A DNA stretch of 64,000 nucleotides from an uncultured bacterium (lineage in GTDB: Bacteria; Oederibacteriota; JAAXVQ01; JAUVAV01). Of this stretch, positions 1-64,000 are shown in pieces. The position numbers and the translations under genes were made by a program. The first letter of the stretch is position 1. The number at the start of each line of letters is the position of its first letter. The notes beneath the pieces were generated by a model. It searched no databases. It saw only the letters and a list, made by a program, of their open reading frames with translations, and had not been told where the DNA came from. Location of the stretch: assembly GCA_963710755.1 (NCBI GenBank), contig CAVQBK010000003.1, forward strand, positions 821,211-885,210, in the 5' to 3' direction.

Positions 1-78
1 GGCCAGCTGGGCAATGAGGACAATTATGCCGGGGTCAAGGCCTTTTATCAAAAAGTAAAAAGCATGTTCGTTCATTAA
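1..78 (+). CDS. 3' end of an upstream gene (…GQLGNEDNYAGVKAFYQKVKSMFVH*), product unknown
   Basis: Open frame running from the window edge to a TAA at 76-78; too short to assign a family. Confidence 0.35.
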   Translation, partial: GQLGNEDNYAGVKAFYQKVKSMFVH

Positions 79-329
79 ATTACCGTGTAGCAAGCCACAA
101 CCATGCCCTCCTTTCACTTTGCCGGTGAAAGGTCCCAGGGTTCAGACATGGTGTTGTAACTTAAATAATGCCGAATAACCACCACCTCCTCATCGCTTGT
201 CCGAGGGCGAAGGCTATTGGTGTGGGAGTCCGTGCGTTGTGACACTGTCTCTAAGCCTAGAGGGAGTCAGGGCACGACCAAAGAGACAGCCTTCCCCGAG
301 GGTTCGAGGTAGGCAGAAGTTGAGGGTGC

Positions 330-1370
330 ATGAAGCTCCGTTATTTTTTACCGGTTATCCTGCCGGTGATGGTGATGATGAGTATGGCCGGATGCCAGCT
401 TGATCCGGAGACGAGGCAAAAAATAGCAGCCTTACAAGCTCAGCACCAGCGGCAGCTGCAAGGCATGACCCAGTTGCAAAATGACATAAAGCAACTGAGT
501 GATGACTCGCCCATTGTCTATGTGGACATGGTCGGTGACCAGGCACAGTTGTTTTTAACCGGCAAAGATGGTCAGCAGCGGCGGCAGCTGACATCGGTCC
601 CGGGCTACAAATGCAGGCCCAGCTGGTCGCTTGATCACCACCACATTGCCTTTTTTCATTACCAAAGTAACCGCCCTCTCGATGATTATGTTGATATTGC
701 GGTGATCGATGCCGACGGGTCCAACCTGCGTGAGGTTGTTAAAAACAAAAAAATCGACACCAAGAAAATCAGAATTAGCTGGCATCCCCAAGGGCATACC
801 CTCTATGTTCAGGAAAAAGATTTTCCGGCCATGCTCTTTGGTTATAGTGTTGAAACCGGGCAGCAGGTGGACACCGTGCGTCTGCCCAAGAATACGTTCA
901 TGACTGAAGTCCACACCCTCTCCCCCAACTTCGAGTTGTTGGCCGGTGAAGGGCCGTCCAAACAAGACGGTATCATGCACGTCGGCACCATCAGAAGAGA
1001 CGGCCAGAAGGAAACCGATCTCATGCGTCCCTTTATGAAGGTTTCCTATCATCTGGGTACAGTCGTGTGGTCTTACCACTCCGATCTGATAGCCTTTGAA
1101 CTGGACAACATTGTGATGGTCATGTCCAGCAGTTTCCGTCTCGATTTTAAAGCCTATGTCATCACCCCCCAGGATTTTGATGCCCAGATCTCTCAGCCGG
1201 CCATATCTCCCACGGGCAAGTATTTAGCGGCGGTCATGGAGCAAACCGAGGAAGGGCACCGCGGTTCGGGCGATACGGAAGTGATTTCCAACATCTGGGT
1301 GATGAATATCGACGGCACCAAACAGGTCCCCATCACCACCTCGGGCACCTGCTTTGACCCCCACTGGTAA
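330..1370 (+). CDS. Lipoprotein with TolB/PD40-like β-propeller repeats
   Basis: N-terminal signal peptide with a lipobox (…MSMAGC). Repeated '…DG.….T.….P.WS/…SP.GK.LA' segments typical of TolB-type WD40-like repeats. Confidence 0.55.
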   Translation: MKLRYFLPVILPVMVMMSMAGCQLDPETRQKIAALQAQHQRQLQGMTQLQNDIKQLSDDSPIVYVDMVGDQAQLFLTGKDGQQRRQLTSVPGYKCRPSWSLDHHHIAFFHYQSNRPLDDYVDIAVIDADGSNLREVVKNKKIDTKKIRISWHPQGHTLYVQEKDFPAMLFGYSVETGQQVDTVRLPKNTFMTEVHTLSPNFELLAGEGPSKQDGIMHVGTIRRDGQKETDLMRPFMKVSYHLGTVVWSYHSDLIAFELDNIVMVMSSSFRLDFKAYVITPQDFDAQISQPAISPTGKYLAAVMEQTEEGHRGSGDTEVISNIWVMNIDGTKQVPITTSGTCFDPHW

Positions 1371-1372
1371 CT

Positions 1373-2131
1373 ATGGGCGCTCCACGATTTATCCTTGATC
1401 ACCTGAATTGGCCAGCCAACCAAGTTTTTCTGAAAGGCGATGATCTCGCTCACTGTCGCAGTCTGCGTTTAAAACCCAAAGACAAAGTGTTGATTGGAGA
1501 CGGTCATGGCCGGGCCTTTCATGGGGAGTTGATCCATCTTGATGCTCAACAGGCTACAGTACAGTTGGGCCAGGAATATCATCCCCATACTGAATCTCCT
1601 TTGAACCTTACCCTCTATCAAGGGCTGACCAAAGGCAGCAAACTGGAACTGATCATTCAAAAAACCACGGAACTGGGTGTTAGCCGGGTGGTGCCTGTGA
1701 TCAGTGCCTTTTCCCAAGTTAAAATTCATCAGGAAAGGGAGCATAAACAGCATCGCTACGTGGAGATTGCCCGCCAGGCTTGCCAACAATCAGGACGGCT
1801 TAAAATTCCCGAAGTCAGCACGCCTGTGACCATGGCCGAAGCCCTGCAGCAGGGCCAGGGCCAGGACCTGGTGCTGCTGTTTCACCAGGAGCCGGACCTG
1901 CGAAGCCTGACATGGACCAGCCTGCGCCACACGTATGGCCAGGCACAAACCATTAGTCTCTTTGTGGGACCGGAAGGCGGTTTTAGCCATGACGAAGTAA
2001 CCCAGGCCCAGGAGCAGGGCGTGCATATCATTACCTTGGGACCGCGCATCTTAAGGGCGGAAACCGCCGGTATGGTGGTCGTGGCCTTGGCCCAGGAGAC
2101 GTGGGGTGATTTGGGCGGACCATTGGGTTAA
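1373..2131 (+). CDS. rsmE: 16S rRNA (uracil1498-N3)-methyltransferase RsmE
   Basis: C-terminal 'GPEGGFS…E…LGPRILRAETAG' motif and ~250 aa length are characteristic of RsmE. Confidence 0.8.
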   Translation: MGAPRFILDHLNWPANQVFLKGDDLAHCRSLRLKPKDKVLIGDGHGRAFHGELIHLDAQQATVQLGQEYHPHTESPLNLTLYQGLTKGSKLELIIQKTTELGVSRVVPVISAFSQVKIHQEREHKQHRYVEIARQACQQSGRLKIPEVSTPVTMAEALQQGQGQDLVLLFHQEPDLRSLTWTSLRHTYGQAQTISLFVGPEGGFSHDEVTQAQEQGVHIITLGPRILRAETAGMVVVALAQETWGDLGGPLG

Positions 2132-2357
2132 TACGTCCTGGCGAATTCCACGCATTTCAATGGGGCCCCTAGGGAAAATAAAAATAATGAACTACTTCCT
2201 CTTGTGTCAAAAGACCCTGTAATTCATTGCGGGAGCTTAACGGGTGTTAAAGACGGGCCTGGCTTATGGGGTTCTATTGCAGCCAATAAACTTTGCCTAG
2301 CCCTGATCACAGGTCTTGTGGTAAATTTAGGCATCTTCTCAAGAAAGGAAAGACCCT

Positions 2358-3233
2358 ATGCGTCCATCATCTTTTGCCATTAAAGGTACCACCCGCTTGG
2401 CTGGGGTGATCGGCTGGCCGATCCATCATTCCTTGTCCCCGGTGATGCAAAATGCAGGCTTTCGGCATTTGGGCTTGGATGTGGTTTATGTGCCGATGGG
2501 TGTGCCGCCCCAAGGATTAAAGGACCTGCTTCGCAGTTTGAAAGCTTTGAATTGTATGGGGGTGAATGTTACCATTCCCTATAAGGAAAAGGTGATTACT
2601 CTTTTGGATGAGCTCGATGAAACTGCGGCTCGGATTGGCGCTGTCAACACCATCGTCTTTGAAGACAACCGCACCAAGGGATACAATACCGATGCCTCGG
2701 GATTCGTCACAGCTGTTCAGAAACGCATTAAGATTAAAGGGAAAAATGCCGTTCTTCTAGGTGGAGGGGGGGCCGGCCGGGCCGTGGCCATGAGCCTGGT
2801 CCTCCACGGCGCAAGCCATCTGACGGTTGCAGAACTGGAGTCGAAAAAGCGCAGACGACTGCACCGGGATATAATGACCCTCAACACCGGGGTGGAGCTC
2901 CAAACCCTGGCACCTGAGTCGGCAGGTTTGCAAACGGCTTTGACTCAGGCCGACTTAATAGTCAATGCCACACCTTTGGGATTAAGACCGTCCGATCCGT
3001 TGCCTCTGCCCAAGGCGTGGATACCGAACCACCGTTGTGTCATGGATTTGGCCTACGGGAGAGGCCTGACCAAGTTATTGACGCTGGCCCGGCAAAAACG
3101 CAATACTATCATTCCCGGCTGGGAAATGTTGCTTTACCAGGGAACAAAAGCTTTTACTTTATGGAGCAAGCGGCCGGCACCCATTGACGTGATGGCTCGG
3201 GCCCTGACCCAAGCCGCTGGTATCAAGCGGTAG
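2358..3233 (+). CDS. aroE: Shikimate dehydrogenase AroE
   Basis: N-terminal 'GVIGWPIHHSLSPVMQNAGF…LGLDVVYVP' substrate-binding motif and glycine-rich NADP loop 'LLGGGGAGRAVA'. An AGGAAAG ribosome-binding site precedes the start. Confidence 0.85.
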   Translation: MRPSSFAIKGTTRLAGVIGWPIHHSLSPVMQNAGFRHLGLDVVYVPMGVPPQGLKDLLRSLKALNCMGVNVTIPYKEKVITLLDELDETAARIGAVNTIVFEDNRTKGYNTDASGFVTAVQKRIKIKGKNAVLLGGGGAGRAVAMSLVLHGASHLTVAELESKKRRRLHRDIMTLNTGVELQTLAPESAGLQTALTQADLIVNATPLGLRPSDPLPLPKAWIPNHRCVMDLAYGRGLTKLLTLARQKRNTIIPGWEMLLYQGTKAFTLWSKRPAPIDVMARALTQAAGIKR

Positions 3234-3266
3234 CCCGCGGCAATGGTCAACTGAGAGGAGTTACCC

Positions 3267-4334
3267 ATGATCGCGTCCATTGATATTTTGGTCAAAAAGA
3301 TGTTTGAAAAGCAGGCTTCCGATCTGCATATGACGGCCAACGCTGTGCCCATGATGCGCATTGACGGCGATGTGGTGCCTGCTGACGAGGAACCGTTGCG
3401 ACCGGAGCGTTGTCTGGCTCTGGCCTACAGTGTATTAACCGATGAGCAAAAAGAAAAGTTCGAACATGAGCATGAACTCAATCTTTCCTTTGGCATCAGC
3501 AATGTCGGCCGCGTCAGAATGAGCATGTTCAAACAACGGGGCAGCGTGGCCGCAACCTTGCGTTCTGTTCCCAATGAAGTTGAGTCTTTTGAAGCGCTCG
3601 GCCTGCCGCCAATTGTGGCTGACATTGTACAGCTGCCCAAGGGCCTGTTGCTGGTCACCGGCCCTACGGGATCAGGAAAATCCACCACCATTACCTCCAT
3701 GCTCGATTGGATCAACCGCAATAAGGCTCTTCATATCATGACCTTGGAAGAACCCATTGAATATATTCATTCCAATCAGAAAGCCATTATCAACCAACGG
3801 GAAGTAGGCACGGACACCTCCAGTGATGCTCAAACCCTGCGTCAGGTCATGCGCTGCGATCCGGACGTGGTCATGATGAGCGATCTCCATAGTATTGAGA
3901 CCATTCAGGCGGCCTTGACCTTGGCGGAGACCGGGCATTTGGTGATCGCGGCTATGAACACCACCGATTCCGTGCAGGCCATTTACCGGGTTATTGACAC
4001 CTTTCCACCCCATCAGCAGTTCCGGGCCCGTATGCAATTGTCCATTGCCTTGCAGACGGTTTTGGTACAGCAATTGTTGCCCAAGGGCTATTCCTCCGGC
4101 CGTGTCCTGGCTTCGGAAATTCTTATTCCCACTTCTGCGGTCAGAGGGCTGATTCGGGAAGGCAAGGAATATCAAATTTATCAGTTAATGCAGACCGGAG
4201 GCGAATACGGTATGCAAACCATGAACCAATCACTATTTGATCTTTATCAAAAACAGTTGGTGACCTATAATGAAATTTTTGCACGGACCACGGATCCCCG
4301 TGATCTGCAGCAATTGGTTAAAGGAACCCTTTAG
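3267..4334 (+). CDS. pilT: Type IV pilus retraction ATPase PilT (twitching motility)
   Basis: Walker A 'GPTGSGKSTT', Asp box, His box and a PilT-like N-terminus 'IDILVKKMFEKQASDLHM'. A GAGGAG ribosome-binding site precedes the start. Confidence 0.9.
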   Translation: MIASIDILVKKMFEKQASDLHMTANAVPMMRIDGDVVPADEEPLRPERCLALAYSVLTDEQKEKFEHEHELNLSFGISNVGRVRMSMFKQRGSVAATLRSVPNEVESFEALGLPPIVADIVQLPKGLLLVTGPTGSGKSTTITSMLDWINRNKALHIMTLEEPIEYIHSNQKAIINQREVGTDTSSDAQTLRQVMRCDPDVVMMSDLHSIETIQAALTLAETGHLVIAAMNTTDSVQAIYRVIDTFPPHQQFRARMQLSIALQTVLVQQLLPKGYSSGRVLASEILIPTSAVRGLIREGKEYQIYQLMQTGGEYGMQTMNQSLFDLYQKQLVTYNEIFARTTDPRDLQQLVKGTL

Positions 4335-4349
4335 TTTGGGAGGCAGTGC

Positions 4350-4832
4350 ATGGGCAGACGGCATTTTTCGGAAGCGGGTTTTACCTATATTGAGATCGTC
4401 ATTCTGGTGGCCGTGCTGGGGATTGTGGCAGCCTTGCTGTTTCCCTATGTGAAAACCCTGCAGGAAAAAGGCAGGGAAGCTGCCACCAAGGCCAATATCA
4501 GTGCCATTAAATCAGCCATCTCCATCTACTACGGGGATCATGAAGGCGTATGGCCAAGTACGCTTGATGTTAATGATAAAACGCCTGGTTTTGGCTTTGG
4601 AGACTACCTGCCCAGCATGCCCAAAGTGAAGGTTACTTATCCACCGGATGATAAATTGAATCCCTCCGGCAACGAAGTGGCTTATAAGACCTTTCAAGCC
4701 GATCCCAGCCTGGAAAAACCCAATGTCTTTGGCAAAGGCTGGCGCTATGAAAAAGAAACCGGACGCATCTGGGTCAACAGCACGCTTCTGGACAGCGATG
4801 GCATGCCTTATTCCAGCTATGGCTATCAATAA
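4350..4832 (+). CDS. Type IV pilin / prepilin-type N-terminal cleavage-methylation domain protein
   Basis: 'AGFTYIEIVILVAVLGIVAALLFP' matches the prepilin peptidase motif (G|FT..E) followed by a hydrophobic helix. 160 aa. GGGAGG ribosome-binding site. Lies immediately downstream of pilT. Confidence 0.75.
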   Translation: MGRRHFSEAGFTYIEIVILVAVLGIVAALLFPYVKTLQEKGREAATKANISAIKSAISIYYGDHEGVWPSTLDVNDKTPGFGFGDYLPSMPKVKVTYPPDDKLNPSGNEVAYKTFQADPSLEKPNVFGKGWRYEKETGRIWVNSTLLDSDGMPYSSYGYQ

Positions 4833-4893
4833 ACCACGGCGCAGTGTTTGTTATTCACCAGGTCCGGGATGAATTGCAGCAGGCCTTTTGTTC

Positions 4894-4922
4894 TTGATTT
4901 TTACAGGCATGACCCTTATAAT
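4894..4922 (+). promoter_or_regulatory. Putative sigma-A-type promoter (TTGATT-N17-TATAAT) for the pilMNOPQ operon
   Basis: -35 TTGATT at 4894-4899, an exact 17-nt spacer, -10 TATAAT at 4917-4922. Located in the AT-rich gap between the pilin gene and pilM. Confidence 0.5.
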
Positions 4923-5114
4923 CCAGCAAAAGACGTGTCAATAGAATTTTTATTAAGATTGCCAAAAAACTTTAAAAATAATTCGAAAATTTTTCATCTT
5001 TCGGGAGATCTACGCGATTGCGGGAATAAAGCTTAGACCATTACCAGCACAGGGCCGTTTTGCTTTCCTGTGAACATCAAGCGCGTCATCGTAACCAACG
5101 AGTCCCACGGAGGC

Positions 5115-6227
5115 ATGCGGGTGCTAGACTTTTTGAAAAACCGCAGTTTAATTGGTCTGGATATTGGCAATCACATGATCAAGGCTGTCCAAATGAAACG
5201 GAAAGGCGATGCGCTTCGTTTGGTAAGTCTGGCCGTGGCGGAAGTCCCTCCTGAAGTCCAGGAAGAAGCCGATCCCTATCTTAAAAATGACCTGCTCTCC
5301 GCCTGCATAAAACAGTTGATGAAAGACAATGATATTAAAGGCACCCAGGTGGTTTCGGCCATTGCCGGAGACGCGGTTATTGTCCGCTACGTCAAACTGC
5401 CTTATATGAGCGAAGACGAACTTAAAAATGTCATCTCCTATGAAGCCGAACAATATATACCCCTGGCCATAGACCAAGTGGTGCTGGATTTTGAAGTGCT
5501 GGGCGAACTGGAAGAGGATGGCCAGCGTAAAATTGAAGTACTGCTGGTGGCCGCCAAAGAAGAAATTATAGAACAACACATGGCCCTTTTAAAACAAACC
5601 GGTCTAGCGCCTGCGGTCATTGACGTGGATTCCTTTGCCCTGCAAAATTGTCATGAATACAATTACGACGTGGTGGCCGGGGAGACGATCGCCTTGATCA
5701 ATATCGGCGCCAAGCTGACCACCATCAATATTCTGGAGGGCGGCATTACCCACCTTACCCGGGATGTAGCCGTGGCAGGCAACAATTTCACGCGCGAAAT
5801 CCAGCGTGAATTCGATCTGTCCTTTCCGGAAGCGGAAAAAATGAAAAAGGACGAAGGGGAAGTACTGATTGAATCGGAAGACATTATGCAAATGGAAATT
5901 CCTAAAAAGGATGATAAAGCCACTAAAATAGGAGATTCCTTCACGCCTGTGCTCAACAAATTGGTGGCCGAGATACAGCGTTCCTTTGATTACTATGAAA
6001 GTTCCATCAAGAAAAGCCCGGTCACCAGGATTATTCTTTCCGGAGGAACATCGCAGCTTAAAAATTTGGATAAATACCTGGCTGAGAAGCTGGACGTGGC
6101 GGTGGAACTAAACAATCCTTTTAAACATATTCAGATACCGGAGAAAGAGTTCGACTTGGAGTATATCGCCGCCAATGCCCAATTGTTTAATATTGGCGTG
6201 GGCCTGGCCCTGCGTCAGATGGAGTAA
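5115..6227 (+). CDS. pilM: Type IV pilus assembly protein PilM (actin-like ATPase)
   Basis: 'LIGLDIGNHMIKAVQM' N-terminal actin fold and ~370 aa length. The ORF extends upstream to a GTG at 5070, but the ATG at 5115 gives the canonical ~13-residue N-terminus before LGLDIG. The start is uncertain. Confidence 0.8.
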   Translation: MRVLDFLKNRSLIGLDIGNHMIKAVQMKRKGDALRLVSLAVAEVPPEVQEEADPYLKNDLLSACIKQLMKDNDIKGTQVVSAIAGDAVIVRYVKLPYMSEDELKNVISYEAEQYIPLAIDQVVLDFEVLGELEEDGQRKIEVLLVAAKEEIIEQHMALLKQTGLAPAVIDVDSFALQNCHEYNYDVVAGETIALINIGAKLTTINILEGGITHLTRDVAVAGNNFTREIQREFDLSFPEAEKMKKDEGEVLIESEDIMQMEIPKKDDKATKIGDSFTPVLNKLVAEIQRSFDYYESSIKKSPVTRIILSGGTSQLKNLDKYLAEKLDVAVELNNPFKHIQIPEKEFDLEYIAANAQLFNIGVGLALRQME

Positions 6228-6230
6228 CTT

Positions 6231-6815
6231 GTGGTTAAAATTAACCTCCTGCCGCTCAAGGTTAAAAAATCCAATGTCGCCCTCAAACTGTATACTTATG
6301 TGGTGATGGGTGCGGCCTTGCTGGGTCTGTTGCTGGTGCTAGCGTTGCTCAATCTGGTGGCGCAGACCAGGCATGCCGAAAGTCAGCTTAAAGTCATAGA
6401 GGCCAAACGCCAGGCCATCGCAGATCAGATCAAACCCATCAGGACTCTTCTGGACCAGGAAAAAGAAGTGATGAATACAAAAAAAATGATTTATAACCTC
6501 TCGCTCAATCAGGGGCTGTGGATCATTGTCTTGGACCGCCTGGCCGCCCAGGTGCCCCCGGACGTATGGCTCAGCAGTCTAAGCGCCACCCCCGGCGCCC
6601 AGGATCAGGGATTGCAGATCAATATCGAAGGTTCCGCCTATCATAAAATTTCAGTGGCCGATTTTTTAGCTAATCTGGAAAAGACCGATATTTTTACTAA
6701 TGTTAAATTGGAAGGCCTGAGCGATAAAAGCGAGACGACCCTGAAATCAGTACAATTTAAAGTCAGCATGAGTTACAGCGGCTACCTCACCGCGGGTGTC
6801 GGAGGCAAGCAATGA
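6231..6815 (+). CDS. pilN: Type IV pilus assembly protein PilN
   Basis: GTG start, 'VKINLLP' N-terminus, one transmembrane helix followed by a coiled coil. Sits immediately after pilM. Confidence 0.8.
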   Translation: MVKINLLPLKVKKSNVALKLYTYVVMGAALLGLLLVLALLNLVAQTRHAESQLKVIEAKRQAIADQIKPIRTLLDQEKEVMNTKKMIYNLSLNQGLWIIVLDRLAAQVPPDVWLSSLSATPGAQDQGLQINIEGSAYHKISVADFLANLEKTDIFTNVKLEGLSDKSETTLKSVQFKVSMSYSGYLTAGVGGKQ

Positions 6816-7348
6816 ACCGGCAATGGCTCATGTATGGTGTGACCGGTCTGGCGACATTGGTGATTCTGGTGGCTTATGTCTGGTTTGGGTACGCACCGCT
6901 GGCGCGGCAACTAGGCCAAGCCAAACAGCGTTTGGTCGCGGCGGATAAGGCCTATCAGGAAGAGGAAAGCTTGGTGGCCAGGAGCGATGAATTCAGCGAA
7001 CGTGCGTCCAAGCTAAGGATGGAAAAAGAACGGCTGGCCGAGCAAATGCCGTCGACTGTACAAATGTCGGCTTTGTTAAAATCCATTACCCTTGCGGCCA
7101 CAGCCTGCCGGTTTAAAGACATTAAGTTGACGCCCCTGGCTCAGGAAGAAAAAGAAGGCTATGCGATTCAACCCATTAAACTTTCCGCCACCTGCCGCTA
7201 CCATGCTTTAGGTGAATTCATCAGCGAGATCACCGATCTCTCCCGGGTGATCAATCCTCAGGTCCTGGAGATTAAAAGTAAGGACAGCACAGGACGGGGT
7301 GACTCTATTACCGCTACATTAATGTTGGTGACTTATGTTAAACGCTAA
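6812..7348 (+). CDS. pilO: Type IV pilus assembly protein PilO
   Basis: ATGA overlap with pilN. Single N-terminal transmembrane helix plus coiled coil. Position is between pilN and pilP. Confidence 0.7.
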   Translation: MNRQWLMYGVTGLATLVILVAYVWFGYAPLARQLGQAKQRLVAADKAYQEEESLVARSDEFSERASKLRMEKERLAEQMPSTVQMSALLKSITLAATACRFKDIKLTPLAQEEKEGYAIQPIKLSATCRYHALGEFISEITDLSRVINPQVLEIKSKDSTGRGDSITATLMLVTYVKR

Positions 7349-7769
7349 TCGTCGATTCGGGTTCATGGCCGGGCTGCTGCTGGGGGGACTGCTTGCGGTT
7401 ATGGCGGCCAATCTTGTACAGGCTGAAACAGATGGCCAAAGCCTGTTGCTACGGCAACGGCCAAAAATAACTTATCATGGCGAGCATCTGCGGGATCCTT
7501 TTGTACAACCGGGCGGGTCGCAGGAGCAGCCTGCTACCAATCAGGTGGCCATTGCCTCACTAAAGCTGACCGGTATCATTCGAAATCCCACCAGTGCCAC
7601 CGCGCTGTTTACCACCCAAACCGGGCCGGGGTTTGGTTATCTTTTAAAAGACGGTAAACTTTACGCTGAAAATCATCACTTGGTCACGGGCGTTACGGGA
7701 CATATTTTAAATCCTAAAGAAGTCCTTTTAAGACAGGATGGACGGGAAATTGTTTTTAAGTTAAGATGA
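7335..7769 (+). CDS. pilP: PilP-like pilus assembly protein (signal peptide)
   Basis: Overlaps the end of pilO. Has an N-terminal signal peptide and lies just upstream of the secretin gene. The call rests on synteny and size; the sequence motif is weak. Confidence 0.45.
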   Translation: MLNANRRFGFMAGLLLGGLLAVMAANLVQAETDGQSLLLRQRPKITYHGEHLRDPFVQPGGSQEQPATNQVAIASLKLTGIIRNPTSATALFTTQTGPGFGYLLKDGKLYAENHHLVTGVTGHILNPKEVLLRQDGREIVFKLR

Positions 7770-7871
7770 GTCTTGCTGTGCATTAGGTCCACAATACCGC
7801 GTGGCGGCCACGGGGGGACAGCTTTCCCTTCCCCATTTTTGTGAGGGTATCTCCCAAGAGGAGAGGACATT

Positions 7872-10196
7872 TTGATGATGGGGGAACCTAATTGCTTAGG
7901 GCACCTTGGATGGACCAAGGAAATGAGCTCGGAGAGGAGTGCAACCTCAGTGCAAAATCAACACTTATACTCTGATCAATCCCGGCGTTTCCTGATAACC
8001 ATGCTCCTGGGCGTCATATTGGGGAGCGGCGCTTTGGCTATAGTCAGTCAAGCGCACGCGGAAGAAACTGCAGACGGCGTGGGCTACGCCGCCGAAGATA
8101 GGGCCCGTCTGCTTGGCAGCACCCAAGACCAGTGGACTGCGCGTTTGTTGGATGTGCGCGTAGATCAGCATAATGGCCAGCCGGTGGTTAAACTTAAGAC
8201 CACGGCCCGCGTGGCCAGCGCTATTAGTTATCTGAAAAACCCCGATCGTTTATTGATGAAGGTGCGTCATACCCTCTTGACCTGGAAACCGACTACCTTG
8301 CTGGTCCGCCATCCTCCGCTGGAGCGCATTCGCGCTGCCCAGCACGACGACGATGTCTGGGTGGTGCTGGACATGACCCGGCCGGCACGATGGCATCGGC
8401 AGACCCAGGCCTATGGCTTGGTGTTAACTTTGGGACCGCAAGCAACCGGCCCCGCTCTGGACACAACCCGTCCTACAAACCAGACATTGAGAGGAAAAAC
8501 CGTCCGCGCCGGGCAAGCGCAAGTTCGTTATCAGGTGGTGGATGTGGGCGTCGACAATTTGGGCGATAAGACCAAATTGATCATCACCACTGATGGTCAG
8601 GCGCGTTACAAAGTAGAACGCCGGAAAAATGGCCAGGAAGTGGTAGTGACCCTGGTAGAAGCAGCCCTGGCCTGGCATGGCCGGATCAGTGGTCTACCTG
8701 CAGGGGCTATCCGCACCCTGCATACCCAGGCGCAGCCTAAAAATGGCATGGTGACCGTGGCCGTGGGTCTTACCCAGCCGGCCACCTATGTGGTTTACAA
8801 GGATCAAAACCAAGTTGTGCTCGAATTCAACAATCCCCAGGCTATTGCCCAGGAAGCACCACGGCAAGGCAACCTGAGGGCGTTGATCTCCGTGGATCTG
8901 GAAAACGCGCCTTTGGTCTCAGTACTGCGCGCCCTGGCCCAGGAAGTAAAGTTTGACTTGATCCTCTCTCCCGGTGTGCAACAGGTGAGCCGGGAGGAGT
9001 CGGCTCTTACTTTAAGTATTAACCAACAACCCTTTGAACAAGTACTGGATTTCATTTTGCGTCCCCGCAAGATGGCTTTTGCCGTCAACAACAATACCCT
9101 GCGCATTGGGCTGGCAGGTGAATTCATGCCTGAGACTAAAATTTTTGTTCTCAAAAATATGGACGTCGCCAATGCCAACATTAAAGAATCCATTGAAACC
9201 GCTTTCACGGAAGGGGCCCGCGACAAAGTAGTGGTGGATAGCTATGGCAATCGCGTCATTGTATCCGCCATTCCCAGCGACCTGGTTCGGATCAGCAAGA
9301 TCATCGGTCATATGGACGTGCAACGTCGGTTGGTGTCGCAAACCTTCCTGCTCAATTACGTGGATGCTGCCAAGATCGCACCGTTGCTTAAATCCCAATT
9401 GTCTTCTCTGGGGGCAGTCAAGGAAAACAAGTCGGAAAATGCCTTGGTAGTCACCGATATTCCCGGCAACATGGAAAGCTTGAGGCGCATCATCCGGAAC
9501 TTGGATACCAAGGCGCAACAGGTCATGATTGAAGCACGTATTGTGGAGGTATCACACACCAACCAGCTCGACCTGGGGGTTGATTGGAACGTGGCCAGTG
9601 CAGCCGGTGCCAATCCCAACTATACCGTAGCGTCTTCCCCTCAGCCGGTGGGGCAGGTGGGCAGCTTAACCATCGGGTCGCTGCAGTCAGGGGTGGATTT
9701 GAACGCCACCCTCTCGGCTATGGAAACCAAAGGCATGGTCAACACCATTTCCAATCCCAGGATCGCCACTATTAACAAGGAAGAAGCCACCTTGAAAGCT
9801 AGTCAAAGTATTCCATACATTACCAGCGTGGTGAGCAATGGAGTTGTGAGCCAGATGGTGGACTATCTGGAATTGCCCATTGTCCTCAAGGTTACGCCCC
9901 AAGTCACCAAAGGCAATCAAGTGCTGCTCAATCCTCTGAGCCTGACTGTGACCACGCCTGTGGGCACGGGCAATCCGCCCACTACCACCACCCGGTCAGC
10001 CAGCACCCAGATGCTGGTCCACGACGGGCAAACCATTGCCATCGGGGGCATGGTCAGAGATGATGAAATCACCACCGAGTCCAAGGTACCACTCCTGGGG
10101 GATCTGCCGGTATTGGGCTTTTTATTCAAAAGCAATGTGACCAAGAAAAATAAGGTGGAATTGGTGGTGTTTTTAACCACCCATATTTTGGAATAA
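7872..10196 (+). CDS. pilQ: Type IV pilus secretin PilQ
   Basis: C-terminal secretin signature '…VPLLGDLPVLGFLFKSNVTKKNKVELVVFLTTHIL' with upstream secretin N domains. A strong GAGGAGAGGA ribosome-binding site precedes 7872, but the Sec-like hydrophobic segment 'MLLGVILGSGALAIVSQAHA' starts at residue 44. Alternative starts are 7923 and 8001. Confidence 0.9.
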   Translation: MMMGEPNCLGHLGWTKEMSSERSATSVQNQHLYSDQSRRFLITMLLGVILGSGALAIVSQAHAEETADGVGYAAEDRARLLGSTQDQWTARLLDVRVDQHNGQPVVKLKTTARVASAISYLKNPDRLLMKVRHTLLTWKPTTLLVRHPPLERIRAAQHDDDVWVVLDMTRPARWHRQTQAYGLVLTLGPQATGPALDTTRPTNQTLRGKTVRAGQAQVRYQVVDVGVDNLGDKTKLIITTDGQARYKVERRKNGQEVVVTLVEAALAWHGRISGLPAGAIRTLHTQAQPKNGMVTVAVGLTQPATYVVYKDQNQVVLEFNNPQAIAQEAPRQGNLRALISVDLENAPLVSVLRALAQEVKFDLILSPGVQQVSREESALTLSINQQPFEQVLDFILRPRKMAFAVNNNTLRIGLAGEFMPETKIFVLKNMDVANANIKESIETAFTEGARDKVVVDSYGNRVIVSAIPSDLVRISKIIGHMDVQRRLVSQTFLLNYVDAAKIAPLLKSQLSSLGAVKENKSENALVVTDIPGNMESLRRIIRNLDTKAQQVMIEARIVEVSHTNQLDLGVDWNVASAAGANPNYTVASSPQPVGQVGSLTIGSLQSGVDLNATLSAMETKGMVNTISNPRIATINKEEATLKASQSIPYITSVVSNGVVSQMVDYLELPIVLKVTPQVTKGNQVLLNPLSLTVTTPVGTGNPPTTTTRSASTQMLVHDGQTIAIGGMVRDDEITTESKVPLLGDLPVLGFLFKSNVTKKNKVELVVFLTTHILE

Positions 10197-10275
10197 CCCT
10201 CCGTCGGCATCTGCTGCCCGGAACAGTCCTGGCGTCAGTGCAGGCCGAGCCCGACATGCGCTGGAGCCGATGGGA

Positions 10276-10304
10276 TTGACAGGGGTCGCGAGAAGTGCTA
10301 TTCA
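10276..10304 (+). promoter_or_regulatory. Candidate promoter TTGACA-N17-TATTCA upstream of aroC
   Basis: Consensus -35 TTGACA at 10276-10281, 17-nt spacer, then a 4-of-6 match -10 TATTCA. Lies in the pilQ-aroC gap. Confidence 0.3.
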
Positions 10305-10441
10305 TGTTGGGGCAAGGGCTTGTCCCTTCCTACCTGGGTTGGCTATTCAAAGCGTTACAGCAACGAAGGGCCATCTGTACTAAACCTTGTTCCATTCTAC
10401 TTCAACACAAATACCATCTTAATGAAAGAGGAATAATATCC

Positions 10442-11605
10442 ATGTTCAGACTGCTTACGGCTGGGGAATCCCATGGGCCGGCGTTATCGGTGATCATTGA
10501 AGGCCTGCCGGCAGGTCTGGCGTTTACAACAGACCGCATCAACCGGGAACTGGCGCGCCGTCAGGTGGGTTATGGCCGCGGCGGCCGGATGAAGATCGAG
10601 ACCGACCAGGTGGAGATCATGGCCGGCGTTCGTCACGGCGAGACCCTGGGATCGCCGGTGAGCCTCTTGATCCACAACCGTGACTGGAAAAATTGGACCG
10701 AGGTTATGGCAGTGGAAACCAAACCAGCTCCGGGCAAAGTGAGGCCTATCGTCAGACCCCGACCGGGGCATGCGGATTTGGTGGGCGTACTCAAATATGA
10801 CCGGCGGGATATTCGCGATATTCTGGAGCGGGCTTCAGCCCGGGAAACCGCTGCCCGCGTGGCGGCCGGGGCCTGCGCAAAAATCATGCTGGAAGCTTTT
10901 GACGTGACTGTGGGCTCGTGGGTCGAGTCCATTGGTACTGTTAGCATGCGTTATGACCAGCGCACACCCCGGCAATTGGCTCAAGCAGCGGAAAAGTCCG
11001 ATGTCCGTTGTCCTGACCCCCGGGCTGCTAAAAAAATGCACCAGGCCATTGATCAGGTAATTGCAGCCGGAGACACATTGGGTGGCGTCTTTGTCGTAAC
11101 GGCTTTGGGGCTGCCGCCGGGATTGGGCAGCCATGTACACTGGGATCGCAAACTGGACATGCGCTTGGCCAGTGCGGTCATGAGCATTCAGGCCATTAAA
11201 GGCGTAGCTATTGGCCTGGGCTTTGAGGCTGCGTCGCTGACAGGCGCGCAAGTGCATGATGTCATCACCTACCGGGCAGGCAAAGGTTATGGACGTAAAA
11301 CCAATCATGCCGGCGGGTTGGAAGGGGGCATGACGACTGGCGAACCTTTGCTGGTCAAGGGGGCGATGAAACCCATTGCCACTCTTAAACAGCCGCTGCG
11401 CAGTGTGGATATGACCACTAAAAAATCTCTGGAAGCCGGCTACGAGCGTTCCGATCATTGTGCGGTGCCGGCCGCAGGGGTGGTGGGCGAGGCCATGGTG
11501 GCCATGGAATTGGCCAAAGCGTGGCAGGAAAAATTCGGCGGCGATGCCCTTAAGGAAATGACCGCCAATTGGAAAGCTTATCTCAAACAGGTGACCAAAC
11601 GATGA
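10442..11605 (+). CDS. aroC: Chorismate synthase AroC
   Basis: 'MFRLLTAGESHGPALSVIIEGLPAGL' N-terminus and conserved 'RPGHAD', 'GRSSARETA' blocks. AAAGAGGAA ribosome-binding site. The 6-frame ORF extends upstream to 10295, but homology begins at 10442. Confidence 0.9.
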   Translation: MFRLLTAGESHGPALSVIIEGLPAGLAFTTDRINRELARRQVGYGRGGRMKIETDQVEIMAGVRHGETLGSPVSLLIHNRDWKNWTEVMAVETKPAPGKVRPIVRPRPGHADLVGVLKYDRRDIRDILERASARETAARVAAGACAKIMLEAFDVTVGSWVESIGTVSMRYDQRTPRQLAQAAEKSDVRCPDPRAAKKMHQAIDQVIAAGDTLGGVFVVTALGLPPGLGSHVHWDRKLDMRLASAVMSIQAIKGVAIGLGFEAASLTGAQVHDVITYRAGKGYGRKTNHAGGLEGGMTTGEPLLVKGAMKPIATLKQPLRSVDMTTKKSLEAGYERSDHCAVPAAGVVGEAMVAMELAKAWQEKFGGDALKEMTANWKAYLKQVTKR

Positions 11606-12132
11606 GAGCGATATTACTGGTGGGGTTTATGGGCACTGGCAAATCAGTGGTGAGCCAAGCTTTGGCCAAGTTGTTCAAGACTCAAGCCCAAGATACGGAC
11701 GACCTGATTGCGGATCAGGCGGGCAAAACCATTTCCGATATTTTTGAACAGGACGGAGAAGAACGTTTCCGGCAATGGGAGACAGAAGTGCTTACGCAAC
11801 TGACTCAAACCGGAACAGCGGGCATGGTCATTGCCACCGGCGGGGGCATTGTGTTGAAGGATGAAAATTGGACTTTGATGAAAAAAATTGGCTGGGTGAT
11901 AGGACTGACGGCAGCGCCGGAAGTGATTTTGGAACGGGTAGGCACCGGCCGGGGCCGGCCGCTCTTAACGGGCAGCAAGGAAGACGTGCGTCAGCGTATT
12001 GATCATTTACTGCAAGCGCGTGCACAGGCTTATGCCAAAGCCGATTGGACCTGTGCTACGGACCAACTGTCACCGGAGGCAGTGGCTGCGGCCATTAAAC
12101 AATGGTGCGCGCACCAGACCTCGAAGGCTTGA
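11602..12132 (+). CDS. aroK: Shikimate kinase AroK
   Basis: P-loop 'GFMGTGKSVVSQALA' and ~176 aa length. ATGA overlap with the aroC stop codon. Confidence 0.85.
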   Translation: MRAILLVGFMGTGKSVVSQALAKLFKTQAQDTDDLIADQAGKTISDIFEQDGEERFRQWETEVLTQLTQTGTAGMVIATGGGIVLKDENWTLMKKIGWVIGLTAAPEVILERVGTGRGRPLLTGSKEDVRQRIDHLLQARAQAYAKADWTCATDQLSPEAVAAAIKQWCAHQTSKA

Positions 12133-12201
12133 GTCCGGGCTGAACATAAAGAACAGGCCACAACTCCCCGTCTATGAGTCGGGGCAATTTAATATTCAGG
12201 A

Positions 12202-13116
12202 ATGGATGTGAATGCGATGATTAAAACCTTTCAAGAATTAGTGGAAAGAGCCAAGGGCTGTCACCGGACTATCTCCGTGGCGGTGCCGGAAACCAAGGAG
12301 ATTATGCTGGCGCTTAACAAAGCTTACTACGAAGGCGTGGCGGAAATTGTCATGGCCGGCGACAAAGAAAAAATAGATGCCCTGCGCCTGGAACTTAACC
12401 TCGATTTTCCCATCAAGACGCTGGTTGATGCCAAGGATGAAAAAACAGCGGCCTATGAAGCGGTACGCTTGATTTCCGAGGGACAGGCACAATTGTTGAT
12501 GAAAGGCAATCTTAAAACCAGTACCATCTTGTCCGCGCTCCTGAATAAAGATTTTGGTTTGCGCACGGACCGGCTTATTTCACATGTGTTCATTCTGGAG
12601 AGCAAGGTATGCGGCCGCCTGTTGTACATCAGCGATTCAGCTGTGAACATCGCTCCTGATTTAAATCAAAAAGCCCAAATCCTGCAAAATGCCATTGATT
12701 TTCTCCATGCTCTGGATTATGAGCAGCCCAAAGCCGCAGCACTGGCAGCCGTGGAATACGTTAATGACAAGATGCCGGCCACCGTGGAAGCGGAACGCTT
12801 GCAAATCATGGCCCAAAAAGGGGAGATTACCGGTGCCCTGGTGAGCGGACCTCTGGCCCTGGATGATGCCTTGTCCCCCTGGGTATGCCGGGAAAAGGGT
12901 GTGGAGGGACCGGTGCAGGGAGATGCCGATATTCTGTTGGTTCCTGATATTGAAGCAGGCAACATGCTTTCCAAATCCCAAACGTTTTTGGCCAATGAAC
13001 CGCTGGCCGGTGTGGCTATTGGCGCCAAGGTGCCCATGGTTTTAAATTCCCGCGCCGACACCGTGGACAACCGGTTTTATGCCATTGCCGTGGCCTGTCT
13101 GGCTTCCAAAAAGTAA
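12202..13116 (+). CDS. Phosphate acetyl/butyryl-transferase family protein (Ptb-like)
   Basis: ~300-aa short form with the Pta/Ptb C-terminal motifs 'SRADTVDNR' and 'VSGPLALDDA'. No adjacent acyl-kinase gene. Confidence 0.7.
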   Translation: MDVNAMIKTFQELVERAKGCHRTISVAVPETKEIMLALNKAYYEGVAEIVMAGDKEKIDALRLELNLDFPIKTLVDAKDEKTAAYEAVRLISEGQAQLLMKGNLKTSTILSALLNKDFGLRTDRLISHVFILESKVCGRLLYISDSAVNIAPDLNQKAQILQNAIDFLHALDYEQPKAAALAAVEYVNDKMPATVEAERLQIMAQKGEITGALVSGPLALDDALSPWVCREKGVEGPVQGDADILLVPDIEAGNMLSKSQTFLANEPLAGVAIGAKVPMVLNSRADTVDNRFYAIAVACLASKK

Positions 13117-13291
13117 AGCTATAAACGAGAACCTTGGGCATTAAATTGCAAAAGTAAACGTCACAAGTAGAGCGTCGAACGGCGTCAAGCTGTTATTTCT
13201 AGGTTTTGCTACTTGTGCCGTTGTTGGCGGGATCAATGCTCAAATGTTCGGGAGCGTACGCTACTAACTGCTCGAGCTCCAGGGAGGGGCC

Positions 13292-14413
13292 ATGAGGCTG
13301 GGGCAAGTTAAATACTGGGTCGTTAACCTATGGCTGTTGCTACTGTTTTTTGCCATGCCTTTGCTGGGCACGGTCATGCACGGCCACAGCCTTGGTGCTT
13401 ACCTCGTTTTTCCCTTTAAGGCGCGACGCATCGATCACCATGGCTTCTCCTGGATGGTTTTTATCCTGCTGGCGGCTGTGGTCCTGGTGCCGGTGGTCCT
13501 GGTACAAAGCCGCATCTGGCGAACGCCCAAAAAGCATGTTAGTCACCTGTCACCGGTCTATCCCTGGCCTTGGTGGGGTACAGTGGGTATATTGATGTTG
13601 GGGCTAAGCTGGTTCTTAGCCTGGACACGGCAGCTTTGGTTTGAATGGGGCCAGTTATTTACCTTTTTCCCCCTCTGGTTTTCCTTTATTCTTGTGCTCA
13701 ATGCGCTCACTTATCGGCGCAGTGGGCGATGTCTGTTGATGACCCAGCCTAAGCGGCTGCTTGGGCTCTTTGGTGCCAGTGCGCTGTTTTGGTGGGGATT
13801 TGAATACTTAAATCAATTCGTGGACAACTGGCATTACCTGGGATTGATTCATCTGCCGGATTTGGTCTATGGTCTGAATGCCACCTTGTGCTTTTCCACA
13901 GTATTGCCGGCAGTCGCCAGTACCCGCAACTGGCTGGCCACCTTTCCTCATTTGGGTCGTGGTCTGAATAATGCCTGGAAGGTTACACTGCATCATCCCC
14001 GGCTGTGGGCCTGTTTAGGCCTGGGGTGGAGTTATTTAGGCATGGTGGGATTGGCCCTATGGCCTGACTATCTTTTTCCTTTGTTATGGCTGGCACCAGC
14101 CGGGGCGATGATGAGTTTGCAGGTTTTGCGGCGCCGTTCCAGCTGGTGGACCGATGTGAAAAAAGGGCATTGGCGCGAACTTTACTTATGGGCTGTGGCC
14201 GCTTTGGGATGCGGCTTTCTTTGGGAACTCTGGAATAGTTTGAGTCTGGCTAAATGGGTTTATACGGTGCCTTGGGTGGATCGCTATCATCTTTTTGAAA
14301 TGCCTTTGTTGGGTTATGCGGGGTATTTATTTTTCGGTCTTGAATGTGCCTTGGTGATCTATGCTTTATGGCCACCGTCAGCAGGCAAGATTGGCCAGGA
14401 CAGCAGCAACTAA
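13292..14413 (+). CDS. Trp-rich polytopic integral membrane protein, function unknown
   Basis: Eight or more hydrophobic segments. Unusually high Trp content with many WxxW and WW pairs. No recognizable catalytic motif. Confidence 0.5.
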   Translation: MRLGQVKYWVVNLWLLLLFFAMPLLGTVMHGHSLGAYLVFPFKARRIDHHGFSWMVFILLAAVVLVPVVLVQSRIWRTPKKHVSHLSPVYPWPWWGTVGILMLGLSWFLAWTRQLWFEWGQLFTFFPLWFSFILVLNALTYRRSGRCLLMTQPKRLLGLFGASALFWWGFEYLNQFVDNWHYLGLIHLPDLVYGLNATLCFSTVLPAVASTRNWLATFPHLGRGLNNAWKVTLHHPRLWACLGLGWSYLGMVGLALWPDYLFPLLWLAPAGAMMSLQVLRRRSSWWTDVKKGHWRELYLWAVAALGCGFLWELWNSLSLAKWVYTVPWVDRYHLFEMPLLGYAGYLFFGLECALVIYALWPPSAGKIGQDSSN

Positions 14414-14456
14414 AGGGAATGCTTGTGACGCAGCCAACTGCCCTAGGAGGTGGACC

Positions 14457-15017
14457 ATGTTTAAACCGCCCATCGTTGGAGTGATCCTTATGCTGGCCCT
14501 ATGGTTGACCGCGGTGGTCACTCAAGCCAAACTTAAAACTACCCATTCGGACCATTTGGTCAAGGAGGTCAGCACCATGCATCTTACCAGCAAAGCTTTT
14601 CAAGAAGGAGCATTTATTCCCCTGCGTTATACCTGTGATGGTCAGGACATCTCACCGCCTCTGCAATGGAGTCAAGTGCCTACGGAGGCGAAAAGCCTGG
14701 TCCTGATCTGTGATGATCCTGATGCCCCCATGGGCACCTGGGTCCACTGGATTGTGGTGGACCTGCCACCTGACAGCAAGGGATTGGCCGAAGGGGAGCC
14801 TGTGCCCAAACCGGCCCGGGAACTTAAAAACAGTTCCGGCCGCATAACCTATGGCGGCCCTTGTCCGCCTCACGGCATACACCGGTACTTTTTTAAACTT
14901 TACGCTCTGGATGTGCCGACGCTGGAAAAAGTCACACCGCAAACATTGCCGGCTCTGCTTCAGGAGCATACACTGGCGGAAGTGCACTTGATGGGCCGCT
15001 ATCAACGGCAACAGTAA
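14457..15017 (+). CDS. YbhB/YbcL-family PEBP (Raf-kinase-inhibitor-like) protein, secreted
   Basis: 'DPDAP.GTWVHW', 'GY.GPCPP.G.HRY' and 'YALD' PEBP motifs. GGAGG ribosome-binding site 6 nt before the ATG at 14457, followed by a signal peptide. The upstream part of the ORF (from 14361) overlaps the previous gene. Confidence 0.75.
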   Translation: MFKPPIVGVILMLALWLTAVVTQAKLKTTHSDHLVKEVSTMHLTSKAFQEGAFIPLRYTCDGQDISPPLQWSQVPTEAKSLVLICDDPDAPMGTWVHWIVVDLPPDSKGLAEGEPVPKPARELKNSSGRITYGGPCPPHGIHRYFFKLYALDVPTLEKVTPQTLPALLQEHTLAEVHLMGRYQRQQ

Positions 15018-15060
15018 ACCCGGCGGAAAACAGGTGGATTTCTTGCAGGATGGAGTAATC

Positions 15061-16269
15061 ATGACTACAGCAGTTGTGAATGATCAAGCCGCCCGGCAGC
15101 TGGGCAGAGGCCAGGTTTGGATTTATCAAAATCAGGTGCTTCAATGGCAAGGCCAGCCGGCACCGGGCGAACTGGTCAAAATAACCAATGCCCAAGCGCA
15201 ATGTCTGGGTTATGGCTATGCCAATTTAACCTCCGTTATTGTCCTGCGCAGGCTTTATTCCTCTGCCTGCGGTCAACGCTATCACGACCACATTGATGAA
15301 GCGCTGGAGTTAGGACGTAAATTGGATCGGGCGCGTTCGTGGCGGCAAAAATACTCCTGGGACAGCGATGCCCTCCGTCTGGTCTGGTCGGAAGCCGACG
15401 GCCTGCCGGGGTTGATCATCGATCAATACGGCCAAGTGGTGGTCATGCAATGCCTGACCGCCGGCATGGAGCTTCGAAAACCGTGGCTGTTGGAGTGGGT
15501 GAAGAAAAAACTACAGCCCCAAGGAGTATATGAACGCAGTGATATGCCGGTGCGCGGTCAGGAAGACCTGGACCTAAAGCAGGGCTGGTTATGGCGGCAA
15601 GACGAAAAGCAGTCCCTTTCTGAAGAGGTGATCATTCATGAAGGTCCGGCTCAATACTCGGTTAATGTGGCCCTGGGGCACAAAACCGGCTTTTATCTGG
15701 ATCAGCGCGCTTCCCGTCGTCATCTGCGCCAACAATCCGGTCTGGGAGAAGTTCTGGACTGTTTTGCCAACACCGGCGGTTTTACCATGGCGGCCTTGGC
15801 CGGCGATGCCCGTCAGGTCACGGCTGTGGAACAATCGCAGGAAGCACTCCGGCAGCTGGAACGCAATACCATACTCAATCATGGTCATGGTCGGGTGAAC
15901 ATTCTGGCCGAGGATGTTTTTCGGATATTGCCGGAGCTTTTAGCCCAGGGCCGGGCCTATGATACCGTCATTCTTGATCCACCGCCTTTTGCCAAAAATC
16001 AGCGCGCCGTGGCTGGTGCCCAAAAAGGCTATTTGGAACTGCATCGCATGGCGCTGCGGCTGCTCAAGCCCAAAGGGTTTTTAATGACCTGCAACTGTTC
16101 TCACCATATTTCTGGGCAGCAGTTCAAAGCTTTGGTGGTGGCCGCAGCCAGGCGACTGCGCCGGGCTGTGCACATAACGGCTCAATTTGGACCGGATCAA
16201 GATCACCCCGTGAAGAGTCAACTGCCACAATCAGCTTATTTAACCACCCTTTGCGCTCGCGTGGATTAA
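15061..16269 (+). CDS. Class I SAM-dependent rRNA methyltransferase, RlmI-like (PUA + methyltransferase)
   Basis: SAM motif 'VLDCFANTGGFTMAA', 'VTAVEQS' and the RlmI-like domain order. The ATG at 15061 follows a GGATGGAG ribosome-binding site. Confidence 0.65.
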   Translation: MTTAVVNDQAARQLGRGQVWIYQNQVLQWQGQPAPGELVKITNAQAQCLGYGYANLTSVIVLRRLYSSACGQRYHDHIDEALELGRKLDRARSWRQKYSWDSDALRLVWSEADGLPGLIIDQYGQVVVMQCLTAGMELRKPWLLEWVKKKLQPQGVYERSDMPVRGQEDLDLKQGWLWRQDEKQSLSEEVIIHEGPAQYSVNVALGHKTGFYLDQRASRRHLRQQSGLGEVLDCFANTGGFTMAALAGDARQVTAVEQSQEALRQLERNTILNHGHGRVNILAEDVFRILPELLAQGRAYDTVILDPPPFAKNQRAVAGAQKGYLELHRMALRLLKPKGFLMTCNCSHHISGQQFKALVVAAARRLRRAVHITAQFGPDQDHPVKSQLPQSAYLTTLCARVD

Positions 16270-16474
16270 AAAAAATATTAGGTAATGGACCGAGGGCACC
16301 GATAATCACCCTGTGGAATAATAGGGCTGATTCTGGCCAACATTGATGGTCGCCCAAAAAAATGGGCCAAAAGGAGCAATTAAAAAGGGTATTGCAGTGC
16401 CCTGCTTTTCCTGTTACCATCAATGACTAAATTGTGCATTGCCAATACCATGACCACGACCCACTAGGTGCCTT

Positions 16475-18511
16475 ATGGATACATTAGAATATAAAGATTT
16501 GTTTATCAGCGAGTCTTTGGAACACTTGGATCAGCTTAACCAAGCCCTGCTGGCACTGGAAAAAGACCCTCAAAATCCCAATGCCCTCAATGAAATCTTT
16601 AGAACTTCCCATACCCTCAAAGGCATGGCCGCCACCATGGGCTTTGATCAAATTACCGAATTAACCCATCAAATGGAAAATATTCTGGACAAAATGCGTA
16701 GCAATGAACAGGAAGTCACCACAGACGTCATTGATATCCTGTTTGAATGCCTCGATGCCTTGGGGTTACTGATTGAAGAAATCTCCAGCGCTGATCCCAA
16801 ACATTTGGATTTGAGTTTGCTGCTGGGGAAATTAAATGATCTGGAGCATCAAAAACACGATGCCAGCAAACCGGTCGTAAAAAAGATAACAGCCGGCCAA
16901 GAGGAAACGTCTCAAGGCCAAGTGGTGGAGCAGGAAGTCACCAAGGATCATCTGGAAGATTTATTGACCCACGCCGCCCAGGAAAATTATGTCACTTATG
17001 GCATTACCGTGCAGGTGGAAGAGAGCTGTACCTTCAAGGGGGTGCGTGCCTTCATGGTGTATAAAGCTCTTTCCGAACAAGGTGAAATCATTGCCAGTAT
17101 TCCGGCACCGGAAATATTGCAGGAAGGCGAGTTCGGTCTGGAATTCATCCTGGTATTGCTCTCCAAGCGGGCCAAAACCTTCATTGAACGGGCCATCAAA
17201 AACGTGGCTGAAATCGCCTCCTTTGCCGTAGAAGTACTTTCTGAAGAAAATTTGGAAGGCTTCCTCGAAGAAAAACAGGCCGACGGCCGCATGCTGGTAA
17301 GCAACGCGATAGCCAAGGAGGATGTGCAGCCCAAACAACAGGCCCAGCAGAAAAATGTTAACCGTATTTTGCAGAGCATTCGGGTCAGCATCGAACGGCT
17401 GGACAATCTGCAAAATCTGGTGGGCGAATTGATCATCAACAAAATCCGCTTAATGCAATTATCCAAGCAATTTGATTTGGGCGAGCTTAAAGAAGCCCTG
17501 GCCCAGTTTGACCGCATTACCAACGAATTACAGGATGAAGTGACGGAAGTGCGCATGGTGCCCATGGAGCATATTTTCAACCGTTTTCCACGCATGGTGC
17601 GCGATCTGGCCAAGGAGAATGGCAAGGAAATCGAGTTGGTCATGGAAGGCAAGGACATTGAGCTGGATCGCACGGTGCTCGACGAAATTCACGATCCCCT
17701 GGTACACCTGCTGCGCAATTCCATTGACCATGGCATTGAGCCGCCTGATGAACGGCTGGCTATGCATAAGGCGCGGGTGGGTCAGATCCGGTTGGTGGCG
17801 ACCAGGGAAAAAAATCATGTCATCATCAAAGTTTATGATAACGGCCGGGGTATTGATTCGGCCAGGATCAAGCAATTGGCGTTGGAACGGGGATTGATCA
17901 GTCGCGATGAAGCGGAACGGATGAACGACCAGGAGGCCATCAACCTGGTGGCATTGCCCGGCTTTACCACGGCCACTAAAGTTACTGAGATCAGCGGCCG
18001 CGGGGTGGGGGTAGACGCGGTGCGTACCAAGATCGAATCTTTTGGCGGTAATTTGAGCATAGAAAGCGAGGTCGGCAAGGGCAGCACCTTTATTTTAAGG
18101 ATGCCCATGACGCTGGCGATCATCCAGGCACTGCTTTTTAGAACCAAAGAAGAAATTTACGCCATTCCGGTTATTAATACGGTGGAAACCATTGAATACA
18201 ATGACGAAGACATTAAATTGGTGCAGCAAGGAGAAGTGGTACTTTACCGCAACAGCGTGCTGCCCCTGGTCAGGTTACATCAGCTTCTGGAAGTCCCCGG
18301 ACCGGAGCATCAGGGCGAAGGCCGGGCGATTTTGATCACGGAAGTAGGCGACATGCGTGTTGGCCTGCTGGTGGATGAAGTGCTGGGGCAGCAGGAAATT
18401 GCCATCAAATCCCTGGGACAAATGCTCAAAGGCATCCGCGGCCTGTCAGGGGTCACAATTTTAGGCGACGGACGTATTGCTTTGGTGCTGGATGTACCGA
18501 GTTTGATTTAA
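16475..18511 (+). CDS. cheA: Chemotaxis histidine kinase CheA
   Basis: HPt phosphotransfer region 'FRTSHTLKGMAATMGF', dimerization region, HATPase_c 'DNGRGID…GRGVGVD…GKGSTF' and a C-terminal CheW-like domain. Confidence 0.9.
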   Translation: MDTLEYKDLFISESLEHLDQLNQALLALEKDPQNPNALNEIFRTSHTLKGMAATMGFDQITELTHQMENILDKMRSNEQEVTTDVIDILFECLDALGLLIEEISSADPKHLDLSLLLGKLNDLEHQKHDASKPVVKKITAGQEETSQGQVVEQEVTKDHLEDLLTHAAQENYVTYGITVQVEESCTFKGVRAFMVYKALSEQGEIIASIPAPEILQEGEFGLEFILVLLSKRAKTFIERAIKNVAEIASFAVEVLSEENLEGFLEEKQADGRMLVSNAIAKEDVQPKQQAQQKNVNRILQSIRVSIERLDNLQNLVGELIINKIRLMQLSKQFDLGELKEALAQFDRITNELQDEVTEVRMVPMEHIFNRFPRMVRDLAKENGKEIELVMEGKDIELDRTVLDEIHDPLVHLLRNSIDHGIEPPDERLAMHKARVGQIRLVATREKNHVIIKVYDNGRGIDSARIKQLALERGLISRDEAERMNDQEAINLVALPGFTTATKVTEISGRGVGVDAVRTKIESFGGNLSIESEVGKGSTFILRMPMTLAIIQALLFRTKEEIYAIPVINTVETIEYNDEDIKLVQQGEVVLYRNSVLPLVRLHQLLEVPGPEHQGEGRAILITEVGDMRVGLLVDEVLGQQEIAIKSLGQMLKGIRGLSGVTILGDGRIALVLDVPSLI

Positions 18512-18676
18512 ATGGGGAAAGCAAGGGAAACTATATTTTTAATTTCTAGAACAAAGGATTAACTCACGCAAAGGCGCAAGGTAAAGACCTTAAATATAAA
18601 TATTTATTAATTTCTTTGTGTCTTGGCACCTTAGTATGAGACAGCTTTTTTATTCCGGCATTGCCGGTTTAGGAAT

Positions 18677-19324
18677 ATGGCCGATGAGTTACGTCAGGAG
18701 GATGGAAAGTTGCCGGATATTCGGGCCTTAACCAAACTACAACTGGATGCCATTCGGGAAGTGGGCAATGTTGGTGCCGGTCATGCAGCCACGGCATTGT
18801 CCCAAATGATCGGAAAGAAGATTCTGATAACGGTGCCCAAAGTTTTATGCATGCCCATCGAGAAGACCAGCGACTTGGTGGGCGGCCCCAAGAACCTGGT
18901 GGCTGGCGTAACCATGCAGGTTTTGGGTGACGTGTCGGCCAAGATCGTACTCATGCTGCCGCGAAAAAGCGCATTGCAACTGGCCGGGCTGCTAACGCAA
19001 AATGACCTGGAAGAACATCAGCCCTTGTCGGCAATGGAACATTCTGCTATAAAAGAAGCAGGCAATATTCTGGCCGGCGCTTACCTCAACGCGCTTACCG
19101 AATTTTTAGGACTCATGCTGCTCCAGAGCGTGCCCCAACTGGTGTTTGACATTGCCGACGCCGTGGTCACGGAGATTGCCAAAGGTTATCCGCCCATGAC
19201 AGAGATCATCTGCATTGGCACCCAGTTCAGTGAATCGGAGAGTATTATGCAGGGCTTCCTGTTATTGATTCCTGATCAAGCATCTTTGGATGCAATCTTA
19301 AAGGCTACCCAAATAAATGCATGA
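18677..19324 (+). CDS. cheC: CheC-family chemotaxis phosphatase
   Basis: Two CheC-type repeats 'EVGNVGAGHAATALS' and 'EAGNILAGAYLNAL'. ~215 aa. Confidence 0.75.
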   Translation: MADELRQEDGKLPDIRALTKLQLDAIREVGNVGAGHAATALSQMIGKKILITVPKVLCMPIEKTSDLVGGPKNLVAGVTMQVLGDVSAKIVLMLPRKSALQLAGLLTQNDLEEHQPLSAMEHSAIKEAGNILAGAYLNALTEFLGLMLLQSVPQLVFDIADAVVTEIAKGYPPMTEIICIGTQFSESESIMQGFLLLIPDQASLDAILKATQINA

Positions 19325-21456
19325 GTGAACAGCCCTTGATTTTTTCATTGGATATCGGCACCCGCAAAGTGGCGGGGGTGGTGCTGACCAGGACGGCGGA
19401 AGGATTGAGCGTGCTGGCCGCGGATATGCTCGAGCACCCGGACCGGGCCATGCTTGACGGCCAAGTGCACAAGGTTGAAGCCGTGGCCCAAGTGGTGCGC
19501 CAGCTTAAAGCTTCCCTGGAAAAGCAACTGGGACGGCCTTTAACCACAGCTTGTGTGGCAGCTGCCGGACGGGCGCTGCTCACCGAGTCCTTCGAGAAAA
19601 AAATTAACTTTCCCTACCCAACGGAAATCACCCGACCGGAAGTACGGGCCTTGGAGCTGTCTGCAGCCCGGGGCGCTCAAGCTGCCTTACAAGCCAAAGA
19701 AAAAAACTACCAACTCCACTGCGTGGGTTATTCCACGGTGCATTACCAACTGGACGGTGAGATCATCGAGGATCTGGTTGGGCATCAGGCCAAAAGCATC
19801 AGCGCCAAAGTCATTGCCACCTTTTTGCCGCGGCAAGTGGTGGATGCGCTCCTGACGGTATTGCGTCAAGCCGGGCTGGAAGCAGAACAACTGACCTTGG
19901 AGCCTATTGCCGCTATCGAGGCCACTATTCCTCAGGATTTACGACGTATGAATCTGGCGCTGGTTGATATTGGCGCCGGCACGTCCGATATTGCCCTGAC
20001 CCGGGAAGGATCGGTGTTTGCTTATGATATGGTCACCATTGCCGGTGATGAAGTTACCGAGTACTTGAGCGATCACTATTTATTGGAGTTTCACGAAGCA
20101 GAGCGGGTAAAACGAGCGTTGCTGCTTACCGATAGTCCGACCATCAGGTTCCAAACCTTACTGGGACAGGAACAGGAGCTTGCCAAACAGGAAATGATCG
20201 CGACCTTGGAACCGGCGGTCAACCGCTTGGCCGAAGCCATTGGTCAGGGGATCTTAAAACTCAATGAGCAACCCCCTCGGGCGGTGATCATGGTAGGCGG
20301 TGGAAGCGGCACACCCAACCTGGGTCCGGCCTTGGCCCGCTTGCTGCAGGTTGACCCGCACCGCATTGGGGTGAGGGGGCCGCAAACCATTACCAGTATT
20401 AAAAATAGGCCGGCCAACATGGCAGGCATTGAATGGGTGACGCCCATGGGTATTGGCCTGATTGCCGCCCAAGACCAGGGCTTGCGCTTTAAAAAAATTA
20501 AGGTTAATGACCGCTGGGTGCAGTTATTGGCACTCCACGATCATACCACCCTATTTGATGCCTTGCTGGCCGCAGGCCACGATGCTAAACACCTAGTGGC
20601 CCGGCCGGGCCGGGCGGTGACCTACACAGTGGATGGCCAATTCATGAGTTTGCCCGGCGCACCGGGCCAGCCGGCGGAGCTCACAGTCAATGGACAGATA
20701 GCCAATTTGGACACGCCGCTGCCGGAGGATGCAGTCATTAAGGTGACAGAAGCCCAACCAGGACAGGACGCTGAACTGACCACGGCCATGATCCGCCAAC
20801 CTCAGGGCCAGAGTTTTTGTCTTATTAATCAGGTTCAAGTGCCACTGACGCTGGCCTTATTTGACCATGACCAGCCGGTGGACCACAAGCAACCTATTGC
20901 CGACCGGGCGGTCCTGCAATGGCGCAGCGCTCAATCTCTGGAAGCTTTGGTGCCGGAATTAAGGCAGCGGTTGGACCAAGAACGGCAAATGACCATCAAG
21001 ATCAACGGCCAGGAACGCAAACTAAAAGAGTCCAAAGTGACGATCATGAAAGACGGCCGGCCTTTGGAGACCAATTACCATCCCTGTCCTGGCGACCGTA
21101 TTGTCTGGCAGGTGGAAGAAGAGAAAAAAATGGTGCTGCGCGAACTGGTGGAAACCCTGCCCCAACGCCAGACCATCACCGTCACCCTTAACGGCGAACC
21201 CAAGGTGATTGATGCCGGCGGCAGCAAAATTCTCATCAACGGACAGGTGGCGGCTCATCCTGCTGTTGATCTTCAGGACCGCGATGAGGTGCGCGTGGAA
21301 CATGTTCCCGGAGCACCGCCGCTATTGTCCCAAGTGCTCGAAGGCCTGACCCCACCGCCGCAAGCGGGGCCTATTAAAATCAAGGTCAACGGCCAAGCCG
21401 CCGGATTTGCCACGCCCTTGGAAGACGGCGCTAAAATCGAAATTTCTTTTGGATAA
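19321..21456 (+). CDS. FtsA/PilM-like actin-fold ATPase with C-terminal tandem β-grasp-like repeats
   Basis: The N-terminal ~385 aa carry actin-fold phosphate motifs 'FSLDIGTRKVAGVV' and 'LALVDIGAGTSDIAL'. The C-terminal ~325 aa carry 4-5 repeats of the form 'I.(I/V).VNGQ…(I/L).(I/V)NGQ…L.D.D.V.V'. ATGA overlap with the cheC stop codon. Confidence 0.6.
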   Translation: MSEQPLIFSLDIGTRKVAGVVLTRTAEGLSVLAADMLEHPDRAMLDGQVHKVEAVAQVVRQLKASLEKQLGRPLTTACVAAAGRALLTESFEKKINFPYPTEITRPEVRALELSAARGAQAALQAKEKNYQLHCVGYSTVHYQLDGEIIEDLVGHQAKSISAKVIATFLPRQVVDALLTVLRQAGLEAEQLTLEPIAAIEATIPQDLRRMNLALVDIGAGTSDIALTREGSVFAYDMVTIAGDEVTEYLSDHYLLEFHEAERVKRALLLTDSPTIRFQTLLGQEQELAKQEMIATLEPAVNRLAEAIGQGILKLNEQPPRAVIMVGGGSGTPNLGPALARLLQVDPHRIGVRGPQTITSIKNRPANMAGIEWVTPMGIGLIAAQDQGLRFKKIKVNDRWVQLLALHDHTTLFDALLAAGHDAKHLVARPGRAVTYTVDGQFMSLPGAPGQPAELTVNGQIANLDTPLPEDAVIKVTEAQPGQDAELTTAMIRQPQGQSFCLINQVQVPLTLALFDHDQPVDHKQPIADRAVLQWRSAQSLEALVPELRQRLDQERQMTIKINGQERKLKESKVTIMKDGRPLETNYHPCPGDRIVWQVEEEKKMVLRELVETLPQRQTITVTLNGEPKVIDAGGSKILINGQVAAHPAVDLQDRDEVRVEHVPGAPPLLSQVLEGLTPPPQAGPIKIKVNGQAAGFATPLEDGAKIEISFG

Positions 21457-21462
21457 CTGTTA

Positions 21463-22557
21463 ATGACTGATGACCAATTGGCACTCATTGCCCTCAACCG
21501 GATCGAGGGTCTGGGACCCACCACTATCCATCGTTTGTGCACCCACTTTCAGAATCCCCAAGCTGTTTTCGATGCGTCTTTTACCGACTTGATCAGCCTG
21601 CCTCATGTCAATGAAAACGTGGCTAAGCGTTTGCTGCACGAAGATTGGCGGTATCAGGCCATGAGGGAGTTGGAAAAGGCCGAAGACCAACAATGTCATA
21701 TCCTGACCTGGGACCATCCCGACTATCCCAGGCTGCTTAAGGCCGTGGACTTTCCCCCGCCCGTGATCTATGTGAAAGGCCGCCTGGCGGCTGAAGATCA
21801 TCAGGCGTTGGCCTTAGTGGGTTGCCGCAAACCCACAGCCTATGGTCAGCAGGCAGCCAAATCCTTTACCAAAGCACTGGTTAAAGCGGGGTTCACCATT
21901 GTCTCCGGTTTGGCTTATGGCATTGACCGGGTGGCCCATGAAACCGCGCTGGAACAGGGCGGCCGAACCCTAGCCGTTGTAGCCCATGGGGTGGATGGCC
22001 TTTACCCACAAGCCCATCGCAGCTTACGGGATACCATCATTACCCAAGGTGCCGTTATTTCCGAATTTCCTTTGGGTACACCGGCCTTGGCGCAACATTT
22101 TCCCAGACGCAACCGCCTTATCAGTGGTCTGGCACAAGGCGTGTTGGTTATAGAAGCAGCCCAGCGCTCAGGAGCGTTGATTACCGCCAAATGGGCGGGA
22201 GAGCAAGGCCGGGAAGTGTTTGCTTTGCCGGGCCCCTATTTTTCCGCCCAATCCCAAGGTTGCCATAATCTGATTGCAGACGGGGCCAAACTGGTCACCT
22301 CTCTTAAAGATATTGTGGGAGAACTGCCGGCTGTTCCCATAGCCCCACCTCAACCATCGCCTGAGTCCGCGGAACCAGTCCCTTTAGGAGAACAGGAAGC
22401 CGCCATTGTGCATCTGCTGCAGGTCCAACCCTTACATATTGATCAACTAAGCCAACACCTGGAGTGCCCGGTACAGGACCTTTTTGCAAACCTTTTGACT
22501 TTGGAACTCAAAGGGATTATCATTGGCCGTCCGGGACAACACTACCAGCTTGCCTGA
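21463..22557 (+). CDS. dprA: DNA processing protein DprA (Smf)
   Basis: Rossmann-like DprA core 'LALVGCRKPTAYGQQAA…IVSGLAYGIDRVAHE…AVVAHGVDGLYP'. Lies upstream of topA, as in Bacillus (smf-topA). Confidence 0.85.
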   Translation: MTDDQLALIALNRIEGLGPTTIHRLCTHFQNPQAVFDASFTDLISLPHVNENVAKRLLHEDWRYQAMRELEKAEDQQCHILTWDHPDYPRLLKAVDFPPPVIYVKGRLAAEDHQALALVGCRKPTAYGQQAAKSFTKALVKAGFTIVSGLAYGIDRVAHETALEQGGRTLAVVAHGVDGLYPQAHRSLRDTIITQGAVISEFPLGTPALAQHFPRRNRLISGLAQGVLVIEAAQRSGALITAKWAGEQGREVFALPGPYFSAQSQGCHNLIADGAKLVTSLKDIVGELPAVPIAPPQPSPESAEPVPLGEQEAAIVHLLQVQPLHIDQLSQHLECPVQDLFANLLTLELKGIIIGRPGQHYQLA

Positions 22558-22587
22558 GTCTATCGTTTGTGTCGAAAGGACCAATCC

Positions 22588-23358
22588 ATGTCCATGCGGT
22601 TTGTCATGATTATACTATTGGCGGGCGTCGGCTTGCTGGCCGGGACCGTGAACAGTCATGCGCAGCTTACGGCTGGCGCCGGTATGGCTTATGAAATCAG
22701 CAAATTGTCGGTGATAGACGAAAGTGACCGCTATTTCCACACCCTGCTGCAAAGCACGTTGATCATGGCCTCGGTGACTTATGAGCAGCCGGCTTTGGCC
22801 CTGGAGCTGCAAGGCGGCTGGTCTGATTGGAATGTGAGCGGTGACTGGCAGGGCACTAATGTGGCCCAAACCAGTACGGACCTACTGGGTTGGCTGGCCC
22901 AGCAGCAAATGGCCTTAAAGGCCGTGGTTAGACCATGGTCCAATGTTTATGTTGGCGCCAGAGTGGAAGACATCCGGCAGCGTCATTACTCGGGACAGGA
23001 TGATATCACCTTTTTGACGCTTCACAGCCTGGCCTGGGAAATGCTTGCTGGCTGGGAATGGTTTCACTATAAAGGAGTTCACCTGTCTTCGGAACTGGGG
23101 TTTGCCCCGCAAGGCCGGTTATGGGTGGGCCAGAACACGCATATCCCCCTTCAGGAATTTGCCCTTCACGAGTATAGTGAGGCCGCCCGCTTTAATCGCC
23201 TGCGCGGGACTATGGCCATGATCTATGATGACAGCGAAGGCTGGAGATTAGCGCTGGCTTATACTTTGGACTACAGCCAAGCCCAGCAGCTGAACAGGCT
23301 TAAGTCGTTGTCTGTACGTCATGGCCAATTGCGGGCATTATTCTCCCTCAAGTTTTAA
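22588..23358 (+). CDS. Outer-membrane β-barrel protein (signal peptide, C-terminal Phe)
   Basis: Signal peptide 'MRFVMIILLAGVGLLAGTVNSHA', alternating amphipathic β-strand pattern, and a C-terminus '…LFSLKF' typical of BAM-dependent outer-membrane proteins. Confidence 0.5.
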   Translation: MSMRFVMIILLAGVGLLAGTVNSHAQLTAGAGMAYEISKLSVIDESDRYFHTLLQSTLIMASVTYEQPALALELQGGWSDWNVSGDWQGTNVAQTSTDLLGWLAQQQMALKAVVRPWSNVYVGARVEDIRQRHYSGQDDITFLTLHSLAWEMLAGWEWFHYKGVHLSSELGFAPQGRLWVGQNTHIPLQEFALHEYSEAARFNRLRGTMAMIYDDSEGWRLALAYTLDYSQAQQLNRLKSLSVRHGQLRALFSLKF

Positions 23359-23645
23359 TACAATTCCATTCACCCCGGGCTTGCCCCGGGACGAACCGCA
23401 GACTTATTCAGAGGAAAAACAAATGGTTATTTCCATCATTATTACTGCTTAAATAGAAAATCCTCAGGGCAAATCGCGGGAATTTTAAAACACCTCAAAA
23501 AATTGCCATCTTTGGTTAAAAAAATCATGAAAACAACCGAGCTTATTATAATGAAGCCCAATGGGCGCCCATAACCTGGCATGGCTGTTGGCAAGTGCTT
23601 TATTTTGACACGACGCTAGCCAACAGGGCCTTTCCGGCCTTTCTG

Positions 23646-23674
23646 TTGACATGAAAAGGGAGCTGTGCTTAAAT
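23646..23674 (+). promoter_or_regulatory. Candidate promoter TTGACA-N17-TTAAAT upstream of topA
   Basis: Consensus -35 at 23646-23651, 17-nt spacer, then a 4-of-6 match -10 TTAAAT. Lies ~30 nt upstream of the topA ATG. Confidence 0.3.
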
Positions 23675-23705
23675 TAGGGCCATATTTTATAGATAGGATC
23701 GTTTT

Positions 23706-26003
23706 ATGGCAAAGCATCTGGTTATTGTGGAATCCCCAGCCAAAGCGAAAACCATCAACAAGTTTCTGGGGAAAAATTATCTTGTCAAAGCCTCCATGGG
23801 CCATGTTCGTGATTTACCCAAAAGTAAACTCGGCGTGGACGTTGAAGATCACTTCAAACCTCACTATATTACCATCCGGTCCAGATCGAAAATTTTAAAA
23901 GAATTAAAACGCATGGCCAACACAGCTCAACATATATACCTGGCCGCTGACCCGGACCGGGAAGGGGAGGCCATTTCCTGGCACCTGAGCAAAGAATTGC
24001 AAACCGCCAAAAATCAGGTACACCGGGTGATGTTTAATGAAATCACTAAAAAAACGGTATTGGAAGCCATTCAAAAACCTCTGGAGATCAACCAAAATAT
24101 GGTTAATGCCCAGCAGGCTCGTCGTATTCTGGATCGTCTGGTGGGATACAGCATCTCGCCTTTATTATGGAAAAAGGTGAGAAAAGGTCTTTCCGCCGGT
24201 CGGGTGCAATCCGTCACGGTCCGGCTGGTGGTGAACCGCGAGCGTGAAATCGAGGCCTTCTTGCCCAAGGAATATTGGAAAATCGATGTGCTTCTGGAAA
24301 CCGAGGACAAGGCCTCGTTGCTGTCCCATGTTACTCACGTGGGGGAGCAGAAAATCGACATTGACAATGGAACCGACGCCCAAGCTGTGGTGGAAACACT
24401 TAACACCGCGGCCTATCGGGTGTCCCATATTGAGAAAAAAGAACAGAGACGAAAACCACCGGCGCCTTTTATCACCAGTAAATTACAACAGGAAGCTGCC
24501 AGCAAACTTCACTTTACCGCCAAAAAAACCATGATGGTGGCTCAGCAACTGTACGAAGGCTTGGAAATCGGCCAGGATGGACCGGTGGGGTTGATCACTT
24601 ATATGCGCACCGACTCCATGCGTGTTAACGAGGAAGCGCAGACTCAAGCGCGGGCCTATATCAGCGAGCACTACGGCGCGGATTTTGTGCCGGAAAAACC
24701 GCCGGTGTATAAATCCAAGAAACAAATCCAGGATGCCCATGAAGCTATTCGTCCCTCCACGCCCAGTGCGGACTATACGCCCGACAGTCTTAAACAATAC
24801 CTTAGCCACGATCAATACCGGTTGTATAAATTGATTTGGCAACGATTTTTAGCCTCCCAAATGACACCGGCCGTGTTTGATGCCACTACCGTGGACATTG
24901 AGGCTGGTCATGTTCGGCTGCGCACAACAGGGTCTATTTTGAAATTCAAGGGCTTTACCACGGTCTATATGGAAACCGCCGCCGAAGGCCAGGAGGAAGC
25001 GCAAGACAACCAGGACAGCCACCTGCCTGATCTGCAACAGGGTCAGGCGCTCTTTTTATTGGAAATTAAACCGGAACAAAAATTCACCCAACCGCCGCCG
25101 CGCTATAATGATGCCAGTCTGGTCAAGGCCTTGGAGGAAAACAATATCGGAAGGCCCAGCACCTATGCTCCTATTATCAGCACCATTCTGGACCGTGATT
25201 ATGTGGAGCGCCGGGAAGGCCGTTTCTTCCCGACCGAGCTGGGCATGATCATCAATGATCTGCTGGTGGAACATTTCCCCGATATCCTGGATGTGGAATT
25301 CACAGCCGCCATGGAGAATAACCTGGACAGCATTGAAGAAGGCCAGGCTCAGTGGGATCAAGTGCTCGCTCAATTTTACCAGTCTTTCAAGCTGGAATTG
25401 GACAAGGCCCAGGAGGAGATGAAAAATATCAAATCCAAGGTGGAAGTGGAGCTGGAGCAGCGTTGTGAAAAATGCGGCTCTCCTTTAACGGTAAAGTGGG
25501 GACGTCATGGTAAATTCATTGCCTGCACCAATTACCCTGCCTGCAAAAATACCAAACCCATGGCGGTAGATGATCAGGGCAAGATCGTGGTCAAGGAAGA
25601 AGAAACCGTGGAGGAAACCTGTGAAAAATGCGGTTCGCCACTGGTGGCTAAATACGGCCGTTTTGGCCGTTTTCTGGCCTGCAGCCGATATCCGGAATGC
25701 AAGTTTACCAAGGCCATCAATCAGGAAATCGGGGTAGCTTGCCCCAAGCCGGACTGCGGCGGTCAAATCATTGAACGACGCAGTAAAAAAGGCAGACTGT
25801 TTTATGGCTGCAGCCATTACCCCAAGTGCGACTTTGTGTCCTGGGACCGTCCTGTGCCTCAGGCCTGCCCGGTGTGCGGGCAGGCTTATGTGGTGGAAAA
25901 ATATTCCAAAAAAACAGGTAAGACTATCCAATGTCCGGCAGAGGGTTGTGATTATAAAGTGGCGCTCAATCCGGAAACTCCTTCGCAAGGACAATCGACA
26001 TGA
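23706..26003 (+). CDS. topA: DNA topoisomerase I
   Basis: TOPRIM N-terminus 'LVIVESPAKAKTI', active-site region 'GLITYMRTDS', and three C-terminal Cys4 zinc ribbons (CEKCGSPL…C..YP.C). Confidence 0.95.
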   Translation: MAKHLVIVESPAKAKTINKFLGKNYLVKASMGHVRDLPKSKLGVDVEDHFKPHYITIRSRSKILKELKRMANTAQHIYLAADPDREGEAISWHLSKELQTAKNQVHRVMFNEITKKTVLEAIQKPLEINQNMVNAQQARRILDRLVGYSISPLLWKKVRKGLSAGRVQSVTVRLVVNREREIEAFLPKEYWKIDVLLETEDKASLLSHVTHVGEQKIDIDNGTDAQAVVETLNTAAYRVSHIEKKEQRRKPPAPFITSKLQQEAASKLHFTAKKTMMVAQQLYEGLEIGQDGPVGLITYMRTDSMRVNEEAQTQARAYISEHYGADFVPEKPPVYKSKKQIQDAHEAIRPSTPSADYTPDSLKQYLSHDQYRLYKLIWQRFLASQMTPAVFDATTVDIEAGHVRLRTTGSILKFKGFTTVYMETAAEGQEEAQDNQDSHLPDLQQGQALFLLEIKPEQKFTQPPPRYNDASLVKALEENNIGRPSTYAPIISTILDRDYVERREGRFFPTELGMIINDLLVEHFPDILDVEFTAAMENNLDSIEEGQAQWDQVLAQFYQSFKLELDKAQEEMKNIKSKVEVELEQRCEKCGSPLTVKWGRHGKFIACTNYPACKNTKPMAVDDQGKIVVKEEETVEETCEKCGSPLVAKYGRFGRFLACSRYPECKFTKAINQEIGVACPKPDCGGQIIERRSKKGRLFYGCSHYPKCDFVSWDRPVPQACPVCGQAYVVEKYSKKTGKTIQCPAEGCDYKVALNPETPSQGQST

Positions 26004-27157
26004 GCGCTCTTAAACTGCCCGCGCTTCGTCCCATCGTGGAGAACATTCCCCTTCAGACCGCCAAACTGGACCGGATTTTAGCGGAGAGTCAGAGCCGGGT
26101 GGCCAGCTATCTCGATATCCGTTATCAAGACTGCCAGGAAATTATTTTCCTACTTGGCGGCAAAGCCGTTAAAGCCGGCCGCTTCAGCAGCAAGGACAAC
26201 AGCCGCATGAGCTTGAATGTCAAGGATGCCCTGCAGCGCTTGAAGCAGCAGGAAGACGGTATGATCCACTTTTATGAAATCTCCAAAGTGCTGATGGTGG
26301 TCATCCTGGGGACTTTTGTGTTCAAACCCACCCATGCTAAATTAAAAAGCAAGCTCATTGATTTTCACAGCCTGCTCGAATTGCTGGCGCGCAAGCATTT
26401 TATAGGTTATTTGGAATTGAAGACCCGTACAGGTCTTAATTATCTGACCTTTTTTAACGGCCAGGCGCGGGACGGTTACTTTGCCGATGATGTCAGTGCT
26501 TTGCAGGATAAGAAACCTGCGGAGATCATTGCCGCTTTGGTGGAACAGTCGGATGAAAAAGGTGAGATCAATGTTTTTGAATCCGTGGGGGAGGAAGAAT
26601 TGCATGACCATGGTCGCGGTGCCTCTCCTGAAGAAAGACCACAAATGCAAGGCCCGGCTGCCACTCCCTATGCTGATGTGGAAAGTACGGATCAGTACGC
26701 GGCAGAGATGGTCGACCTCTGTGTGGTGGCCATCTTTGAAGAACTCTTTCGGCTTATGGTCACAATCAGTGCCCGCCAGCTGCCGGCCACGGCCATTGAC
26801 ACCTTGTTCATGGAATGTCTTAAAAACGCCACGTTAAAGCATGCCACCTTGTTACGGGGAGCCGGCACCAAGGAGGATGGCGCTTTGTTGCCCACGGGGC
26901 TCATTAATTTTGAACGCTTGCTTAAATCCAAGGACAAATTGCCTTCCACGACCAGGGAAAAGGATTTTATGGAAGGGCTGACGGACCTGACGGCTTTTCG
27001 CCTGACGGCCATGCAACGCGAACTGGAACCATCGCTTTTCCAGCAGGGGGTGGACGAGTTGCGGTCCAAACTGACAGGCTTTCGCAAGAATTATCAAGGC
27101 AACTATGCCATTACTAAATATATCGACGCCTTGACCCGCCTATTCGACCAGTTGTAA
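26000..27157 (+). CDS. Conserved hypothetical protein (occupies the position trmFO holds in Bacillus between topA and xerC)
   Basis: 385-aa ORF with an ATGA overlap on the topA stop codon. It has no FAD/GAGLAG motif and so is not TrmFO. It contains an acidic low-complexity linker. No family assignable by eye. Confidence 0.5.
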   Translation: MSALKLPALRPIVENIPLQTAKLDRILAESQSRVASYLDIRYQDCQEIIFLLGGKAVKAGRFSSKDNSRMSLNVKDALQRLKQQEDGMIHFYEISKVLMVVILGTFVFKPTHAKLKSKLIDFHSLLELLARKHFIGYLELKTRTGLNYLTFFNGQARDGYFADDVSALQDKKPAEIIAALVEQSDEKGEINVFESVGEEELHDHGRGASPEERPQMQGPAATPYADVESTDQYAAEMVDLCVVAIFEELFRLMVTISARQLPATAIDTLFMECLKNATLKHATLLRGAGTKEDGALLPTGLINFERLLKSKDKLPSTTREKDFMEGLTDLTAFRLTAMQRELEPSLFQQGVDELRSKLTGFRKNYQGNYAITKYIDALTRLFDQL

Positions 27158-27166
27158 AATCACGCT

Positions 27167-28036
27167 ATGGCTGATACCAATCCGCATGTCACTGCTTTTC
27201 TGGACTACCTGCAAAGCGGCCGCAATGCATCTGCCCATACCTTGCGCGCTTACAAGCAGGATTTGTCTACCTTCGCCGGTTTTGCAGCAGACCAGTTTCC
27301 CCATCAGGTGACCTACAAAGTCGTGAGAGCTTATCTGGCCTGGTGCCGTGATCAACAACTGTCACGCCGCACCATCAATCGCCGTTTGGCGGCCGTGCGC
27401 GCTTTTTATGGTTATTTGAAACGGCAAGGCCTCAGGCCGGACAATCCGGGCAAGGGCGTACAATCACCGAAAGGCACGCATGAGTTACCTAAATTCATTG
27501 ATCAAGAGACCATTACCGCACTTATGCAGGCGCCCAATCAAACCGGGCGGGGCAAAAGAGACCGCGCCATTTTGGAGACCATTTATTCCACCGGCATGCG
27601 TTTGTCTGAATTGGCCGGCCTGCAGCTGCAGGATATTGATTTTACCAGCGGCTTGGTGCGGGTCATGGGTAAACGCCGCAAGGAGCGACTTGTGCCCATT
27701 GGCCGTCCGGCTATGGAAGCGTTGAAAGCCTACTTTGCCGTACAGCCTCCTCAATCGCACCAGACCTTATTTAAAAATGCCCGGGGCGGACCCTTGACAG
27801 GTCGCAGTGTGGAACGGTTGTTTGCCAAATACATTGCCCGGGTCAGCCGTACTCAGGGCCTTTCACCCCATAGCCTGCGCCATAGTTTTGCCACCCATCT
27901 GTTGGACAATGGGGCTGACTTACGGGCTGTGCAGGAGCTGCTCGGCCATGCCGGCTTGGGCACCACCCAAATTTATACTCACGTGACGCCGGAAAAATTA
28001 AAATCTGCCTACAAAAAAGCACATCCGCGTGCATAA
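27167..28036 (+). CDS. xerC: Tyrosine recombinase XerC
   Basis: Catalytic R…HxxR…Y region '…HSLRHSFATHLLDNGADLRAVQELLGHAGLGTTQIYTHV' and ~290 aa length. Sits between topA and hslV, as codV/xerC does in Bacillus. Confidence 0.9.
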   Translation: MADTNPHVTAFLDYLQSGRNASAHTLRAYKQDLSTFAGFAADQFPHQVTYKVVRAYLAWCRDQQLSRRTINRRLAAVRAFYGYLKRQGLRPDNPGKGVQSPKGTHELPKFIDQETITALMQAPNQTGRGKRDRAILETIYSTGMRLSELAGLQLQDIDFTSGLVRVMGKRRKERLVPIGRPAMEALKAYFAVQPPQSHQTLFKNARGGPLTGRSVERLFAKYIARVSRTQGLSPHSLRHSFATHLLDNGADLRAVQELLGHAGLGTTQIYTHVTPEKLKSAYKKAHPRA

Positions 28037-28305
28037 TTTCAAAAAATAGGGTACAATAACAAATCGGCCTTGGCCGGGGTCTTTTATTTTTGTGGCGATT
28101 ATTGAAGGTGAAAATTTATTTGAGGTAGGCGTTAATTTTTTGCGGAAGAAATTATTTCCAGGTACGGATACGCGTCGCTTACTTTATATATAACGAATCG
28201 GTTAAATGATAGAAGATTTCAGAGGGGTAAGGCTTACTGAGCCCCTATACACGGTCTTTAAGTGTAAAAAACATCAGAACGACTTAAGGAAAAGAAAGAA
28301 GGATA

Positions 28306-28845
28306 ATGATGGACTATACTTTTCATGCCACCACGATTGTATGTGCGCGCCGTGACGGCAAAGTGGCCATGGCCGGTGATGGGCAAGTCACCATGGGCAA
28401 TACCAAGATGAAGAAAAAAGCGGAAAAAGTCAGGCGCCTGAAGAACAACAAAGTGCTGGCCGGTTTTGCCGGTTCGGCGGCGGATGCCTTTACCTTGTTT
28501 GAAAAATTCGAAGAGAAATTGGAGCAATACCGCGGCAATTTGGTGCGCGCCGCCGTGGAATTAGCCAAAGACTGGCGCATGGACAAGATGTTGCGCCGTC
28601 TGGAAGCCCTCCTACTCATCGCCGACCAGGAAAGAACCCTGATTGTGGGTGGGTCGGGCGACGTGATCGAACCGGACGAACCGGTGGCGGCCATTGGTTC
28701 GGGCGGACCCTATGCCCTGGCAGCAGGCAAAGCCTTGTTGGAAGAGACCGACTTAACTGCCCGGGCCATAGCGGAAAAGGCTATGAACATTGCCGCTGAT
28801 ATTTGTATTTATACCAATAAGGAAATTACGGTGGAAGAATTATGA
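28306..28845 (+). CDS. hslV: ATP-dependent protease subunit HslV (ClpQ)
   Basis: 'FHATTIV…GDGQVT.GNT.MK..A.KVRRL', with a Bacillus CodW-like propeptide 'MDYTFHA' before the catalytic Thr. Confidence 0.9.
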
Positions 28846-30257
28846 TGAACCAAGACTCAATGCAAAGTTTAAAGCAGGGTAATCTAACCCCCCGGGAAAT
28901 TGTGAAAGAACTGGACAAATATATTATTGGCCAGCATCAGGCCAAGCGCATTGTGGCCATTGCCCTGCGCAACCGCCTGCGGCGTCGGCTATTGCCCGAG
29001 CTTATGCGCCAGGAAGTATCGCCGAAAAATATTATTTTGATCGGCCCCACCGGCGTGGGCAAGACCGAAATTGCCCGCCGGTTGGCGGCGCTGAGCAATG
29101 CGCCTTTTATCAAAGTGGAAGCTTCCAAATACACGGAAGTGGGGTATGTAGGCCGGGATGTAGAATCCATGATACGCGATCTGGTGCAGCAAGCCGTCAA
29201 TATGGTGCGCGAGGAACGCTTCAGTCAGGTGCGGGAAAAAGTGGAAGCTACAGTCACCGATCGGCTGGTGGATCTGCTTGTGCCGGAGGTGTATTCCAAA
29301 CCTGCGGGGTTTGTGGCCGCCCCGCCTGCTCAGGAAGAAGAGCAACAACGCCGGCAACGGCTGCAGGAAGCGCGTGTCAAGGTACGCCAGCAATTACTCA
29401 ACCATGAACTGGATCAGGAAATGGTGGAGATGGAAATCAAGGAAAGCGCTATGCCCATGTTAGAAATTTTTTCCGGCAACAATATGGAGGAACTGGGTAT
29501 GAATATTCAGGACATGATTCAGAATATCATGCCCGGCGGCATGGGGAGCGGAGCCGGGAAAAAGCGCAAGATCAAGGTGGAAGAAGCACGACGCCTGCTT
29601 ATCCAGGAAGAGTCCAACCGTCAGGTGGACATGGGAGAAATTAAAAAGGAAGCCGTCCGCCGGACTGAAGAAATGGGCATTGTCTTTATTGACGAAATCG
29701 ACAAGGTGGCGGGACGGGAACAGATGAAAGGTCCCGATGTTTCCCGGGAAGGGGTGCAGCGTGACCTGCTGCCCATTGTGGAAGGTACCACGGTCAACAC
29801 CCGCAATGGGGAAGTCAAGACCCATCACATTCTGTTTATTGCCGCCGGTGCTTTTCATGTTTCCAAACCGGCTGATCTGATTCCCGAGATGCAGGGCCGC
29901 TTTCCTTTGCGGGCAGAGCTGACTTCCCTGCAGGTGGAAGATTTCGAGCGAATCCTGACCGAGCCACGACAGGCCCTGACCAAGCAATATAAGGCTTTGC
30001 TGGAAACAGAGGATATCAAGCTTGACTTTACCCCGGAAGCCATCAAACGCATGGCCGAGGTGGCCTTCCAGGCTAATGAAATGACCGAAGACATCGGGGC
30101 CAGGCGCCTGCATACGGTAATCGAACGGATACTTGAGGACGTCAGTTTCAATGCCTCTGAAATGCCCGGCAATACGGTCACCATCACCCCGGCCTATGTG
30201 GATGAGCGCATTGGGGATCTGCTCAAAGAGCAGGATCTGAGCCGGTATATTTTGTGA
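28842..30257 (+). CDS. hslU: ATP-dependent protease ATPase subunit HslU (ClpY)
   Basis: Walker A '[15 protein letters not shown]', an I-domain insertion, and '[10 protein letters not shown]'. ATGA overlap with hslV. Confidence 0.95.
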
Positions 30258-30309
30258 GCACCGAGCCTTTCTTGGAACGGCCGGGCGCATGACCTCCTGG
30301 TATGGCCTT

Positions 30310-30333
30310 CGCGGCCGGCCGCGTATTTTTCTT
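30310..30333 (+). terminator. Possible intrinsic terminator after hslVU
   Basis: GC palindrome CGCGGCCGGCCGCG at 30310-30323 followed by TATTTTTCTTC. The stem is short (5 bp around a CCGG loop), so confidence is low. Confidence 0.35.
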
Positions 30334-30397
30334 CAAAGCTAAATTAAACGTCTTGGTCGAGTCCCAAAGAACAACTAAGGTGATTGAGGTGACGGTG

Positions 30398-31273
30398 GTG
30401 GAAGCATTAATTAATAAAGCCAAAGTATTAATTGAAGCCTTGCCGTACATTAAATCCTTCTGGGGCAAAACGGTGGTGATTAAATACGGCGGCAGTGCCA
30501 TGACCGATGAAACCCTGCAGGATGAAGTCATGCAGGATCTGGTGCTGATGAAATACGTGGGCATGAATCCGGTGGTGGTCCATGGCGGTGGTCCGGAGAT
30601 TACCAAAACCATGGAAGCCATGGGCAAACCGGTGCAATTTATTGAAGGCCGACGCGTGACCGATGCGGCCAGCATGGAGATCATTGAAATGGTGCTGGTC
30701 GGGAAACTGAATCAGCGCATCGTGGCCCGTATCAATCAACATGGGGGCTGGGCCGTGGGGTTGTCGGGCAAAGACGGCGGCCTGCTTAAATCAGAAAAAA
30801 TGCGCAGCCCTGGTCCGGATATGGGCTTTGTCGGTGAAGTGGTGGAAGTCAATCCGGAGATCATCCGCACCTTGGACCGGGAACAATTTATCCCCGTGAT
30901 CGCACCGGTGGGTGTAGACAGCCAAGGCCAGGCCTACAATAATAATGCCGATGATGTGGCCTCGGCCATTGCCGTGGCCCTGAAAGCGGATAAATTGGTA
31001 CTGCTCACCGACGTACCGGGTATCATGCGTGATCCCAGCGACCGTGGCAGTTTGATCTCAACGGTGAGCACCAATGAAATCACCACCCTGATTGATGAGG
31101 GTGTGATCAAAGGGGGCATGCTGCCCAAAGTCCGGGCTTGCGAACGGGCTTTGAAGGCCGGGGTGGGCAAAACCCATATTATTGACGGCAGGGTGTCCCA
31201 CGCTTTATTGCTGGAAATTTTTACGGACCAGGGCATTGGCACGGAGATGGTCCGTTGTCTCAACGAAGCATGA
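30398..31273 (+). CDS. argB: Acetylglutamate kinase ArgB
   Basis: 'LIEALPYIKSFWGKTVVIKYGGSAM' and 'VVVHGGGPEI' motifs. GTG at 30398 follows a GAGGTGA ribosome-binding site. The 6-frame ORF extends to 30302, but that N-terminal extension is not ArgB-like. Confidence 0.85.
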   Translation: MEALINKAKVLIEALPYIKSFWGKTVVIKYGGSAMTDETLQDEVMQDLVLMKYVGMNPVVVHGGGPEITKTMEAMGKPVQFIEGRRVTDAASMEIIEMVLVGKLNQRIVARINQHGGWAVGLSGKDGGLLKSEKMRSPGPDMGFVGEVVEVNPEIIRTLDREQFIPVIAPVGVDSQGQAYNNNADDVASAIAVALKADKLVLLTDVPGIMRDPSDRGSLISTVSTNEITTLIDEGVIKGGMLPKVRACERALKAGVGKTHIIDGRVSHALLLEIFTDQGIGTEMVRCLNEA

Positions 31274-31381
31274 ATTACCTCGCTTAAATGGAATAACCAC
31301 AGGAGTAAAAAAAATTTGCTTCTGGGTAGAGCATTGGCGCTAACGGAACTAAAGGAGAGAGTCGTGACGAAAAAGGAGATC

Positions 31382-32563
31382 ATGCAAACCGAAGCTGCGG
31401 TGATCGCCCGCACCTTCAACCGTTATCCCGTGGTATTCCAGAAAGGTGAAGGCAGCCTGTTGTGGGATAGTGAAGGCAAAGAGTACCTGGACTTTTTTTC
31501 AGGGCATGCGGTCATGAGCCTGGGCTACCATCATCCCGAGCAGATGAAAGCTATGCAGCAACAATTGAAACAACTGGTGCATACGGGCAATTTGTATTAT
31601 CTGGAACCGCAGGTGGAATTGGCGCGCTTGTTGGTGGAACACAGCTTTGGGGATAAAGTGTTTTTTTCCAACAGCGGCGCCGAAATTGTGGAATTGGGCA
31701 TCAAGGTGGCGCGCAAATGGGCCCGTCAACAGAATCCCCGGGAAAACCGGTTCGAACTGTTGACGGTAAGGGGTTCTTTTCACGGCCGCACCTATGGCGC
31801 CATTAGCGCCAGCGGGCAGGATAAACTGCATGCCGGCATGGAACCGTTGTTGCCGGGGTTTAAATATGTTTTTCGCAATGATTTCACCTCGGTGGCCTCG
31901 GCCATTACCAATAAAACCTGTGCGGTGATGGTGGAGCCGGTGCAAGGTGAGGGTGGCATTCATCCCAGCCAGAAAGCGTATCTGGAAAAATTAAGGGATT
32001 TGTGTGACCGTAACCAGCTGCTGCTCATCTTCGATGAAATACAATGCGGCCTGGGGCGCAGCGGCCAGGTGCATGCTTATGAGCATTATGGCGTGGTACC
32101 TGATATCCTGCTGCTGGCCAAACCCTTGGGCGGAGGCTTGCCCATTTCCGCCTTGGTGACCACGGCTACTATTGCCGGGGCCATGCAGGTGGGTGATCAT
32201 GGCAGTACTTTTGGCGGCAATCCCGTGGCTGCGGCCGCGGGCGTCGTCCTGCTGCAACAGCTGATCAAACCGGGATTTTTAAAGCAGGTGCAGGCCAAGG
32301 CCAAACAGATGGAGGAGCAGTTAAACACACTGGCCCACAAACATGCCGATTTGGTGACCGAAGTGCGCGGCCTGGGCCTGATGTGGGGCATGGAGGTTAA
32401 GGAGCATGGACCGGCTATGGTGCAAAAGGCCCTGGAGGCGGGTTTGGTTATTAATTGCACGGCTGGGCAAGTGTTGCGCTTTTTACCGGCTCTGACGGTC
32501 AGTGAGCAGCAGATCGACGAGATGATTAAAATTTTGGATAAAGTCCTGAAGCATTTCAAATAG
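31382..32563 (+). CDS. argD: Acetylornithine aminotransferase ArgD
   Basis: Class-III aminotransferase motifs 'FSNSGAE', 'DEIQCGLGRSG' and the PLP-lysine region 'LLAKPLGGGLP'. ATG after an AAGGAG ribosome-binding site; a GTG at 31364 is an alternative start. Confidence 0.85.
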   Translation: MQTEAAVIARTFNRYPVVFQKGEGSLLWDSEGKEYLDFFSGHAVMSLGYHHPEQMKAMQQQLKQLVHTGNLYYLEPQVELARLLVEHSFGDKVFFSNSGAEIVELGIKVARKWARQQNPRENRFELLTVRGSFHGRTYGAISASGQDKLHAGMEPLLPGFKYVFRNDFTSVASAITNKTCAVMVEPVQGEGGIHPSQKAYLEKLRDLCDRNQLLLIFDEIQCGLGRSGQVHAYEHYGVVPDILLLAKPLGGGLPISALVTTATIAGAMQVGDHGSTFGGNPVAAAAGVVLLQQLIKPGFLKQVQAKAKQMEEQLNTLAHKHADLVTEVRGLGLMWGMEVKEHGPAMVQKALEAGLVINCTAGQVLRFLPALTVSEQQIDEMIKILDKVLKHFK

Positions 32564-32597
32564 ATTGCCAGGTTAATGTTACTTTTGGAGGAGTAAG

Positions 32598-33578
32598 ATG
32601 AGTGTAACAAAAAAAAGTACTAAAAAAACAACCAAACCGGCCGGGAAAAAATTGAACGTTGACAGTCTCCTGACCGTTGCCCAACTCTCCCACCGGGATG
32701 TGGAGTTAATTTTAAAAACCGCCCTCGACTTAAAGGCCGCCCACCGCAAAGGCAAGAACGAACCAATATTGCAAGGCAAAATTCTGGCCGCTATTTTTGA
32801 TAAAAGCTCCACCCGCACCCGCGTTTCCTTTGATGTTGCCATGTCGCAATTGGGCGGGCGCATGCTCTATATGTCGGGCAAGGAGATGCAGCTGGACCGG
32901 GGCGAGAGTATTGCCGATACGGCCAAAGTCCTGTCCCGCTATGTGGACGGCATTGTCATCCGCACCGACATCCATCGTAAGATTGTGGATATGGCCAAAG
33001 CTTCTCAAGTGCCCGTGATCAATGCCCTGACCGATTATGCCCATCCTTGCCAGGCCCTGGCTGATTGTTTGACCATCAAGGAGAAATTCGGAAAATTAAA
33101 GGGTCTGTCTTTAGCCTATGTAGGCGACAGCAACAACGTGGCCCGGTCCCTGATTTTCGCGGCCGCCAAGACCGGTCTCTCGCTGCATATCGCGTCACCC
33201 CTGGGCTATGAAATGGATAAACACACCATCGAGGTCAGCGAGCAAGACCGCCGTCAAAGCGGCGGAGACTTGTTTTTAAGTATGGATCCCGGACGGGCCG
33301 TGCGTGATGCCCAGGTGGTATACACCGACGTATGGGTTTCCATGGGCCAGGAAAAAGAACAAGCTCAGCGTCTGCGGGCCCTTAAAAAATATCAAGTCAA
33401 TGAAAAATTGATGAGCCAGGCGGCATCCAACGCCGTGTTTATGCACTGCCTGCCCGCACATCGCGGTCAGGAAGTGTCGGACGCTGTCATGGACGGTCCG
33501 CAATCGATTGTGTTTGATCAGGCGGAAAACCGCTTGCATGTGCAAAAAGCCATCCTGGCGTTGATGTTGAAATCCTAA
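32598..33578 (+). CDS. argF: Ornithine carbamoyltransferase ArgF
   Basis: 'STRTRVSFDVAM' carbamoyl-phosphate motif and 'HCLPAHRGQEV'. GGAGGAG ribosome-binding site. Carries an unusual Lys-rich ~17-aa N-terminal extension. Confidence 0.9.
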   Translation: MSVTKKSTKKTTKPAGKKLNVDSLLTVAQLSHRDVELILKTALDLKAAHRKGKNEPILQGKILAAIFDKSSTRTRVSFDVAMSQLGGRMLYMSGKEMQLDRGESIADTAKVLSRYVDGIVIRTDIHRKIVDMAKASQVPVINALTDYAHPCQALADCLTIKEKFGKLKGLSLAYVGDSNNVARSLIFAAAKTGLSLHIASPLGYEMDKHTIEVSEQDRRQSGGDLFLSMDPGRAVRDAQVVYTDVWVSMGQEKEQAQRLRALKKYQVNEKLMSQAASNAVFMHCLPAHRGQEVSDAVMDGPQSIVFDQAENRLHVQKAILALMLKS

Positions 33579-33793
33579 GCCCACCAAGGCGGAATAAAAG
33601 ATTTATCCCAAACCAAGTCGCAAAGGACGCCAAGCCGGGGTTTAACATCCCCCTTCGTTTAAATTTTGGAGGACACAAGTGCAGAGCCGCTGCAGACGAT
33701 AGCTTGGTTGCTCTGCGTTGCCCCTTGGTGTTTTTTGCCTGTGCAGGGGCGGGCATGCCGCGCCCCTGCAACGATAATAAAACAGGAAAGCCT

Positions 33794-34525
33794 ATGGCCA
33801 AAACAACAGCACCCAATCCGCTCGGAGCAGACAGGGCACAACCCACCTTGTCGATTGTCATGCCGGTTTATAATGAAGAGGCCACCCTTGAGGAAATCAT
33901 GGCCCGCATTCGCCGGGTGCCCATGGCCAAGGAGATTATCGCCGTAGACGATGCCTCTACTGACCGCTCCGCGGAAATATTGGCCAACCTGGCCGGCCCT
34001 GACCTCAAAGTGATCCGGTTTGCCCGCAACCAGGGCAAAGGCGCAGCCCTGCATGAAGCCATCCGGCAGGCGCGCAACGATGTGATTATCATTCAGGATG
34101 CGGATTTGGAATACGATCCCGGGGATTATCCCGAACTGGTGGCGCCCATCGCCCTGGGGGTGGCGGATGTGGTTTATGGCAGCCGCTTTGTCACCGCCAA
34201 AGCCAGGCGTATTCATTTTTTCTGGCATTATGTGGCCAACCAAATGTTGACCACTTTATGCAACATGTTCGCCAACCTAAATCTGACGGATATGGAAACC
34301 TGCTACAAAGCGTTTAAGCGGGAACGACTGCAGGCAGTGGTCCTGAAGGAAAAACGGTTTGGCTTCGAACCGGAGGTTACCCTGAAAATGGCAAGACTGG
34401 GCTTCTGCTTTTATGAAGTCGGCATTGCTTATTATGGCCGTACTTACAAGGAAGGCAAGAAAATAGGGTTCAAGGATGCCTTGCGGGCTGTTTACTGTAT
34501 CTTAAAATATGGGTTATTCCGATAA
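33794..34525 (+). CDS. Family-2 glycosyltransferase, soluble DPM1/ArnC-like polyprenyl-phosphate sugar synthase type
   Basis: 'LSIVMPVYNEE', 'DDASTDRS', 'IQDADLEYDP'. ~60% identical to the CDS at 62068-62769, with the same C-terminus (YCILKYGLF). Inserted between argF and argG. An AGGAAAG ribosome-binding site precedes the ATG at 33794. Confidence 0.8.
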   Translation: MAKTTAPNPLGADRAQPTLSIVMPVYNEEATLEEIMARIRRVPMAKEIIAVDDASTDRSAEILANLAGPDLKVIRFARNQGKGAALHEAIRQARNDVIIIQDADLEYDPGDYPELVAPIALGVADVVYGSRFVTAKARRIHFFWHYVANQMLTTLCNMFANLNLTDMETCYKAFKRERLQAVVLKEKRFGFEPEVTLKMARLGFCFYEVGIAYYGRTYKEGKKIGFKDALRAVYCILKYGLFR

Positions 34526-34592
34526 ACCCGGGCATCAACCTAAATCGGCGATGCTGGATATTAAGATCGGAACGGGTGAAGCTTTTCGTCCA

Positions 34593-34625
34593 GCCTTGGG
34601 GCGGGTTTCAAACCCGCCCCAAGGC
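34593..34625 (+). other. Perfect 13-bp GC-rich hairpin (GCCTTGGGGCGGG-N7-CCCGCCCCAAGGC) with no U-tract
   Basis: Seen directly in the GT2-argG intergenic region. No T-run follows on either strand. Confidence 0.6.
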
Positions 34626-34706
34626 TGCCGGATCCAACAAGGGGTGCCTTATTAACCCGAAAAACGCAAATCTTGTAGGCATAGAATCCAATAAAGGAGC
34701 ACTCTC

Positions 34707-35933
34707 ATGAGCATAAAAAAAATCGTTTTAGCCTATTCTGGCGGACTGGACACTTCGGTGATTATCCCCTGGCTTAAGGATCAATACCAATGCGAGGTCA
34801 TTGCCTGTGCAGCGGATGTGGGGCAGGAGGAAGAATTAAAAGGTCTGCCGGCCAAAGCCAAAAAAACCGGAGCCTCCAAATGTTATGTACTCGATCTCAA
34901 GAAAGAATTTGCGGAAGAGTATCTCTTGCCCCTGATCAAATCGGGTGCGATCTATGAAAACAAGTATTTACTGGGTACGTCCATTGCCCGGCCGGTGATT
35001 GCCAAACACCAGGTGGCCGTGGCCTTGAAAGAAGGCGCTGATGCCGTGGCCCATGGCTGCACAGGCAAGGGCAATGATCAGGTCCGGTTTGAATTGACCT
35101 ATCAGGCCTTGGCCCCCCAGCTCAAAGTGGTGGCACCCTGGCGTGATGCCCGTTGGACCATCCGGTCGCGGGAAGACGCTATCGCCTATGCCAAGAAAAA
35201 AAAGATTCCCATCTCTCAAAGTTTGAAGAAAATCTACAGCCGCGATCGCAACCTCTGGCACATCTCTCATGAGGGCGCGGAATTGGAAAATCCCTGGCTG
35301 GAACCCAAAAAAGAAGTATGGATGCTGACTCAGGATCCACAAAAAGCGCCCAATCAACCGGAGACCATTACCATTGGTTTTCAGGCCGGCAAACCGGTGA
35401 GTTTAAATGGCCGGGCCATGGGCCTGGTCAGCTTGATTCAAGCCTTGAACCGCTTGGCGGGCAAGCATGGTGTGGGGCGTACCGATCTGGTGGAGAACCG
35501 TTTGGTGGGCATGAAATCGCGCGGGGCTTATGAGACACCGGGCGGCACGGTGCTGGTGGCAGCTACCCATGAGTTGTGCAGTCTGGTGCTGGACCGCGAC
35601 AGCATGCGCCAGCGTCAGCAGTTGGCCTTGACCTATGCTGATCTGGTGTACAACGGCCAATGGTTTACACCACTGCGTGAAGCCATCGATGCTTTCATGA
35701 ACACGTTGCTGTCCGATGTCACCGGTGAAGTACGAATGAAATTATTCAAGGGACAGGTTATGGCTGTGGGGCGCAAGTCTCCCTACTCCTTGTTCTCCGA
35801 AGCCTTGGCCACCTTTGGCGCGGACGAGGTGTATCGCCAAGCCGATGCTACCGGATTCATTACGCTACTAGGCCTGCCCCTGCGCGTACGGGCCGGCCTG
35901 AAAAAAGCTGTGCCTAAAAAAAGAAAGAAATAA
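34707..35933 (+). CDS. argG: Argininosuccinate synthase ArgG
   Basis: PP-loop '[12 protein letters not shown]' and ~405 aa length. AAAGGAG ribosome-binding site. Confidence 0.95.
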
Positions 35934-36020
35934 TCGGGGTAGGGCCTAATCGTGCAGGGAACAGTCGCGACCATTCCCTGCAGCGGCACCTTATAGTTCA
36001 CATCAAGGGATGGTGATCCA

Positions 36021-37442
36021 ATGACACGCTCTTCTAAAAGCAAAGCACCGCGCAAAGCCTGGGCCGGCCGTTTTACCAAGGGGCCTGATCCCAGGGCAGA
36101 AGCTTTTAGCGCCTCCTGTGCGGTAGACCTGCGGTTGTTGCCTTACGACGTTATGGGAAGCAAGGCTCATGCTCGAATGCTGGCTGCCCAGGGCATCATT
36201 ACCGCCAAAGAAGGCCGGACTTTGGAAAAAGGCCTCGATCAGATTTACCAGGCCTGGCTGCAAGGTAAAGTGATGCAAAAAGTCCAGGATGAAGATGTCC
36301 ACATGCTGGTGGAGCGCCTGCTCTATGACTTGGTCGGTCCGGTGGCCGGGAAGTTGCATACCGGCCGTTCCCGCAATGATCAAGTCATCACGGATTTCAA
36401 ACTCTATCTGCGGGTGGAAGTAGCGGTGGTGCGGCGTGCTTTGCAGCAGGTGCAGAAATCCTTGCTTCAACTGGCCCAGTCTCATGCGGATTGCATCATG
36501 CCCGGATATACCCATCTGCAAATTGCTCAGCCCGTTCTGGTCAGTCACTGGCTGCTGGCTCACCTGGAAGCATTTTACCGTGACGAAAAACGCTTTGAAA
36601 GTCTGCTGGAAGGCGGCCTGGATGAAAGTCCCCTGGGTGCAGCGGCCTTGGCCGGCACCAGTCATCCTATTGACCGCGCCATGACGGCTGCCTTGTTGGG
36701 GTTTGGCAGTGTCACTGCCAATTCCATGGATACGGTTGCTGATCGTGACTATGCCCTGGAATTTTTAAGTGCAGCCTCCATCTGCGGGGTGCATCTTTCC
36801 CGTCTGGCCGAGGAGCTGGTGCTTTATTCTTCTTCGGAGTTTAAATTTTTAAGCATGGACCAAGGCTTCTCTACCGGCTCATCCATCATGCCCCAAAAAC
36901 GCAATCCTGATATTGCCGAGCTCATCCGGGGCAGGGTAGGCCGGTTAAATGGCAACCTGTTGGCCTTGTTGACGGTCATGAAAGGTCTGCCTTTGACCTA
37001 TAACCGCGACCTGCAGGAGGACAAAGAGCCGGTTTTTGCCAGTGCCGACAATTTGGTGGAATGTTTGACCGTATTGGCGCCCATGCTGGAAGGCCTGACG
37101 TTTCACCCGCAGCGCATGGAACAAGCCTGTCAGCAAGGGTTTCCCACTGCCACGGAAGCTGCTGATCATTTGGTGCGCCAAGGCTTGCCTTTCCGGGAAG
37201 CCCATGAAGTGATTGGCCGGATTGTCACCCACTGCAGCCGGGAGCAACGCGCGCTGGAAGGGTTAAGCTATGAAGAGTGGAAAGCCTTCCATGCGCTTTT
37301 TAAGCCGTCCATTGTGCAGGACGTGACCTTGCACACCAGTGTGGCGGCCAAAACTTCGGCCGGAGGCACAGCGCCGGCGGAAGTGAACCGGGCAATCAAA
37401 AAACATGCCAGGCGCTTGAACAAATTAGAAATAAAAGATTGA
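36021..37442 (+). CDS. argH: Argininosuccinate lyase ArgH
   Basis: Fumarate-lyase signature 'GSSIMPQKRNPD' and 'WAGRFTKG' N-terminus. Has an ~11-aa Ser/Lys-rich N-terminal extension. Confidence 0.95.
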   Translation: MTRSSKSKAPRKAWAGRFTKGPDPRAEAFSASCAVDLRLLPYDVMGSKAHARMLAAQGIITAKEGRTLEKGLDQIYQAWLQGKVMQKVQDEDVHMLVERLLYDLVGPVAGKLHTGRSRNDQVITDFKLYLRVEVAVVRRALQQVQKSLLQLAQSHADCIMPGYTHLQIAQPVLVSHWLLAHLEAFYRDEKRFESLLEGGLDESPLGAAALAGTSHPIDRAMTAALLGFGSVTANSMDTVADRDYALEFLSAASICGVHLSRLAEELVLYSSSEFKFLSMDQGFSTGSSIMPQKRNPDIAELIRGRVGRLNGNLLALLTVMKGLPLTYNRDLQEDKEPVFASADNLVECLTVLAPMLEGLTFHPQRMEQACQQGFPTATEAADHLVRQGLPFREAHEVIGRIVTHCSREQRALEGLSYEEWKAFHALFKPSIVQDVTLHTSVAAKTSAGGTAPAEVNRAIKKHARRLNKLEIKD

Positions 37443-37561
37443 CACTAAACCAGGCGGGCGGGTAAAATACCTTCCAAATAAATGCTTTTCTGGTATCTTT
37501 CAGGTCCTGCCGATTATATTCATATCCTTTAGATGATTGACAAGGGTTGAGGAGGTTCGTC

Positions 37562-38662
37562 TTGGCACGTGTAGTGTTAAAAAACGTTTGGAAACGCTTT
37601 GGCAGCGTGGAAGCAGTAAAAAATGTCAGTTTAACATGTGAAGACAAGGAGTTTATTGTCCTGGTAGGTCCTTCCGGCTGCGGCAAGTCCACAACGCTTA
37701 GACTGGTAGCTGGTTTGGAAGAAATTTCCGATGGCGAAATTCTTATTGACGACCAAATGGTCAATGATGTGCCGCCCAAGGATCGTGACATTGCCATGGT
37801 CTTTCAAAATTATGCCCTCTATCCGCATATGACAGTGTATGAAAACATGGCCTTTGGGCTGAAACTGAAAAAACTGCCGGCTGATGACATCAAGCAACGG
37901 GTCATGGAAGCTGCCGAAATTCTAAGCATTAAAAACATTCTGGACCGCCGGCCCAAGGAACTTTCCGGTGGCCAGCGCCAGCGCGTGGCCGTAGGCCGGG
38001 CTATTGTTCGCAAACCTAAAGTTTTTTTATTCGACGAACCGCTCTCTAATCTGGATGCCAAACTGCGTGTACAGATGCGCGCTGAGATCAGCAAGCTCCA
38101 TACCCGCCTTCAGGCCACCATGATTTATGTCACCCACGATCAGGTGGAAGCTATGACCATGGGTGACCGAATTGTAGTGATGCGTGACGGATTCATTCAG
38201 CAAATCGCCGATCCCATTACCCTTTATGATCAACCCAACAACCGCTTCGTGGCCGGGTTTATTGGTTCTCCGTCCATGAATTTTATGGAGGGCACCTTGA
38301 TCAAAAAGAAGGACGCCCTTTACTTTTCTGAGGAAAATTTTACGGTTAAAATCCATGATGACCATGTGGCCACACTGGAAGAATTTGTGGGCAAGGACAT
38401 CACTCTGGGTATTCGTCCTGAATACATTTTTGATAAAGTCTACGCCTCTAATGCCTCTCCCGATAACACCATTACAGCCACGGTGGAAGTGGTGGAACCC
38501 ATGGGTGCGGAGGCTTACCTGTATTTGACCACCGGCAAGAGCCCCTTCATCGCCCGCGTGGATTCTTATGAACAGCTGGAAGTCAACCAGGATATTGATC
38601 TGGTATTTGACATGAGCAAAGCTCATTTCTTTGATAAAGAAAATGAGCAAACGATTGTTTGA
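37562..38662 (+). CDS. ABC transporter ATP-binding protein, MalK/MsmX (sugar-importer) type, with no adjacent permease
   Basis: Walker A 'GPSGCGKST', signature 'LSGGQRQRVAVGRA', Walker B 'FLFDEP', and a C-terminal MalK-like regulatory domain. Probable TTG start at 37562, 6 nt after a GAGGAGG ribosome-binding site. Confidence 0.85.
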   Translation: MARVVLKNVWKRFGSVEAVKNVSLTCEDKEFIVLVGPSGCGKSTTLRLVAGLEEISDGEILIDDQMVNDVPPKDRDIAMVFQNYALYPHMTVYENMAFGLKLKKLPADDIKQRVMEAAEILSIKNILDRRPKELSGGQRQRVAVGRAIVRKPKVFLFDEPLSNLDAKLRVQMRAEISKLHTRLQATMIYVTHDQVEAMTMGDRIVVMRDGFIQQIADPITLYDQPNNRFVAGFIGSPSMNFMEGTLIKKKDALYFSEENFTVKIHDDHVATLEEFVGKDITLGIRPEYIFDKVYASNASPDNTITATVEVVEPMGAEAYLYLTTGKSPFIARVDSYEQLEVNQDIDLVFDMSKAHFFDKENEQTIV

Positions 38663-38703
38663 CCCCTGGTTGACAGCAAAGGTTACCAATGGCTAAACGA
38701 CCA

Positions 38704-38738
38704 AGCGGCGTGCCACCATGGGGCACGCCGCTTTTTTT
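38704..38738 (+). terminator. Rho-independent terminator after the ABC ATPase gene
   Basis: 11-bp stem AGCGGCGTGCC / GGCACGCCGCT around a 7-nt loop, followed by TTTTTTT. Confidence 0.8.
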
Positions 38739-38862
38739 ATCCTGGGAATCCAACCGCCCAGCAACTTGCTGCGGGAATAGGTGTATTGACCAACAAGCTG
38801 TTTCCTCCGCCCCGAACAAAAGGACGCGCCGCCAACAAGCTGGCTTTTTACCCTGGCTGACG

Positions 38863-40965
38863 ATGGTTCTGATCTGCTGGGCCCTGTCCTTCGCCGGCCC
38901 GGCGCATGCCGCCACAGCCGGACTTCCGGATTTGGAATCCTTTCAGGCCAAGGGCAATACCAGTAATGGCCATGTGCTCATTATGGCCGATAAACTCATC
39001 TACCATGAAGACCTGCAACAAATCCTGGCCCACGGGTCGGTGCGGGTATGGTACAACCAACTCACCATGACGGCTGATGATGCCCAGGCTGATTTAACGA
39101 GCCAGGTGGTCAAGGCTCAGGGTCACGTCACCCTCAGCGAGGAGGGACGCGATCTGGAGTGTGCGTCGCTGACCTATAATCTCAAGACCGGATCAGCCGA
39201 AGCCTTGGGCATTGTTTTTGCCACGGACCCCTGGTACTATCAGGGCCGTTCTATTGAAAAGTTCGGCGATAAAGAAGTCATCATCACCGAACCTGCCTTT
39301 ACCACCTGTAATGCCCGTCATCCCCACTATCACCTTAAAGCCAGGACTATAGACGTGGTGTTGGGGGATGCTCTGACAGCCTACGATGCCACCTTGTGCA
39401 TTGGAGATACACCGATCTTTTGGATACCTTGGTTCCGGCGTTCCTTGTCCGATGACCGGCCGCCTTTCAGTCTTCAATTGGGCTACAATGATTTTGAAGG
39501 CTACTTTGCCAATATTAAGTATAACTACTTTTTTAATAAAAGAAATTACGGTGGGGTGTTGCTTAATCTGATGGAAAAAACCGGGGTGGGCACAGGCCTG
39601 GACCATTTTATTTCCTATCAGGCGCTGGGCGAAGGCAACAGTGAGCTGCATTTTTTGTATGTATTTGATCCCCGATCTAAAAACGAACGGGTAACCGGTA
39701 ATCTGGTCAGTGACCATCATTTCACACCTCAGGACGATCTCAAGTTAAGCCTCCAATACCTGTCGGATCGTAATTTTAACCGTGAGTTTTCCAGCACCTT
39801 GGTCGATTCCTATCAGCAGCAATCCACTTTGTTTTACAATCATCAGGGCAGTGATTTTAATTTTAATGCCAACATCCTTGAAAATCTGGCTTTTGATCCT
39901 TTACGAAACCAGTACTATACTGCCCAGCGCCAGTTACCCAGCCTGAGTTATTCTCTGTTTTCGAAAAAAATCACAGATTTCCTCCGGCCTGTTTATTTTG
40001 GATTTTCCGGCACTTTTGACCATGGCTTCATCGGCCAGGATTCTTCAGATGCAGTGGTGGTGCAAAACCGTTATACCGATGATCTGAAACTGACGCCGAC
40101 CTTGACCCAAAATTATGTATTCCCCATGTGGGTGACCACCCAGCCCAGTTTGGCCTGGTCCTTGAGTACGCCGCTCCGAGGCAGCAATAAAGAATGGTTG
40201 ATTCCAGGTTATGAAAAGGATCTCAATGGACAATATGCTTTATTAAATGCCTCCTACAACACCAGTGTGACTTTGACCAACAAATGGGTTAATTATGTGT
40301 ACACCAAACCGACCCATTTGGTGGAAACCCGTCTGACCTATGATTTTCAGCGCACCTTGGATCTGTTGCATGACCAGTCCCTGCCCAATGCCGGGGTGAC
40401 CAGTGAAGGTCTGCGCTTGAAGCTTACCTATAATATGGGCAATTTTTTATACAATGAAATCGGAACCCGCTACAGCTTGCTGCCCGTGATCCATTGGTAT
40501 GAAGCCTGGGATAATCCGCTGCTCACCGGTTATCTGCGGCTGCCCAATTTTAACCTTAATTGGCAGGGGACTTACTCTATGGAGCACCAGCGGGTGAACA
40601 GCGGTAATGTCAATTTTAACTACTATAGCGGCCTGTGGAATGTCGCGGTCAATACTTCATACAGTTTGGTCACCGGCATTGACCGCGCGCTGAAGGACAG
40701 TCTGTTTGTCTCCTTCAACGGCGGCTTACGCCCTCCGGGATGGGGATTGGGCCTGCAGGGCAGTGTGCAGTATAATGTTATCGATCATCAGTTCACTAAC
40801 TTCACCTTGAATCTGACCCGTGACTTGCATTGCTGGACCGGTCAAGCTTCGTTTAAGGTCTACCAGGACGGCCATGCGGAAATCGGCTTTGGATTGAACA
40901 TCAAGGCTTTTCCGGAAATTAAGGCCGGCATGGGCAGCTACGGCGGCGCCACCCTGGCGCCGTGA
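38863..40965 (+). CDS. lptD: LptD/OstA-like outer-membrane LPS-assembly protein
   Basis: Signal peptide 'MVLICWALSFAGPAHA', then an OstA_N/LptA-like β-jellyroll segment (ADKLIYHEDLQQILAHGSVRVWYNQLTMTADDAQADLTSQVVKAQGHVTL…SLTYNLKTG), 'PIFWIPWF', and a ~550-aa Tyr/Asn-rich β-barrel region. The upstream part of the 6-frame ORF (from 38689) contains the terminator and is not coding. Confidence 0.55.
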   Translation: MVLICWALSFAGPAHAATAGLPDLESFQAKGNTSNGHVLIMADKLIYHEDLQQILAHGSVRVWYNQLTMTADDAQADLTSQVVKAQGHVTLSEEGRDLECASLTYNLKTGSAEALGIVFATDPWYYQGRSIEKFGDKEVIITEPAFTTCNARHPHYHLKARTIDVVLGDALTAYDATLCIGDTPIFWIPWFRRSLSDDRPPFSLQLGYNDFEGYFANIKYNYFFNKRNYGGVLLNLMEKTGVGTGLDHFISYQALGEGNSELHFLYVFDPRSKNERVTGNLVSDHHFTPQDDLKLSLQYLSDRNFNREFSSTLVDSYQQQSTLFYNHQGSDFNFNANILENLAFDPLRNQYYTAQRQLPSLSYSLFSKKITDFLRPVYFGFSGTFDHGFIGQDSSDAVVVQNRYTDDLKLTPTLTQNYVFPMWVTTQPSLAWSLSTPLRGSNKEWLIPGYEKDLNGQYALLNASYNTSVTLTNKWVNYVYTKPTHLVETRLTYDFQRTLDLLHDQSLPNAGVTSEGLRLKLTYNMGNFLYNEIGTRYSLLPVIHWYEAWDNPLLTGYLRLPNFNLNWQGTYSMEHQRVNSGNVNFNYYSGLWNVAVNTSYSLVTGIDRALKDSLFVSFNGGLRPPGWGLGLQGSVQYNVIDHQFTNFTLNLTRDLHCWTGQASFKVYQDGHAEIGFGLNIKAFPEIKAGMGSYGGATLAP

Positions 40966-41126
40966 TCTGCGCGGCAAGTTAAAGGCCGACGCAGCGAACC
41001 TCTGCGGGTCTTCCGCCTTTCAGCGGGTAGGAGCTCAACATATTGCGGCCCTCCTGTAAAACCCATGGCTTTTTCCAACCAGGTGACAGCTATTTGACAC
41101 GCCGATTCTATCAAAAGGATAAAGGG

Positions 41127-41155
41127 TTGTTGTCTCCAGGGAGAAATGCTATAAT
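41127..41155 (+). promoter_or_regulatory. Candidate promoter with an extended -10 (TGcTATAAT) upstream of ugd
   Basis: TATAAT at 41150-41155 preceded by TGC, and TTGTTG 17 nt upstream. Lies ~50 nt before the ugd ribosome-binding site. Confidence 0.45.
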
Positions 41156-41203
41156 TTCCAAACTTTTTTCCAGGACAACAACTATTTTTTGGAGGCCGGA
41201 ACA

Positions 41204-42496
41204 GTGAAGATCTGTGTGGTGGGAACCGGTTATGTCGGTTTGGTGACCAGTGCCTGTTTTGCCGATTTGGGCAATGACGTGATCGGTGTGGATATCGATG
41301 AAAACAAAGTAACCATCCTCAACCAGGGCGAAATCCCCATCTATGAACCTGGCCTCAAGGAAATGGTGGACCGCAATTTGGGTAAACGCCTTAAATTCAC
41401 CACCGACCTGAAACAAGGGGTGGAACAATCGGAATTTATCTTCATCGCCGTGGGTACGCCGCCTGATGCCCGCACCGGGGAAGCGGATTTGACCGCCGTC
41501 AAGGCTGTCGCCGAGGGCGTGGGCCGCCATCTTAACGGCACGAAAATCGTGGTGGACAAAAGTACGGTGCCTGTGGGCATGGGCGATCTGGTAGCCAGCA
41601 TCATTGAAGAAACTGCCGGCACGGATCATCAGGTCCACGTCGTTTCCAATCCTGAATTTTTAAAAGAAGGCTCGGCCATCTATGATTTCATGAATCCCGA
41701 CCGGGTGTTGATCGGTACGGATAATGAGCAAGCCGGTGAACGGTTGAAAGAACTCTACAAACCCCTGGAAGCGGATATCATGGTCACTGATTTGCGCTCC
41801 GCCGAGATGATCAAATACGCCAGCAATGCTTTTTTGGCCACCAAGATTACCTTTATCAATGAGATTGCCAACTTGTGCGAGAAGGTCAATGCCGATGTGG
41901 CCAAAGTGGCCTATGGCATGGGATCGGATAAGCGCATTGGTCATGCTTTTTTAAATGCCGGTGCCGGTTACGGCGGCTCCTGTTTTCCCAAGGATGTGCT
42001 GGCTTTGGTGCAGAAAGCTAACAAGGAAGGCTATGATTTCAAGGTACTCAAGGCGGTGATCGCAGCCAATGATGCTCAGAAAGAATCCATGCTGATCAGG
42101 ATCAAGGAAGAGATCGGTCCCTTGGAAGGCAAAGTGATTGGGGCCTTGGGGCTGGCTTTTAAACCCAACACCGATGATCTACGCGAAGCCGTGGCCATTC
42201 ATGTTATTGAGAAATTGCTGGAAAACGGCGCGCGGGTGCGGGCCTACGACCCCGCCGCCATGGCGCATACCAAGACTATTCTTCCTGATGTGAAATATAT
42301 GGACAATGCTTATGACGTGGCCGATGGTGCCCACTGTCTGGTCATTTTCACAGAATGGAATGAATTCAAGGAGATGGATTTAAACCGTCTTAAAGCAGCC
42401 ATGAAGACACCAGTACTGGTGGATGGACGCAATATTTTCAATCCCCAAAAAGCCAAAGCTGCTGGGTTTCAATATCGCGGGGTGGGTAGGAAATAA
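41204..42496 (+). CDS. ugd: UDP-glucose 6-dehydrogenase
   Basis: 'KICVVGTGYVGLVTSACFADLGNDV' NAD-binding fold and catalytic 'GGSCFPKD'. GTG start 8 nt after a GGAGG ribosome-binding site. Confidence 0.9.
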   Translation: MKICVVGTGYVGLVTSACFADLGNDVIGVDIDENKVTILNQGEIPIYEPGLKEMVDRNLGKRLKFTTDLKQGVEQSEFIFIAVGTPPDARTGEADLTAVKAVAEGVGRHLNGTKIVVDKSTVPVGMGDLVASIIEETAGTDHQVHVVSNPEFLKEGSAIYDFMNPDRVLIGTDNEQAGERLKELYKPLEADIMVTDLRSAEMIKYASNAFLATKITFINEIANLCEKVNADVAKVAYGMGSDKRIGHAFLNAGAGYGGSCFPKDVLALVQKANKEGYDFKVLKAVIAANDAQKESMLIRIKEEIGPLEGKVIGALGLAFKPNTDDLREAVAIHVIEKLLENGARVRAYDPAAMAHTKTILPDVKYMDNAYDVADGAHCLVIFTEWNEFKEMDLNRLKAAMKTPVLVDGRNIFNPQKAKAAGFQYRGVGRK

Positions 42497-42581
42497 CCAT
42501 CTGTCAGCGCACCCTTGGTTCCATTAGGTCCTCTGTCCATGCCTCCGGGCTGGGATGAGAAAAACAAGGAGCAGTGGTAAT

Positions 42582-43325
42582 ATGTCACGTGCAATTAAAG
42601 GCGTCATCCTGGCCGGCGGGCTGGGCACCAGGTTAAAACCCCTGACCGACATTACCAACAAGCATCTACTGCCCGTATACGACCAGCCCATGATTTTTCA
42701 TCCTATCCAGAAAATGGTGGAAGCCGGGGTGCAGGATATCATGCTGGTCACGGGCGGTAATAATGCCGGCGATTTTTTGAGACTCCTCGGTGACGGCCGC
42801 AAGTTCGGAGTGCGGCGCCTGCAGTATGCCTATCAGAAAGGCGAAGGCGGCATTGCCGAAGCCCTGCACATGGCGGAGGCCTTCGCCGATGGCCAGCGCA
42901 TCATGGTGTTTTTGGGCGATAATGTGGTCAGCGAGTCATTGTGCCCTTATGTCAATAAATTCAAGCGCCAATCCCAGTCCGCCATGATTCTGCTTAAGGA
43001 AGTGGAAAATCCTTCAGCCTATGGCGTACCTGATTTCAAGGGTGGGCGCATTGAAAAAATCATCGAAAAACCGAAGGATCCATCGTCACCTTTTGCAGTC
43101 ATCGGCATTTACTTTTATGATGCCTCGGTTTTTAAAATTATCAAAACCCTGAAACCATCCCGCCGGGGTGAGCTGGAAATCACGGATGTGAACAATGCTT
43201 ATTTAAAACGCCGGCAGATGACCTATGAAGTGCTCAAACATCATTGGGCCGATGCCGGGGAATGCATTGACTCCTGGTTTCAGGCCAACCTCATGGCGCG
43301 GCAACAAAAGCTCAACTGTGACTAA
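42582..43325 (+). CDS. rmlA: Glucose-1-phosphate thymidylyltransferase, short form (RmlA/SpsI-like)
   Basis: 'IKGVILAGGLGTRLKPLTDITNKHLLPVYDQPMIFHPI' nucleotidyltransferase motif. ~247 aa, like Bacillus SpsI. Confidence 0.75.
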   Translation: MSRAIKGVILAGGLGTRLKPLTDITNKHLLPVYDQPMIFHPIQKMVEAGVQDIMLVTGGNNAGDFLRLLGDGRKFGVRRLQYAYQKGEGGIAEALHMAEAFADGQRIMVFLGDNVVSESLCPYVNKFKRQSQSAMILLKEVENPSAYGVPDFKGGRIEKIIEKPKDPSSPFAVIGIYFYDASVFKIIKTLKPSRRGELEITDVNNAYLKRRQMTYEVLKHHWADAGECIDSWFQANLMARQQKLNCD

Positions 43326-43337
43326 AGGAACTCACTT

Positions 43338-45501
<2,164 letters not shown>

Positions 45502-45556
45502 ACACCAATTACACTCTTCAATCATTTTGTTCGGGATAACCAGAGGATGATCGCTT

Positions 45557-46459
45557 GTGAAACTACTTATCATCGGCGCTGACGGTCAAGTCGGCCATTT
45601 CCTAATGCACCATGCCCGGGCTGGGCATGAGGTTATTGGCACTGGCTTTGATGAGCAAGTCGGCCTGAAGGCACTTGACATCACCGATAAGAACGCTACC
45701 GCCGGATTGATCAAAAGCGTGCAACCGGATCATGTTATATTAACCGCTGCCTTAACCAATGTGGATGGCTGCGAGGAGCATCCGGATAAAGCCTATCGTA
45801 TCAACACGGAAGCGCCGGTTCATCTGGCCAAATGCTGCCGCGAACAGGGCGCGGGGCTTACCTTTTTTTCCACCGAATATGTCTTTGACGGAAAAAATGG
45901 CCCCTATAGTGAAGCGGATGAGCCCCATCCCTTGTCGGTCTATGGCCGGAGCAAATGGGAAGCAGAGCAGCAAATTACCGCCATTTTGGAGAAGCCTTTA
46001 ATCATCCGCACCACCGTGGTTTTTTCTTATTTGCCGGGCTCGGTCAACTTTTTCATGCAGATCCTCAAGCGCGCCCGGCAACAGGAACCTATTACCGTCC
46101 CTAATGATCAAATTGGTAATCCCACTCATGCCTACAATCTGGCAGGAGCCGCCTTGGAGTTGGTGGAGCAGAGTCAAACCGGCCTTTTTAATCTGGTGGG
46201 TACCAGCCGCGTGGGACGCGAAGAATTTGCAAAAAAAATATTAGAAAAGTTTAATTTTACCCATACCCAAGTGAGTACGCTCAGCACCAAGGAGCTTCAT
46301 CAAAAAGCCGCCCGGCCATTACAGGCCGGATTGAAAACCGAAAAGGCTTCGCTGCTCCTAGTGCGTAATCCGCTGTGGTCTTTGGACCAGGCACTGGACT
46401 TTACAGTCGCCCAAGCGAAGCTTAAGGAGAAGCAGGATGGACACCTCAGCCAAGGCTAA
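45557..46459 (+). CDS. rmlD: dTDP-4-dehydrorhamnose reductase family protein (RmlD-like)
   Basis: 'MKLLIIGADGQVGHFL…', catalytic 'SVYGRSKWEAE', ~300 aa. GTG start. Confidence 0.75.
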   Translation: MKLLIIGADGQVGHFLMHHARAGHEVIGTGFDEQVGLKALDITDKNATAGLIKSVQPDHVILTAALTNVDGCEEHPDKAYRINTEAPVHLAKCCREQGAGLTFFSTEYVFDGKNGPYSEADEPHPLSVYGRSKWEAEQQITAILEKPLIIRTTVVFSYLPGSVNFFMQILKRARQQEPITVPNDQIGNPTHAYNLAGAALELVEQSQTGLFNLVGTSRVGREEFAKKILEKFNFTHTQVSTLSTKELHQKAARPLQAGLKTEKASLLLVRNPLWSLDQALDFTVAQAKLKEKQDGHLSQG

Positions 46460-47495
46460 ACGCAAACAGCGCCTGCAGATTGCCGTTGGCATTGTGATCA
46501 GCCTGGTATTTGTCTTCCTGGCTCTGCGCAATATTGAATTTTCCAAGCTGTGGGCCACGTTCGCCAAGCTCAACGCCTGGTGGCTCATCCCCGGCGCCAT
46601 CATCATCTTAGGCACTTATTACCTGCGGGTGTTGCTCTGGCAGCTGGTATTGAAGCAAAAGTATGCCACCAACCAATGGGATCTGTTTCGCATCATTACC
46701 ATCGGTTATTTCACTAATAATATACTTCCGCTGAAGTTAGGTGAGGTGGTCAGGGCCTGGCTGCTGAGCAAGAAGGAACAGCTCCCCATGAGCACGGCCT
46801 TCGCTGTGGTGGTTATGGAGCGCGGGTCGGATTTGCTGGCCATGTTGATTTATTTTTTGGTGATGCTGATGCTGGTTCCGTTTGCCCCATGGCTGAAATT
46901 ATCCGGTGCCATTCTGGGCGGCGTGGGGATGGGGTTTCTGCTGGTGGTGCTTTTGAATTACCGCTTTGGCGGACACCTGCTGGAAAAAATTGAAGGGCCT
47001 TTGAACAAACTCCATCCCAAGATCGGCCCTTTCATTCACCGCCAATTGGATAAATTTTTGGAAGGGTTGAAATTGTTGAACCGTCCTTCCCAGGCCTTGG
47101 GCGTGATGGGTCTGGCCTTGTTGGCCTGGCTGGGATGGATGGTGGTCACTTATACCTGTTTTAAGGCCATGAATGTCAATTTGCCTTTTCTGGCCGCGGT
47201 TTTTCTGATCGTGGTTTTAAATTTTGGGCTGATGATTCCTTCCTCGCCGGGTGGTATCGGCGTTTTTGAATTCATGGTCATCTTGGCGCTCAAACCCTTT
47301 GGCGTGGAAAAAGAGTTGGCCCTGGGTATAGGCTTTACTTTTCATATGCTCCAATACGTCTTGACTTTGGTGTTGGGCTGGGTGTTTGCCTTGCAAATGA
47401 ATGTTTCCATGTCCGCCGCTTATCATGCCGGTCAGGCATCCGGGGAAAGCGGCCGGCCTGTTACTGACGGAACAGAAGGTTTGGGAGAGCAATGA
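46437..47495 (+). CDS. Flippase-like / LPG-synthase-TM (UPF0104) family membrane protein
   Basis: Charged N-terminus 'KRKQRLQIAVGIVISLVFVFLAL', eight transmembrane segments, and a pattern characteristic of this family. Overlaps the end of the rmlD-like gene. Confidence 0.6.
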   Translation: MDTSAKAKRKQRLQIAVGIVISLVFVFLALRNIEFSKLWATFAKLNAWWLIPGAIIILGTYYLRVLLWQLVLKQKYATNQWDLFRIITIGYFTNNILPLKLGEVVRAWLLSKKEQLPMSTAFAVVVMERGSDLLAMLIYFLVMLMLVPFAPWLKLSGAILGGVGMGFLLVVLLNYRFGGHLLEKIEGPLNKLHPKIGPFIHRQLDKFLEGLKLLNRPSQALGVMGLALLAWLGWMVVTYTCFKAMNVNLPFLAAVFLIVVLNFGLMIPSSPGGIGVFEFMVILALKPFGVEKELALGIGFTFHMLQYVLTLVLGWVFALQMNVSMSAAYHAGQASGESGRPVTDGTEGLGEQ

Positions 47496-47498
47496 TTC

Positions 47499-48458
47499 AT
47501 GAAACTTAAACTATTAATCACCGGTGTGGAAGGGTTTGCCGGGTCCTATTTGGCCCAGTGGGGGCTGGAGCAGGGAGCAGTGGTTCATGGCACGGTCTAT
47601 CCCCGGGCCTCTCTGCGAAATATCGAGGCCATCAAAGGGCTGCACACGCATCCTGTGGATATCCTGGAAGCCGACCGCTTGGCTGAGCTGGTTAAGGCTA
47701 TCAAGCCTGATTACATTTTCCATTTGGCCGGACAGAGCAATGTCTTTGCCAGTAACGAGCTGGCTGATCAGACACTCAAGACCAATGTGATGGGTAACTT
47801 CAATATTATAGAAGCGGTCAGAAAATCCGCCATAAAAGCAAGAGTGTTGATTGTGGGCTCGGCCAATGAGTATGGAAAAGTCCCTAAAAAAGAACATCCC
47901 ATCAATGAACAACAACCGCTCAATCCTGATAATCCCTATGCAGTGTCCAAAGTCTGCCAGGAATTAATGGGACACTATTATGCAAAGCAGCACAACCTTG
48001 ATATTGTTACGGTAAGACCGTTTAATTATATCGGGCCCAGGCAGGCCTTGGGGTTCGTGTGTTCTGATTTTGCCCATCAATTGGTGCAAATTGAAAGAAA
48101 AGAAAAGCCCCCTCTTATGGAAGTGGGTAATCTAAATGTGTATCGTGATTTTACGGATGTGCGCGATATGGTCAGAGGTTACTGGCTGGCTTTGGCCAAA
48201 GGGAAAAAAGGGGGCCTCTACAATCTCTGTTCAGGTCAGTATTACAGCATTAAGTCCCTGTTAAATTCCATGATCGCCATGACCGGATGCAAGGTTGAGA
48301 TCAAGATAAAAGCAGGCATGATCAGGTCCAATGAAAACCGCTGTTTTTACGGGGATTGCACTAAATTTCAGAATATCACCAAATGGAAAGCGCAAATTCC
48401 CATAGAAGAGACCTTGCGCGATATATTGGATTATTGGCGAGGAGTTAATAGGTCATAA
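47499..48458 (+). CDS. NAD-dependent sugar-nucleotide epimerase/reductase (Rmd-like, GDP-4-keto-6-deoxymannose reductase candidate)
   Basis: 'LLITGVEGFAGSYLAQW' Rossmann fold and catalytic 'NPYAVSKVCQE' (YxxxK), similar in layout to Rmd proteins. The 3' end carries repeat copy A. Confidence 0.65.
   Translation: MKLKLLITGVEGFAGSYLAQWGLEQGAVVHGTVYPRASLRNIEAIKGLHTHPVDILEADRLAELVKAIKPDYIFHLAGQSNVFASNELADQTLKTNVMGNFNIIEAVRKSAIKARVLIVGSANEYGKVPKKEHPINEQQPLNPDNPYAVSKVCQELMGHYYAKQHNLDIVTVRPFNYIGPRQALGFVCSDFAHQLVQIERKEKPPLMEVGNLNVYRDFTDVRDMVRGYWLALAKGKKGGLYNLCSGQYYSIKSLLNSMIAMTGCKVEIKIKAGMIRSNENRCFYGDCTKFQNITKWKAQIPIEETLRDILDYWRGVNRS
48344..48397 (+). repeat. Direct repeat copy A (54 bp; identical to 49148-49201)
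   Basis: Exact 54-bp match seen directly. This copy lies inside the 3' end of the Rmd-like gene. Confidence 0.9.
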
Positions 48459-48550
48459 CGAATTTCCCGGGAAGGCCCCTATTTCCCGTGGTTTTTCTCA
48501 ATTGCATTCTTTATAATAACAAGTAATGGTTACGAAAGAGGTGGTATCTC

Positions 48551-48775
48551 ATGACTGAAAATCTAAAGCATATCTTTTCAGAAGCGTTGGCATTGTCGCC
48601 CATGGAACGAGCTGAATTGGTGGAAAAAATTCTGACCAGTTTTGAGTTTCCCAACCGCAAGATGATAGATGAAGCCTGGATTACCGAAGTGGAGGAGCGT
48701 ATCGATAAGTTTGAAGAGGGCCGCATTGAGGCCAGACCTGCCCAGGATGTTTTCAAACAAATCGACAACATCTAA
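48551..48775 (+). CDS. Putative addiction-module antitoxin (small acidic antidote protein)
   Basis: 74 aa, '…ALALSPMERAELVEKIL…DEAWITEVEERIDKFEEG' antidote-type sequence. Strong AAAGAGGTGG ribosome-binding site. Immediately followed by a RelE/ParE-like gene. Confidence 0.6.
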   Translation: MTENLKHIFSEALALSPMERAELVEKILTSFEFPNRKMIDEAWITEVEERIDKFEEGRIEARPAQDVFKQIDNI

Positions 48776-48778
48776 ATA

Positions 48779-49081
48779 ATGAAGATCAAATTCCTTCAAC
48801 CAGCTGAGGATGAATTTATTGAGGCCGTCAATTATTACAACGGGCAAAGTGAGGGTCTTGGCTTTGAATTTGCGTTGGAAATAAGGCACACGCTTGAGAG
48901 GATCAATGGCCACCCGGAAGCCTGGACACAGCTTTCGAAACGTTCACGCCGCTGCCGCACCAATAGATTTCCTTATGGCGTTGTTTACCAGGCCAAAGGG
49001 GAAGAAATACTCATTATTGCTGTCATGCATCTTCATAAACACCCCCGGTCATGGAAAACGCGGGTCCGCAAGGTGACTTAA
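48779..49081 (+). CDS. RelE/ParE-family toxin
   Basis: 100 aa, '…FIEAVNYYNGQSEGLGFEFALEI…' and a C-terminal 'RFPYGVVYQAKGEEILIIAVMHLHKHP' β-sheet core typical of ParE/RelE. Overlaps the antitoxin stop codon. Confidence 0.65.
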   Translation: MKIKFLQPAEDEFIEAVNYYNGQSEGLGFEFALEIRHTLERINGHPEAWTQLSKRSRRCRTNRFPYGVVYQAKGEEILIIAVMHLHKHPRSWKTRVRKVT

Positions 49082-49145
49082 AAAAAGCCTTTGGGTCTAT
49101 CGCATTCTCTGCCCGGGGATGATGACCAGGCCCAACGCAACCCTT

Positions 49146-49259
49146 TATTTTTACGGGGATTGCACTAAATTTCAGAATATCACCAAATGGAAAGCGCAAA
49201 TACCTATGCAACAAACACTTAAGGATATTCTCGACTATTGGCGTGCTTTTAAAACCTAA
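49146..49259 (+). pseudogene. Orphan 3' fragment (last ~37 codons) of an Rmd-like gene, variant allele
   Basis: Translates in frame to 'YFYGDCTKFQNITKWKAQIPMQQTLKDILDYWRAFKT*', compared with the live gene tail 'CFYGDCTKFQNITKWKAQIPIEETLRDILDYWRGVNRS*'. It has no start codon and contains repeat copy B (49148-49201). Confidence 0.6.
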
Positions 49260-49328
49260 GTATTAAAACATTGGCTTAAAAGCACCTTTTGACAAAAAGA
49301 CAGGTTTTTGCCATAATTTAGCGCTTAA

Positions 49329-51056
<1,728 letters not shown>

Positions 51057-51061
51057 TAGAT

Positions 51062-52408
51062 ATGACTTATTTATTGTTTCTTTTAATTTGTGGGTTATTT
51101 TTTATTATCTCTTTTTTAAAGCCCGAATGGGGTTTATTGATTTTATTAGGGATAGTAATTTTTTTTCGGGAAGGATGGCATCCCGCTCTTTTACATGCCT
51201 GGACGTTTTATAATAATATTGAGATCGCCAATATACATGTTTTTGAAGTATTAATCCTAAGTTTGATAGGTATAACCCTATTTAAAAGAAATGTTTTAGA
51301 AAAAAAAACCTTATGGCTTCCGCCATTTACTTGGGTGGTAATATTATTCTTAAGTAATCTGGTCTTTTCAGCTTTTTATGGCTATGCGAATGGGGCCAGT
51401 CTCCGCCATGCAATGGGATATGGCGAGTGGCGGATTTTATTCTTAATGTTTTGTCTTTTTCTTATTATTCCCATGATTTTGGATAATCCTCAAAAACTGA
51501 AGAAATTTTTCACGGTTTTTTTTATCTTAGGCGTTATTCGCTGTCTGATTGGATGGCTCACTTATTTACAAGGGAAGAGCTTAATCCATCCTACCTTGAA
51601 CATACCCGTGGTATTTTGGGATTCAGGTGATAATTTATTGCTCTCGATTTTGATCGTTATAGCTGTAGTGCAATTACTATTAAATAAAAAATTGACTGCT
51701 GGGTTAATAGTAAAAGTAGGCTTTATTATACCTATGACCTTGGCCATCCTGCTTTCCTATAGGCGGACCTATTGGTTATTTTTGATTCTTTCTTTGACAG
51801 TAGTTTTCTTTTTAGTCAACATAAAAGGACGAATACGATACCTTGTGTTAATGTTTTTTGGTGGAAGTCTCATACTGGGCCTTTTGGCGATCAACTTTTC
51901 CCAGCCCGGGGTGGCAAGGTTGCTGGAAAGAGCCGAATCTTTTTTTACCCTTCGCGCTGACACCAATAGATTTCATATTTATGATTTATATGATGCCATG
52001 CAAACCATTAGCAAATTCCCGGTATTGGGGGTAGGCATGGGCAATGGGTTTAAAAGAATCAAAACATTGGAGTACGGGATCATGGGAGAACCCGTGACAA
52101 CTAATATCGTCCATAATACCTACTTACATGTTTGGTTGAAAATGGGATTGTTTGGATTGATGATTTTTATAATGTTCATCATTTTCTACTACCATTTTAT
52201 TTTGAAACGATTTAATAAAATTAAGGACCCTTTTAATAAAACTGTTATCATAAGCAGCTTGGCTGTTTTAACTGGACTTTTAGGTGTCTTCTTTTGGGGG
52301 CCTGGTTTGGTTGATAACACACGTAATATTTTTCTGATGTTTTCATTACTGGGTGCCGCCACAACGGTTATAGCCTATAACAAATCCAGGGATAATTCAT
52401 CCGGTTAG
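51062..52408 (+). CDS. O-antigen polymerase/ligase family protein (Wzy_C domain)
   Basis: ~11 transmembrane helices and a large periplasmic loop with '…NTYLHVWLKMGLFGL', a Wzy_C-like signature. AT-rich. Confidence 0.7.
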   Translation: MTYLLFLLICGLFFIISFLKPEWGLLILLGIVIFFREGWHPALLHAWTFYNNIEIANIHVFEVLILSLIGITLFKRNVLEKKTLWLPPFTWVVILFLSNLVFSAFYGYANGASLRHAMGYGEWRILFLMFCLFLIIPMILDNPQKLKKFFTVFFILGVIRCLIGWLTYLQGKSLIHPTLNIPVVFWDSGDNLLLSILIVIAVVQLLLNKKLTAGLIVKVGFIIPMTLAILLSYRRTYWLFLILSLTVVFFLVNIKGRIRYLVLMFFGGSLILGLLAINFSQPGVARLLERAESFFTLRADTNRFHIYDLYDAMQTISKFPVLGVGMGNGFKRIKTLEYGIMGEPVTTNIVHNTYLHVWLKMGLFGLMIFIMFIIFYYHFILKRFNKIKDPFNKTVIISSLAVLTGLLGVFFWGPGLVDNTRNIFLMFSLLGAATTVIAYNKSRDNSSG

Positions 52409-52572
52409 TTCTTATTGCGGAAAGACCATTTTAGCTTTAGTGACTGGCAATAGTTGTAATTTTAAACTTCTGTCGTCCCGGCGTGCCAGCATGATGAATT
52501 CGGCCGGGTGTCATTTTATGAAAGAGGTCTTTCCACAACAGAAACTACCTTAAAAAACAATGGTGAAAAATC

Positions 52573-53757
52573 ATGAGAGTACTGATGACTACTCATTTAA
52601 GTAGTTATGTGGGAACTTATTGGAGGCTTTGGTTTCTCGCGAGAGCTTTAGTAAAGCGCGGCCATGAGGTCACTGTAGTCTCCGTCTCACGTAAAAATAA
52701 ATGGACTGTTCGGAAAACGATTAAAGATGGAGTTATACTTTGGGAGGGGCCTAATTGGTTGCATAATTTACCCGGCAAGGGTACCGGACCTCTTGATATA
52801 TTATATCGGGCCAATCTAATAGCCAAGAACAACTATGATATTATTCATGCTTTTGAATACCATCCTAATATCAGGTTGCCGTTGGAATTTTCCCAATCCT
52901 GGAAAAAAACTATAGTCATTTCTGACTGGTGTGACTGGTACAGTCAGGGAGGGTTAGGTCCAAGATGGGGAAAATATCGCTTGCTTCAAAGGCTGGTGGC
53001 GCGCCTGGAAAACGGTATCCGTCTCAAGAGTCACGGCATAACTGTTATTTCACATTGTCTCTATGACCAGGTCAACAAGCAATTAGGAATACCCACAGAA
53101 AAAATACTCTATTTGCCGGGCGGGGCGCCGGCCGATTTGATCCGGCCCATGGATCAACATGAGGCCCGGTTAAAAAATGGATTGGGACCGGAGAAAATCA
53201 TTGGCTTTTTGGGCGCTTATCAAGCGGATTTGGATTTGGTTGTCGATGCGTTTAAATTGGTAATACAGGAACTGCCGCAATGTAAATTGTTGGTCATTGG
53301 AGAGGACAAGGGCAGCAGGCTGGATGTTTTAGAAAAGAAGATCCAGGCCTATGGTGTAAAGAATAAAATTATACGCACGGGATTTGTGGATTCACAGCGC
53401 CTGCCTTCCTTATTGGCCTGTGCTGATGTATTTGCCTTGCCGATCCGGAACACATTAAATAATCTTTCCCGCTGGCCGAATAAAATAGGAGAGTACCTGG
53501 CCGCAGGCAGACCGACAGTCGCTCATGCCGTTGGTGAAATGAAATATTTGTTTGAGAAATATTCCATAGGCCTTGCGGTGGAGCAGGATGACCGCGCCTA
53601 TGCCAATGCGTTGTTGGAGCTTTTAAAAAACCAGGCCAAAGCTCAACAATGTGGAGAACAAGCAAGAGAAGTGGCGGAACAGGTGCTTTCGTGGGACTGC
53701 CTGAGCACGGAATTGGAAGCTTTTTATCTAAGTATAAAAAAAGGGGCGGGGATGTAA
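52573..53757 (+). CDS. Family-4 glycosyltransferase (GT-B)
   Basis: GT4 C-terminal domain with 'RWPNKIGEYLAAGRPTVA' (E..G..K-like). Paralogous (~35-40% identity) to the CDS at 62806-63981. Confidence 0.7.
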   Translation: MRVLMTTHLSSYVGTYWRLWFLARALVKRGHEVTVVSVSRKNKWTVRKTIKDGVILWEGPNWLHNLPGKGTGPLDILYRANLIAKNNYDIIHAFEYHPNIRLPLEFSQSWKKTIVISDWCDWYSQGGLGPRWGKYRLLQRLVARLENGIRLKSHGITVISHCLYDQVNKQLGIPTEKILYLPGGAPADLIRPMDQHEARLKNGLGPEKIIGFLGAYQADLDLVVDAFKLVIQELPQCKLLVIGEDKGSRLDVLEKKIQAYGVKNKIIRTGFVDSQRLPSLLACADVFALPIRNTLNNLSRWPNKIGEYLAAGRPTVAHAVGEMKYLFEKYSIGLAVEQDDRAYANALLELLKNQAKAQQCGEQAREVAEQVLSWDCLSTELEAFYLSIKKGAGM

Positions 53758-53903
53758 TGCCCTGCTTGATATATTTTTTTGCATAACAATGGATTTGCAT
53801 AATTGTAACAGCATGCAGTGAAAAGGAATTATATTAAGCACACATAAGTTCATAACGTCATGGTTTGGGGAACGGATATGCTTAAGAAAGGCTTGAATGA
53901 GAA

Positions 53904-55070
53904 ATGGATTTTAAAGTATTAATGCTGCATAATCGCTACCTTATCAGGGGTGGAGAAGATGAATGCGTGGACGCTGAGCTGGGTTTACTTAATTCCCGCG
54001 GCTGCCATGCGGAATTACGGGAGATAAACAATAACCTGATAAGCGGACTTGGTAAGATACGCGCTGCCGGCAGAACACTTTGGTCATTTCCTGCGTTTAA
54101 CCAAGTTCGCCGGGAAATAAAAAAAAACGGGTTTAATTTGGTCCATGTCCACAATTTTTTCCCGCTGTGGTCGCCGTCGGTTTATTATGCGGCCGCCCTT
54201 GAGGGTGTACCCATAGTGCAGACATTGCACAATTACCGTTTGTTATGCCCCAACGCCCTTTTCTATCGTGAAAGCCGGATCTGCGAGGATTGCCCGGGTC
54301 ATAAGATACCCTGGCCGGGAATTCAGCACCGGTGCTACCGGAATAGTTTTATGGGCTCCGCCACGGTTGCAAGCATGATAGCGCTGCACCGATTCATCGG
54401 CACATGGAAACAAAAGGTAACTCTGTATATAGCCTTAAGTGAATTCTCACGTAAAAAATTTATAGAAAATGGTATCCCGGAAAAGAAAATAGTTGTAAAA
54501 CCAAACTTTATTTATCCCGATCCCGGTATCGGAGGTGGCAACGGAGATTATGCTATTTACGTTGGAAGATTATGCCCTGAAAAGGGGATACGCACTGTTT
54601 TGCAAGCTTGGGAAAAAATGAACGCAAAATTAAAGCTCTTTATTCTCGGGGATGGGCCACTGGCACAAGAGATGACCGAAATCGCCAATAAAGCGCAAAG
54701 CGTTGTCTATCTTGGCAGAAAATCATTGGATGAAGTGCAACAATTTATAGGTGAAGCCAAATTTCTAATATTTCCGTCGGAATTGTATGAAACTTTTGGC
54801 AGGGTGGCCATAGAAGCCTTTGCCAAAGGCACGCCTGTTTTGGCGGCAAATCTTGGAGCGGCGGCGGAAATTACCGAATCCGGACGCAACAGTCTTCATT
54901 TCGAGGCGGGGAATAGCGATGACTTAGCTGCAAAAGCAGATTGGTTGCTTAGTCACCCTTCCCAGCTTGCGGCGATGCGTCGGGAAGCCCGATTAACATA
55001 TGAGGGAAAATATACGGCGGACAAAAATCACCAATTATTACTTTCTATTTATGAAAAAGCTAGTCATTGA
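53904..55070 (+). CDS. Family-4 glycosyltransferase (GT-B)
   Basis: 'VGRLCPEKGI' and 'SELYETFGRVAIEAFAKGTPVLA' GT4 motifs. Confidence 0.8.
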   Translation: MDFKVLMLHNRYLIRGGEDECVDAELGLLNSRGCHAELREINNNLISGLGKIRAAGRTLWSFPAFNQVRREIKKNGFNLVHVHNFFPLWSPSVYYAAALEGVPIVQTLHNYRLLCPNALFYRESRICEDCPGHKIPWPGIQHRCYRNSFMGSATVASMIALHRFIGTWKQKVTLYIALSEFSRKKFIENGIPEKKIVVKPNFIYPDPGIGGGNGDYAIYVGRLCPEKGIRTVLQAWEKMNAKLKLFILGDGPLAQEMTEIANKAQSVVYLGRKSLDEVQQFIGEAKFLIFPSELYETFGRVAIEAFAKGTPVLAANLGAAAEITESGRNSLHFEAGNSDDLAAKADWLLSHPSQLAAMRREARLTYEGKYTADKNHQLLLSIYEKASH

Positions 55071-55284
55071 TTTTTTCAGGCCATCCTGGAGAATTTCTGT
55101 TAAAATTGTTCAAAGAAGAGGACTGTTTTACGATTATGCAGGATCCTTAGGTCCACGTATGTACACAGACTGACCGCGAATTGATTTAAAAATGTACAAA
55201 AAAATAGTTGGCAACTGATTGCTAACCGTCAGGAAGCCATTTATAAGGAATTATGTAAGCTTAGCTCATTAAAATAGAGGAAAA

Positions 55285-56664
55285 ATGTTTGCCTTTGCCA
55301 CCGGTAAGATAAAGAAATATTGGACCAGAATTACCGTTAAAGAAGAGGGGAAAAAAATATTTTCAAACGCTTCTTGGCTCCTGGCCGAAAAGATTATACG
55401 GCTTGCAGTAAGTTTTTTAGTCGGCATATGGATGGCCCGATATTTGGGTCCGACGCAATATGGGATTTTAAATTACGCCGCAGCTTGGATAGCGATCGCC
55501 ACTATTATCACTTCCTGGGGGTTGACGGACAGTTTGATTGTGCGCGATCTTGTCCGTGAACCCGGGCATAATAATGTAATCGTATTTACCTCGCTCGCCC
55601 TAAGATTATTAAGCAGTATTTTGCTCTACTCTTTGATGTTGCTCTTTCTGCAAAAATCAGCCGCTGCTCAGAAAACGTCGGTTATGATCATGATTTTAGG
55701 CATTGGCATGATTTTCCAATCCTTTGAAATATTCGATTTCTGGTTTCAATCACAGGTAAAATCCAAATATGTGGTCATAGCCAAAGCGTTGGCCTTTTTA
55801 ACCATGAATGTTCTCAAAGTAATTGCTATTTCACTTCGATGGCCTTTGGAAGTCTTTGGATGGTGTTTAACCGGCGAGTTAATAATAAGTGCAGGCGGGT
55901 ATATTTTCTTTTTTTACAGAATTGGCGGGGACTATACGCGAAAAAAAATGCAAATCAGTATTGATCGTGCATTGACATTGCTCAAACAATCATGGCCATT
56001 GTTAATGTCCGGTTTGGGCTACGCTATATATATGAAGACGGACCAGATTATGCTAGGCAATATGATCGGTGCACAGGCGGTGGGGTTATATTCTGTAGCC
56101 ACAAAGGTAACTGAAGTATGTTATTTTTTACCCATGGTTATTGTTTCTTCGGTTTTTCCAAATTTAATTAAGATTAAATTGCTGGATGCAAGTAAATATT
56201 ATGAACGCTTGCAAAAATTGTATGACGGGCTCACTGCACTGGCTTTGATGATTATCATTCCTACAACATTATTTTCGTATTATATTATTGTCAGCTTGTT
56301 TGGAGGCCATTACCAGGAGAGTGCCTACATTTTAGCCATACATATTTGGGGGTTGCTTTTTACTTTCAACCGGGTGGCGTTTGGTAAATTTTTAGTAATT
56401 GAAGGTTTGTTAAAATTTTCTTTTATCAGCAATGCAATAGGGGCGATTATCAACGTTGCGGCTAACCTTTATGCCATACCCCGCTGGCAAGGTCAAGGTG
56501 CGGCGGTGGCTACAATCATTTCATACTTCATCTCTTTGCACGTCGCTGCTTGGTTTTTCTCTAAAACGCGGAATAATGCCAATATGATTTTAAAAGCATT
56601 TTTTATCCCATTTCGGAGTTTGATCTATTTGCTGAGAGTAGGCAGGACACATGACGTTAAATGA
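55285..56664 (+). CDS. wzx: Polysaccharide flippase Wzx (MOP/PST family)
   Basis: ~14 transmembrane segments with a polysaccharide-biosynthesis-protein pattern. AGAGGA ribosome-binding site. Confidence 0.75.
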   Translation: MFAFATGKIKKYWTRITVKEEGKKIFSNASWLLAEKIIRLAVSFLVGIWMARYLGPTQYGILNYAAAWIAIATIITSWGLTDSLIVRDLVREPGHNNVIVFTSLALRLLSSILLYSLMLLFLQKSAAAQKTSVMIMILGIGMIFQSFEIFDFWFQSQVKSKYVVIAKALAFLTMNVLKVIAISLRWPLEVFGWCLTGELIISAGGYIFFFYRIGGDYTRKKMQISIDRALTLLKQSWPLLMSGLGYAIYMKTDQIMLGNMIGAQAVGLYSVATKVTEVCYFLPMVIVSSVFPNLIKIKLLDASKYYERLQKLYDGLTALALMIIIPTTLFSYYIIVSLFGGHYQESAYILAIHIWGLLFTFNRVAFGKFLVIEGLLKFSFISNAIGAIINVAANLYAIPRWQGQGAAVATIISYFISLHVAAWFFSKTRNNANMILKAFFIPFRSLIYLLRVGRTHDVK

Positions 56665-57781
56665 TCTTTCGAAGTTACAGAATTATTTACATTATATGCT
56701 TGCAGGTTACTTAAATGGGAATCAAATGAACAAGGGGAGTGAAAATAAACGTATTTGGGAAGAAACGATAACTTTAATTAATGATGGAAGAAAATCCCCC
56801 TTTTTTTCTTGCGTTGAGGAGCTTATCAGCGCTGGGTATGCAATATTTTTGCAAAAAATAGCTCATGTCTCGATGAAAAAGAAAAAACAAGTGGCAAAGT
56901 GTTTGCAGCCATTTGCCGACTGGAAACAAAAAATAAAACTATCAAGGCGACTAAAACCGATAGTTCTTCTTCAACGAAGACTTGAGAGAAGGAAAGAGAT
57001 TTTTCTATTTGCTGGTTTACATGGCAGTTATTCGACCCAGGATTTTATTTATGGCATGAGTGATGTGGACACGATATTAGTACTTAGAAAACAAACAGTA
57101 TTGGATCCAAAATTACTCAGGCAAGCCAGGAAGATAATTGGTCCTACTGTCAAATATTTATATAAAATCTGTATTTTTCAGCACCATGAGCACCATGTCA
57201 TTTCTGAGATTGATTTAGATTTCTACCCACCTCATTATTTTCCAATGGAGTTGATGGACTACACTACAGCTTTTATAGGCGACTCTTTAACTTTCTTGAA
57301 AAGATCGGATTATATTGAGGTCAAAGAAAGTCTGGTACAATGGAGAGAAAAATTTGGACGCGGAGACTTCAGCAGGATAATGCAAAAAGACAATTTATAT
57401 GACATGGTTCATTACAATCAAAGCATATTGTTTTTGCCCTGTCTTTGGCAGTCTCTTTCTCGGAAGAATTTGTATAAAAAGCATATTTTTAAAATATTTT
57501 ATAAAGCTTTCGATTCTAAGGAAACCGCTATTATGCGGACCGCTGAATCCCTGAGAAAACAAATCATCGCTGATCCCCGTTGGTATAGGCTGCTGGTTGA
57601 TGGATTAGCTCTCCTAAAGCGCCCAGGTCTATTCCCTAAGGTTTTTCGGATACTGACCAAATATTTATACGGGAATAAGAAACTTGTGTTTAAAAAAAAT
57701 ATTGCCCAGCTATCTTCAAACCAAGTTGTGACATTGATCGATAGCATATTGAAAGGAGCGAGTAACCATGCTGAAGGATGA
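56651..57781 (+). CDS. Nucleotidyltransferase-fold protein (Pol β-like minimal NTase motif), function unknown
   Basis: 'FAGLHGSYSTQDFIYGMSDVDTILVL' fits hG[GS]x9-13[DE]h[DE]h. Overlaps the wzx stop and the next gene's start. Very AT-rich. Confidence 0.45.
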   Translation: MTLNDLSKLQNYLHYMLAGYLNGNQMNKGSENKRIWEETITLINDGRKSPFFSCVEELISAGYAIFLQKIAHVSMKKKKQVAKCLQPFADWKQKIKLSRRLKPIVLLQRRLERRKEIFLFAGLHGSYSTQDFIYGMSDVDTILVLRKQTVLDPKLLRQARKIIGPTVKYLYKICIFQHHEHHVISEIDLDFYPPHYFPMELMDYTTAFIGDSLTFLKRSDYIEVKESLVQWREKFGRGDFSRIMQKDNLYDMVHYNQSILFLPCLWQSLSRKNLYKKHIFKIFYKAFDSKETAIMRTAESLRKQIIADPRWYRLLVDGLALLKRPGLFPKVFRILTKYLYGNKKLVFKKNIAQLSSNQVVTLIDSILKGASNHAEG

Positions 57782-58865
57782 CACGAAATACTTTCCGCGC
57801 GAAGCATATCCCCAAGCTATTTTTGAATACTTAAAGATGTTAAAACCTCATTATACTGATATAAGCGCCATTTACCAGTTTGGTGACGTTGGACAACCTG
57901 GATTATCAGATATTGACTTAATTGTAGTCATGAAAAATAATTGCCATCAGCAAAAATATACCGATTATACAGTGCCTCGCCAAAATGACTCTTTAACTTA
58001 TTTAATTTGCCATGATCCCTTGTTTGTAAATGAAGAAATATTCCGAAAAATTAAATATGGGTATCCGATATTTAAATTATCTTGGCTCTGGGGAAAGGGT
58101 ATTGATTATGAGCAAGTGTTACATGATGAAAATAAGGAAATCAATATTTTAAATTTACTCAATACTTTTTTAACCAAAGTTCCGTCTGATTATATAAGAT
58201 ATATATATAGAGAAGAGCAGGTCTCCTGCCGTCTTGCAATTGCAATGTTAAACTCCTTTAAACATATGTATGCCTTGTTATTTAGCATTACTGGTGAACG
58301 TGATAGTGGATCGGAAAATTATATTGAAAGACTTGATGGATTAAGAAAAGGGTGGTTTCAAGATAATTCCTTAGAAAAACTTGAACAGTTGAAGGAAATG
58401 ATCAAAGAATCTTTGTATGTCATTGCTGATTTGGTGAAAAAAACTGATATCATGGTTAGGCATCAATATAATCTTACGCCCAAAGGAGACTTGATCTTTA
58501 AAAACCGCACTTTTTATTATATATTTAAAAAAGAATGGGAAAAAGAGATTTTTATAAAAGAAATTGAGAGTCGAGGAACAATATATTTTCCATATTCTTT
58601 TTCACTATTTTTACAGCATGCTTCCAGGCAAAAAAACGTCTATGGACAATATTGCAAACGTATACTAAAGCCGCACAACCATAAGATAACAGGGATTCAA
58701 GAGAACAGTGTTATTAATGAGCACAATATGATTAAAGATAAATATATCACTTTTATGAAAAACTGCTTTATGTATCCGCCACTGCCATACATCGGCATGG
58801 GCTACCAAGCGTTGGGTAGCAGAATTTATAATAAAGTAAAAATATTTCTAAAAAGAGAAAGATGA
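57768..58865 (+). CDS. Second nucleotidyltransferase-fold-like protein, function unknown
   Basis: 'QFGDVGQPGLSDIDLIVVM' is a KNTase-like SDIDL motif. Coupled to both flanking genes. Confidence 0.4.
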   Translation: MLKDDTKYFPREAYPQAIFEYLKMLKPHYTDISAIYQFGDVGQPGLSDIDLIVVMKNNCHQQKYTDYTVPRQNDSLTYLICHDPLFVNEEIFRKIKYGYPIFKLSWLWGKGIDYEQVLHDENKEINILNLLNTFLTKVPSDYIRYIYREEQVSCRLAIAMLNSFKHMYALLFSITGERDSGSENYIERLDGLRKGWFQDNSLEKLEQLKEMIKESLYVIADLVKKTDIMVRHQYNLTPKGDLIFKNRTFYYIFKKEWEKEIFIKEIESRGTIYFPYSFSLFLQHASRQKNVYGQYCKRILKPHNHKITGIQENSVINEHNMIKDKYITFMKNCFMYPPLPYIGMGYQALGSRIYNKVKIFLKRER

Positions 58866-60025
58866 TGTTAAAAGAATATATCCAAAACAACTTGCACCGA
58901 TGGATATGCTGGATTGGAACACTGCTTAACCATCTGATCGGGCATGGCAGACAAAGGAAATGTCTCTTAATTCTTCGTACGGATGGTATTGGTGACTTTG
59001 TCTTGTTTGGCCCCATGATAGCGACATTGGCAGAGAGATATCCTGGTCACGAGTTATTGCTTTTGTTGCAGGCTCGTGTGGCGGAATTAGCTGACGCCCA
59101 TCCGGATATTTCTAAACTTATTACTTTTAACTATTCGAAATACCGCAAAAATATTTTCTATCGCTTGAAAACATTATGGTACATCCGCCAAAAAAAAGTC
59201 GCCATTTGTATTAATCCGATGGTTTCGAGAGATTGGATAGGCGATGAAATAGTGCTCTGGTCAAATGCGGGGGAGAAAATCGGGTGGGATACAATATTCC
59301 CCTCTATGAGCTTGAAACAGAAAAAGCAAGGCGATCATTATTATACTCGACTAATTAAAACAAATTTGATGCCATATGCTCATGAGCTAAATAGTAATAA
59401 ATTATTTTTACATGATACTTGTCAGCAGGATGCGGATTTTCGGATGGCAATATGGCCTGCACCTCAGCACATAAAAAATGTCGCCACCCGATGGAAAGAT
59501 GCAAGACTAGAGAACTCCAAGGTGATTTGTTTGTCAATAGGGGCCCTGGCTTCCTATCGCAAGTGGGCTATTGAAAACTACTTTGCATTAATTGAACGGA
59601 TACGTAACTATTCGCAAGACCATAAATTTATAATAATTGGAGAAACTGATAAAACTATTATAGATAAAATAGTCGCCTATCAAAAAAGAGAACCGGACAT
59701 TTTTAACTGGTGCGGGACCACAGCTTTGGGAGAATTATCTGCTATCTTTAAACATTGCCAAATGGTCATTGGCAATGAATCCGGGCCAATGCATATAGCA
59801 GTTGCAGTAAATGTACCCACGGTATGTATTTTGGGCGGAGGGCATTACGGGAGATTCATGCCTTATGGGAACGAAGATATTCATAAATACGTCATTAAAA
59901 AAATGGATTGTTTTCAATGCAATTGGAAATGTAAATATAATAGCGTACGCTGTATTGCGGAAATCCCAATAGCGGCGGTCTATGCTGAAGTAATAAAACT
60001 GTTGGCACAACTCGAGTTGAAATAA
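58862..60025 (+). CDS. Family-9 glycosyltransferase (ADP-heptose:LPS heptosyltransferase family)
   Basis: N-terminal 'LLILRTDGIGDFVLFGPMIATLAERYP' and C-terminal 'VIGNESGPMHIAVAVNVPTVCILGG' match the two GT9 signature regions. Confidence 0.75.
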   Translation: MMLKEYIQNNLHRWICWIGTLLNHLIGHGRQRKCLLILRTDGIGDFVLFGPMIATLAERYPGHELLLLLQARVAELADAHPDISKLITFNYSKYRKNIFYRLKTLWYIRQKKVAICINPMVSRDWIGDEIVLWSNAGEKIGWDTIFPSMSLKQKKQGDHYYTRLIKTNLMPYAHELNSNKLFLHDTCQQDADFRMAIWPAPQHIKNVATRWKDARLENSKVICLSIGALASYRKWAIENYFALIERIRNYSQDHKFIIIGETDKTIIDKIVAYQKREPDIFNWCGTTALGELSAIFKHCQMVIGNESGPMHIAVAVNVPTVCILGGGHYGRFMPYGNEDIHKYVIKKMDCFQCNWKCKYNSVRCIAEIPIAAVYAEVIKLLAQLELK

Positions 60026-60076
60026 AACCTTTTTTGTCCACATATTTCTATATAAAGTGACCGGGCTGGTAAACGT

Positions 60077-61975
60077 ATGCAAAAAGGATTAATTATACTC
60101 CCCATTCTTGTTTGGACTTGTCTATTTGTGTGGCAACGTCAGAAGGCCGCGTGGAGGGAGTCCTTACTGCAAGCCACCCTTGTGTGGAGCATACTCTTAA
60201 CCCTGATGGTGGAAATTACGAGTTTGGTTAACTTAATTAGGTGGTGGGCATGGGGTATAATCTGGGGTCTTATATTGACCTTTCTAATAGGAAAACTTTT
60301 CCGGGATAAAGCAAATATATTGAGCCTTTTTAAATGGCCGCATCAATTCAACAAAATGGAAATATTGTTAATATCATGTTTGATATTTTATTTGAGTCTG
60401 TTGTTGTTGGTAGCGGCGACAGCCGTTCCCAATACCTGGGATTCCATGACCTATCATTTACCTCGAATTATGCATTGGCTGCATGATCACAGCGTGACCA
60501 ATTATCCCACTAATATACTGCGCCAATTGTACCAGTCCCCTTGGGCTGAATATGCCGTCATGAATTGGATGCTGCTAAGCGGTAATGACACCTTTGCCAA
60601 TCTTGTGCAGTGGACCGCGATGGTTGGGAGTTTGATCGGGGGTTCCTTGATCGCCAAAGAAATGGGGTTAAATAGAGCTGGTCAGCTTGTCACGGCTGTG
60701 GTGATTGTTACCATTCCCATGGGCATGATGCAGGCCACGAGCACACAAAATGATTACGTCACGGCCTTATGGCTGGTGATCGCCATGTATTATGCCATTG
60801 TTTTAACGGAGAAATTTAACTGGTCAAAAATGATATGGTTTTCCGCTGCCGTCGGGCTTGCTTTGCTTACAAAAGGGACTGCATATATTTATAGTTTGCC
60901 GATATTGGTTTATATGGGAATCATTTGGGCCAGGCAATTAAGACATAAGGCTTGGCGTCCAATACTTGTAACGGGATCTGTTATTTTACTTTTGAATGGC
61001 TTTTATTACGCCAGAAATCTGGCTTTGTTTCATTCGCCACTGGGAAGCAAAAGTATTAGTCAAATGTACAAAAATGCTGATTACTATCCCAATGCAATAG
61101 CTGCCAATATTATTAAAAATGCAGCATTGCATCTTCAGTTTACAGACAAAAAATTGGATAAAGACATTGAAAAAAGTGTCAAACGAATCTGCGACAATTT
61201 GGGGGTATCTTGTGATGACCCCAAATATACTTGGCATAATACGGTTTTTAAACTATATTCAGTTCGGAAGTGGGATGAAGACTCGGCAGGAAATACTTAT
61301 CATTTCCTCTTGAGCCTTGTTGCAGTGCTGATATTTATCGTTATGCTTCTAAAAATAAAAATGCCCTTTGTGACGACCTCTTACATTTGTATTGTTGCCG
61401 TGATGTTTATTTTGTTTTGTAGTTATTTAAAATGGCAACCATGGCATTCACGGCTTCACTTGCCAATATTTGTGCTTTTGGTTCCATTTATGGTAAAAAT
61501 GTTTTCAAAAATAAAAGTTCCCGGTAGTCTGTACATCATCGCCTCCTTCTTATTGCTGACATCCCTTCCTGGACTATTTAAGAGTCATTCCCGACCATTG
61601 ATTGGAGAACAATCTATATTTCATCAATCACGATATAGGCAATACTTTAACGCTAATCCTAAATATTATGACGAATTCAAAAAGATTGATCAGATATTGA
61701 CACGGCATTCCTGGAAACGAATAGGATTAATTTGGTCGGAAGACACTTGGGAATATCCGCTGTGGCTAAATCAAAATGGCGTCTTCAGTGGGAGAACAAT
61801 TACTCATATAGCTGTTGAAAATGAGTCTGGAAAATATGCTTCAAATAATAACTCGTCAGAAGTAGTTGACTGCATAATTATAGCGAAGAAGGCGCTTAAT
61901 AAGTGGGATAAAACAGATTTTAAAAATAAATATCATGAGATGTTAAGTTTGGATGATTTTCGAATATTTTATTAA
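60077..61975 (+). CDS. Polytopic membrane glycosyltransferase of GT-C type (ArnT/PMT-like, polyprenyl-phosphate-sugar dependent), inferred
   Basis: ~12 transmembrane helices, a first extracytoplasmic loop with an acidic motif (…NTWDSMTYHLPR…), and a ~130-aa C-terminal soluble domain. Neighbours a DPM1-like GT2 gene. Confidence 0.5.
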   Translation: MQKGLIILPILVWTCLFVWQRQKAAWRESLLQATLVWSILLTLMVEITSLVNLIRWWAWGIIWGLILTFLIGKLFRDKANILSLFKWPHQFNKMEILLISCLIFYLSLLLLVAATAVPNTWDSMTYHLPRIMHWLHDHSVTNYPTNILRQLYQSPWAEYAVMNWMLLSGNDTFANLVQWTAMVGSLIGGSLIAKEMGLNRAGQLVTAVVIVTIPMGMMQATSTQNDYVTALWLVIAMYYAIVLTEKFNWSKMIWFSAAVGLALLTKGTAYIYSLPILVYMGIIWARQLRHKAWRPILVTGSVILLLNGFYYARNLALFHSPLGSKSISQMYKNADYYPNAIAANIIKNAALHLQFTDKKLDKDIEKSVKRICDNLGVSCDDPKYTWHNTVFKLYSVRKWDEDSAGNTYHFLLSLVAVLIFIVMLLKIKMPFVTTSYICIVAVMFILFCSYLKWQPWHSRLHLPIFVLLVPFMVKMFSKIKVPGSLYIIASFLLLTSLPGLFKSHSRPLIGEQSIFHQSRYRQYFNANPKYYDEFKKIDQILTRHSWKRIGLIWSEDTWEYPLWLNQNGVFSGRTITHIAVENESGKYASNNNSSEVVDCIIIAKKALNKWDKTDFKNKYHEMLSLDDFRIFY

Positions 61976-62067
61976 AAATATTAAACCAAGCGATATATCA
62001 TTGAATGAGAAGTAAATATTGTTGTTGTCTTTTTAAGACTACTCTTATTTTGAGCAAGGATTGTCCA

Positions 62068-62769
62068 ATGAATACTGATAAGCTTCCTTCAATTTCAGTA
62101 ATAATACCAGCGTATAATGAGGAAAAAACAATTGCTGAAATTATTGCTAAGGTTCGAGAAATACAAATTGAAAAAGAAATTATCGTTGTTAATGATGGAT
62201 CTAAAGATAATACGGAGAAAATTCTAGAGGGGCTTGAGGGCCCGGATATGAAAATCGTCAACCTACCCGGCAATTCAGGGAAGGGAGGCGCCATCAGGGA
62301 AGGCTTTAAACATGCCCAAAATAAAATAGTCGTGATTCAAGATGCAGATTTGGAATACGATCCTCAAGATTATTATGAGTTGTTAACCCCTTTTGTTACC
62401 GACAACGCTGATGTCGTTTACGGCAGCCGGTTTTTAACCACTAAGACCAGACGGTTGCATTATTTTTGGCATTATGTAGCTAATAATCTTTTAACCCTGG
62501 CTTGTAATATGGTTAGCAATCTCAATATGACGGACATGGAAACATGCTATAAATTATTTAAACGTGAACATATTCAAAGCTTAAAACTGATGGAAAAGAA
62601 ATTTGGTATAGAGCCCGAAATGACTATTAAACTTGCCAAGAAAAAGCTTAAATTCTACGAAGTGGGCATCTCCTACCATGGCCGATCTTATGAAGATGGG
62701 AAAAAAATCGGAGCCAAAGATGCTTTTCGCGCTTTTTACTGTATTTTAAAATATGGGTTATTTAGTTGA
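62068..62769 (+). CDS. Family-2 glycosyltransferase, DPM1/ArnC-like (paralog of 33794-34525)
   Basis: 'ISVIIPAYNEE', 'NDGSKDNT', 'IQDADLEYDP', C-terminal 'YCILKYGLF'. The upstream part of the 6-frame ORF (from 62005) is a non-homologous leader. Confidence 0.8.
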   Translation: MNTDKLPSISVIIPAYNEEKTIAEIIAKVREIQIEKEIIVVNDGSKDNTEKILEGLEGPDMKIVNLPGNSGKGGAIREGFKHAQNKIVVIQDADLEYDPQDYYELLTPFVTDNADVVYGSRFLTTKTRRLHYFWHYVANNLLTLACNMVSNLNMTDMETCYKLFKREHIQSLKLMEKKFGIEPEMTIKLAKKKLKFYEVGISYHGRSYEDGKKIGAKDAFRAFYCILKYGLFS

Positions 62770-62805
62770 TGAAAAAGCTTGATGGAGACTGAGACAGGCA
62801 GAGTC

Positions 62806-63981
62806 ATGAAAATCTTAATGCTTAATCATAATGTTATTTGGCGGTCTACATTTTTTCGCTGCTATCATTTTGCCCGCTATTTGGTGAAAAAAGGCCATGA
62901 AGTGACCATTTATACCATCCATCCTAAAAATCGGAAAAGTATTGAAGAAATCAATCTCCAAGGGGTACGGGTAGTGCAATTTCCCGATTTATTTTGGGGC
63001 ATGGCCAGGTCAGGATGGGATTTTTGGGATACATGGGTGCGGCTACGCTATTTAAAAAATGAAAAATACGACCTGGTCCATGCTTTTGACTCCAGACCTG
63101 TGGTGATTCACCCTGCCCTGGACTTGAAAAAAAGAGGCATCCCTCTGGTCATGGACTGGGCAGATTGGTGGGGACGGGGCGGGGTGATTGAAGAACGGTC
63201 CAATAAATTAATTAAACATCTTTTTGGTCCCATTGAAACCTGGTACGAGGAACACTTTCGCACCCAGGCTATGGCTACCACCGTCATTTCCACAGCCTTG
63301 CGCGAGCGCGCCATTAAACTGGGTGTGCCTGAAAAAAGTATTGTCAAAATTACAGGCGGGGCGGACGTGGAAAATTTCCAACCTCGTGATAAAAATGATT
63401 GCCGGAAAAAATTAGGTATCTCGCAAGAGGCCAAGGTAGTAGGCTTCATGGGCTTTGTTCACTATGATTTGGATCTGGCCTTGAAGGCCTTTGCGGAAAT
63501 TTATCGAAAAGATCAAACCGCCAAATTAATCTTGGTGGGTAAGCCTTCACCAATGACCAAGGTTATTGCCCAGCAGGAAGGCTGTGAGAAAGGCATCTTG
63601 GAATACGGGATCCTTCCCTATGAAGAAATATCTGACTATATGGGCGCAGCCGATGTGTTTTTGCTGCCCTTTGCGAATAAACAGGCCAATATAGGCCGCT
63701 GGCCCAACAAGGTGGGTGATTATATGGCCATGGCAAGGCCGATTGTGTCCAGCCCGATAGGGGAAATGGTGCATTTGTTTAAGTCGGAAGATATCGGCCT
63801 CTTGGCAGACCCAACACCAAAAGACTTCGCAGACGCTGCGATGAACTTAATGGCAGACAGAAACTTGAGCCAGCGGTTGGGGGAGCAAGCCAGAAAAGCC
63901 GCCGAGGAGCGGTATTCGTGGGAGCATTTGACCGAAGTGTTGGAAGTTTCCTATTCCAATAACATGGAAAATTTCACTTGA
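62806..63981 (+). CDS. Family-4 glycosyltransferase (paralog of 52573-53757)
   Basis: Co-linear similarity to the CDS at 52573-53757 ('DWADWWGRGG', 'RWPNKVGDYMAMARPIV'). The ORF may start at 62779. Confidence 0.7.
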   Translation: MKILMLNHNVIWRSTFFRCYHFARYLVKKGHEVTIYTIHPKNRKSIEEINLQGVRVVQFPDLFWGMARSGWDFWDTWVRLRYLKNEKYDLVHAFDSRPVVIHPALDLKKRGIPLVMDWADWWGRGGVIEERSNKLIKHLFGPIETWYEEHFRTQAMATTVISTALRERAIKLGVPEKSIVKITGGADVENFQPRDKNDCRKKLGISQEAKVVGFMGFVHYDLDLALKAFAEIYRKDQTAKLILVGKPSPMTKVIAQQEGCEKGILEYGILPYEEISDYMGAADVFLLPFANKQANIGRWPNKVGDYMAMARPIVSSPIGEMVHLFKSEDIGLLADPTPKDFADAAMNLMADRNLSQRLGEQARKAAEERYSWEHLTEVLEVSYSNNMENFT

Positions 63982-64000
63982 AACGACAATGGTCCCATAA

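What the first reader, a model, noticed from the sequence alone, without database searches (positions are those of the whole stretch)
19321..21456. FtsA/PilM-like actin ATPase fused to a tandem array of β-grasp-like 'I.VNGQ' repeats, coupled to cheC
The N-terminal ~385 aa form an unambiguous FtsA/PilM-type actin fold, with phosphate-1 'LDIGTRKVAGVV' and phosphate-2 'VDIGAGTSDIAL'. The C-terminal ~325 aa contain 4-5 units of the form 'hKhxVNGQ…hxhNGQ……L.DgDxVxV', reminiscent of ThiS/MoaD-type β-grasp modules. The gene overlaps the stop codon of cheC (ATGA) and sits directly after an orphan cheA. A canonical pilM is already present at 5115 within the same window, so this is a second, structurally distinct actin-like protein. 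An actin-like ATPase with a repeat tail, translationally coupled to a CheA/CheC pair, does not correspond to any well-known module. It could be a chemosensory-controlled cytoskeletal or pilus-positioning element.
Basis: partly seen in the sequence, partly recalled or inferred. Interest (0 to 1): 0.75.

Follow-up and report, generated by a model that had tools for sequence, protein, structure and literature searches.

The report
FtsA-like ATPase with ubiquitin-like tail
This gene encodes a member of a widespread but unstudied protein family that joins an FtsA/PilM-type actin-like ATPase to a chain of ubiquitin-like (β-grasp) modules, and in one deep branch of the family, including this genome and some archaea, the gene is built into chemotaxis operons next to a dedicated CheC, which suggests an unrecognised accessory part of chemosensory systems.

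Summary

It is neither FtsA nor PilM: it falls below both NCBIfam cut-offs, none of 169 related loci contains ftsZ, it has no C-terminal membrane helix, and the real pilMNOQ cluster lies elsewhere in the window.

The protein belongs to a fixed-architecture family (about 500-870 clusters at 50% identity) that carries only generic database names. I found no paper describing it.

Gene context depends on the clade. Bacilli carry the gene alone. Clostridia place it beside c-di-GMP enzymes or cheR. All cheA/cheC-linked members form one deep clade (this lineage, Omnitrophota, PVC, Methanolobus), and there the gene always touches a CheC paralogue.

Best reading (confidence about 0.45): an ATP-dependent scaffold whose β-grasp arm docks Che proteins, acting as an accessory or output module. 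Function is untested.

The parts
16475..18511 (+). cheA, a histidine kinase with Hpt, P2, dimerisation, HATPase and CheW-like domains
   Evidence: Pfam hits for all five domains. NCBIfam CheA 567 bits.
18677..19324 (+). cheC, a CheY-P phosphatase family gene whose stop codon overlaps the target's start codon
   Evidence: Pfam CheC 76 bits in two stretches. Both phosphatase motifs are present, at residues 24 and 123. ATGA overlap read directly.
19321..21456 (+). Target gene, 711 aa: FtsA/PilM-like ATPase fused to a poly-β-grasp C-terminal array
19321..20472 (+). Residues 1-384: actin-like ATPase domain with the FtsA/PilM-type SHS2 (1C) insert, approximately residues 85-170
   Evidence: Foldseek to FtsA E ~1e-28, TM 0.72, over about 390-400 aligned columns. 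PDB phmmer hit to FtsA, E 2e-14.
19348..19383 (+). Phosphate-1 motif LDIGTRKVAGVV (residues 10-21)
   Evidence: L10, D11, G13, T14, R15 and G19 are invariant in 32 homologues.
19963..19998 (+). Phosphate-2 motif VDIGAGTSDIAL (residues 215-226)
   Evidence: D216, G218, A219, G220, T221, D223, I224 and A225 are invariant.
20296..20307 (+). Adenosine-binding motif GGGS (residues 326-329)
   Evidence: G326, G327, G328 and S329 are invariant.
20476..20616 (+). M1a (residues 386-432): β-hairpin plus helix that opens the first β-grasp module
   Evidence: AF2 secondary structure. Only weak similarity to the repeats.
20608..20760 (+). Repeat M1b (residues 430-480)
   Evidence: hhalign against M2, M3 and M4: 97-99% probability.
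20800..20940 (+). Repeat M2 (residues 494-540)
   Evidence: hhalign, E 1e-11 to 3e-18.
20977..21120 (+). Repeat M3 (residues 553-600)
   Evidence: hhalign, E 3e-17 to 2e-18.
21160..21312 (+). Repeat M4 (residues 614-664)
   Evidence: hhalign, E 7e-16 to 2e-18.
21358..21453 (+). Half-repeat M5 (residues 680-711), the most conserved unit (VNGxxAxFTTPLxDGxxIEI). Together with the preceding helix it matches the ThiS profile.
   Evidence: Pfam ThiS hit at residues 669-708. hhalign 96-98%. Self-match 453 to 686.
21463..22557 (+). dprA, starting 6 nt after the target's stop codon. Part of the conserved target-dprA-(orf)-topA-xerC synteny.
   Evidence: Pfam DNA_processg_A 263 bits plus DprA_WH. Same synteny in L082 and L083.
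22567..23358 (+). Conserved ORF of unknown function (263 aa, no Pfam hit). Probably the last gene of the co-directional unit.
   Evidence: No Pfam hit. A 254-aa counterpart sits at the same position in L082 and L083.
5070..6227 (+). Canonical pilM, with pilN, pilO and pilQ downstream. It is a separate paralogue and not part of the unit.
   Evidence: PilM_2 217 bits, full length. 21% identity to the target's N-terminal half.

Best explanation
The gene encodes a member of an uncharacterised family with a fixed architecture. A cytoplasmic FtsA/PilM-type actin-like ATPase is followed directly, after the last helix of the actin fold, by a chain of about five small ThiS/ubiquitin-like β-grasp modules in place of FtsA's membrane-targeting helix.

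In this genome the gene belongs to the subfamily that is built into chemosensory operons. It is transcribed with cheA, translationally coupled to a cheC paralogue, and followed by dprA.

Most likely mechanism:
- The ATPase core binds ATP and self-associates, or clamps a partner peptide, as FtsA and PilM do.
- The poly-β-grasp arm serves as a multivalent docking platform for Che proteins, first of all the adjacent CheC paralogue.
- The protein therefore organises, positions or relays the output of the chemosensory complex. This would be an actin-fold counterpart of the ParA-type ATPases (PpfA, ParC) that other che operons encode.

Shown: the architecture, the conserved ATP-site residues, the start/stop overlap, the deep conservation of che embedding, and the distinct CheC paralogues.

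Inferred: ATP-dependent assembly, direct CheC binding, and the scaffold/positioning/output role.
For: Architecture and fold.

Fixed architecture: an exhaustive search with the C-terminal profile finds the array essentially only at about residues 385-715 of 700-735-aa proteins (498 clusters at E<=1e-30, 869 at E<=1e-10).

Che embedding:
- FCPU426-like MAGs have cheA-cheC-T-dprA, with the same 4-nt overlap.
- A PVC MAG has cheW-cheY-cheD-cheB-cheA-cheC-T-topA.
- Omnitrophota have MCP-cheW-cheY-cheC-cheD-cheB-cheA-cheC-T, or cheA-cheC-T-cheR-cheD-cheB-cheC-MCP.
- Archaeal Methanolobus has cheY-cheB-cheA-cheC-like-T-cheR-cheC-cheC-cheD.
- L012 and L086 have (pilQ)-...-cheB-cheA-T-cheC-....

Census: 25 of 168 loci have che genes within 3 kb, and 21 have cheA, cheC or cheR adjacent on the same strand.

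Phylogeny: all cheA/cheC-linked members form one deep clade at only about 35-40% identity, with rearranged che gene orders. A second clade pairs the gene with cheR.

Partner: in every cheA-linked locus the target directly abuts a CheC-family gene. These CheCs cluster apart from the CheD-paired CheCs of the same genomes and often lack one or both phosphatase motifs.

Operon signals: no convincing terminator between cheA and orf263.

Precedent: a positioning ATPase encoded in che operons, PpfA, is found in the che operons of 37% of species surveyed (PMC2829493).
Against: About 85% of sampled family members are not near che genes.
- Bacilli carry the gene as a solitary unit between aroA and ytxJ.
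- Other clades sit next to nth and GAF-GGDEF, mutS2, dprA/topA or metabolic genes.
- The ancestral function may therefore have nothing to do with chemotaxis.

The cheA/cheC linkage traces to a single clade, so it could be one ancient fusion of neighbourhoods that was then inherited. The NJ tree has no support values.

This window holds only cheA and cheC. There is no cheW, cheY or MCP, so the system's output here is unknown.

No interaction, ATPase or polymerisation data exist. I could not inspect model coordinates to parse the β-grasp domains or their surfaces.
Confidence: 0.45

Rival explanations
1. The protein is a general housekeeping actin-like protein, for example with an envelope, nucleoid, DNA-transaction or ribosome-rescue role. 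Its position after cheA-cheC is inherited synteny, a remnant of an old dprA-topA-xerC-hslVU / fla-che supercluster, without direct function in signalling.
For: - Most family members are not che-linked. Bacilli have it monocistronic.
- It is recurrently adjacent to dprA/topA in different orders (window; L029, L067, L082-L085) and to mutS2 (7 loci).
- The cheA/cheC linkage is confined to one clade.
- The window order dprA-topA-xerC-hslVU matches the Bacillus region upstream of the fla/che operon (plus my own knowledge of B. subtilis gene order).
Against: - The gene lies in the middle of che operons, not merely beside them. This holds in Methanolobus, where there is no dprA or topA nearby and the block must have been acquired by transfer.
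- The start/stop overlap with cheC is retained at about 37% protein identity.
- Che gene order around it has been reshuffled while adjacency to a CheC paralogue is kept.
- An independent cheR pairing exists in another clade.
Confidence: 0.3
2. The protein is an Hsp70/EutJ/DDR-like ATP-driven chaperone or reactivase. The actin-fold domain cycles ATP while the β-rich C-terminal region holds a client protein. In che-linked genomes the client would be a Che component.
For: - Weak Pfam DDR (reactivase) hits in 22 of 32 members, and NCBIfam EutJ hits.
- EutJ and DnaK appear among the structural and sequence hits.
- The layout, an N-terminal ~385-aa nucleotide-binding domain followed by a β-rich C-terminal region, superficially parallels Hsp70.
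Against: - FtsA and PilM score far better than EutJ or DnaK.
- The protein has the FtsA/PilM-specific SHS2 insert.
- The C-terminal modules are β-grasps, not an Hsp70 substrate-binding β-sandwich.
- No co-chaperone genes lie nearby.
Confidence: 0.1
3. The protein is an ordinary FtsA cell-division protein, or a second PilM for type IV pilus assembly.
For: - Database names say 'cell division protein FtsA' or 'pilus assembly protein PilM'.
- The fold is closest to FtsA and PilM.
- A pil cluster lies 9 kb upstream, and directly upstream of the che operon in L012 and L086.
Against: - TIGR01174 ftsA scores 90.7 bits against a cut-off of 175.85. TIGR01175 pilM scores 60.2 against 133.
- No ftsZ in 169 loci.
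- There is no C-terminal amphipathic helix.
- The window already has a full-length pilM with pilNOQ.
- The family is present in Omnitrophota, reported to lack FtsZ (PMC8178401), and in Methanolobus.
Confidence: 0.03
4. The β-grasp modules act as ThiS/MoaD-type sulfur carriers or as a bacterial ubiquitin-like conjugation or anti-phage (Bub/Bil-type) component.
For: The structural neighbours include ThiS, MoaD, SAMP1, BubA and bacterial multi-ubiquitin proteins.
Against: - There is no C-terminal Gly-Gly. The protein ends ...EISFG, and tails vary across the family.
- The modules are internal to a 711-aa protein.
- No E1, E2, JAB, ThiF or MoeB genes appear in any inspected neighbourhood.
- PADLOC finds nothing meaningful.
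Confidence: 0.03

Closest known systems
FtsA (divisome actin homologue)
   Same: It is the best sequence and structure match for residues 1-384. It shares the actin fold with the SHS2/1C subdomain in place of 1B, and the ATP-site motifs are conserved.
   Different: - Only about 19% identity, and below the equivalog cut-off.
- Never next to ftsZ.
- The C-terminal membrane-targeting helix is replaced by a ~325-aa poly-β-grasp array.
- Embedded in che operons in one clade.
PilM (type IV pilus alignment-complex ATPase-like scaffold)
   Same: It has the same FtsA-like fold (Foldseek E ~1e-20) and is cytoplasmic. PilM works by clamping the N-terminal peptide of a partner (PilN), which is a plausible mode of action here.
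   Different: - No adjacent pilN or pilO.
- A bona fide pilMNOQ cluster exists separately in the window.
- Below the PilM subfamily cut-off.
- PilM has no β-grasp tail.
PpfA / ParC: ParA-type ATPases encoded in che operons that position and partition chemoreceptor clusters
   Same: A nucleotide-dependent 'cytoskeletal' ATPase encoded inside che operons as a non-canonical accessory (PMC2829493). This is the closest functional analogy for what the che-embedded clade may do.
   Different: The fold is unrelated (ParA/MinD Walker ATPase versus actin-like). No evidence yet that the present family positions anything.
ThiS / MoaD / SAMP / TGS β-grasp domains, and bacterial multi-ubiquitin-domain proteins
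   Different: - No Gly-Gly terminus and no E1/E2/JAB partners.
- The middle units (~45 aa) lack the helix between the hairpin and the second strand pair, and carry it in the linker instead.
- Fused to an actin-like ATPase, an architecture absent from the two β-grasp surveys I checked.

Membership tests
FtsA (cell division) | Scores above the NCBIfam equivalog model TIGR01174 cut-off (175.85 bits) | tested here: not met
   90.7 bits. PRK09472 scores 52.7 against a cut-off of 409.
FtsA (cell division) | Actin-like fold with the SHS2 (1C) subdomain | tested here: met
   Foldseek top hits are FtsA structures, E ~1e-28, TM (target) 0.70-0.73.
FtsA (cell division) | Encoded in the dcw cluster next to ftsQ/ftsZ | tested here: not met
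   No FtsZ homologue in any of 169 loci (2.5 Mb) or in the annotated parts of the window.
FtsA (cell division) | C-terminal amphipathic membrane-targeting helix | tested here: not met
   The C-terminus is a β-strand of the last β-grasp unit (E705-710) and ends ...KIEISFG.
FtsA (cell division) | Binds the FtsZ C-terminal peptide | not testable with these tools
   Needs biochemistry or complex prediction.
PilM (type IV pilus) | Scores above the TIGR01175 cut-off (133 bits), with a full-length PilM_2 match | tested here: not met
   60.2 bits. Pfam PilM_2 matches only residues 133-268 at 38.9 bits, whereas the window's real PilM scores 217 bits over its full length.
PilM (type IV pilus) | Operon with pilN, pilO, pilP and pilQ | tested here: not met
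   The neighbours are cheA and cheC upstream and dprA downstream. pilMNOQ lies at 5070-10196.
ThiS/MoaD-type β-grasp (ubiquitin-like) domain | β-grasp fold | tested here: met
ThiS/MoaD-type β-grasp (ubiquitin-like) domain | Matches the Pfam ThiS profile (PF02597) | tested here: met
   The window protein scores 27.0 bits against a gathering cut-off of 22.5, summed over weak stretches. 24 of 32 family members match, best E 6.5e-14.
ThiS/MoaD sulfur carrier or ubiquitin-like modifier | Free C-terminal Gly-Gly for adenylation, thiocarboxylation or conjugation | tested here: not met
   The protein ends SFG. C-terminal tails are variable across the family and only the DG of the last unit is invariant.
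ThiS/MoaD sulfur carrier or ubiquitin-like modifier | Associated E1-like (ThiF/MoeB), E2 or JAB genes | tested here: not met
   None in the window neighbourhood or in 15 or more annotated related loci. No meaningful PADLOC hit for the target.
Chemosensory-operon accessory protein (in the sense of PpfA/ParC, CheC/CheD/CheX) | Conserved location inside che operons across distant lineages | tested here: met
   Met for the clade containing this gene: FCPU426-like, PVC, Omnitrophota, the L012/L086 lineage and Methanolobus. Not met for the family as a whole (about 15% of loci).
Chemosensory-operon accessory protein (in the sense of PpfA/ParC, CheC/CheD/CheX) | Physical or functional interaction with Che proteins or chemoreceptor arrays | not testable with these tools
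   No multimer prediction or experiment was available.

The most novel reading that the evidence does not exclude
[quoted passage not shown] It would be an actin-like, ATP-dependent polymer or scaffold with a polyubiquitin-like docking arm that works with a dedicated, often catalytically degenerate, CheC paralogue. Together they would position chemosensory arrays or relay CheY-P-dependent output to a non-flagellar target such as type IV pili. The family as a whole would then be a new functional class of bacterial actin-like proteins, recruited to motility-related signalling modules (che, c-di-GMP).
Probability: 0.35. Interest if true: 0.8.

Novelty: new variant of a known kind. Interest (0 to 1): 0.62.

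Why it matters
Bacterial actin-like proteins with established roles are few: FtsA, MreB, ParM, MamK and the PilM scaffold. The accessory parts of chemosensory pathways are considered well catalogued.

This family has about 500-870 clusters at 50% identity and spans Bacillota, Thermotogae, Omnitrophota, PVC, FCPU426-like lineages and a methanogen. It is currently mislabelled 'FtsA', 'PilM' or 'rod shape-determining protein'.

In one deep clade it has stayed inside che operons, glued to its own CheC paralogue, through operon rearrangements and a transfer into archaea. If it scaffolds or positions arrays, or acts as a pathway output, it would add a new component to chemotaxis models. It would also give a first function for an actin-fold/polyubiquitin-like fusion.

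At the least, the annotation should change, so that these genes are not counted as FtsA or PilM in comparative studies of cell division and pili.

Tried and rejected
- A word-indexed homologue search with the C-terminal half alone returned one fragment, apparently swamped by low-information words. I replaced it with the exhaustive profile search.
- Literature: the first query was polluted by the word 'this'. Four more searches and checks of four papers found no description of the family. The archaeal 'FtsA-like homolog' in PMC8178401 concerns Methanopyri, not this family.
- I considered an Hsp70-type interdomain linker ('VTPLGIA' versus Hsp70 'VTPLSLGIE') and rejected it. The segment is the last helix of the actin fold (H370-383 in the model) and corresponds to the usual C-terminal helix of FtsA/MreB-type proteins.
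- A defence-system reading is rejected. The ShosA hit for dprA only reflects DprA homology, and the gene has the canonical dprA-topA context.
- The promoter/terminator scan was uninformative, with fewer terminator-like sites than in shuffles.
Full report
**1. Observation**

The ORF at 19321-21456 (+ strand, 711 aa) exists as described. Its ATG overlaps the TGA of the upstream gene, read directly as ...GC-ATGA-GT... at 19321-24. That upstream gene (18677-19324) is a CheC-family protein (Pfam CheC, two stretches). It retains both D/S-x3-E-x2-N-x22-P phosphatase motifs. Before it lies a complete five-domain CheA (16475-18511).

Six nucleotides after the target's stop codon, dprA starts. It is followed by a conserved ORF with no Pfam hit, then topA, another ORF with no hit, xerC and hslVU. 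No convincing terminator separates cheA from the ORF after dprA. Given gaps of 165, -4, 6 and 9 nt, these five genes read as one co-directional unit.

**2. N-terminal half**

- Pfam finds FtsA, PilM_2 and MreB. NCBIfam ftsA and pilM models match, but far below their cut-offs: 90.7 against 175.85 bits, and 60.2 against 133 bits.
- The best solved relatives by sequence are FtsA structures (7q6g, E 2e-14, residues 3-320).
- An AlphaFold2 model built on 32 diverse homologues has mean pLDDT 85.2. Foldseek places it closest to FtsA (E ~1e-28, TM 0.70-0.73), then PilM, EutJ and MreB. So it has the FtsA/PilM-specific layout with the SHS2/1C subdomain.
- The ATP-site residues are invariant across the family: D11-G13-T14, D216-G218-G220-T221-D223 and G326-GGS329. 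ATP binding is therefore very likely.

**3. C-terminal half**

The self-similarity is real. There are 28 high-scoring 15-residue self-windows against 0.66±1.3 in shuffles. At profile level, segments 430-480, 494-540, 553-600 and 614-664 are mutually homologous (hhalign 97-99%, E 1e-10 to 1e-18). Segment 680-711 is a half-unit, and 386-432 is an extra hairpin plus helix.

The Pfam ThiS family matches 24 of 32 family members (best E 6.5e-14). Ub-Mut7C matches 20 and TGS matches 15.

What I could not settle is how units 2-4 are parsed. Their helix follows the four strands rather than crossing between them, and I could not inspect model coordinates.

There is no C-terminal Gly-Gly, and no E1, E2 or JAB gene in any neighbourhood examined. 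A sulfur-carrier or conjugation role is therefore unlikely.

**4. The family**

Full-length homologues of 700-735 aa cover 99-100% of the query. They occur in FCPU426-like and Firestonebacteria-like MAGs (50-59% identity), Omnitrophota, PVC, many Bacillota, Thermotogae and Methanolobus.

An exhaustive search of 1.84 billion cluster representatives with the C-terminal profile found 1367 hits: 869 at E<=1e-10 and 498 at E<=1e-30. The match is essentially always at about residues 385-715 of a ~710-aa protein, and the shorter hits look like contig-truncated fragments. The array is thus not a mobile module. The architecture is fixed.

Names given by sources are generic and mutually inconsistent: 'cell division protein FtsA', 'pilus assembly protein PilM', 'rod shape-determining protein', 'SHS2 domain-containing protein'. 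I found no paper on the family, and the two large β-grasp surveys do not mention an actin-fold fusion.

**5. Genomic context**

I collected 168 related loci from species-representative genomes, metagenomes and look-ups. The sample is biased towards the best tblastn matches and contains a few duplicates.

| Context | Loci (of 168) |
|---|---|
| che genes within 3 kb | 25 |
| cheA, cheC or cheR adjacent on the same strand | 21 |
| GAF-GGDEF cyclase nearby | 15 |
| HD-GYP-type gene nearby | 11 |
| mutS2 nearby | 7 |
| dprA or topA nearby | 7 |

A neighbour-joining tree (no support values) shows that context follows clade:
- Bacilli carry the gene alone, between aroA-ccpA and ytxJ-ytxH-ytxG-murC.
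- One Clostridia clade has nth-T-GAF-GGDEF.
- Another clade has mutS2-T.
- A Clostridia-like clade has cheR-T, often with an HD-GYP gene nearby.
- All cheA/cheC-linked members fall into one deep clade. It holds the window protein, FCPU426-like MAGs, Omnitrophota, a PVC MAG, the L012/L086 lineage and Methanolobus.

**6. The che-embedded clade**

Here the gene lies inside the operon, not beside it.
- Omnitrophota: MCP-cheW-cheY-cheC-cheD-cheB-cheA-cheC-T, or cheA-cheC-T-cheR-cheD-cheB-cheC-MCP.
- PVC MAG: cheW-cheY-cheD-cheB-cheA-cheC-T.
- L012: MCP-cheY-cheB-cheA-T-cheC-cheY.
- L086: pilO-pilQ-cheW-cheR-cheY-cheB-cheA-T-cheC-cheC-cheD-cheY.
- Methanolobus: cheY-cheB-cheA-cheC-like-T-cheR-cheC-cheC-cheD.

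Members of this clade share only about 35-40% identity, and the che gene order differs between lineages. In every case, however, the target touches a CheC-family gene, often with a 4-nt overlap.

These adjacent CheCs mostly group apart from the CheD-paired CheCs of the same genomes. Many have lost one or both phosphatase motifs. The window's copy keeps both.

Retention through operon reshuffling and through a transfer into an archaeon argues for selection on the linkage. Che clusters occupy roughly 0.5-1% of a genome (my own rough estimate, not computed here). Against that baseline, the observed frequency is an order of magnitude or more above chance.

**7. Interpretation**

What is shown:
- a cytoplasmic FtsA/PilM-type ATP-binding core with a poly-β-grasp tail;
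- a fixed architecture across the family;
- translational coupling to a CheC paralogue;
- deep conservation of che embedding in the clade to which this gene belongs.

What I infer:
- The core self-assembles or clamps a partner peptide in an ATP-dependent way, as FtsA and PilM do.
- The β-grasp arm is a multivalent docking surface. β-grasp domains commonly serve as adaptors, and polymerising ones (DIX, SOSEKI, multi-ubiquitin filaments) are among the structural neighbours.
- The first partner is the adjacent CheC paralogue.
- The complex organises, positions or relays the output of the chemosensory apparatus.

The nearest functional precedent is PpfA, a ParA-type ATPase encoded in the che operons of 37% of species surveyed, which partitions chemoreceptor clusters (PMC2829493). 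The fold here is unrelated.

A type IV pilus cluster sits close to the che genes in this window (pilT, pilMNOQ at 3.3-10.2 kb). In L012 and L086 it lies directly upstream of the che operon. That makes a pilus-related output possible, but it remains untested.

I put about 0.45 on the accessory-of-chemosensing reading. I put about 0.3 on the rival that the family has a general housekeeping role and the che position is inherited synteny. The window's dprA-topA-xerC-hslVU order is the one found upstream of the fla/che operon in Bacillus (my own knowledge), which would fit that rival. Smaller weights go to a chaperone-like role, canonical FtsA/PilM, and ubiquitin-like conjugation.

**8. Novelty and verdict**

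This is not a new fold. It is an undescribed variant of the FtsA/PilM group: a large, misannotated family with a unique fusion and, in one clade, a strong and previously unremarked association with chemosensory operons and a dedicated CheC paralogue.

Interest is 0.62. The most novel reading not excluded is a new conserved chemosensory component and a new functional class of bacterial actin-like proteins. I give it about 0.35 probability, and it would merit about 0.8 if true.

Noticed in passing
window 49000-64000: GC content drops to 0.36-0.46 from about 0.52 elsewhere. The genes are an NAD-epimerase/dehydratase, a Wzy_C O-antigen-ligase-like protein, two GT4/GT1 glycosyltransferases, a Polysacc_synt flippase, two ORFs with no hit (56651-58865), a GT9 heptosyltransferase-like protein, a PMT_2 protein and a GT2. 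This looks like a surface-polysaccharide/LPS island, probably acquired horizontally.
   Followed up: partly
window 22567-23358 and 26000-27157: Two conserved genes have no Pfam or PADLOC hit. orf263 follows dprA, and orf385 overlaps the topA stop codon. Both have counterparts at the same positions in the FCPU426-like loci L082 and L083: 254 aa in both loci, and 383 aa in L082.
   Followed up: no
window 21463-30257: The gene order dprA-(orf)-topA-(orf)-xerC-hslV-hslU mirrors the Bacillus subtilis smf-topA-(trmFO)-codV-clpQ-clpY block that precedes the fla/che operon (my own knowledge). Here arg genes follow instead of flagellar genes. topA-xerC also follows the target directly in PVC and Omnitrophota loci.
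   Followed up: partly
window 3267-12132: A type IV pilus cluster is present: a pilT-like ATPase at 3267-4334, pilM, pilN and pilO at 5070-7348, and the pilQ secretin with an AMIN domain at 7872-10196. By synteny with L082 it is followed by aroC and aroK, the classic pilMNOPQ-aro arrangement. No flagellar genes were seen in the annotated parts of the window.
   Followed up: partly
L015 and L023 (Methanolobus), 5700-14800: This archaeal che operon carries four CheC-family genes. One is a divergent copy with no intact phosphatase motif, immediately upstream of the family member. The actin-like gene sits between it and cheR. This suggests a bacterial-type che block was transferred together with this gene.
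   Followed up: partly
L020, L021, L026, L032, L041, L045, L048, L069, L073, L098, L127, L163 (Clostridia): In one Clostridia clade the family member is flanked by endonuclease III (nth) upstream and a multi-pass membrane GAF-GGDEF diguanylate cyclase about 40-70 nt downstream. An HD-GYP-type gene often lies within 3 kb. This is a second, independent link to motility and biofilm signalling.
   Followed up: partly
L007, L080, L087, L118, L152, L160: mutS2 (MutS_V plus Smr) ends 4-58 nt upstream of the family member on the same strand, in Thermotogae and other lineages. In L087 two STAS-domain genes follow. This is unexplained.
   Followed up: no
window 21463-22557: The dprA product scores 229 bits against the PADLOC ShosA model. 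This reflects shared DprA homology. The canonical dprA-topA context argues that it is the housekeeping DprA rather than a Shosta defence gene.
   Followed up: partly

What the first reader, a model, noticed from the sequence alone, without database searches (positions are those of the whole stretch)
48344..49259. RelE/ParE-type toxin-antitoxin cassette inserted between a live gene tail and a displaced paralogous gene-tail fragment
The last ~38 codons of the Rmd-like gene (copy A, 48344-48397, exact 54-bp match) recur downstream of the toxin-antitoxin pair (49148-49201). The match then continues as a diverged (~70% nt) but in-frame tail encoding '…IPMQQTLKDILDYWRAFKT*', versus the live '…IPIEETLRDILDYWRGVNRS*'. 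The segment in between (48398-49147) carries the antitoxin (74 aa) and a ParE/RelE toxin (100 aa). This is the footprint of a homologous-recombination replacement. An incoming allele of the gene's 3' end arrived together with a toxin-antitoxin module, and the resident 3' end was left stranded as a pseudogene fragment. The toxin-antitoxin pair may stabilize the acquired glycan locus.
Basis: seen in the sequence. Interest (0 to 1): 0.6.

Follow-up and report, generated by a model that had tools for sequence, protein, structure and literature searches.

The report
Toxin-antitoxin insert beside stranded gene tail
A small toxin-antitoxin gene pair lies between the working end of a sugar-nucleotide enzyme gene and a left-over copy of that gene's end; this is a real but fairly ordinary recombination scar at the border of the variable part of a surface-polysaccharide gene cluster.

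Summary
A 54-bp exact repeat (48344-48397 = 49148-49201) sits inside a 131-nt, 79%-identical duplication of the Rmd-like gene's 3' end. The two copies bracket an intact PF09720 antitoxin / ParE-family toxin operon.

The stranded copy comes from a diverged allele that was once functional, not from a decayed duplicate (pS ~1.1 vs pN 0.21).

The only close relative, Logan contig L001, has the same gene-TA-fragment layout. It also carries a second stacked unit: another displaced tail, a 302-aa gene and a third tail stub.

More distant relatives have no TA and no fragments. They keep the upstream block, but a different gene set follows the Rmd-like gene in each. The gene's 3' end is therefore the border between the conserved and variable parts of a glycan locus.

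Best reading: serial 3'-end displacement. Imported segments carried a new gene tail plus cargo. They joined by homology inside the gene and by an illegitimate join on the right.

The 54-bp identity is not the original crossover. It is a later gene-conversion patch from the stranded tail into the live tail, and L001 has its own, different patch.

No integrase or attC-like site was found. This is a new member of known kinds, of modest interest.

The parts
47499..48458 (+). Live Rmd-like short-chain dehydrogenase/reductase gene (319 aa; GDP-4-dehydro-6-deoxy-D-mannose reductase-like)
   Evidence: PF16363 GDP_Man_Dehyd E 3.5e-64 and PF01370 E 2.2e-55. Homologues are named GDP-4-dehydro-6-deoxy-D-mannose reductase by JGI. 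All NCBIfam hits are below their cut-offs.
48039..49186 (+). Block nearly identical to relative L001 (3' third of the gene + TA operon + left part of the stranded tail). Its left edge is a homologous-recombination breakpoint inside the gene.
   Evidence: There are 4 differences in 1080 bp outside the tail patch (99.6%). This compares with 76% identity for 47499-48038 and 96.3% for 49192-49622.
48318..48448 (+). Copy A of the duplicated gene tail (live 3' end, tail type '...IPIEETLRDILDYWRGVNRS*')
   Evidence: the repeat finder family D1: 131 nt, 79% identity to copy B.
48344..48397 (+). 54-bp core of copy A, identical to copy B. Interpreted as a gene-conversion patch copied from the stranded tail.
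   Evidence: Exact match with 0 expected. 11 of the 15 window-vs-L001 differences in the shared block fall within 48343-48410 (Fisher p 1.6e-11). At 48361/62/74/83/90/92 the window's live tail carries the stranded-tail states.
48468..48498 (+). Terminator-like hairpin plus T-rich tract just after the live gene's stop codon
   Evidence: Consensus scan: 7-pair stem, then TGGTTTTTCT. This is only a consensus match.
48551..48775 (+). Antitoxin gene (74 aa)
   Evidence: PF09720 Unstab_antitox E 1.5e-13. TIGR02574 41.9 bits against a cut-off of 31.9. It is 100% identical in L001.
48779..49081 (+). ParE/RelE-family toxin gene (100 aa)
   Evidence: PF05016 ParE_toxin 32.3 bits against a cut-off of 23. 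ParE2 8c26_A E 1.5e-4. 367 homologues were found, the best non-self one at 74% identity, each paired with a PF09720 gene where examined.
49116..49122 (+). Right-hand novel joint. Homology to the Rmd-like gene starts here, at about codon 273 of 319.
   Evidence: Alignments: upstream of about 49119 there is no similarity to the gene, while downstream the sequences align in frame.
49119..49259 (+). Stranded 5'-truncated gene tail (copy B, 46 codons, ends '...IPMQQTLKDILDYWRAFKT*')
   Evidence: ORF list. Right 15 codons against the live tail: pS 1.08, pN 0.21. The left part equals L001 fragment B' and the right part equals L001 stub C'.
49148..49201 (+). 54-bp core of copy B (the donor of the conversion patch)
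   Evidence: Its states are shared with L001 B' (left) and L001 C' (right).
49289..49317 (+). Promoter-like site (TTGACA-17-CATAAT, with TG before the second hexamer) between the stranded tail and the next gene
   Evidence: 11 of 12 consensus matches. This is a consensus match only.
49356..51056 (+). Downstream conserved neighbour: a GDP-L-fucose-synthase-like gene fused to a membrane/coiled-coil domain
   Evidence: NF047922 298.8 bits (below cut-off) and PF01370. It is adjacent to the Rmd-like gene, with no TA between them, in relative L005.

Best explanation
This is a 3'-end displacement scar carrying a toxin-antitoxin passenger. The 3' end of the Rmd-like gene is the border between a conserved nucleotide-sugar block and a strain-variable block of a surface-polysaccharide locus.

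**Proposed sequence of events**
1. A DNA segment entered the locus. It consisted of the 3' part of an allelic Rmd-like gene (tail type '...GVNRS*'), its terminator-like hairpin and a parDE-type TA operon.
2. The segment was anchored by homologous recombination inside or upstream of the gene.
3. On the right it was closed by an illegitimate or short-homology join at 49118/49119, inside the resident copy at about codon 273. This is homology-facilitated illegitimate recombination.
4. The resident gene's last 46 codons were thereby left stranded, just upstream of the fcl-like gene and its own promoter.
5. The same process happened a second time in the lineage of L001. There a second displaced tail plus a 302-aa secreted-protein gene is stacked behind the TA unit, and its right joint falls at an AAGT(T)GGAA microhomology.
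6. Later, intrachromosomal gene conversion copied part of the stranded tail into the live tail, which created the 54-bp identity.

**Consequence.** The direct repeats make precise RecA-type deletion of the 804-bp unit possible, and deletion would restore an intact gene. The ParE-type toxin with its labile antitoxin would penalise cells that lose the unit. That would explain why the unit persists.

**What is shown and what is inferred**
- Shown: the anatomy, the functional-allele origin of the fragment, the stacking in L001, a recombination breakpoint inside the gene, the within-genome patches, and the absence of a recombinase.
- Inferred: the order of events, a linear rather than circular intermediate, TA activity, and the addiction effect.
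For: - **Repeat and TA identity:**
- **Fragment from a functional diverged allele:** pS 1.08 vs pN 0.21 in the right 15 codons. The 54 identical bases are incompatible with the divergence of the flanks (P about 1e-6 using synonymous sites only).
- **L001, an independent sample and assembler:** it has gene-TA-fragment, then a 302-aa gene, then a third tail stub. Tail spacings are 804 and 1116 nt.
- **Hybrid fragment:** the window's fragment equals L001 B' on the left and L001 C' on the right.
- **Cassette 2 right joint:** the stub is type-3 sequence from its first base after TGGAA. Only microhomology was therefore available at that joint.
- **Breakpoint at about 48039 and tail patch:** a near-identical TA block with 11 of its 15 differences packed into 68 bp of the live tail, p 1.6e-11.
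- **Private patches:** each genome's live tail shares a patch with its own stranded tail.
- **Ancestral adjacency of Rmd-like and fcl-like genes:** no TA and no fragment in L005-L007.
- **Variable downstream content in every relative, with a conserved upstream block:**
- **Assembly breaks:** three contigs carrying P0003 break 24-49 bp after the stop codon.
- **No mobile-element signs:** no stranded tails in four other relatives. The only recombinase in the 64 kb is housekeeping XerC, in a dprA-topA-xerC-hslVU cluster. The insert's GC content (0.458) equals that of the gene (0.460).
- **Published precedent:** the same logic has been described for Rhs tips and T6SS effector-immunity arrays (PMC2935791, PMC5361080).
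Against: - **No empty site.** No TA-less allele with the stranded tail type was found, so the empty site is inferred rather than seen.
- **One close relative.** Polarity of events is therefore ambiguous. About half of the locus is at least 97% identical between the two genomes. The TA block could be shared ancestry, with the diverged 5' part of the gene being the import.
- **First joint unassessable.** Microhomology at 49118/49119 cannot be judged without the donor sequence.
- **Both right joints lie in the last 46 codons.** Two independent illegitimate joints landing there is somewhat unexpected. It may reflect a survivorship effect (longer repeats delete faster), or it may point to a preferred site.
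- **Untested activity.** TA activity and any addiction effect have not been tested.
Confidence: 0.65

Rival explanations
1. Campbell-type integration of a circular intermediate by a single homologous crossover (the model Jackson et al. proposed for Rhs tips). A circle carried a partial gene tail ('MMTRPN...GVNRS*') plus the TA operon and recombined with the resident tail. On this model the left flank of the stranded copy and the right flank of the live copy come from the donor. The 49118/49119 joint is then the circle's closure point.
For: The structure is exactly what a single crossover would give. It has direct repeats in the same frame, and both the predicted reciprocal product and the deletion product are intact ORFs. 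The model is published for Rhs (PMC2935791). The core is flanked by diverged sequence on both sides.
Against: In L001 the longest live/stranded identity is 23 bp, and the 54-bp core looks secondary. The second unit in L001 has no usable homology at its right joint, since the stub is resident-type from the first base after TGGAA. A homologous single crossover therefore cannot explain that unit. No circle or episomal copy was found in plasmid or phage collections.
Confidence: 0.17
2. A non-autonomous site-specific cassette or miniature integrative element. The gene tail serves as attB, the two tail copies are attL and attR, and the element carries a replacement 3' end, as many integrative elements do. 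A recombinase encoded elsewhere would move it (integron-like stacking).
For: The insert is flanked by direct repeats and the target gene's 3' end is restored. Two different cargo units are stacked at the same gene end in L001, with the TA unit nearest the gene. TA modules are common integron cargo (own knowledge).
Against: The unit carries no integrase, and none lies within the 64 kb except housekeeping XerC. The two units have different joint positions and no shared core or attC-like inverted repeat. The exact core differs between the two genomes. The nearest TA homologues (70-74% identity) sit in unrelated contexts without flanking repeats. No copy was found in any collection scanned.
Confidence: 0.06
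3. In situ tandem duplication of the gene's 3' end, for example a long target duplication made when the TA pair inserted, followed by decay of the downstream copy.
For: Two same-frame copies lie 804 nt apart.
Against: The flanks differ by about 36% while the middle is identical. Differences in the right flank are mostly synonymous or conservative (pS 1.08, pN 0.21) and the ORF is intact, which is not the pattern of neutral decay. L001 carries three distinct tail types.
Confidence: 0.03
4. Assembly chimera. Two strain alleles of the gene tail in a mixed sample were stitched in tandem through a shared k-mer.
For: The window probably comes from a metagenome-assembled contig. 54 bp equals k-1 for the commonly used k = 55 (own knowledge; untested).
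Against: An independent Logan assembly from another run has the same order and a 99.6%-identical TA block. The TA operon is intact and lies between the copies, which a strain collapse would not create.
Confidence: 0.02

Closest known systems
C-terminal (3'-end) displacement arrays of rhs genes (Jackson et al. 2009, PMC2935791), with orphan cdiA-CT/cdiI modules as a related case (own knowledge)
   Same: A live gene keeps a constant 5' part. A laterally acquired 3' end plus downstream cargo displaces the previous 3' end, which stays behind as a 5'-truncated fragment. Repeated events build an array (L001 has two displaced tails). Homology in the constant part drives the exchange.
   Different: The gene here is a sugar-nucleotide SDR enzyme, not a polymorphic toxin. 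The tails are allelic variants of the same 46 residues rather than unrelated toxin domains. The cargo is a free-standing TA operon or a secreted protein rather than a cognate immunity gene. The array is short (1-2 fragments).
Sequential displacement of T6SS effector-immunity modules in Vibrio cholerae by homology-facilitated illegitimate recombination (Kirchberger et al. 2017, PMC5361080)
   Same: The proposed mechanism is the same: a conserved upstream anchor plus an illegitimate right-hand join. Older material is shifted downstream. Finished arrays then spread by ordinary homologous recombination. No integrase is involved.
   Different: There the retained material (immunity genes) is selectively useful. 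Here the retained tail stub has no evident function beyond serving as a gene-conversion donor.
Type II ParDE/RelBE-superfamily toxin-antitoxin modules with a PF09720/TIGR02574 antitoxin
   Same: The domain content, sizes (74 + 100 aa) and antitoxin-first order match, with the genes tightly adjacent. The same pairing is seen in homologues.
   Different: The sequences are a new branch: the nearest non-self toxin is 74% identical and each protein forms a single-member 90% cluster. Activity and target (gyrase versus ribosome-bound mRNA) are unknown.
Serotype switching in O-antigen/capsule loci by recombination in conserved flanking genes, which leaves gene remnants at junctions (own knowledge of E. 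coli, Salmonella and pneumococcal loci)
   Same: A conserved nucleotide-sugar block adjoins a variable block. The recombination breakpoint is inside the last conserved gene, sequence identity is mosaic, and remnant fragments sit at the border.
   Different: The thing inserted at the border here is not a glycan gene but a TA operon.
Chromosomal integron cassette arrays carrying TA modules
   Same: Promoter-proximal stacking of small cargo units, including TA pairs that can counteract deletion.
   Different: There is no integron integrase, attI or attC. The joints are gene-tail fragments at differing positions.

Membership tests
Type II toxin-antitoxin, ParE/RelE superfamily toxin with PF09720 antitoxin | Toxin matches the ParE/RelE family profile above the curated threshold | tested here: met
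   PF05016 scores 32.3 bits against a cut-off of 23, covering profile positions 1-84 of 89. ParE2 8c26_A E 1.5e-4. No NCBIfam or PADLOC model is hit.
Type II toxin-antitoxin, ParE/RelE superfamily toxin with PF09720 antitoxin | Small antitoxin gene immediately upstream, co-oriented, matching an antitoxin family | tested here: met
   PF09720 E 1.5e-13. TIGR02574 scores 41.9 against 31.9. The stop codon ends at 48775 and the toxin starts at 48779.
Type II toxin-antitoxin, ParE/RelE superfamily toxin with PF09720 antitoxin | The same pairing is conserved in homologues elsewhere | tested here: met
   L009, L010 and L011 each have a PF09720 gene directly upstream of, and overlapping, the ParE_toxin gene.
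Type II toxin-antitoxin, ParE/RelE superfamily toxin with PF09720 antitoxin | Toxin arrests growth and antitoxin neutralises it; the antitoxin is labile | not testable with these tools
   Needs expression experiments.
Type II toxin-antitoxin, ParE/RelE superfamily toxin with PF09720 antitoxin | Own autoregulated promoter/operator upstream of the antitoxin | tested here: inconclusive
   A TATAAT hexamer is visible at 48511-48516 (read), but the consensus scan called no promoter there. No clear palindromic operator was seen.
3'-end (C-terminal) displacement array (Rhs / CDI / T6SS-effector type) | An intact gene is followed by cargo and then by 5'-truncated fragments homologous to the gene's own 3' end | tested here: met
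   The window has one fragment and L001 has two.
3'-end (C-terminal) displacement array (Rhs / CDI / T6SS-effector type) | Displaced fragments derive from formerly functional alternative ends, not from decay of a duplicate | tested here: met
   pS 1.08 vs pN 0.21, with the ORF intact.
3'-end (C-terminal) displacement array (Rhs / CDI / T6SS-effector type) | The variable 3' end encodes a toxin domain with a cognate immunity gene directly downstream | tested here: not met
   The tail is the C-terminus of an SDR enzyme (PF16363 alignment runs to residue 308 of 319). The toxin is a separate ParE-family gene.
3'-end (C-terminal) displacement array (Rhs / CDI / T6SS-effector type) | Constant part and variable end are evolutionarily decoupled (recombination breakpoint between them) | tested here: inconclusive
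   A breakpoint exists at about 48039, inside the gene. Only two genomes are available, so decoupling cannot be shown phylogenetically.
Integron or other site-specific cassette system | A dedicated recombinase is encoded next to or inside the array | tested here: not met
   Pfam was run on the large + strand ORFs (at least 120 aa) of the 64 kb, plus the TA pair and the stranded tail fragment. The only recombinase is XerC at 27167-28036 (TIGR02224 339.5 vs 335.15), in a dprA-topA-xerC-hslVU context.
Integron or other site-specific cassette system | Every cassette is bounded by the same recombination site/core | tested here: not met
   The right joint of unit 1 is at codon ~273 and that of unit 2 is at the TGGAA of codon ~296. 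No attC-like inverted repeats were found. The exact core is 54 bp in the window but at most 23 bp in L001.
Rmd (GDP-4-dehydro-6-deoxy-D-mannose reductase) | Extended SDR fold of the GDP-mannose-dehydratase family, encoded near a GDP-mannose 4,6-dehydratase gene | tested here: met
   PF16363 E 3.5e-64. A GMD-type gene at 44371-45501 scores 448 bits on PF16363. Homologues are named Rmd by JGI.
Rmd (GDP-4-dehydro-6-deoxy-D-mannose reductase) | Match to an equivalog-level model, or demonstrated reductase activity | tested here: inconclusive
   All NCBIfam hits are far below their cut-offs (best 126.7 bits against 475). 'Rmd-like' is a name by similarity only.

The most novel reading that the evidence does not exclude
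The 3' end of this Rmd-like gene may be a preferred capture site at which cargo units, each bringing its own replacement gene tail, are stacked without any integrase. The newest unit would lie nearest the gene. The stranded tails would then serve as a standing archive that repeatedly rewrites the enzyme's C-terminus by gene conversion. That would be a recombinase-free, integron-like platform operating on a housekeeping glycan gene, with the TA pair guarding the array against collapse through its own repeats.
Probability: 0.1. Interest if true: 0.55.

Novelty: new member of a known kind. Interest (0 to 1): 0.3.

Why it matters
This is a clean, small example of how new genes enter the border of a polysaccharide locus. 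One recombination end is anchored in the last conserved gene and the other is illegitimate. The old gene end is left as a stub, and the stub then feeds gene conversion back into the live gene.

It extends the '3'-end displacement' pattern, known from polymorphic toxin genes, to an ordinary biosynthetic gene. It also offers a natural test case for the idea that a TA pair flanked by direct repeats persists because its precise deletion is punished.

For annotation, it explains a 46-codon orphan ORF. It also warns that the live gene's C-terminal sequence is a within-genome mosaic. None of this overturns current understanding.

Tried and rejected
- **Search for a TA-less allele.**
  - The full-length protein search gave only the window's own protein and L001 above 54% identity.
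  - None of the 120 best hits carries the stranded tail type.
  - A search with the 46-aa fragment returned no candidates at all, not even the window's own protein, so it is uninformative.
  - Degenerate DNA patterns for the core motif and for the stranded tail gave 0 hits in genome contigs and metagenome contigs. Both collections are now exhausted.
- **Exact look-up of the window's Rmd-like protein:** not on record. The source contig could not be read, so the organism stays unidentified.
- **TA unit as a known mobile element:** no blastn match in plasmids or phages. The nearest TA homologues are in unrelated contexts without flanking repeats.
- **Integron or integrative-element reading:** no recombinase except XerC and no shared core.
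- **dif-like (Xer) site in the core:** inspected by eye, with no convincing match.
- **Terminal inverted repeats of the insert:** only a shared CCCGGG, which is not significant (read).
- **Compositional anomaly:** none.
- **Rfam:** no RNA family anywhere in the window.
- **PADLOC:** no defence-system model.
- **Second 110-nt repeat in the window (34409 / 62653):** this is just two full-length GT2 paralogues, not another tail scar.
- **Failed script:** one script used a wrong offset and produced meaningless output. It was redone.
Full report
**1. The observation**

The region was read directly and the ORFs listed.
- The live gene at 47499-48458 encodes a 319-aa protein of the GDP-mannose-dehydratase / NAD-epimerase family (PF16363 E 3.5e-64). 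Its homologues are named GDP-4-dehydro-6-deoxy-D-mannose reductase by JGI.
- The 54-bp string at 48344-48397 recurs exactly at 49148-49201 and nowhere else in the window, even with three mismatches allowed. None is expected by chance.
The downstream copy is a 46-codon in-frame ORF ending '...IPMQQTLKDILDYWRAFKT*'.
- Between the copies lie a 74-aa PF09720/TIGR02574 antitoxin and a 100-aa PF05016 ParE-family toxin. The toxin's best solved relative is ParE2 8c26_A.
- The copies are 804 nt apart, a multiple of three. Recombination between them would restore an intact 318-aa gene.

**2. What the stranded copy is**

In the 15 codons after the core, the two copies differ at 17 of 45 nucleotides. Most changes are synonymous or conservative (pS 1.08, pN 0.21). 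The fragment therefore evolved as the working end of a diverged allele and is not a decaying duplicate.

The 54 identical bases cannot share that history. Even counting synonymous sites only, the chance of no difference is about 1e-6. All tail variants are closest to this gene lineage and not to any of the other 118 homologues examined.

**3. The one close relative**

Among 5.8 billion proteins, only the window's own protein and one other (P0002, 86% identity) exceed 54% identity. P0002 lies on a 6.3-kb Logan contig from another run, L001.

L001 has the same gene / antitoxin / toxin / tail-fragment order. It then carries a second unit, giving this layout:
- Fragment B' is a complete tail ending '...DYWRAWKAD*'.
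- A 302-aa signal-peptide protein gene with no Pfam match follows it.
- A third, shorter tail stub C' ('KAQMPMQQTLKDILDYWRACKA*') comes next.
- The fcl-like gene follows the stub.

The window's single fragment equals B' on its left and C' on its right. So the two genomes differ by the presence or absence of the second unit. That unit is 1116 nt long and is bounded by AAGTGGAA / AAGTTGGAA. Stub C' is resident-type sequence from its first base after TGGAA, so only microhomology was available at that joint.

**4. Recombination signals**

Window and L001 are a mosaic of roughly 100% and roughly 75% identical blocks. Within the gene they are 76% identical up to 48038. From 48039 to 49186 there are only 15 differences, and 11 of them fall in 68 bp of the live tail (48343-48410; Fisher p 1.6e-11). 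The rest of the block is 99.6% identical. Downstream, 49192-49622 is 96.3% identical.

Two conclusions follow.
- There is a homologous-recombination breakpoint inside the gene.
- The live tail has been rewritten since the block was shared.

In the window, the live tail carries the states of its own stranded copy at 48361/62/74/83/90/92. Those states are shared by L001's B' or C', which points to conversion from the stranded tail into the live tail. In L001, the live tail matches L001's own B' over the equivalent of 48383-48410, where the window differs. L001's live and stranded tails share at most 23 identical bases. The 54-bp identity is therefore a secondary gene-conversion patch, not the original crossover.

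**5. Wider context**

In relatives at about 50% identity, the upstream block (several epimerases, an RmlD-like gene, an LPG_synthase_TM membrane protein and the Rmd-like gene) is syntenic. What follows the Rmd-like gene differs each time:
- L005-L007: fcl-like gene, a 253-aa protein and Wzy_C.
- L012: a dTDP-sugar isomerase.
- L013: a flippase.
- L014: Capsule_synth and an ABC transporter.

L005 has the Rmd-like and fcl-like genes adjacent, separated by a 347-bp spacer. There is no TA and no tail fragment. None of the four other relatives has a stranded tail. Three independent contigs carrying P0003 end 24-49 bp after the stop codon, as expected where strains diverge.

The gene's 3' end is thus the conserved/variable border of a surface-polysaccharide locus. 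In the window that locus runs from about 41189 through glycosyltransferases, a Wzy_C protein and a flippase.

**6. Mobile-element alternatives**
- Pfam annotation of the large + strand ORFs of the 64 kb shows one recombinase. It is XerC (TIGR02224 above cut-off), in a dprA-topA-xerC-hslV-hslU cluster 20 kb away.
- There is no transposase, integron integrase, attC-like repeat or shared cassette core.
- The insert's GC content matches the gene's.
- The insert has no match in plasmid or phage collections.
- The toxin belongs to a large family (367 hits). Its nearest members, at 70-74% identity, lie in unrelated contexts and are always paired with a PF09720 gene. They lack flanking repeats.

**7. 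Mechanism proposed**

The anatomy fits 3'-end displacement. An imported segment carried the 3' part of an allelic gene plus cargo. It was anchored by homology in the gene and closed on the right by an illegitimate join inside the resident copy, which left the resident end stranded. The process repeated in L001. This is the logic proposed for T6SS effector-immunity arrays through homology-facilitated illegitimate recombination (PMC5361080). It is also the logic proposed for Rhs 'tips' by Jackson et al., who favoured circular intermediates (PMC2935791).

The circular variant remains possible for the TA unit but does not fit the second unit's joint. Once formed, such blocks can move between strains by ordinary homologous recombination. 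With only two genomes, the direction of the exchange at 48039 cannot be decided.

The window also encodes DprA and a type IV pilus set. This is compatible with natural transformation but does not prove it.

That the TA pair resists loss through its flanking repeats is an inference from what is known of TA-mediated stabilisation (own knowledge). It was not tested.

**8. Verdict**

Three points need correction:
- the nature of the right joint;
- the meaning of the 54-bp identity;
- the unsupported claim that the glycan locus was acquired.

The TA pair is a new sequence branch of a common family. The scar is a new example of a known process in an unusual host gene. Interest is modest.

Noticed in passing
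window 49356-51056: The fcl-like gene (residues 1-313) is fused in one ORF to a ~247-aa membrane/coiled-coil protein. In relative L005 that protein is a separate gene (8833-9594; 30% identity, starting at the window protein's residue 320, 'MEKE'). This is either a genuine gene fusion or a lost stop codon.
   Followed up: partly
L001 4813-5817 (second stacked unit): This is a 302-aa (334 aa from an upstream TTG) signal-peptide protein with internal 'A-x-x-T-x-K-I' type repeats and no Pfam match. It is absent from the window (tblastn). It is the cargo of the second displacement unit.
   Followed up: partly
L012 6479-7340: A different TA type (NTP_transf_2 / HepT-like, i.e. MntA-HepT) sits in the variable region about 1.8 kb downstream of the Rmd-like homologue of another lineage. 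This is a second case of a TA pair just inside the variable part of this kind of locus, and it could be coincidence.
   Followed up: no
L002, L003, L004 (contigs carrying P0003): Three independent assemblies all break 24-49 bp after the stop codon of the Rmd-like homologue. This suggests strain heterogeneity or repeats starting exactly at that border.
   Followed up: no
window 34409-34518 and 62653-62762: A 110-nt, 76%-identical repeat is explained by two full-length GT2 glycosyltransferase paralogues (33704-34525 and 62005-62769; 57% aa identity). The first lies oddly between the OTCase (argF-like) and argininosuccinate synthase genes.
   Followed up: yes
window 1-64000: Every long ORF with a family match that was examined is on the + strand, so about 64 kb is co-directional. 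Contents include pilM/N/O/secretin, shikimate-pathway genes, cheA/cheC, dprA-topA-xerC-hslVU, arginine biosynthesis and then the glycan locus.
   Followed up: no
window 38689-40965: A 758-aa ORF directly upstream of the glycan locus has no Pfam match at E <= 1e-4. ORFs 56651-57781 and 57768-58865 inside the locus likewise have none.
   Followed up: no
window 48344-48397 / 49148-49201: The exact repeat length (54) equals k-1 for the k = 55 used by common metagenome assemblers. A longer repeat might have broken the contig, so the length could be censored by assembly. This cannot be tested without reads.
   Followed up: no
L001 4576-4597 vs 4712-4733 (window 49052-49073 vs 49188-49209): The 3' end of the toxin gene (TGGAAAACGCGGGTCCGCAAGG) resembles the tail segment TGGAAAACCCAGATCCCCATGG (17 of 22), which starts at the same TGGAA where the second unit is joined. 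This is probably chance.
   Followed up: no

Follow-up and report, generated by a model that had tools for sequence, protein, structure and literature searches.

The window analysed here is a 64,000-nt stretch of DNA from an uncultured bacterium. It carries a polysaccharide locus of the Wzx/Wzy type, in which two adjoining reading frames, termed ORF A and ORF B, lie between a wzx-type flippase gene and a GT9 glycosyltransferase gene. The features discussed below are as follows.

55285..56664, + strand: wzx-type flippase gene (Pfam Polysacc_synt, E 3.5e-23), given as context
56651..57781, + strand: ORF A, 376 aa, belonging to the 'A' family of ANT-like Pol-beta nucleotidyltransferases, within which it is divergent
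57023..57070, + strand: nucleotidyltransferase (NTase) signature of A, G125-S126 ... S137-D138-x-D140 (HGSYSTQDFIYGMSDVD), its columns invariant in 61 A-family sequences
57182..57187, + strand: A H178-H179, of which H179 is invariant in the 'A' family and H178 93% conserved
57768..58865, + strand: ORF B, 365 aa, a 'B'-family member with an NTase core and a HEPN-like helical domain
57804..58094, + strand: NTase core of B, residues 13-109 (helix, strand, strand, helix, strand, strand; DSSP of the model)
57882..57917, + strand: signature of B, G39 ... P44-G45-x-S47-D48-x-D50 (GDVGQPGLSDID), conserved in the 'B' family
58011..58013, + strand: B H82, 95% conserved, immediately preceding strand beta3
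58134..58859, + strand: C-terminal helical domain of B, with R155, R193 and W196 conserved
58862..60025, + strand: GT9 glycosyltransferase gene (Pfam Glyco_transf_9, E 2.9e-17)

The last 14 nt of wzx overlap the start of A, and the stop codon of B overlaps the start of the GT9 gene (ATGA). The initial annotation had described A and B as translationally coupled tandem reading frames that overlap with one another as well as with wzx and GT9 on either side; the arrangement is confirmed at 56651-57781 and 57768-58865, and coupling of A and B is supported. Its placing of the pair in the most AT-rich part of the window is also correct, the GC content of the window being lowest there. No hydrophobic segment was found in ORF A. 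A conventional NTP_transferase is also encoded in the window, at 42555-43325.

Searches with A and B as single sequences (Pfam, NCBIfam, PADLOC, PHROGs and phmmer against PDB) returned nothing useful, a word-indexed protein search returned only the sequences themselves, and an indexed protein search with an alignment of A+B and fusions gave no match. Nor did we find a Pfam or NCBIfam model, an informative source name or a paper covering the A/B family. Loci were surveyed by scanning genomes with a degenerate DNA motif derived from the B signature, which returned only true family members. The 'B' family comprises 564 representatives at 50% identity, and A/B carriers occur in Bacteroidota, Planctomycetota, Desulfobacterota/Syntrophales, Chloroflexota, Actinomycetota, Spirochaetota, Proteobacteria, Patescibacteria and three archaeal lineages. 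Cultured carriers include Winogradskyella tangerina M1309 (locus L038), Psychroserpens luteolus XSD401 (L105) and Hanstruepera neustonica JCM19743 (L119). Of the 98 informative loci among the matches listed, which span more than 15 bacterial phyla as well as archaea, 91 have A upstream of B or the two fused. In natural A-B fusions, the N-terminal half is homologous to ORF A (phmmer E 1e-10 to 1e-21) and collinear with it. A and B are anciently diverged paralogues, and A-then-B is a fixed module.

Both proteins are Pol-beta-fold NTases of Pfam clan CL0260, and the fold assigned to them in the initial annotation is borne out by the conserved motifs, the model of B and the profile of A. The alpha-beta-beta-alpha-beta core of the clan is present, together with its hG[GS] and [DE]h[DE]h motifs. 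Pfam Polbeta is matched by 55 of 61 A members and 9 of 61 B members, and NTP_transf_2 by 50 and 15 of 61, respectively, while the A-family profile matches KNTase (E 4.4e-5), MNT (6.8e-5), DrrA (6e-4) and AAD(9) (9e-4). The structure model of B used for fold comparison has a pLDDT of 93, an AF2 model from the single sequence one of 43 only. The core of the former, with secondary structure by DSSP of H13-31, E32-38, E50-55, H74-79, E85-88 and E104-109, is matched structurally by the minimal NTases 2rff and MntA. Within the B signature G39, G45, S47, D48 and D50 are invariant (61 sequences), and window B has G-D in place of the G-S common to many members. The A signature has its counterparts in AadA at Ser36, Ser46, Asp47 and Asp49 (PMC4631478).

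Clan CL0260 has a third conserved carboxylate on a neighbouring strand; the 61 B sequences have no conserved acid there, and His is the near-invariant residue at that position. The third acidic residue that the initial annotation proposed to look for downstream is replaced by His in both proteins (A H178/H179, B H82). A H178-H179 lies 38-39 residues past D140, where the catalytic base falls in ANT enzymes, and H179 aligns with B H82 in hhalign. Where the ANT enzymes have a Glu/Asp base (AadA Glu87, LinB Glu89, KNTase Glu145), A and B have none, and His stands at the spacing-equivalent position. A H178/H179 would then be the counterpart of AadA Glu87 (PMC4631478), an equivalence drawn from spacing and secondary structure.

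Window A departs from its family at seven positions of at least 87% conservation, including Lys to Val253 and Asp to Cys174, the latter replacing a 98%-conserved Asp five residues before the His. Together with the G-D of window B, these deviations could mean that one or both of A and B are non-catalytic and serve to organise a glycosyltransferase complex, as a pseudo-enzyme scaffold or a subunit for substrate binding, and the TPR and glycosyltransferase fusions described below are compatible with a scaffold. However, the metal-binding SDxD, the G(S) and the His are invariant across phyla in both families, both window proteins included, which is unexpected for a pure scaffold, and we give this explanation a small probability.

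The nearest relatives of the B model and the A profile are the aminoglycoside/lincosamide O-nucleotidyltransferases ANT(3'')(9), ANT(4') and LinB. Like ANT/AadA, AAD(9), ANT(4')/KNTase and LinB, A and B combine an NTase core with a helical bundle, in the ANT-type order of an NTase domain followed by a bundle that forms the substrate cleft. In contrast to the ANT enzymes, with which they share 12-18% identity, A and B are about 100 residues longer; they are two diverged paralogues rather than a homodimer or monomer; and they lie in polysaccharide loci, fused to glycosyltransferases or modifiers, rather than on resistance elements. No Pfam ANT-family or KNTase_C match was obtained for either protein. 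The genomic context argues against a role for A and B in antibiotic resistance.

Among the matches listed, the A/B pair has a polysaccharide context in 119 of 119 loci, and its recurrent neighbours are all polysaccharide genes. The glycan-related role put forward in the initial annotation is strongly favoured for this reason. The genes lie amid variable glycosyltransferase and modifier genes, away from conserved export and regulation genes, and a methyl-, sulfo- or glycosyl-transferase gene is often found next to A or B or in the 'modifier slot' between them. Fusion partners of the module include GT9, GT4 (as TPR-GT4), GT2, methyltransferase, sulfotransferase and deacetylase domains. We rejected the PMT_2 proteins of the window and of locus L101 as orthologues, there being no detectable similarity, and a kinase-like assignment of the 304-aa 'c28' protein, whose gene can lie between A and B, a by-eye reading with no Pfam or PDB support.

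It had also been suggested that the pair might be a nucleotide-signalling or defence system hitch-hiking in the variable glycan locus; such a system would be CD-NTase/CBASS-like or else a toxin-antitoxin of the MNT-HEPN kind. This suggestion is largely refuted by context, and we consider it extremely improbable. Low regional GC would agree with it, as would HalB and HEPN/MNT among the fold matches, but every sequence match is below threshold (PF20697 NTase-conflict, E 0.014 for B; PADLOC cyclase, E 0.028 for A and nothing for B; CdnD, E 0.063). The proposed likeness to cGAS/DncV-type CD-NTases did not hold: none of 122 members matches SMODS or Mab-21 at E<0.1, and we treat the CdnD, PADLOC and CdnC (Foldseek E 2.9) matches as noise. 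Neither a SMODS/CD-NTase profile match with adjacent effector or Cap genes nor any recurrent effector, Cap, HEPN-toxin-type or other defence-type neighbour was seen in the 119 loci among the matches listed. Of 2.9 million viral contigs just 2 carry the motif, a tblastn search of 72,556 plasmids gave no match, and translational coupling joins A and B to their wzx and GT9 neighbours. HEPN toxins do match a sub-domain of the C-terminal helical domain of B. However, MNT-HEPN (MntA-HepT) systems and minimal nucleotidyltransferases have a separate small MNT and HEPN, whereas A and B each hold both in one chain, are three times larger (365-376 against about 100-140 aa) and have no toxin-antitoxin context; in B, the conserved R155 and H166 lie eleven residues apart (R155-x10-H166), in place of the Rx4-6H RNase motif of HEPN. 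We reject A/B as a CD-NTase/CBASS or toxin-antitoxin pair on account of its polysaccharide context.

Improbable, too, is regulatory AMPylation, in which A/B, in the manner of DrrA or GlnE, would modify a protein of the assembly machinery with a nucleotide instead of acting on the glycan. DrrA is matched by the A profile (E 6e-4), SidM_N is matched by 16 of 61 A members, and HEPN partners are AMPylated by MNT-type NTases, MNT and HEPN both being fold matches here. The DrrA matches are, however, limited to the 27-29 residues of the G-S...DxD motif, while the whole-protein neighbours are small-molecule ANTs, and A and B lie among, and are fused to, variable glycosyltransferases and modifiers rather than lying beside conserved export or regulation genes.

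The sole established precedent for an NTase fold acting on polysaccharides is LicD/fukutin/FKRP (PF04991, PF06828), which forms phosphodiesters on sugars and is encoded in glycan loci (PMC2794190, PMC11666461). The initial annotation had likened A and B to this group, a membership we reject on both sequence and fold: none of 122 members matches PF04991 or PF06828 at E<0.1, and no FKRP or LicD structure is among the PDB fold matches listed. A and B differ further in their HEPN-like helical domain and in being paired paralogues. No genes for CDP-alcohol supply (LicA/LicC, TarI/TarJ, TagD) were seen among the 24 largest neighbour clusters (8-kb loci, singletons partly annotated). The same chemistry could nonetheless have arisen in another NTase lineage, transferring a phospho-alcohol or sugar-1-phosphate from a CDP-alcohol or NDP-sugar to the glycan with release of NMP, and so decorating it without a nucleotide. 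We know of no nucleotide-bearing polysaccharide, which such chemistry would account for. LicD, FKRP and Mnn4 show the NTase fold to be capable of it on glycans (PMC2794190, PMC11666461), and the context of A/B is exclusively polysaccharide; even so, we rate this explanation as unlikely.

GT9 is a likely functional partner of A/B. Single A-B-GT9 polypeptides exist (P0081, P0128), and GT9 follows five of the six fused AB genes, the sixth (L023) ending at the edge of its locus. GT9 enzymes use ADP-heptose as donor. A/B might then be an unconventional nucleotidylyltransferase for sugar-1-phosphate or another phosphate, making the NDP- or ADP-linked donor for the adjacent GT9 or GT4. The coupling of A-B-GT9 in the window and its fusion elsewhere would fit such a role, as would the binding of small sugar-like substrates in the ANT interdomain cleft (PMC4631478) and a weak fold match to the CDP-DAG synthase Tam41 (E 0.4). 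However, only about 8-9 of the 119 loci among the matches listed contain GT9, the fusions to TPR-GT4, sulfotransferase, methyltransferase and deacetylase suggest action at the level of the polymer, and the window already has its conventional NTP_transferase (42555-43325). We think precursor activation distinctly unlikely.

A/B loci also recall the terminators WbdD and Klebsiella O7 ORF6, in which a phosphoryl-transfer enzyme is combined with a SAM methyltransferase. In four wzm-wzt loci (L031, L063, L100, L108), wzt is directly followed by A or AB, and fusion to glycosyltransferases via long linkers or TPR is a further point in common. The O7 kinase has a fold like that of antibiotic-modifying enzymes, recognisable from structure alone (PMC3482155, PMC11231755). 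Despite this likeness, A/B has an NTase fold and WbdD/O7 a protein-kinase/APH fold, kinase and methyltransferase folds being absent from A and B; no coiled-coil ruler, as in WbdD-type terminators of ABC-transporter loci with Wzt_C, is evident in A or B themselves; and most A/B loci, the window's included, are of the Wzx/Wzy type, in contrast to the ABC-transporter-dependent WbdD/O7. Capping is not known from Wzx/Wzy-type loci. The resemblance is one of analogy, positional and compositional, in 4-7 ABC-type loci; A/B as the only candidate terminator there was rejected, as methyltransferases are present also.

The reading we favour, if tentatively and at a little less than even confidence, is that A and B form a heteromeric enzyme of the cytoplasm, which attaches a phosphodiester-linked group, in the simplest case NMP from NTP, to the hydroxyl of a sugar in the nascent glycan. 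The coupled genes would supply A and B in fixed stoichiometry, and the two would work jointly in the cytoplasm within the surrounding glycan assembly line, here with the coupled GT9; a heterodimer corresponding to the KNTase homodimer is their most probable form. The SDxD aspartates would bind Mg/Mn and the nucleotide donor, whose phosphates would be held by basic residues of the helical domain. The His, replacing the ANT catalytic Glu, may activate a sugar hydroxyl, either on the lipid-linked repeat unit or on the growing chain, for attack on the donor phosphate. The product would be a sugar-O-phosphodiester, and O-nucleotidylylation would be the simplest case, with NMP transferred from NTP and PPi released. 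The fold, the paralogy, the obligatory pairing and fusion, the exclusively polysaccharide context and the conservation of the catalytic motifs are established here; the donor, the acceptor, the heterodimer and the part played by the His are inferred.

To our knowledge, O-nucleotidylylation of sugars has so far been seen only in antibiotic resistance enzymes. That A/B performs it on a nascent bacterial or archaeal polysaccharide, yielding a new cap or decoration, or an activated intermediate for a methyl-, sulfo- or glycosyl-transferase, is a specific proposal that we regard as rather doubtful. If true, the A/B family would be the long-sought housekeeping relative and source of the ANT/Lnu resistance enzymes, and in ABC-transporter loci it would be an NTase-based third type of terminator, beside the kinase/methyltransferase and Kdo-transferase types. 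Testable features are the fixed order of the two paralogues, an active site with His in place of Glu, and the 'modifier slot' flanked by A and B. Within surface-polysaccharide loci, A and B occupy the variable part that defines the antigen. Their reaction, once known, would account for an unassigned step of numerous O-antigen, capsule and EPS pathways, might bring to light a new substituent or capping mechanism of glycans, and would give a physiological context to the fold of the aminoglycoside and lincosamide nucleotidyltransferases.

Two overlapping ORFs, A and B, lie within the glycan locus of the window:

56651..57781, + strand: ORF A, 376 aa
57768..58865, + strand: ORF B, 365 aa

At the junctions, as read from the nucleotide sequence, A begins 14 nt ahead of the upstream gene's stop, B starts 14 nt ahead of the stop of A with AAAGGAG 9 nt upstream of its start, and the gene downstream of B starts in an ATGA overlap with the B stop. 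The upstream gene encodes a Wzx-type flippase (Polysacc_synt, E 3.5e-23) and the downstream gene a GT9 glycosyltransferase (E 2.9e-17); the 49-64 kb region also codes for a sugar epimerase, a Wzy_C protein, three GT4s, a PMT_2 GT-C protein and a small GT2, with nucleotide-sugar genes farther upstream. Across the locus (48000-63000) GC falls from 0.50-0.56 to 0.33-0.45, which suggests a horizontally exchanged, hypervariable cassette, and the lowest-GC bin of the window (58-59 kb, 0.326) falls inside B. ORF calls, DNA junctions and GC bins thus confirm the two ORFs, their overlaps with each other and with their neighbours, and the low-GC position reported in the initial annotation. Also in the window, a 566-aa ORF (49356-51056) has a GDP-sugar epimerase/reductase domain at residues 9-303, to which some 250 C-terminal residues lacking any Pfam match are fused; in these, by eye, a charged coiled-coil-like stretch sits between two hydrophobic segments in a Wzz/PCP-like topology. 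A 758-aa ORF (38689-40965), between an ABC ATPase gene and a UDP-glucose dehydrogenase gene, has no Pfam match at E 1e-5.

Single-sequence searching gave no Pfam match for A, and only sub-threshold matches to two Pol-beta models for B; direct searches of NCBIfam, PDB, PADLOC and PHROGs returned nothing usable for either, and both are singletons at 90% identity. An exhaustive HMMER scan with B collected 564 representatives at E<=1e-3, of which 185 reach E<=1e-10; most are 360-420 aa long. In an alignment of 61 sequences, G39, G45, S47, D48 and D50 are invariant and H82, R155 and R193 nearly so. Scanning genomes with a degenerate DNA pattern for Y-Q-x-G-x4-P-G-h-S-D-h-D gave at least 119 loci, with a true family ORF in all 119 of those listed. 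From genomic loci we collected 60 A-family sequences, whose profile matches KNTase (E 4.4e-5), MNT (6.8e-5), DrrA (6e-4) and AAD(9) (9e-4); when 61 A members were tested against Pfam, 55 matched Polbeta and 50 matched NTP_transf_2.

In the AlphaFold2 model of B (61-sequence alignment; pLDDT 92.9, pTM 0.91), residues 13-109 form an alpha-beta-beta-alpha-beta-beta core, after which comes a long helical domain. The model's first Foldseek match in the PDB is ANT(4')/kanamycin nucleotidyltransferase (E 5e-5, probability 1.0), one of the aminoglycoside/lincosamide O-nucleotidyltransferases (ANTs), followed by AadA, minimal NTases and MntA; a viral fold library returned generic NTases only. The resemblance to LicD/fukutin or CD-NTase enzymes proposed earlier was not borne out: LicD, SMODS and Mab-21 were matched by 0/61 A members and by none of the B family in Pfam, the listed PDB fold matches contain no FKRP or LicD structure, and CD-NTases appear there at noise level only (CdnC, E 2.9). 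We consider it unlikely that A and B act in the manner of LicD, taking a phospho-substituent off a CDP- or NDP-donor and transferring it.

Compared profile to profile, the A and B halves align with 86% probability (E 5e-6), SDxD on SDxD and A H179 on B H82; on these sequence grounds, A and B are ancient paralogues. In nine long B-family matches the B-like domain is directly preceded by an A-like one (E 1e-10 to 1e-21 when searched by phmmer with A), the concatenated window proteins align collinearly with such natural fusions, and one homologue, P0081, continues into a GT9 domain, reproducing the window gene order within one polypeptide. Of 98 informative loci among the matches listed, 91 have A either fused to B or encoded upstream of it on that strand (52 adjacent, mostly with 4-nt overlaps; 33 with one or two inserted genes; 6 fused). 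Distances between A sequences track those between B sequences (r 0.82) far more closely than they do those of a flanking GT4 (about 0.33). GT9 follows five of the six fused genes, while the sixth reaches the locus edge. The order AB, GT9, PMT_2 (GT-C) occurs both in the window (58862-62769) and in a Spirochaetales MAG (L101:2656-7907), the two PMT_2 proteins having no detectable pairwise similarity (E 0.08). A Chloroflexia MAG locus (L025, 1-7500) has four to five tandem B-like ORFs and no A, and in seven others (L020, L059, L072, L087, L088, L110, L112) no A precedes B; some B-like proteins may thus work alone.

Hosts among the matches listed are Bacteroidota, Planctomycetota, Syntrophales/Desulfobacterota, Chloroflexota, Actinomycetota, Nitrospirota, Verrucomicrobiota, Spirochaetota, Acidobacteriota, Alpha- and Gammaproteobacteria and Patescibacteria, together with the archaeal Methanobacteriota, Micrarchaeota and Nanoarchaeota. 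The recurrent neighbours in these matches are polysaccharide genes only: GT4 (81 loci), AsnB-like amidotransferase (29), SAM methyltransferases, DegT, GT2, sulfotransferases, hexapeptide and GNAT acetyltransferases, GT9, Wzm/Wzt, Wzz-kinase and Wza. The homologues of the at least 119 loci thus reside in polysaccharide loci. Given these neighbours, the occurrence of the B motif in just 2 among the 2.9 million contigs of a viral collection, and the absence of any tblastn match among 72,556 plasmids, the earlier suggestion of a hitch-hiking defence or signalling pair is unsupported. The two IMG/VR contigs (L121 and L122; 75-125 kb, one sample) carry true B homologues, L122 also with A upstream.

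In AadA, Ser36, Ser46, Asp47 and Asp49 bind ATP/Mg, Arg192 and Lys205 of the helical domain bind ATP, and the catalytic base is Glu87 on beta3 (Glu89 in LinB) (PMC4631478). A has S126, S137, D138 and D140, H178/H179 38-39 residues further, an invariant K276 and a near-invariant R302; in B, S47, D48 and D50 are followed 32 residues further by H82, at the edge of beta3, and R155 and R193 are present as well. This pattern of Ser, Asp, His and basic residues indicates that the family reproduces the ANT site with His in place of the catalytic carboxylate, an equivalence drawn from spacing and secondary structure; where a third acid was anticipated, none is conserved in B. Neither protein has hydrophobic segments. 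Window B retains every residue at least 80% conserved in the family. Window A retains all invariant residues and differs at seven positions at least 87% conserved (D174C, P175I, G180E, K253V, S279I, W292T, W305I), and may be a catalytically weakened or specialised subunit. We regard a scaffold role for the pair as very unlikely.

Where a gene is inserted between A and B, it usually encodes, among the matches listed, a methyltransferase or sulfotransferase. A SAM methyltransferase or sulfotransferase-like gene occupies this slot in about 23 loci of L002-L120 (e.g. L004, L019, L022, L038, L051), several recognised solely by eye from a GxxKxGTT/S P-loop, and a GINT1_N-domain protein does so in a few. 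In three loci (L012:1271-2185, L057:1998-2912, L094:5304-6224) a methyltransferase and a 304-aa protein, c28, lie exactly between A and B. The latter has no sequence match in Pfam or PDB; its conserved H-Y-D-x-x-T-x-N and S-I-L-D-x-E-x-G..G-D resemble, by eye, APH/choline-kinase catalytic motifs. If c28 is a kinase, a WbdD-like methyltransferase-kinase pair would be nested within the A/B module.

Fusion partners of the module include TPR-GT4, TPR-sulfotransferase-GT4, GT9-GT2, methyltransferases and polysaccharide deacetylase. A Rhodothermales MAG (L016:721-5622) encodes a 1634-aa TPR, sulfotransferase, GT4 and A-domain protein with a separate B next; TPR-GT4-A occurs in L021, L065 and L095, the last with B fused to a methyltransferase. 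That the module is joined to polymer-level enzymes argues for a reaction on the glycan itself; production of an NDP/ADP-sugar for use by the neighbouring glycosyltransferase appears rather improbable, and protein AMPylation very much so. Seven of the loci among the matches listed are of the ABC-transporter type. Where complete, their Wzt measures 402-452 aa, a length implying an extension at the C terminus, which is Wzt_C in the representative; in four, A or AB comes immediately after wzt, and three have a methyltransferase as well. This arrangement offers an analogy with WbdD-type chain terminators, but since the window is of the Wzx/Wzy type, the role it suggests cannot be the general one.

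Our conclusion, held with high confidence, is that A and B work together, probably as a heterodimer, and make up an ANT-like nucleotidyltransferase dedicated to the assembly of polysaccharide. By the simplest transfer of ANT chemistry, a sugar hydroxyl of a lipid-linked glycan would attack the NTP alpha-phosphate, yielding an O-nucleotidylated sugar. Our searches turned up no family model that covers these proteins, no paper on them and no informative source name. The family constitutes a widespread new variant among NTase-fold glycan-locus enzymes with ANT-like architecture, unusual in its obligatory paired paralogues, its His for the catalytic Glu and the recurrent modifier slot between its genes.
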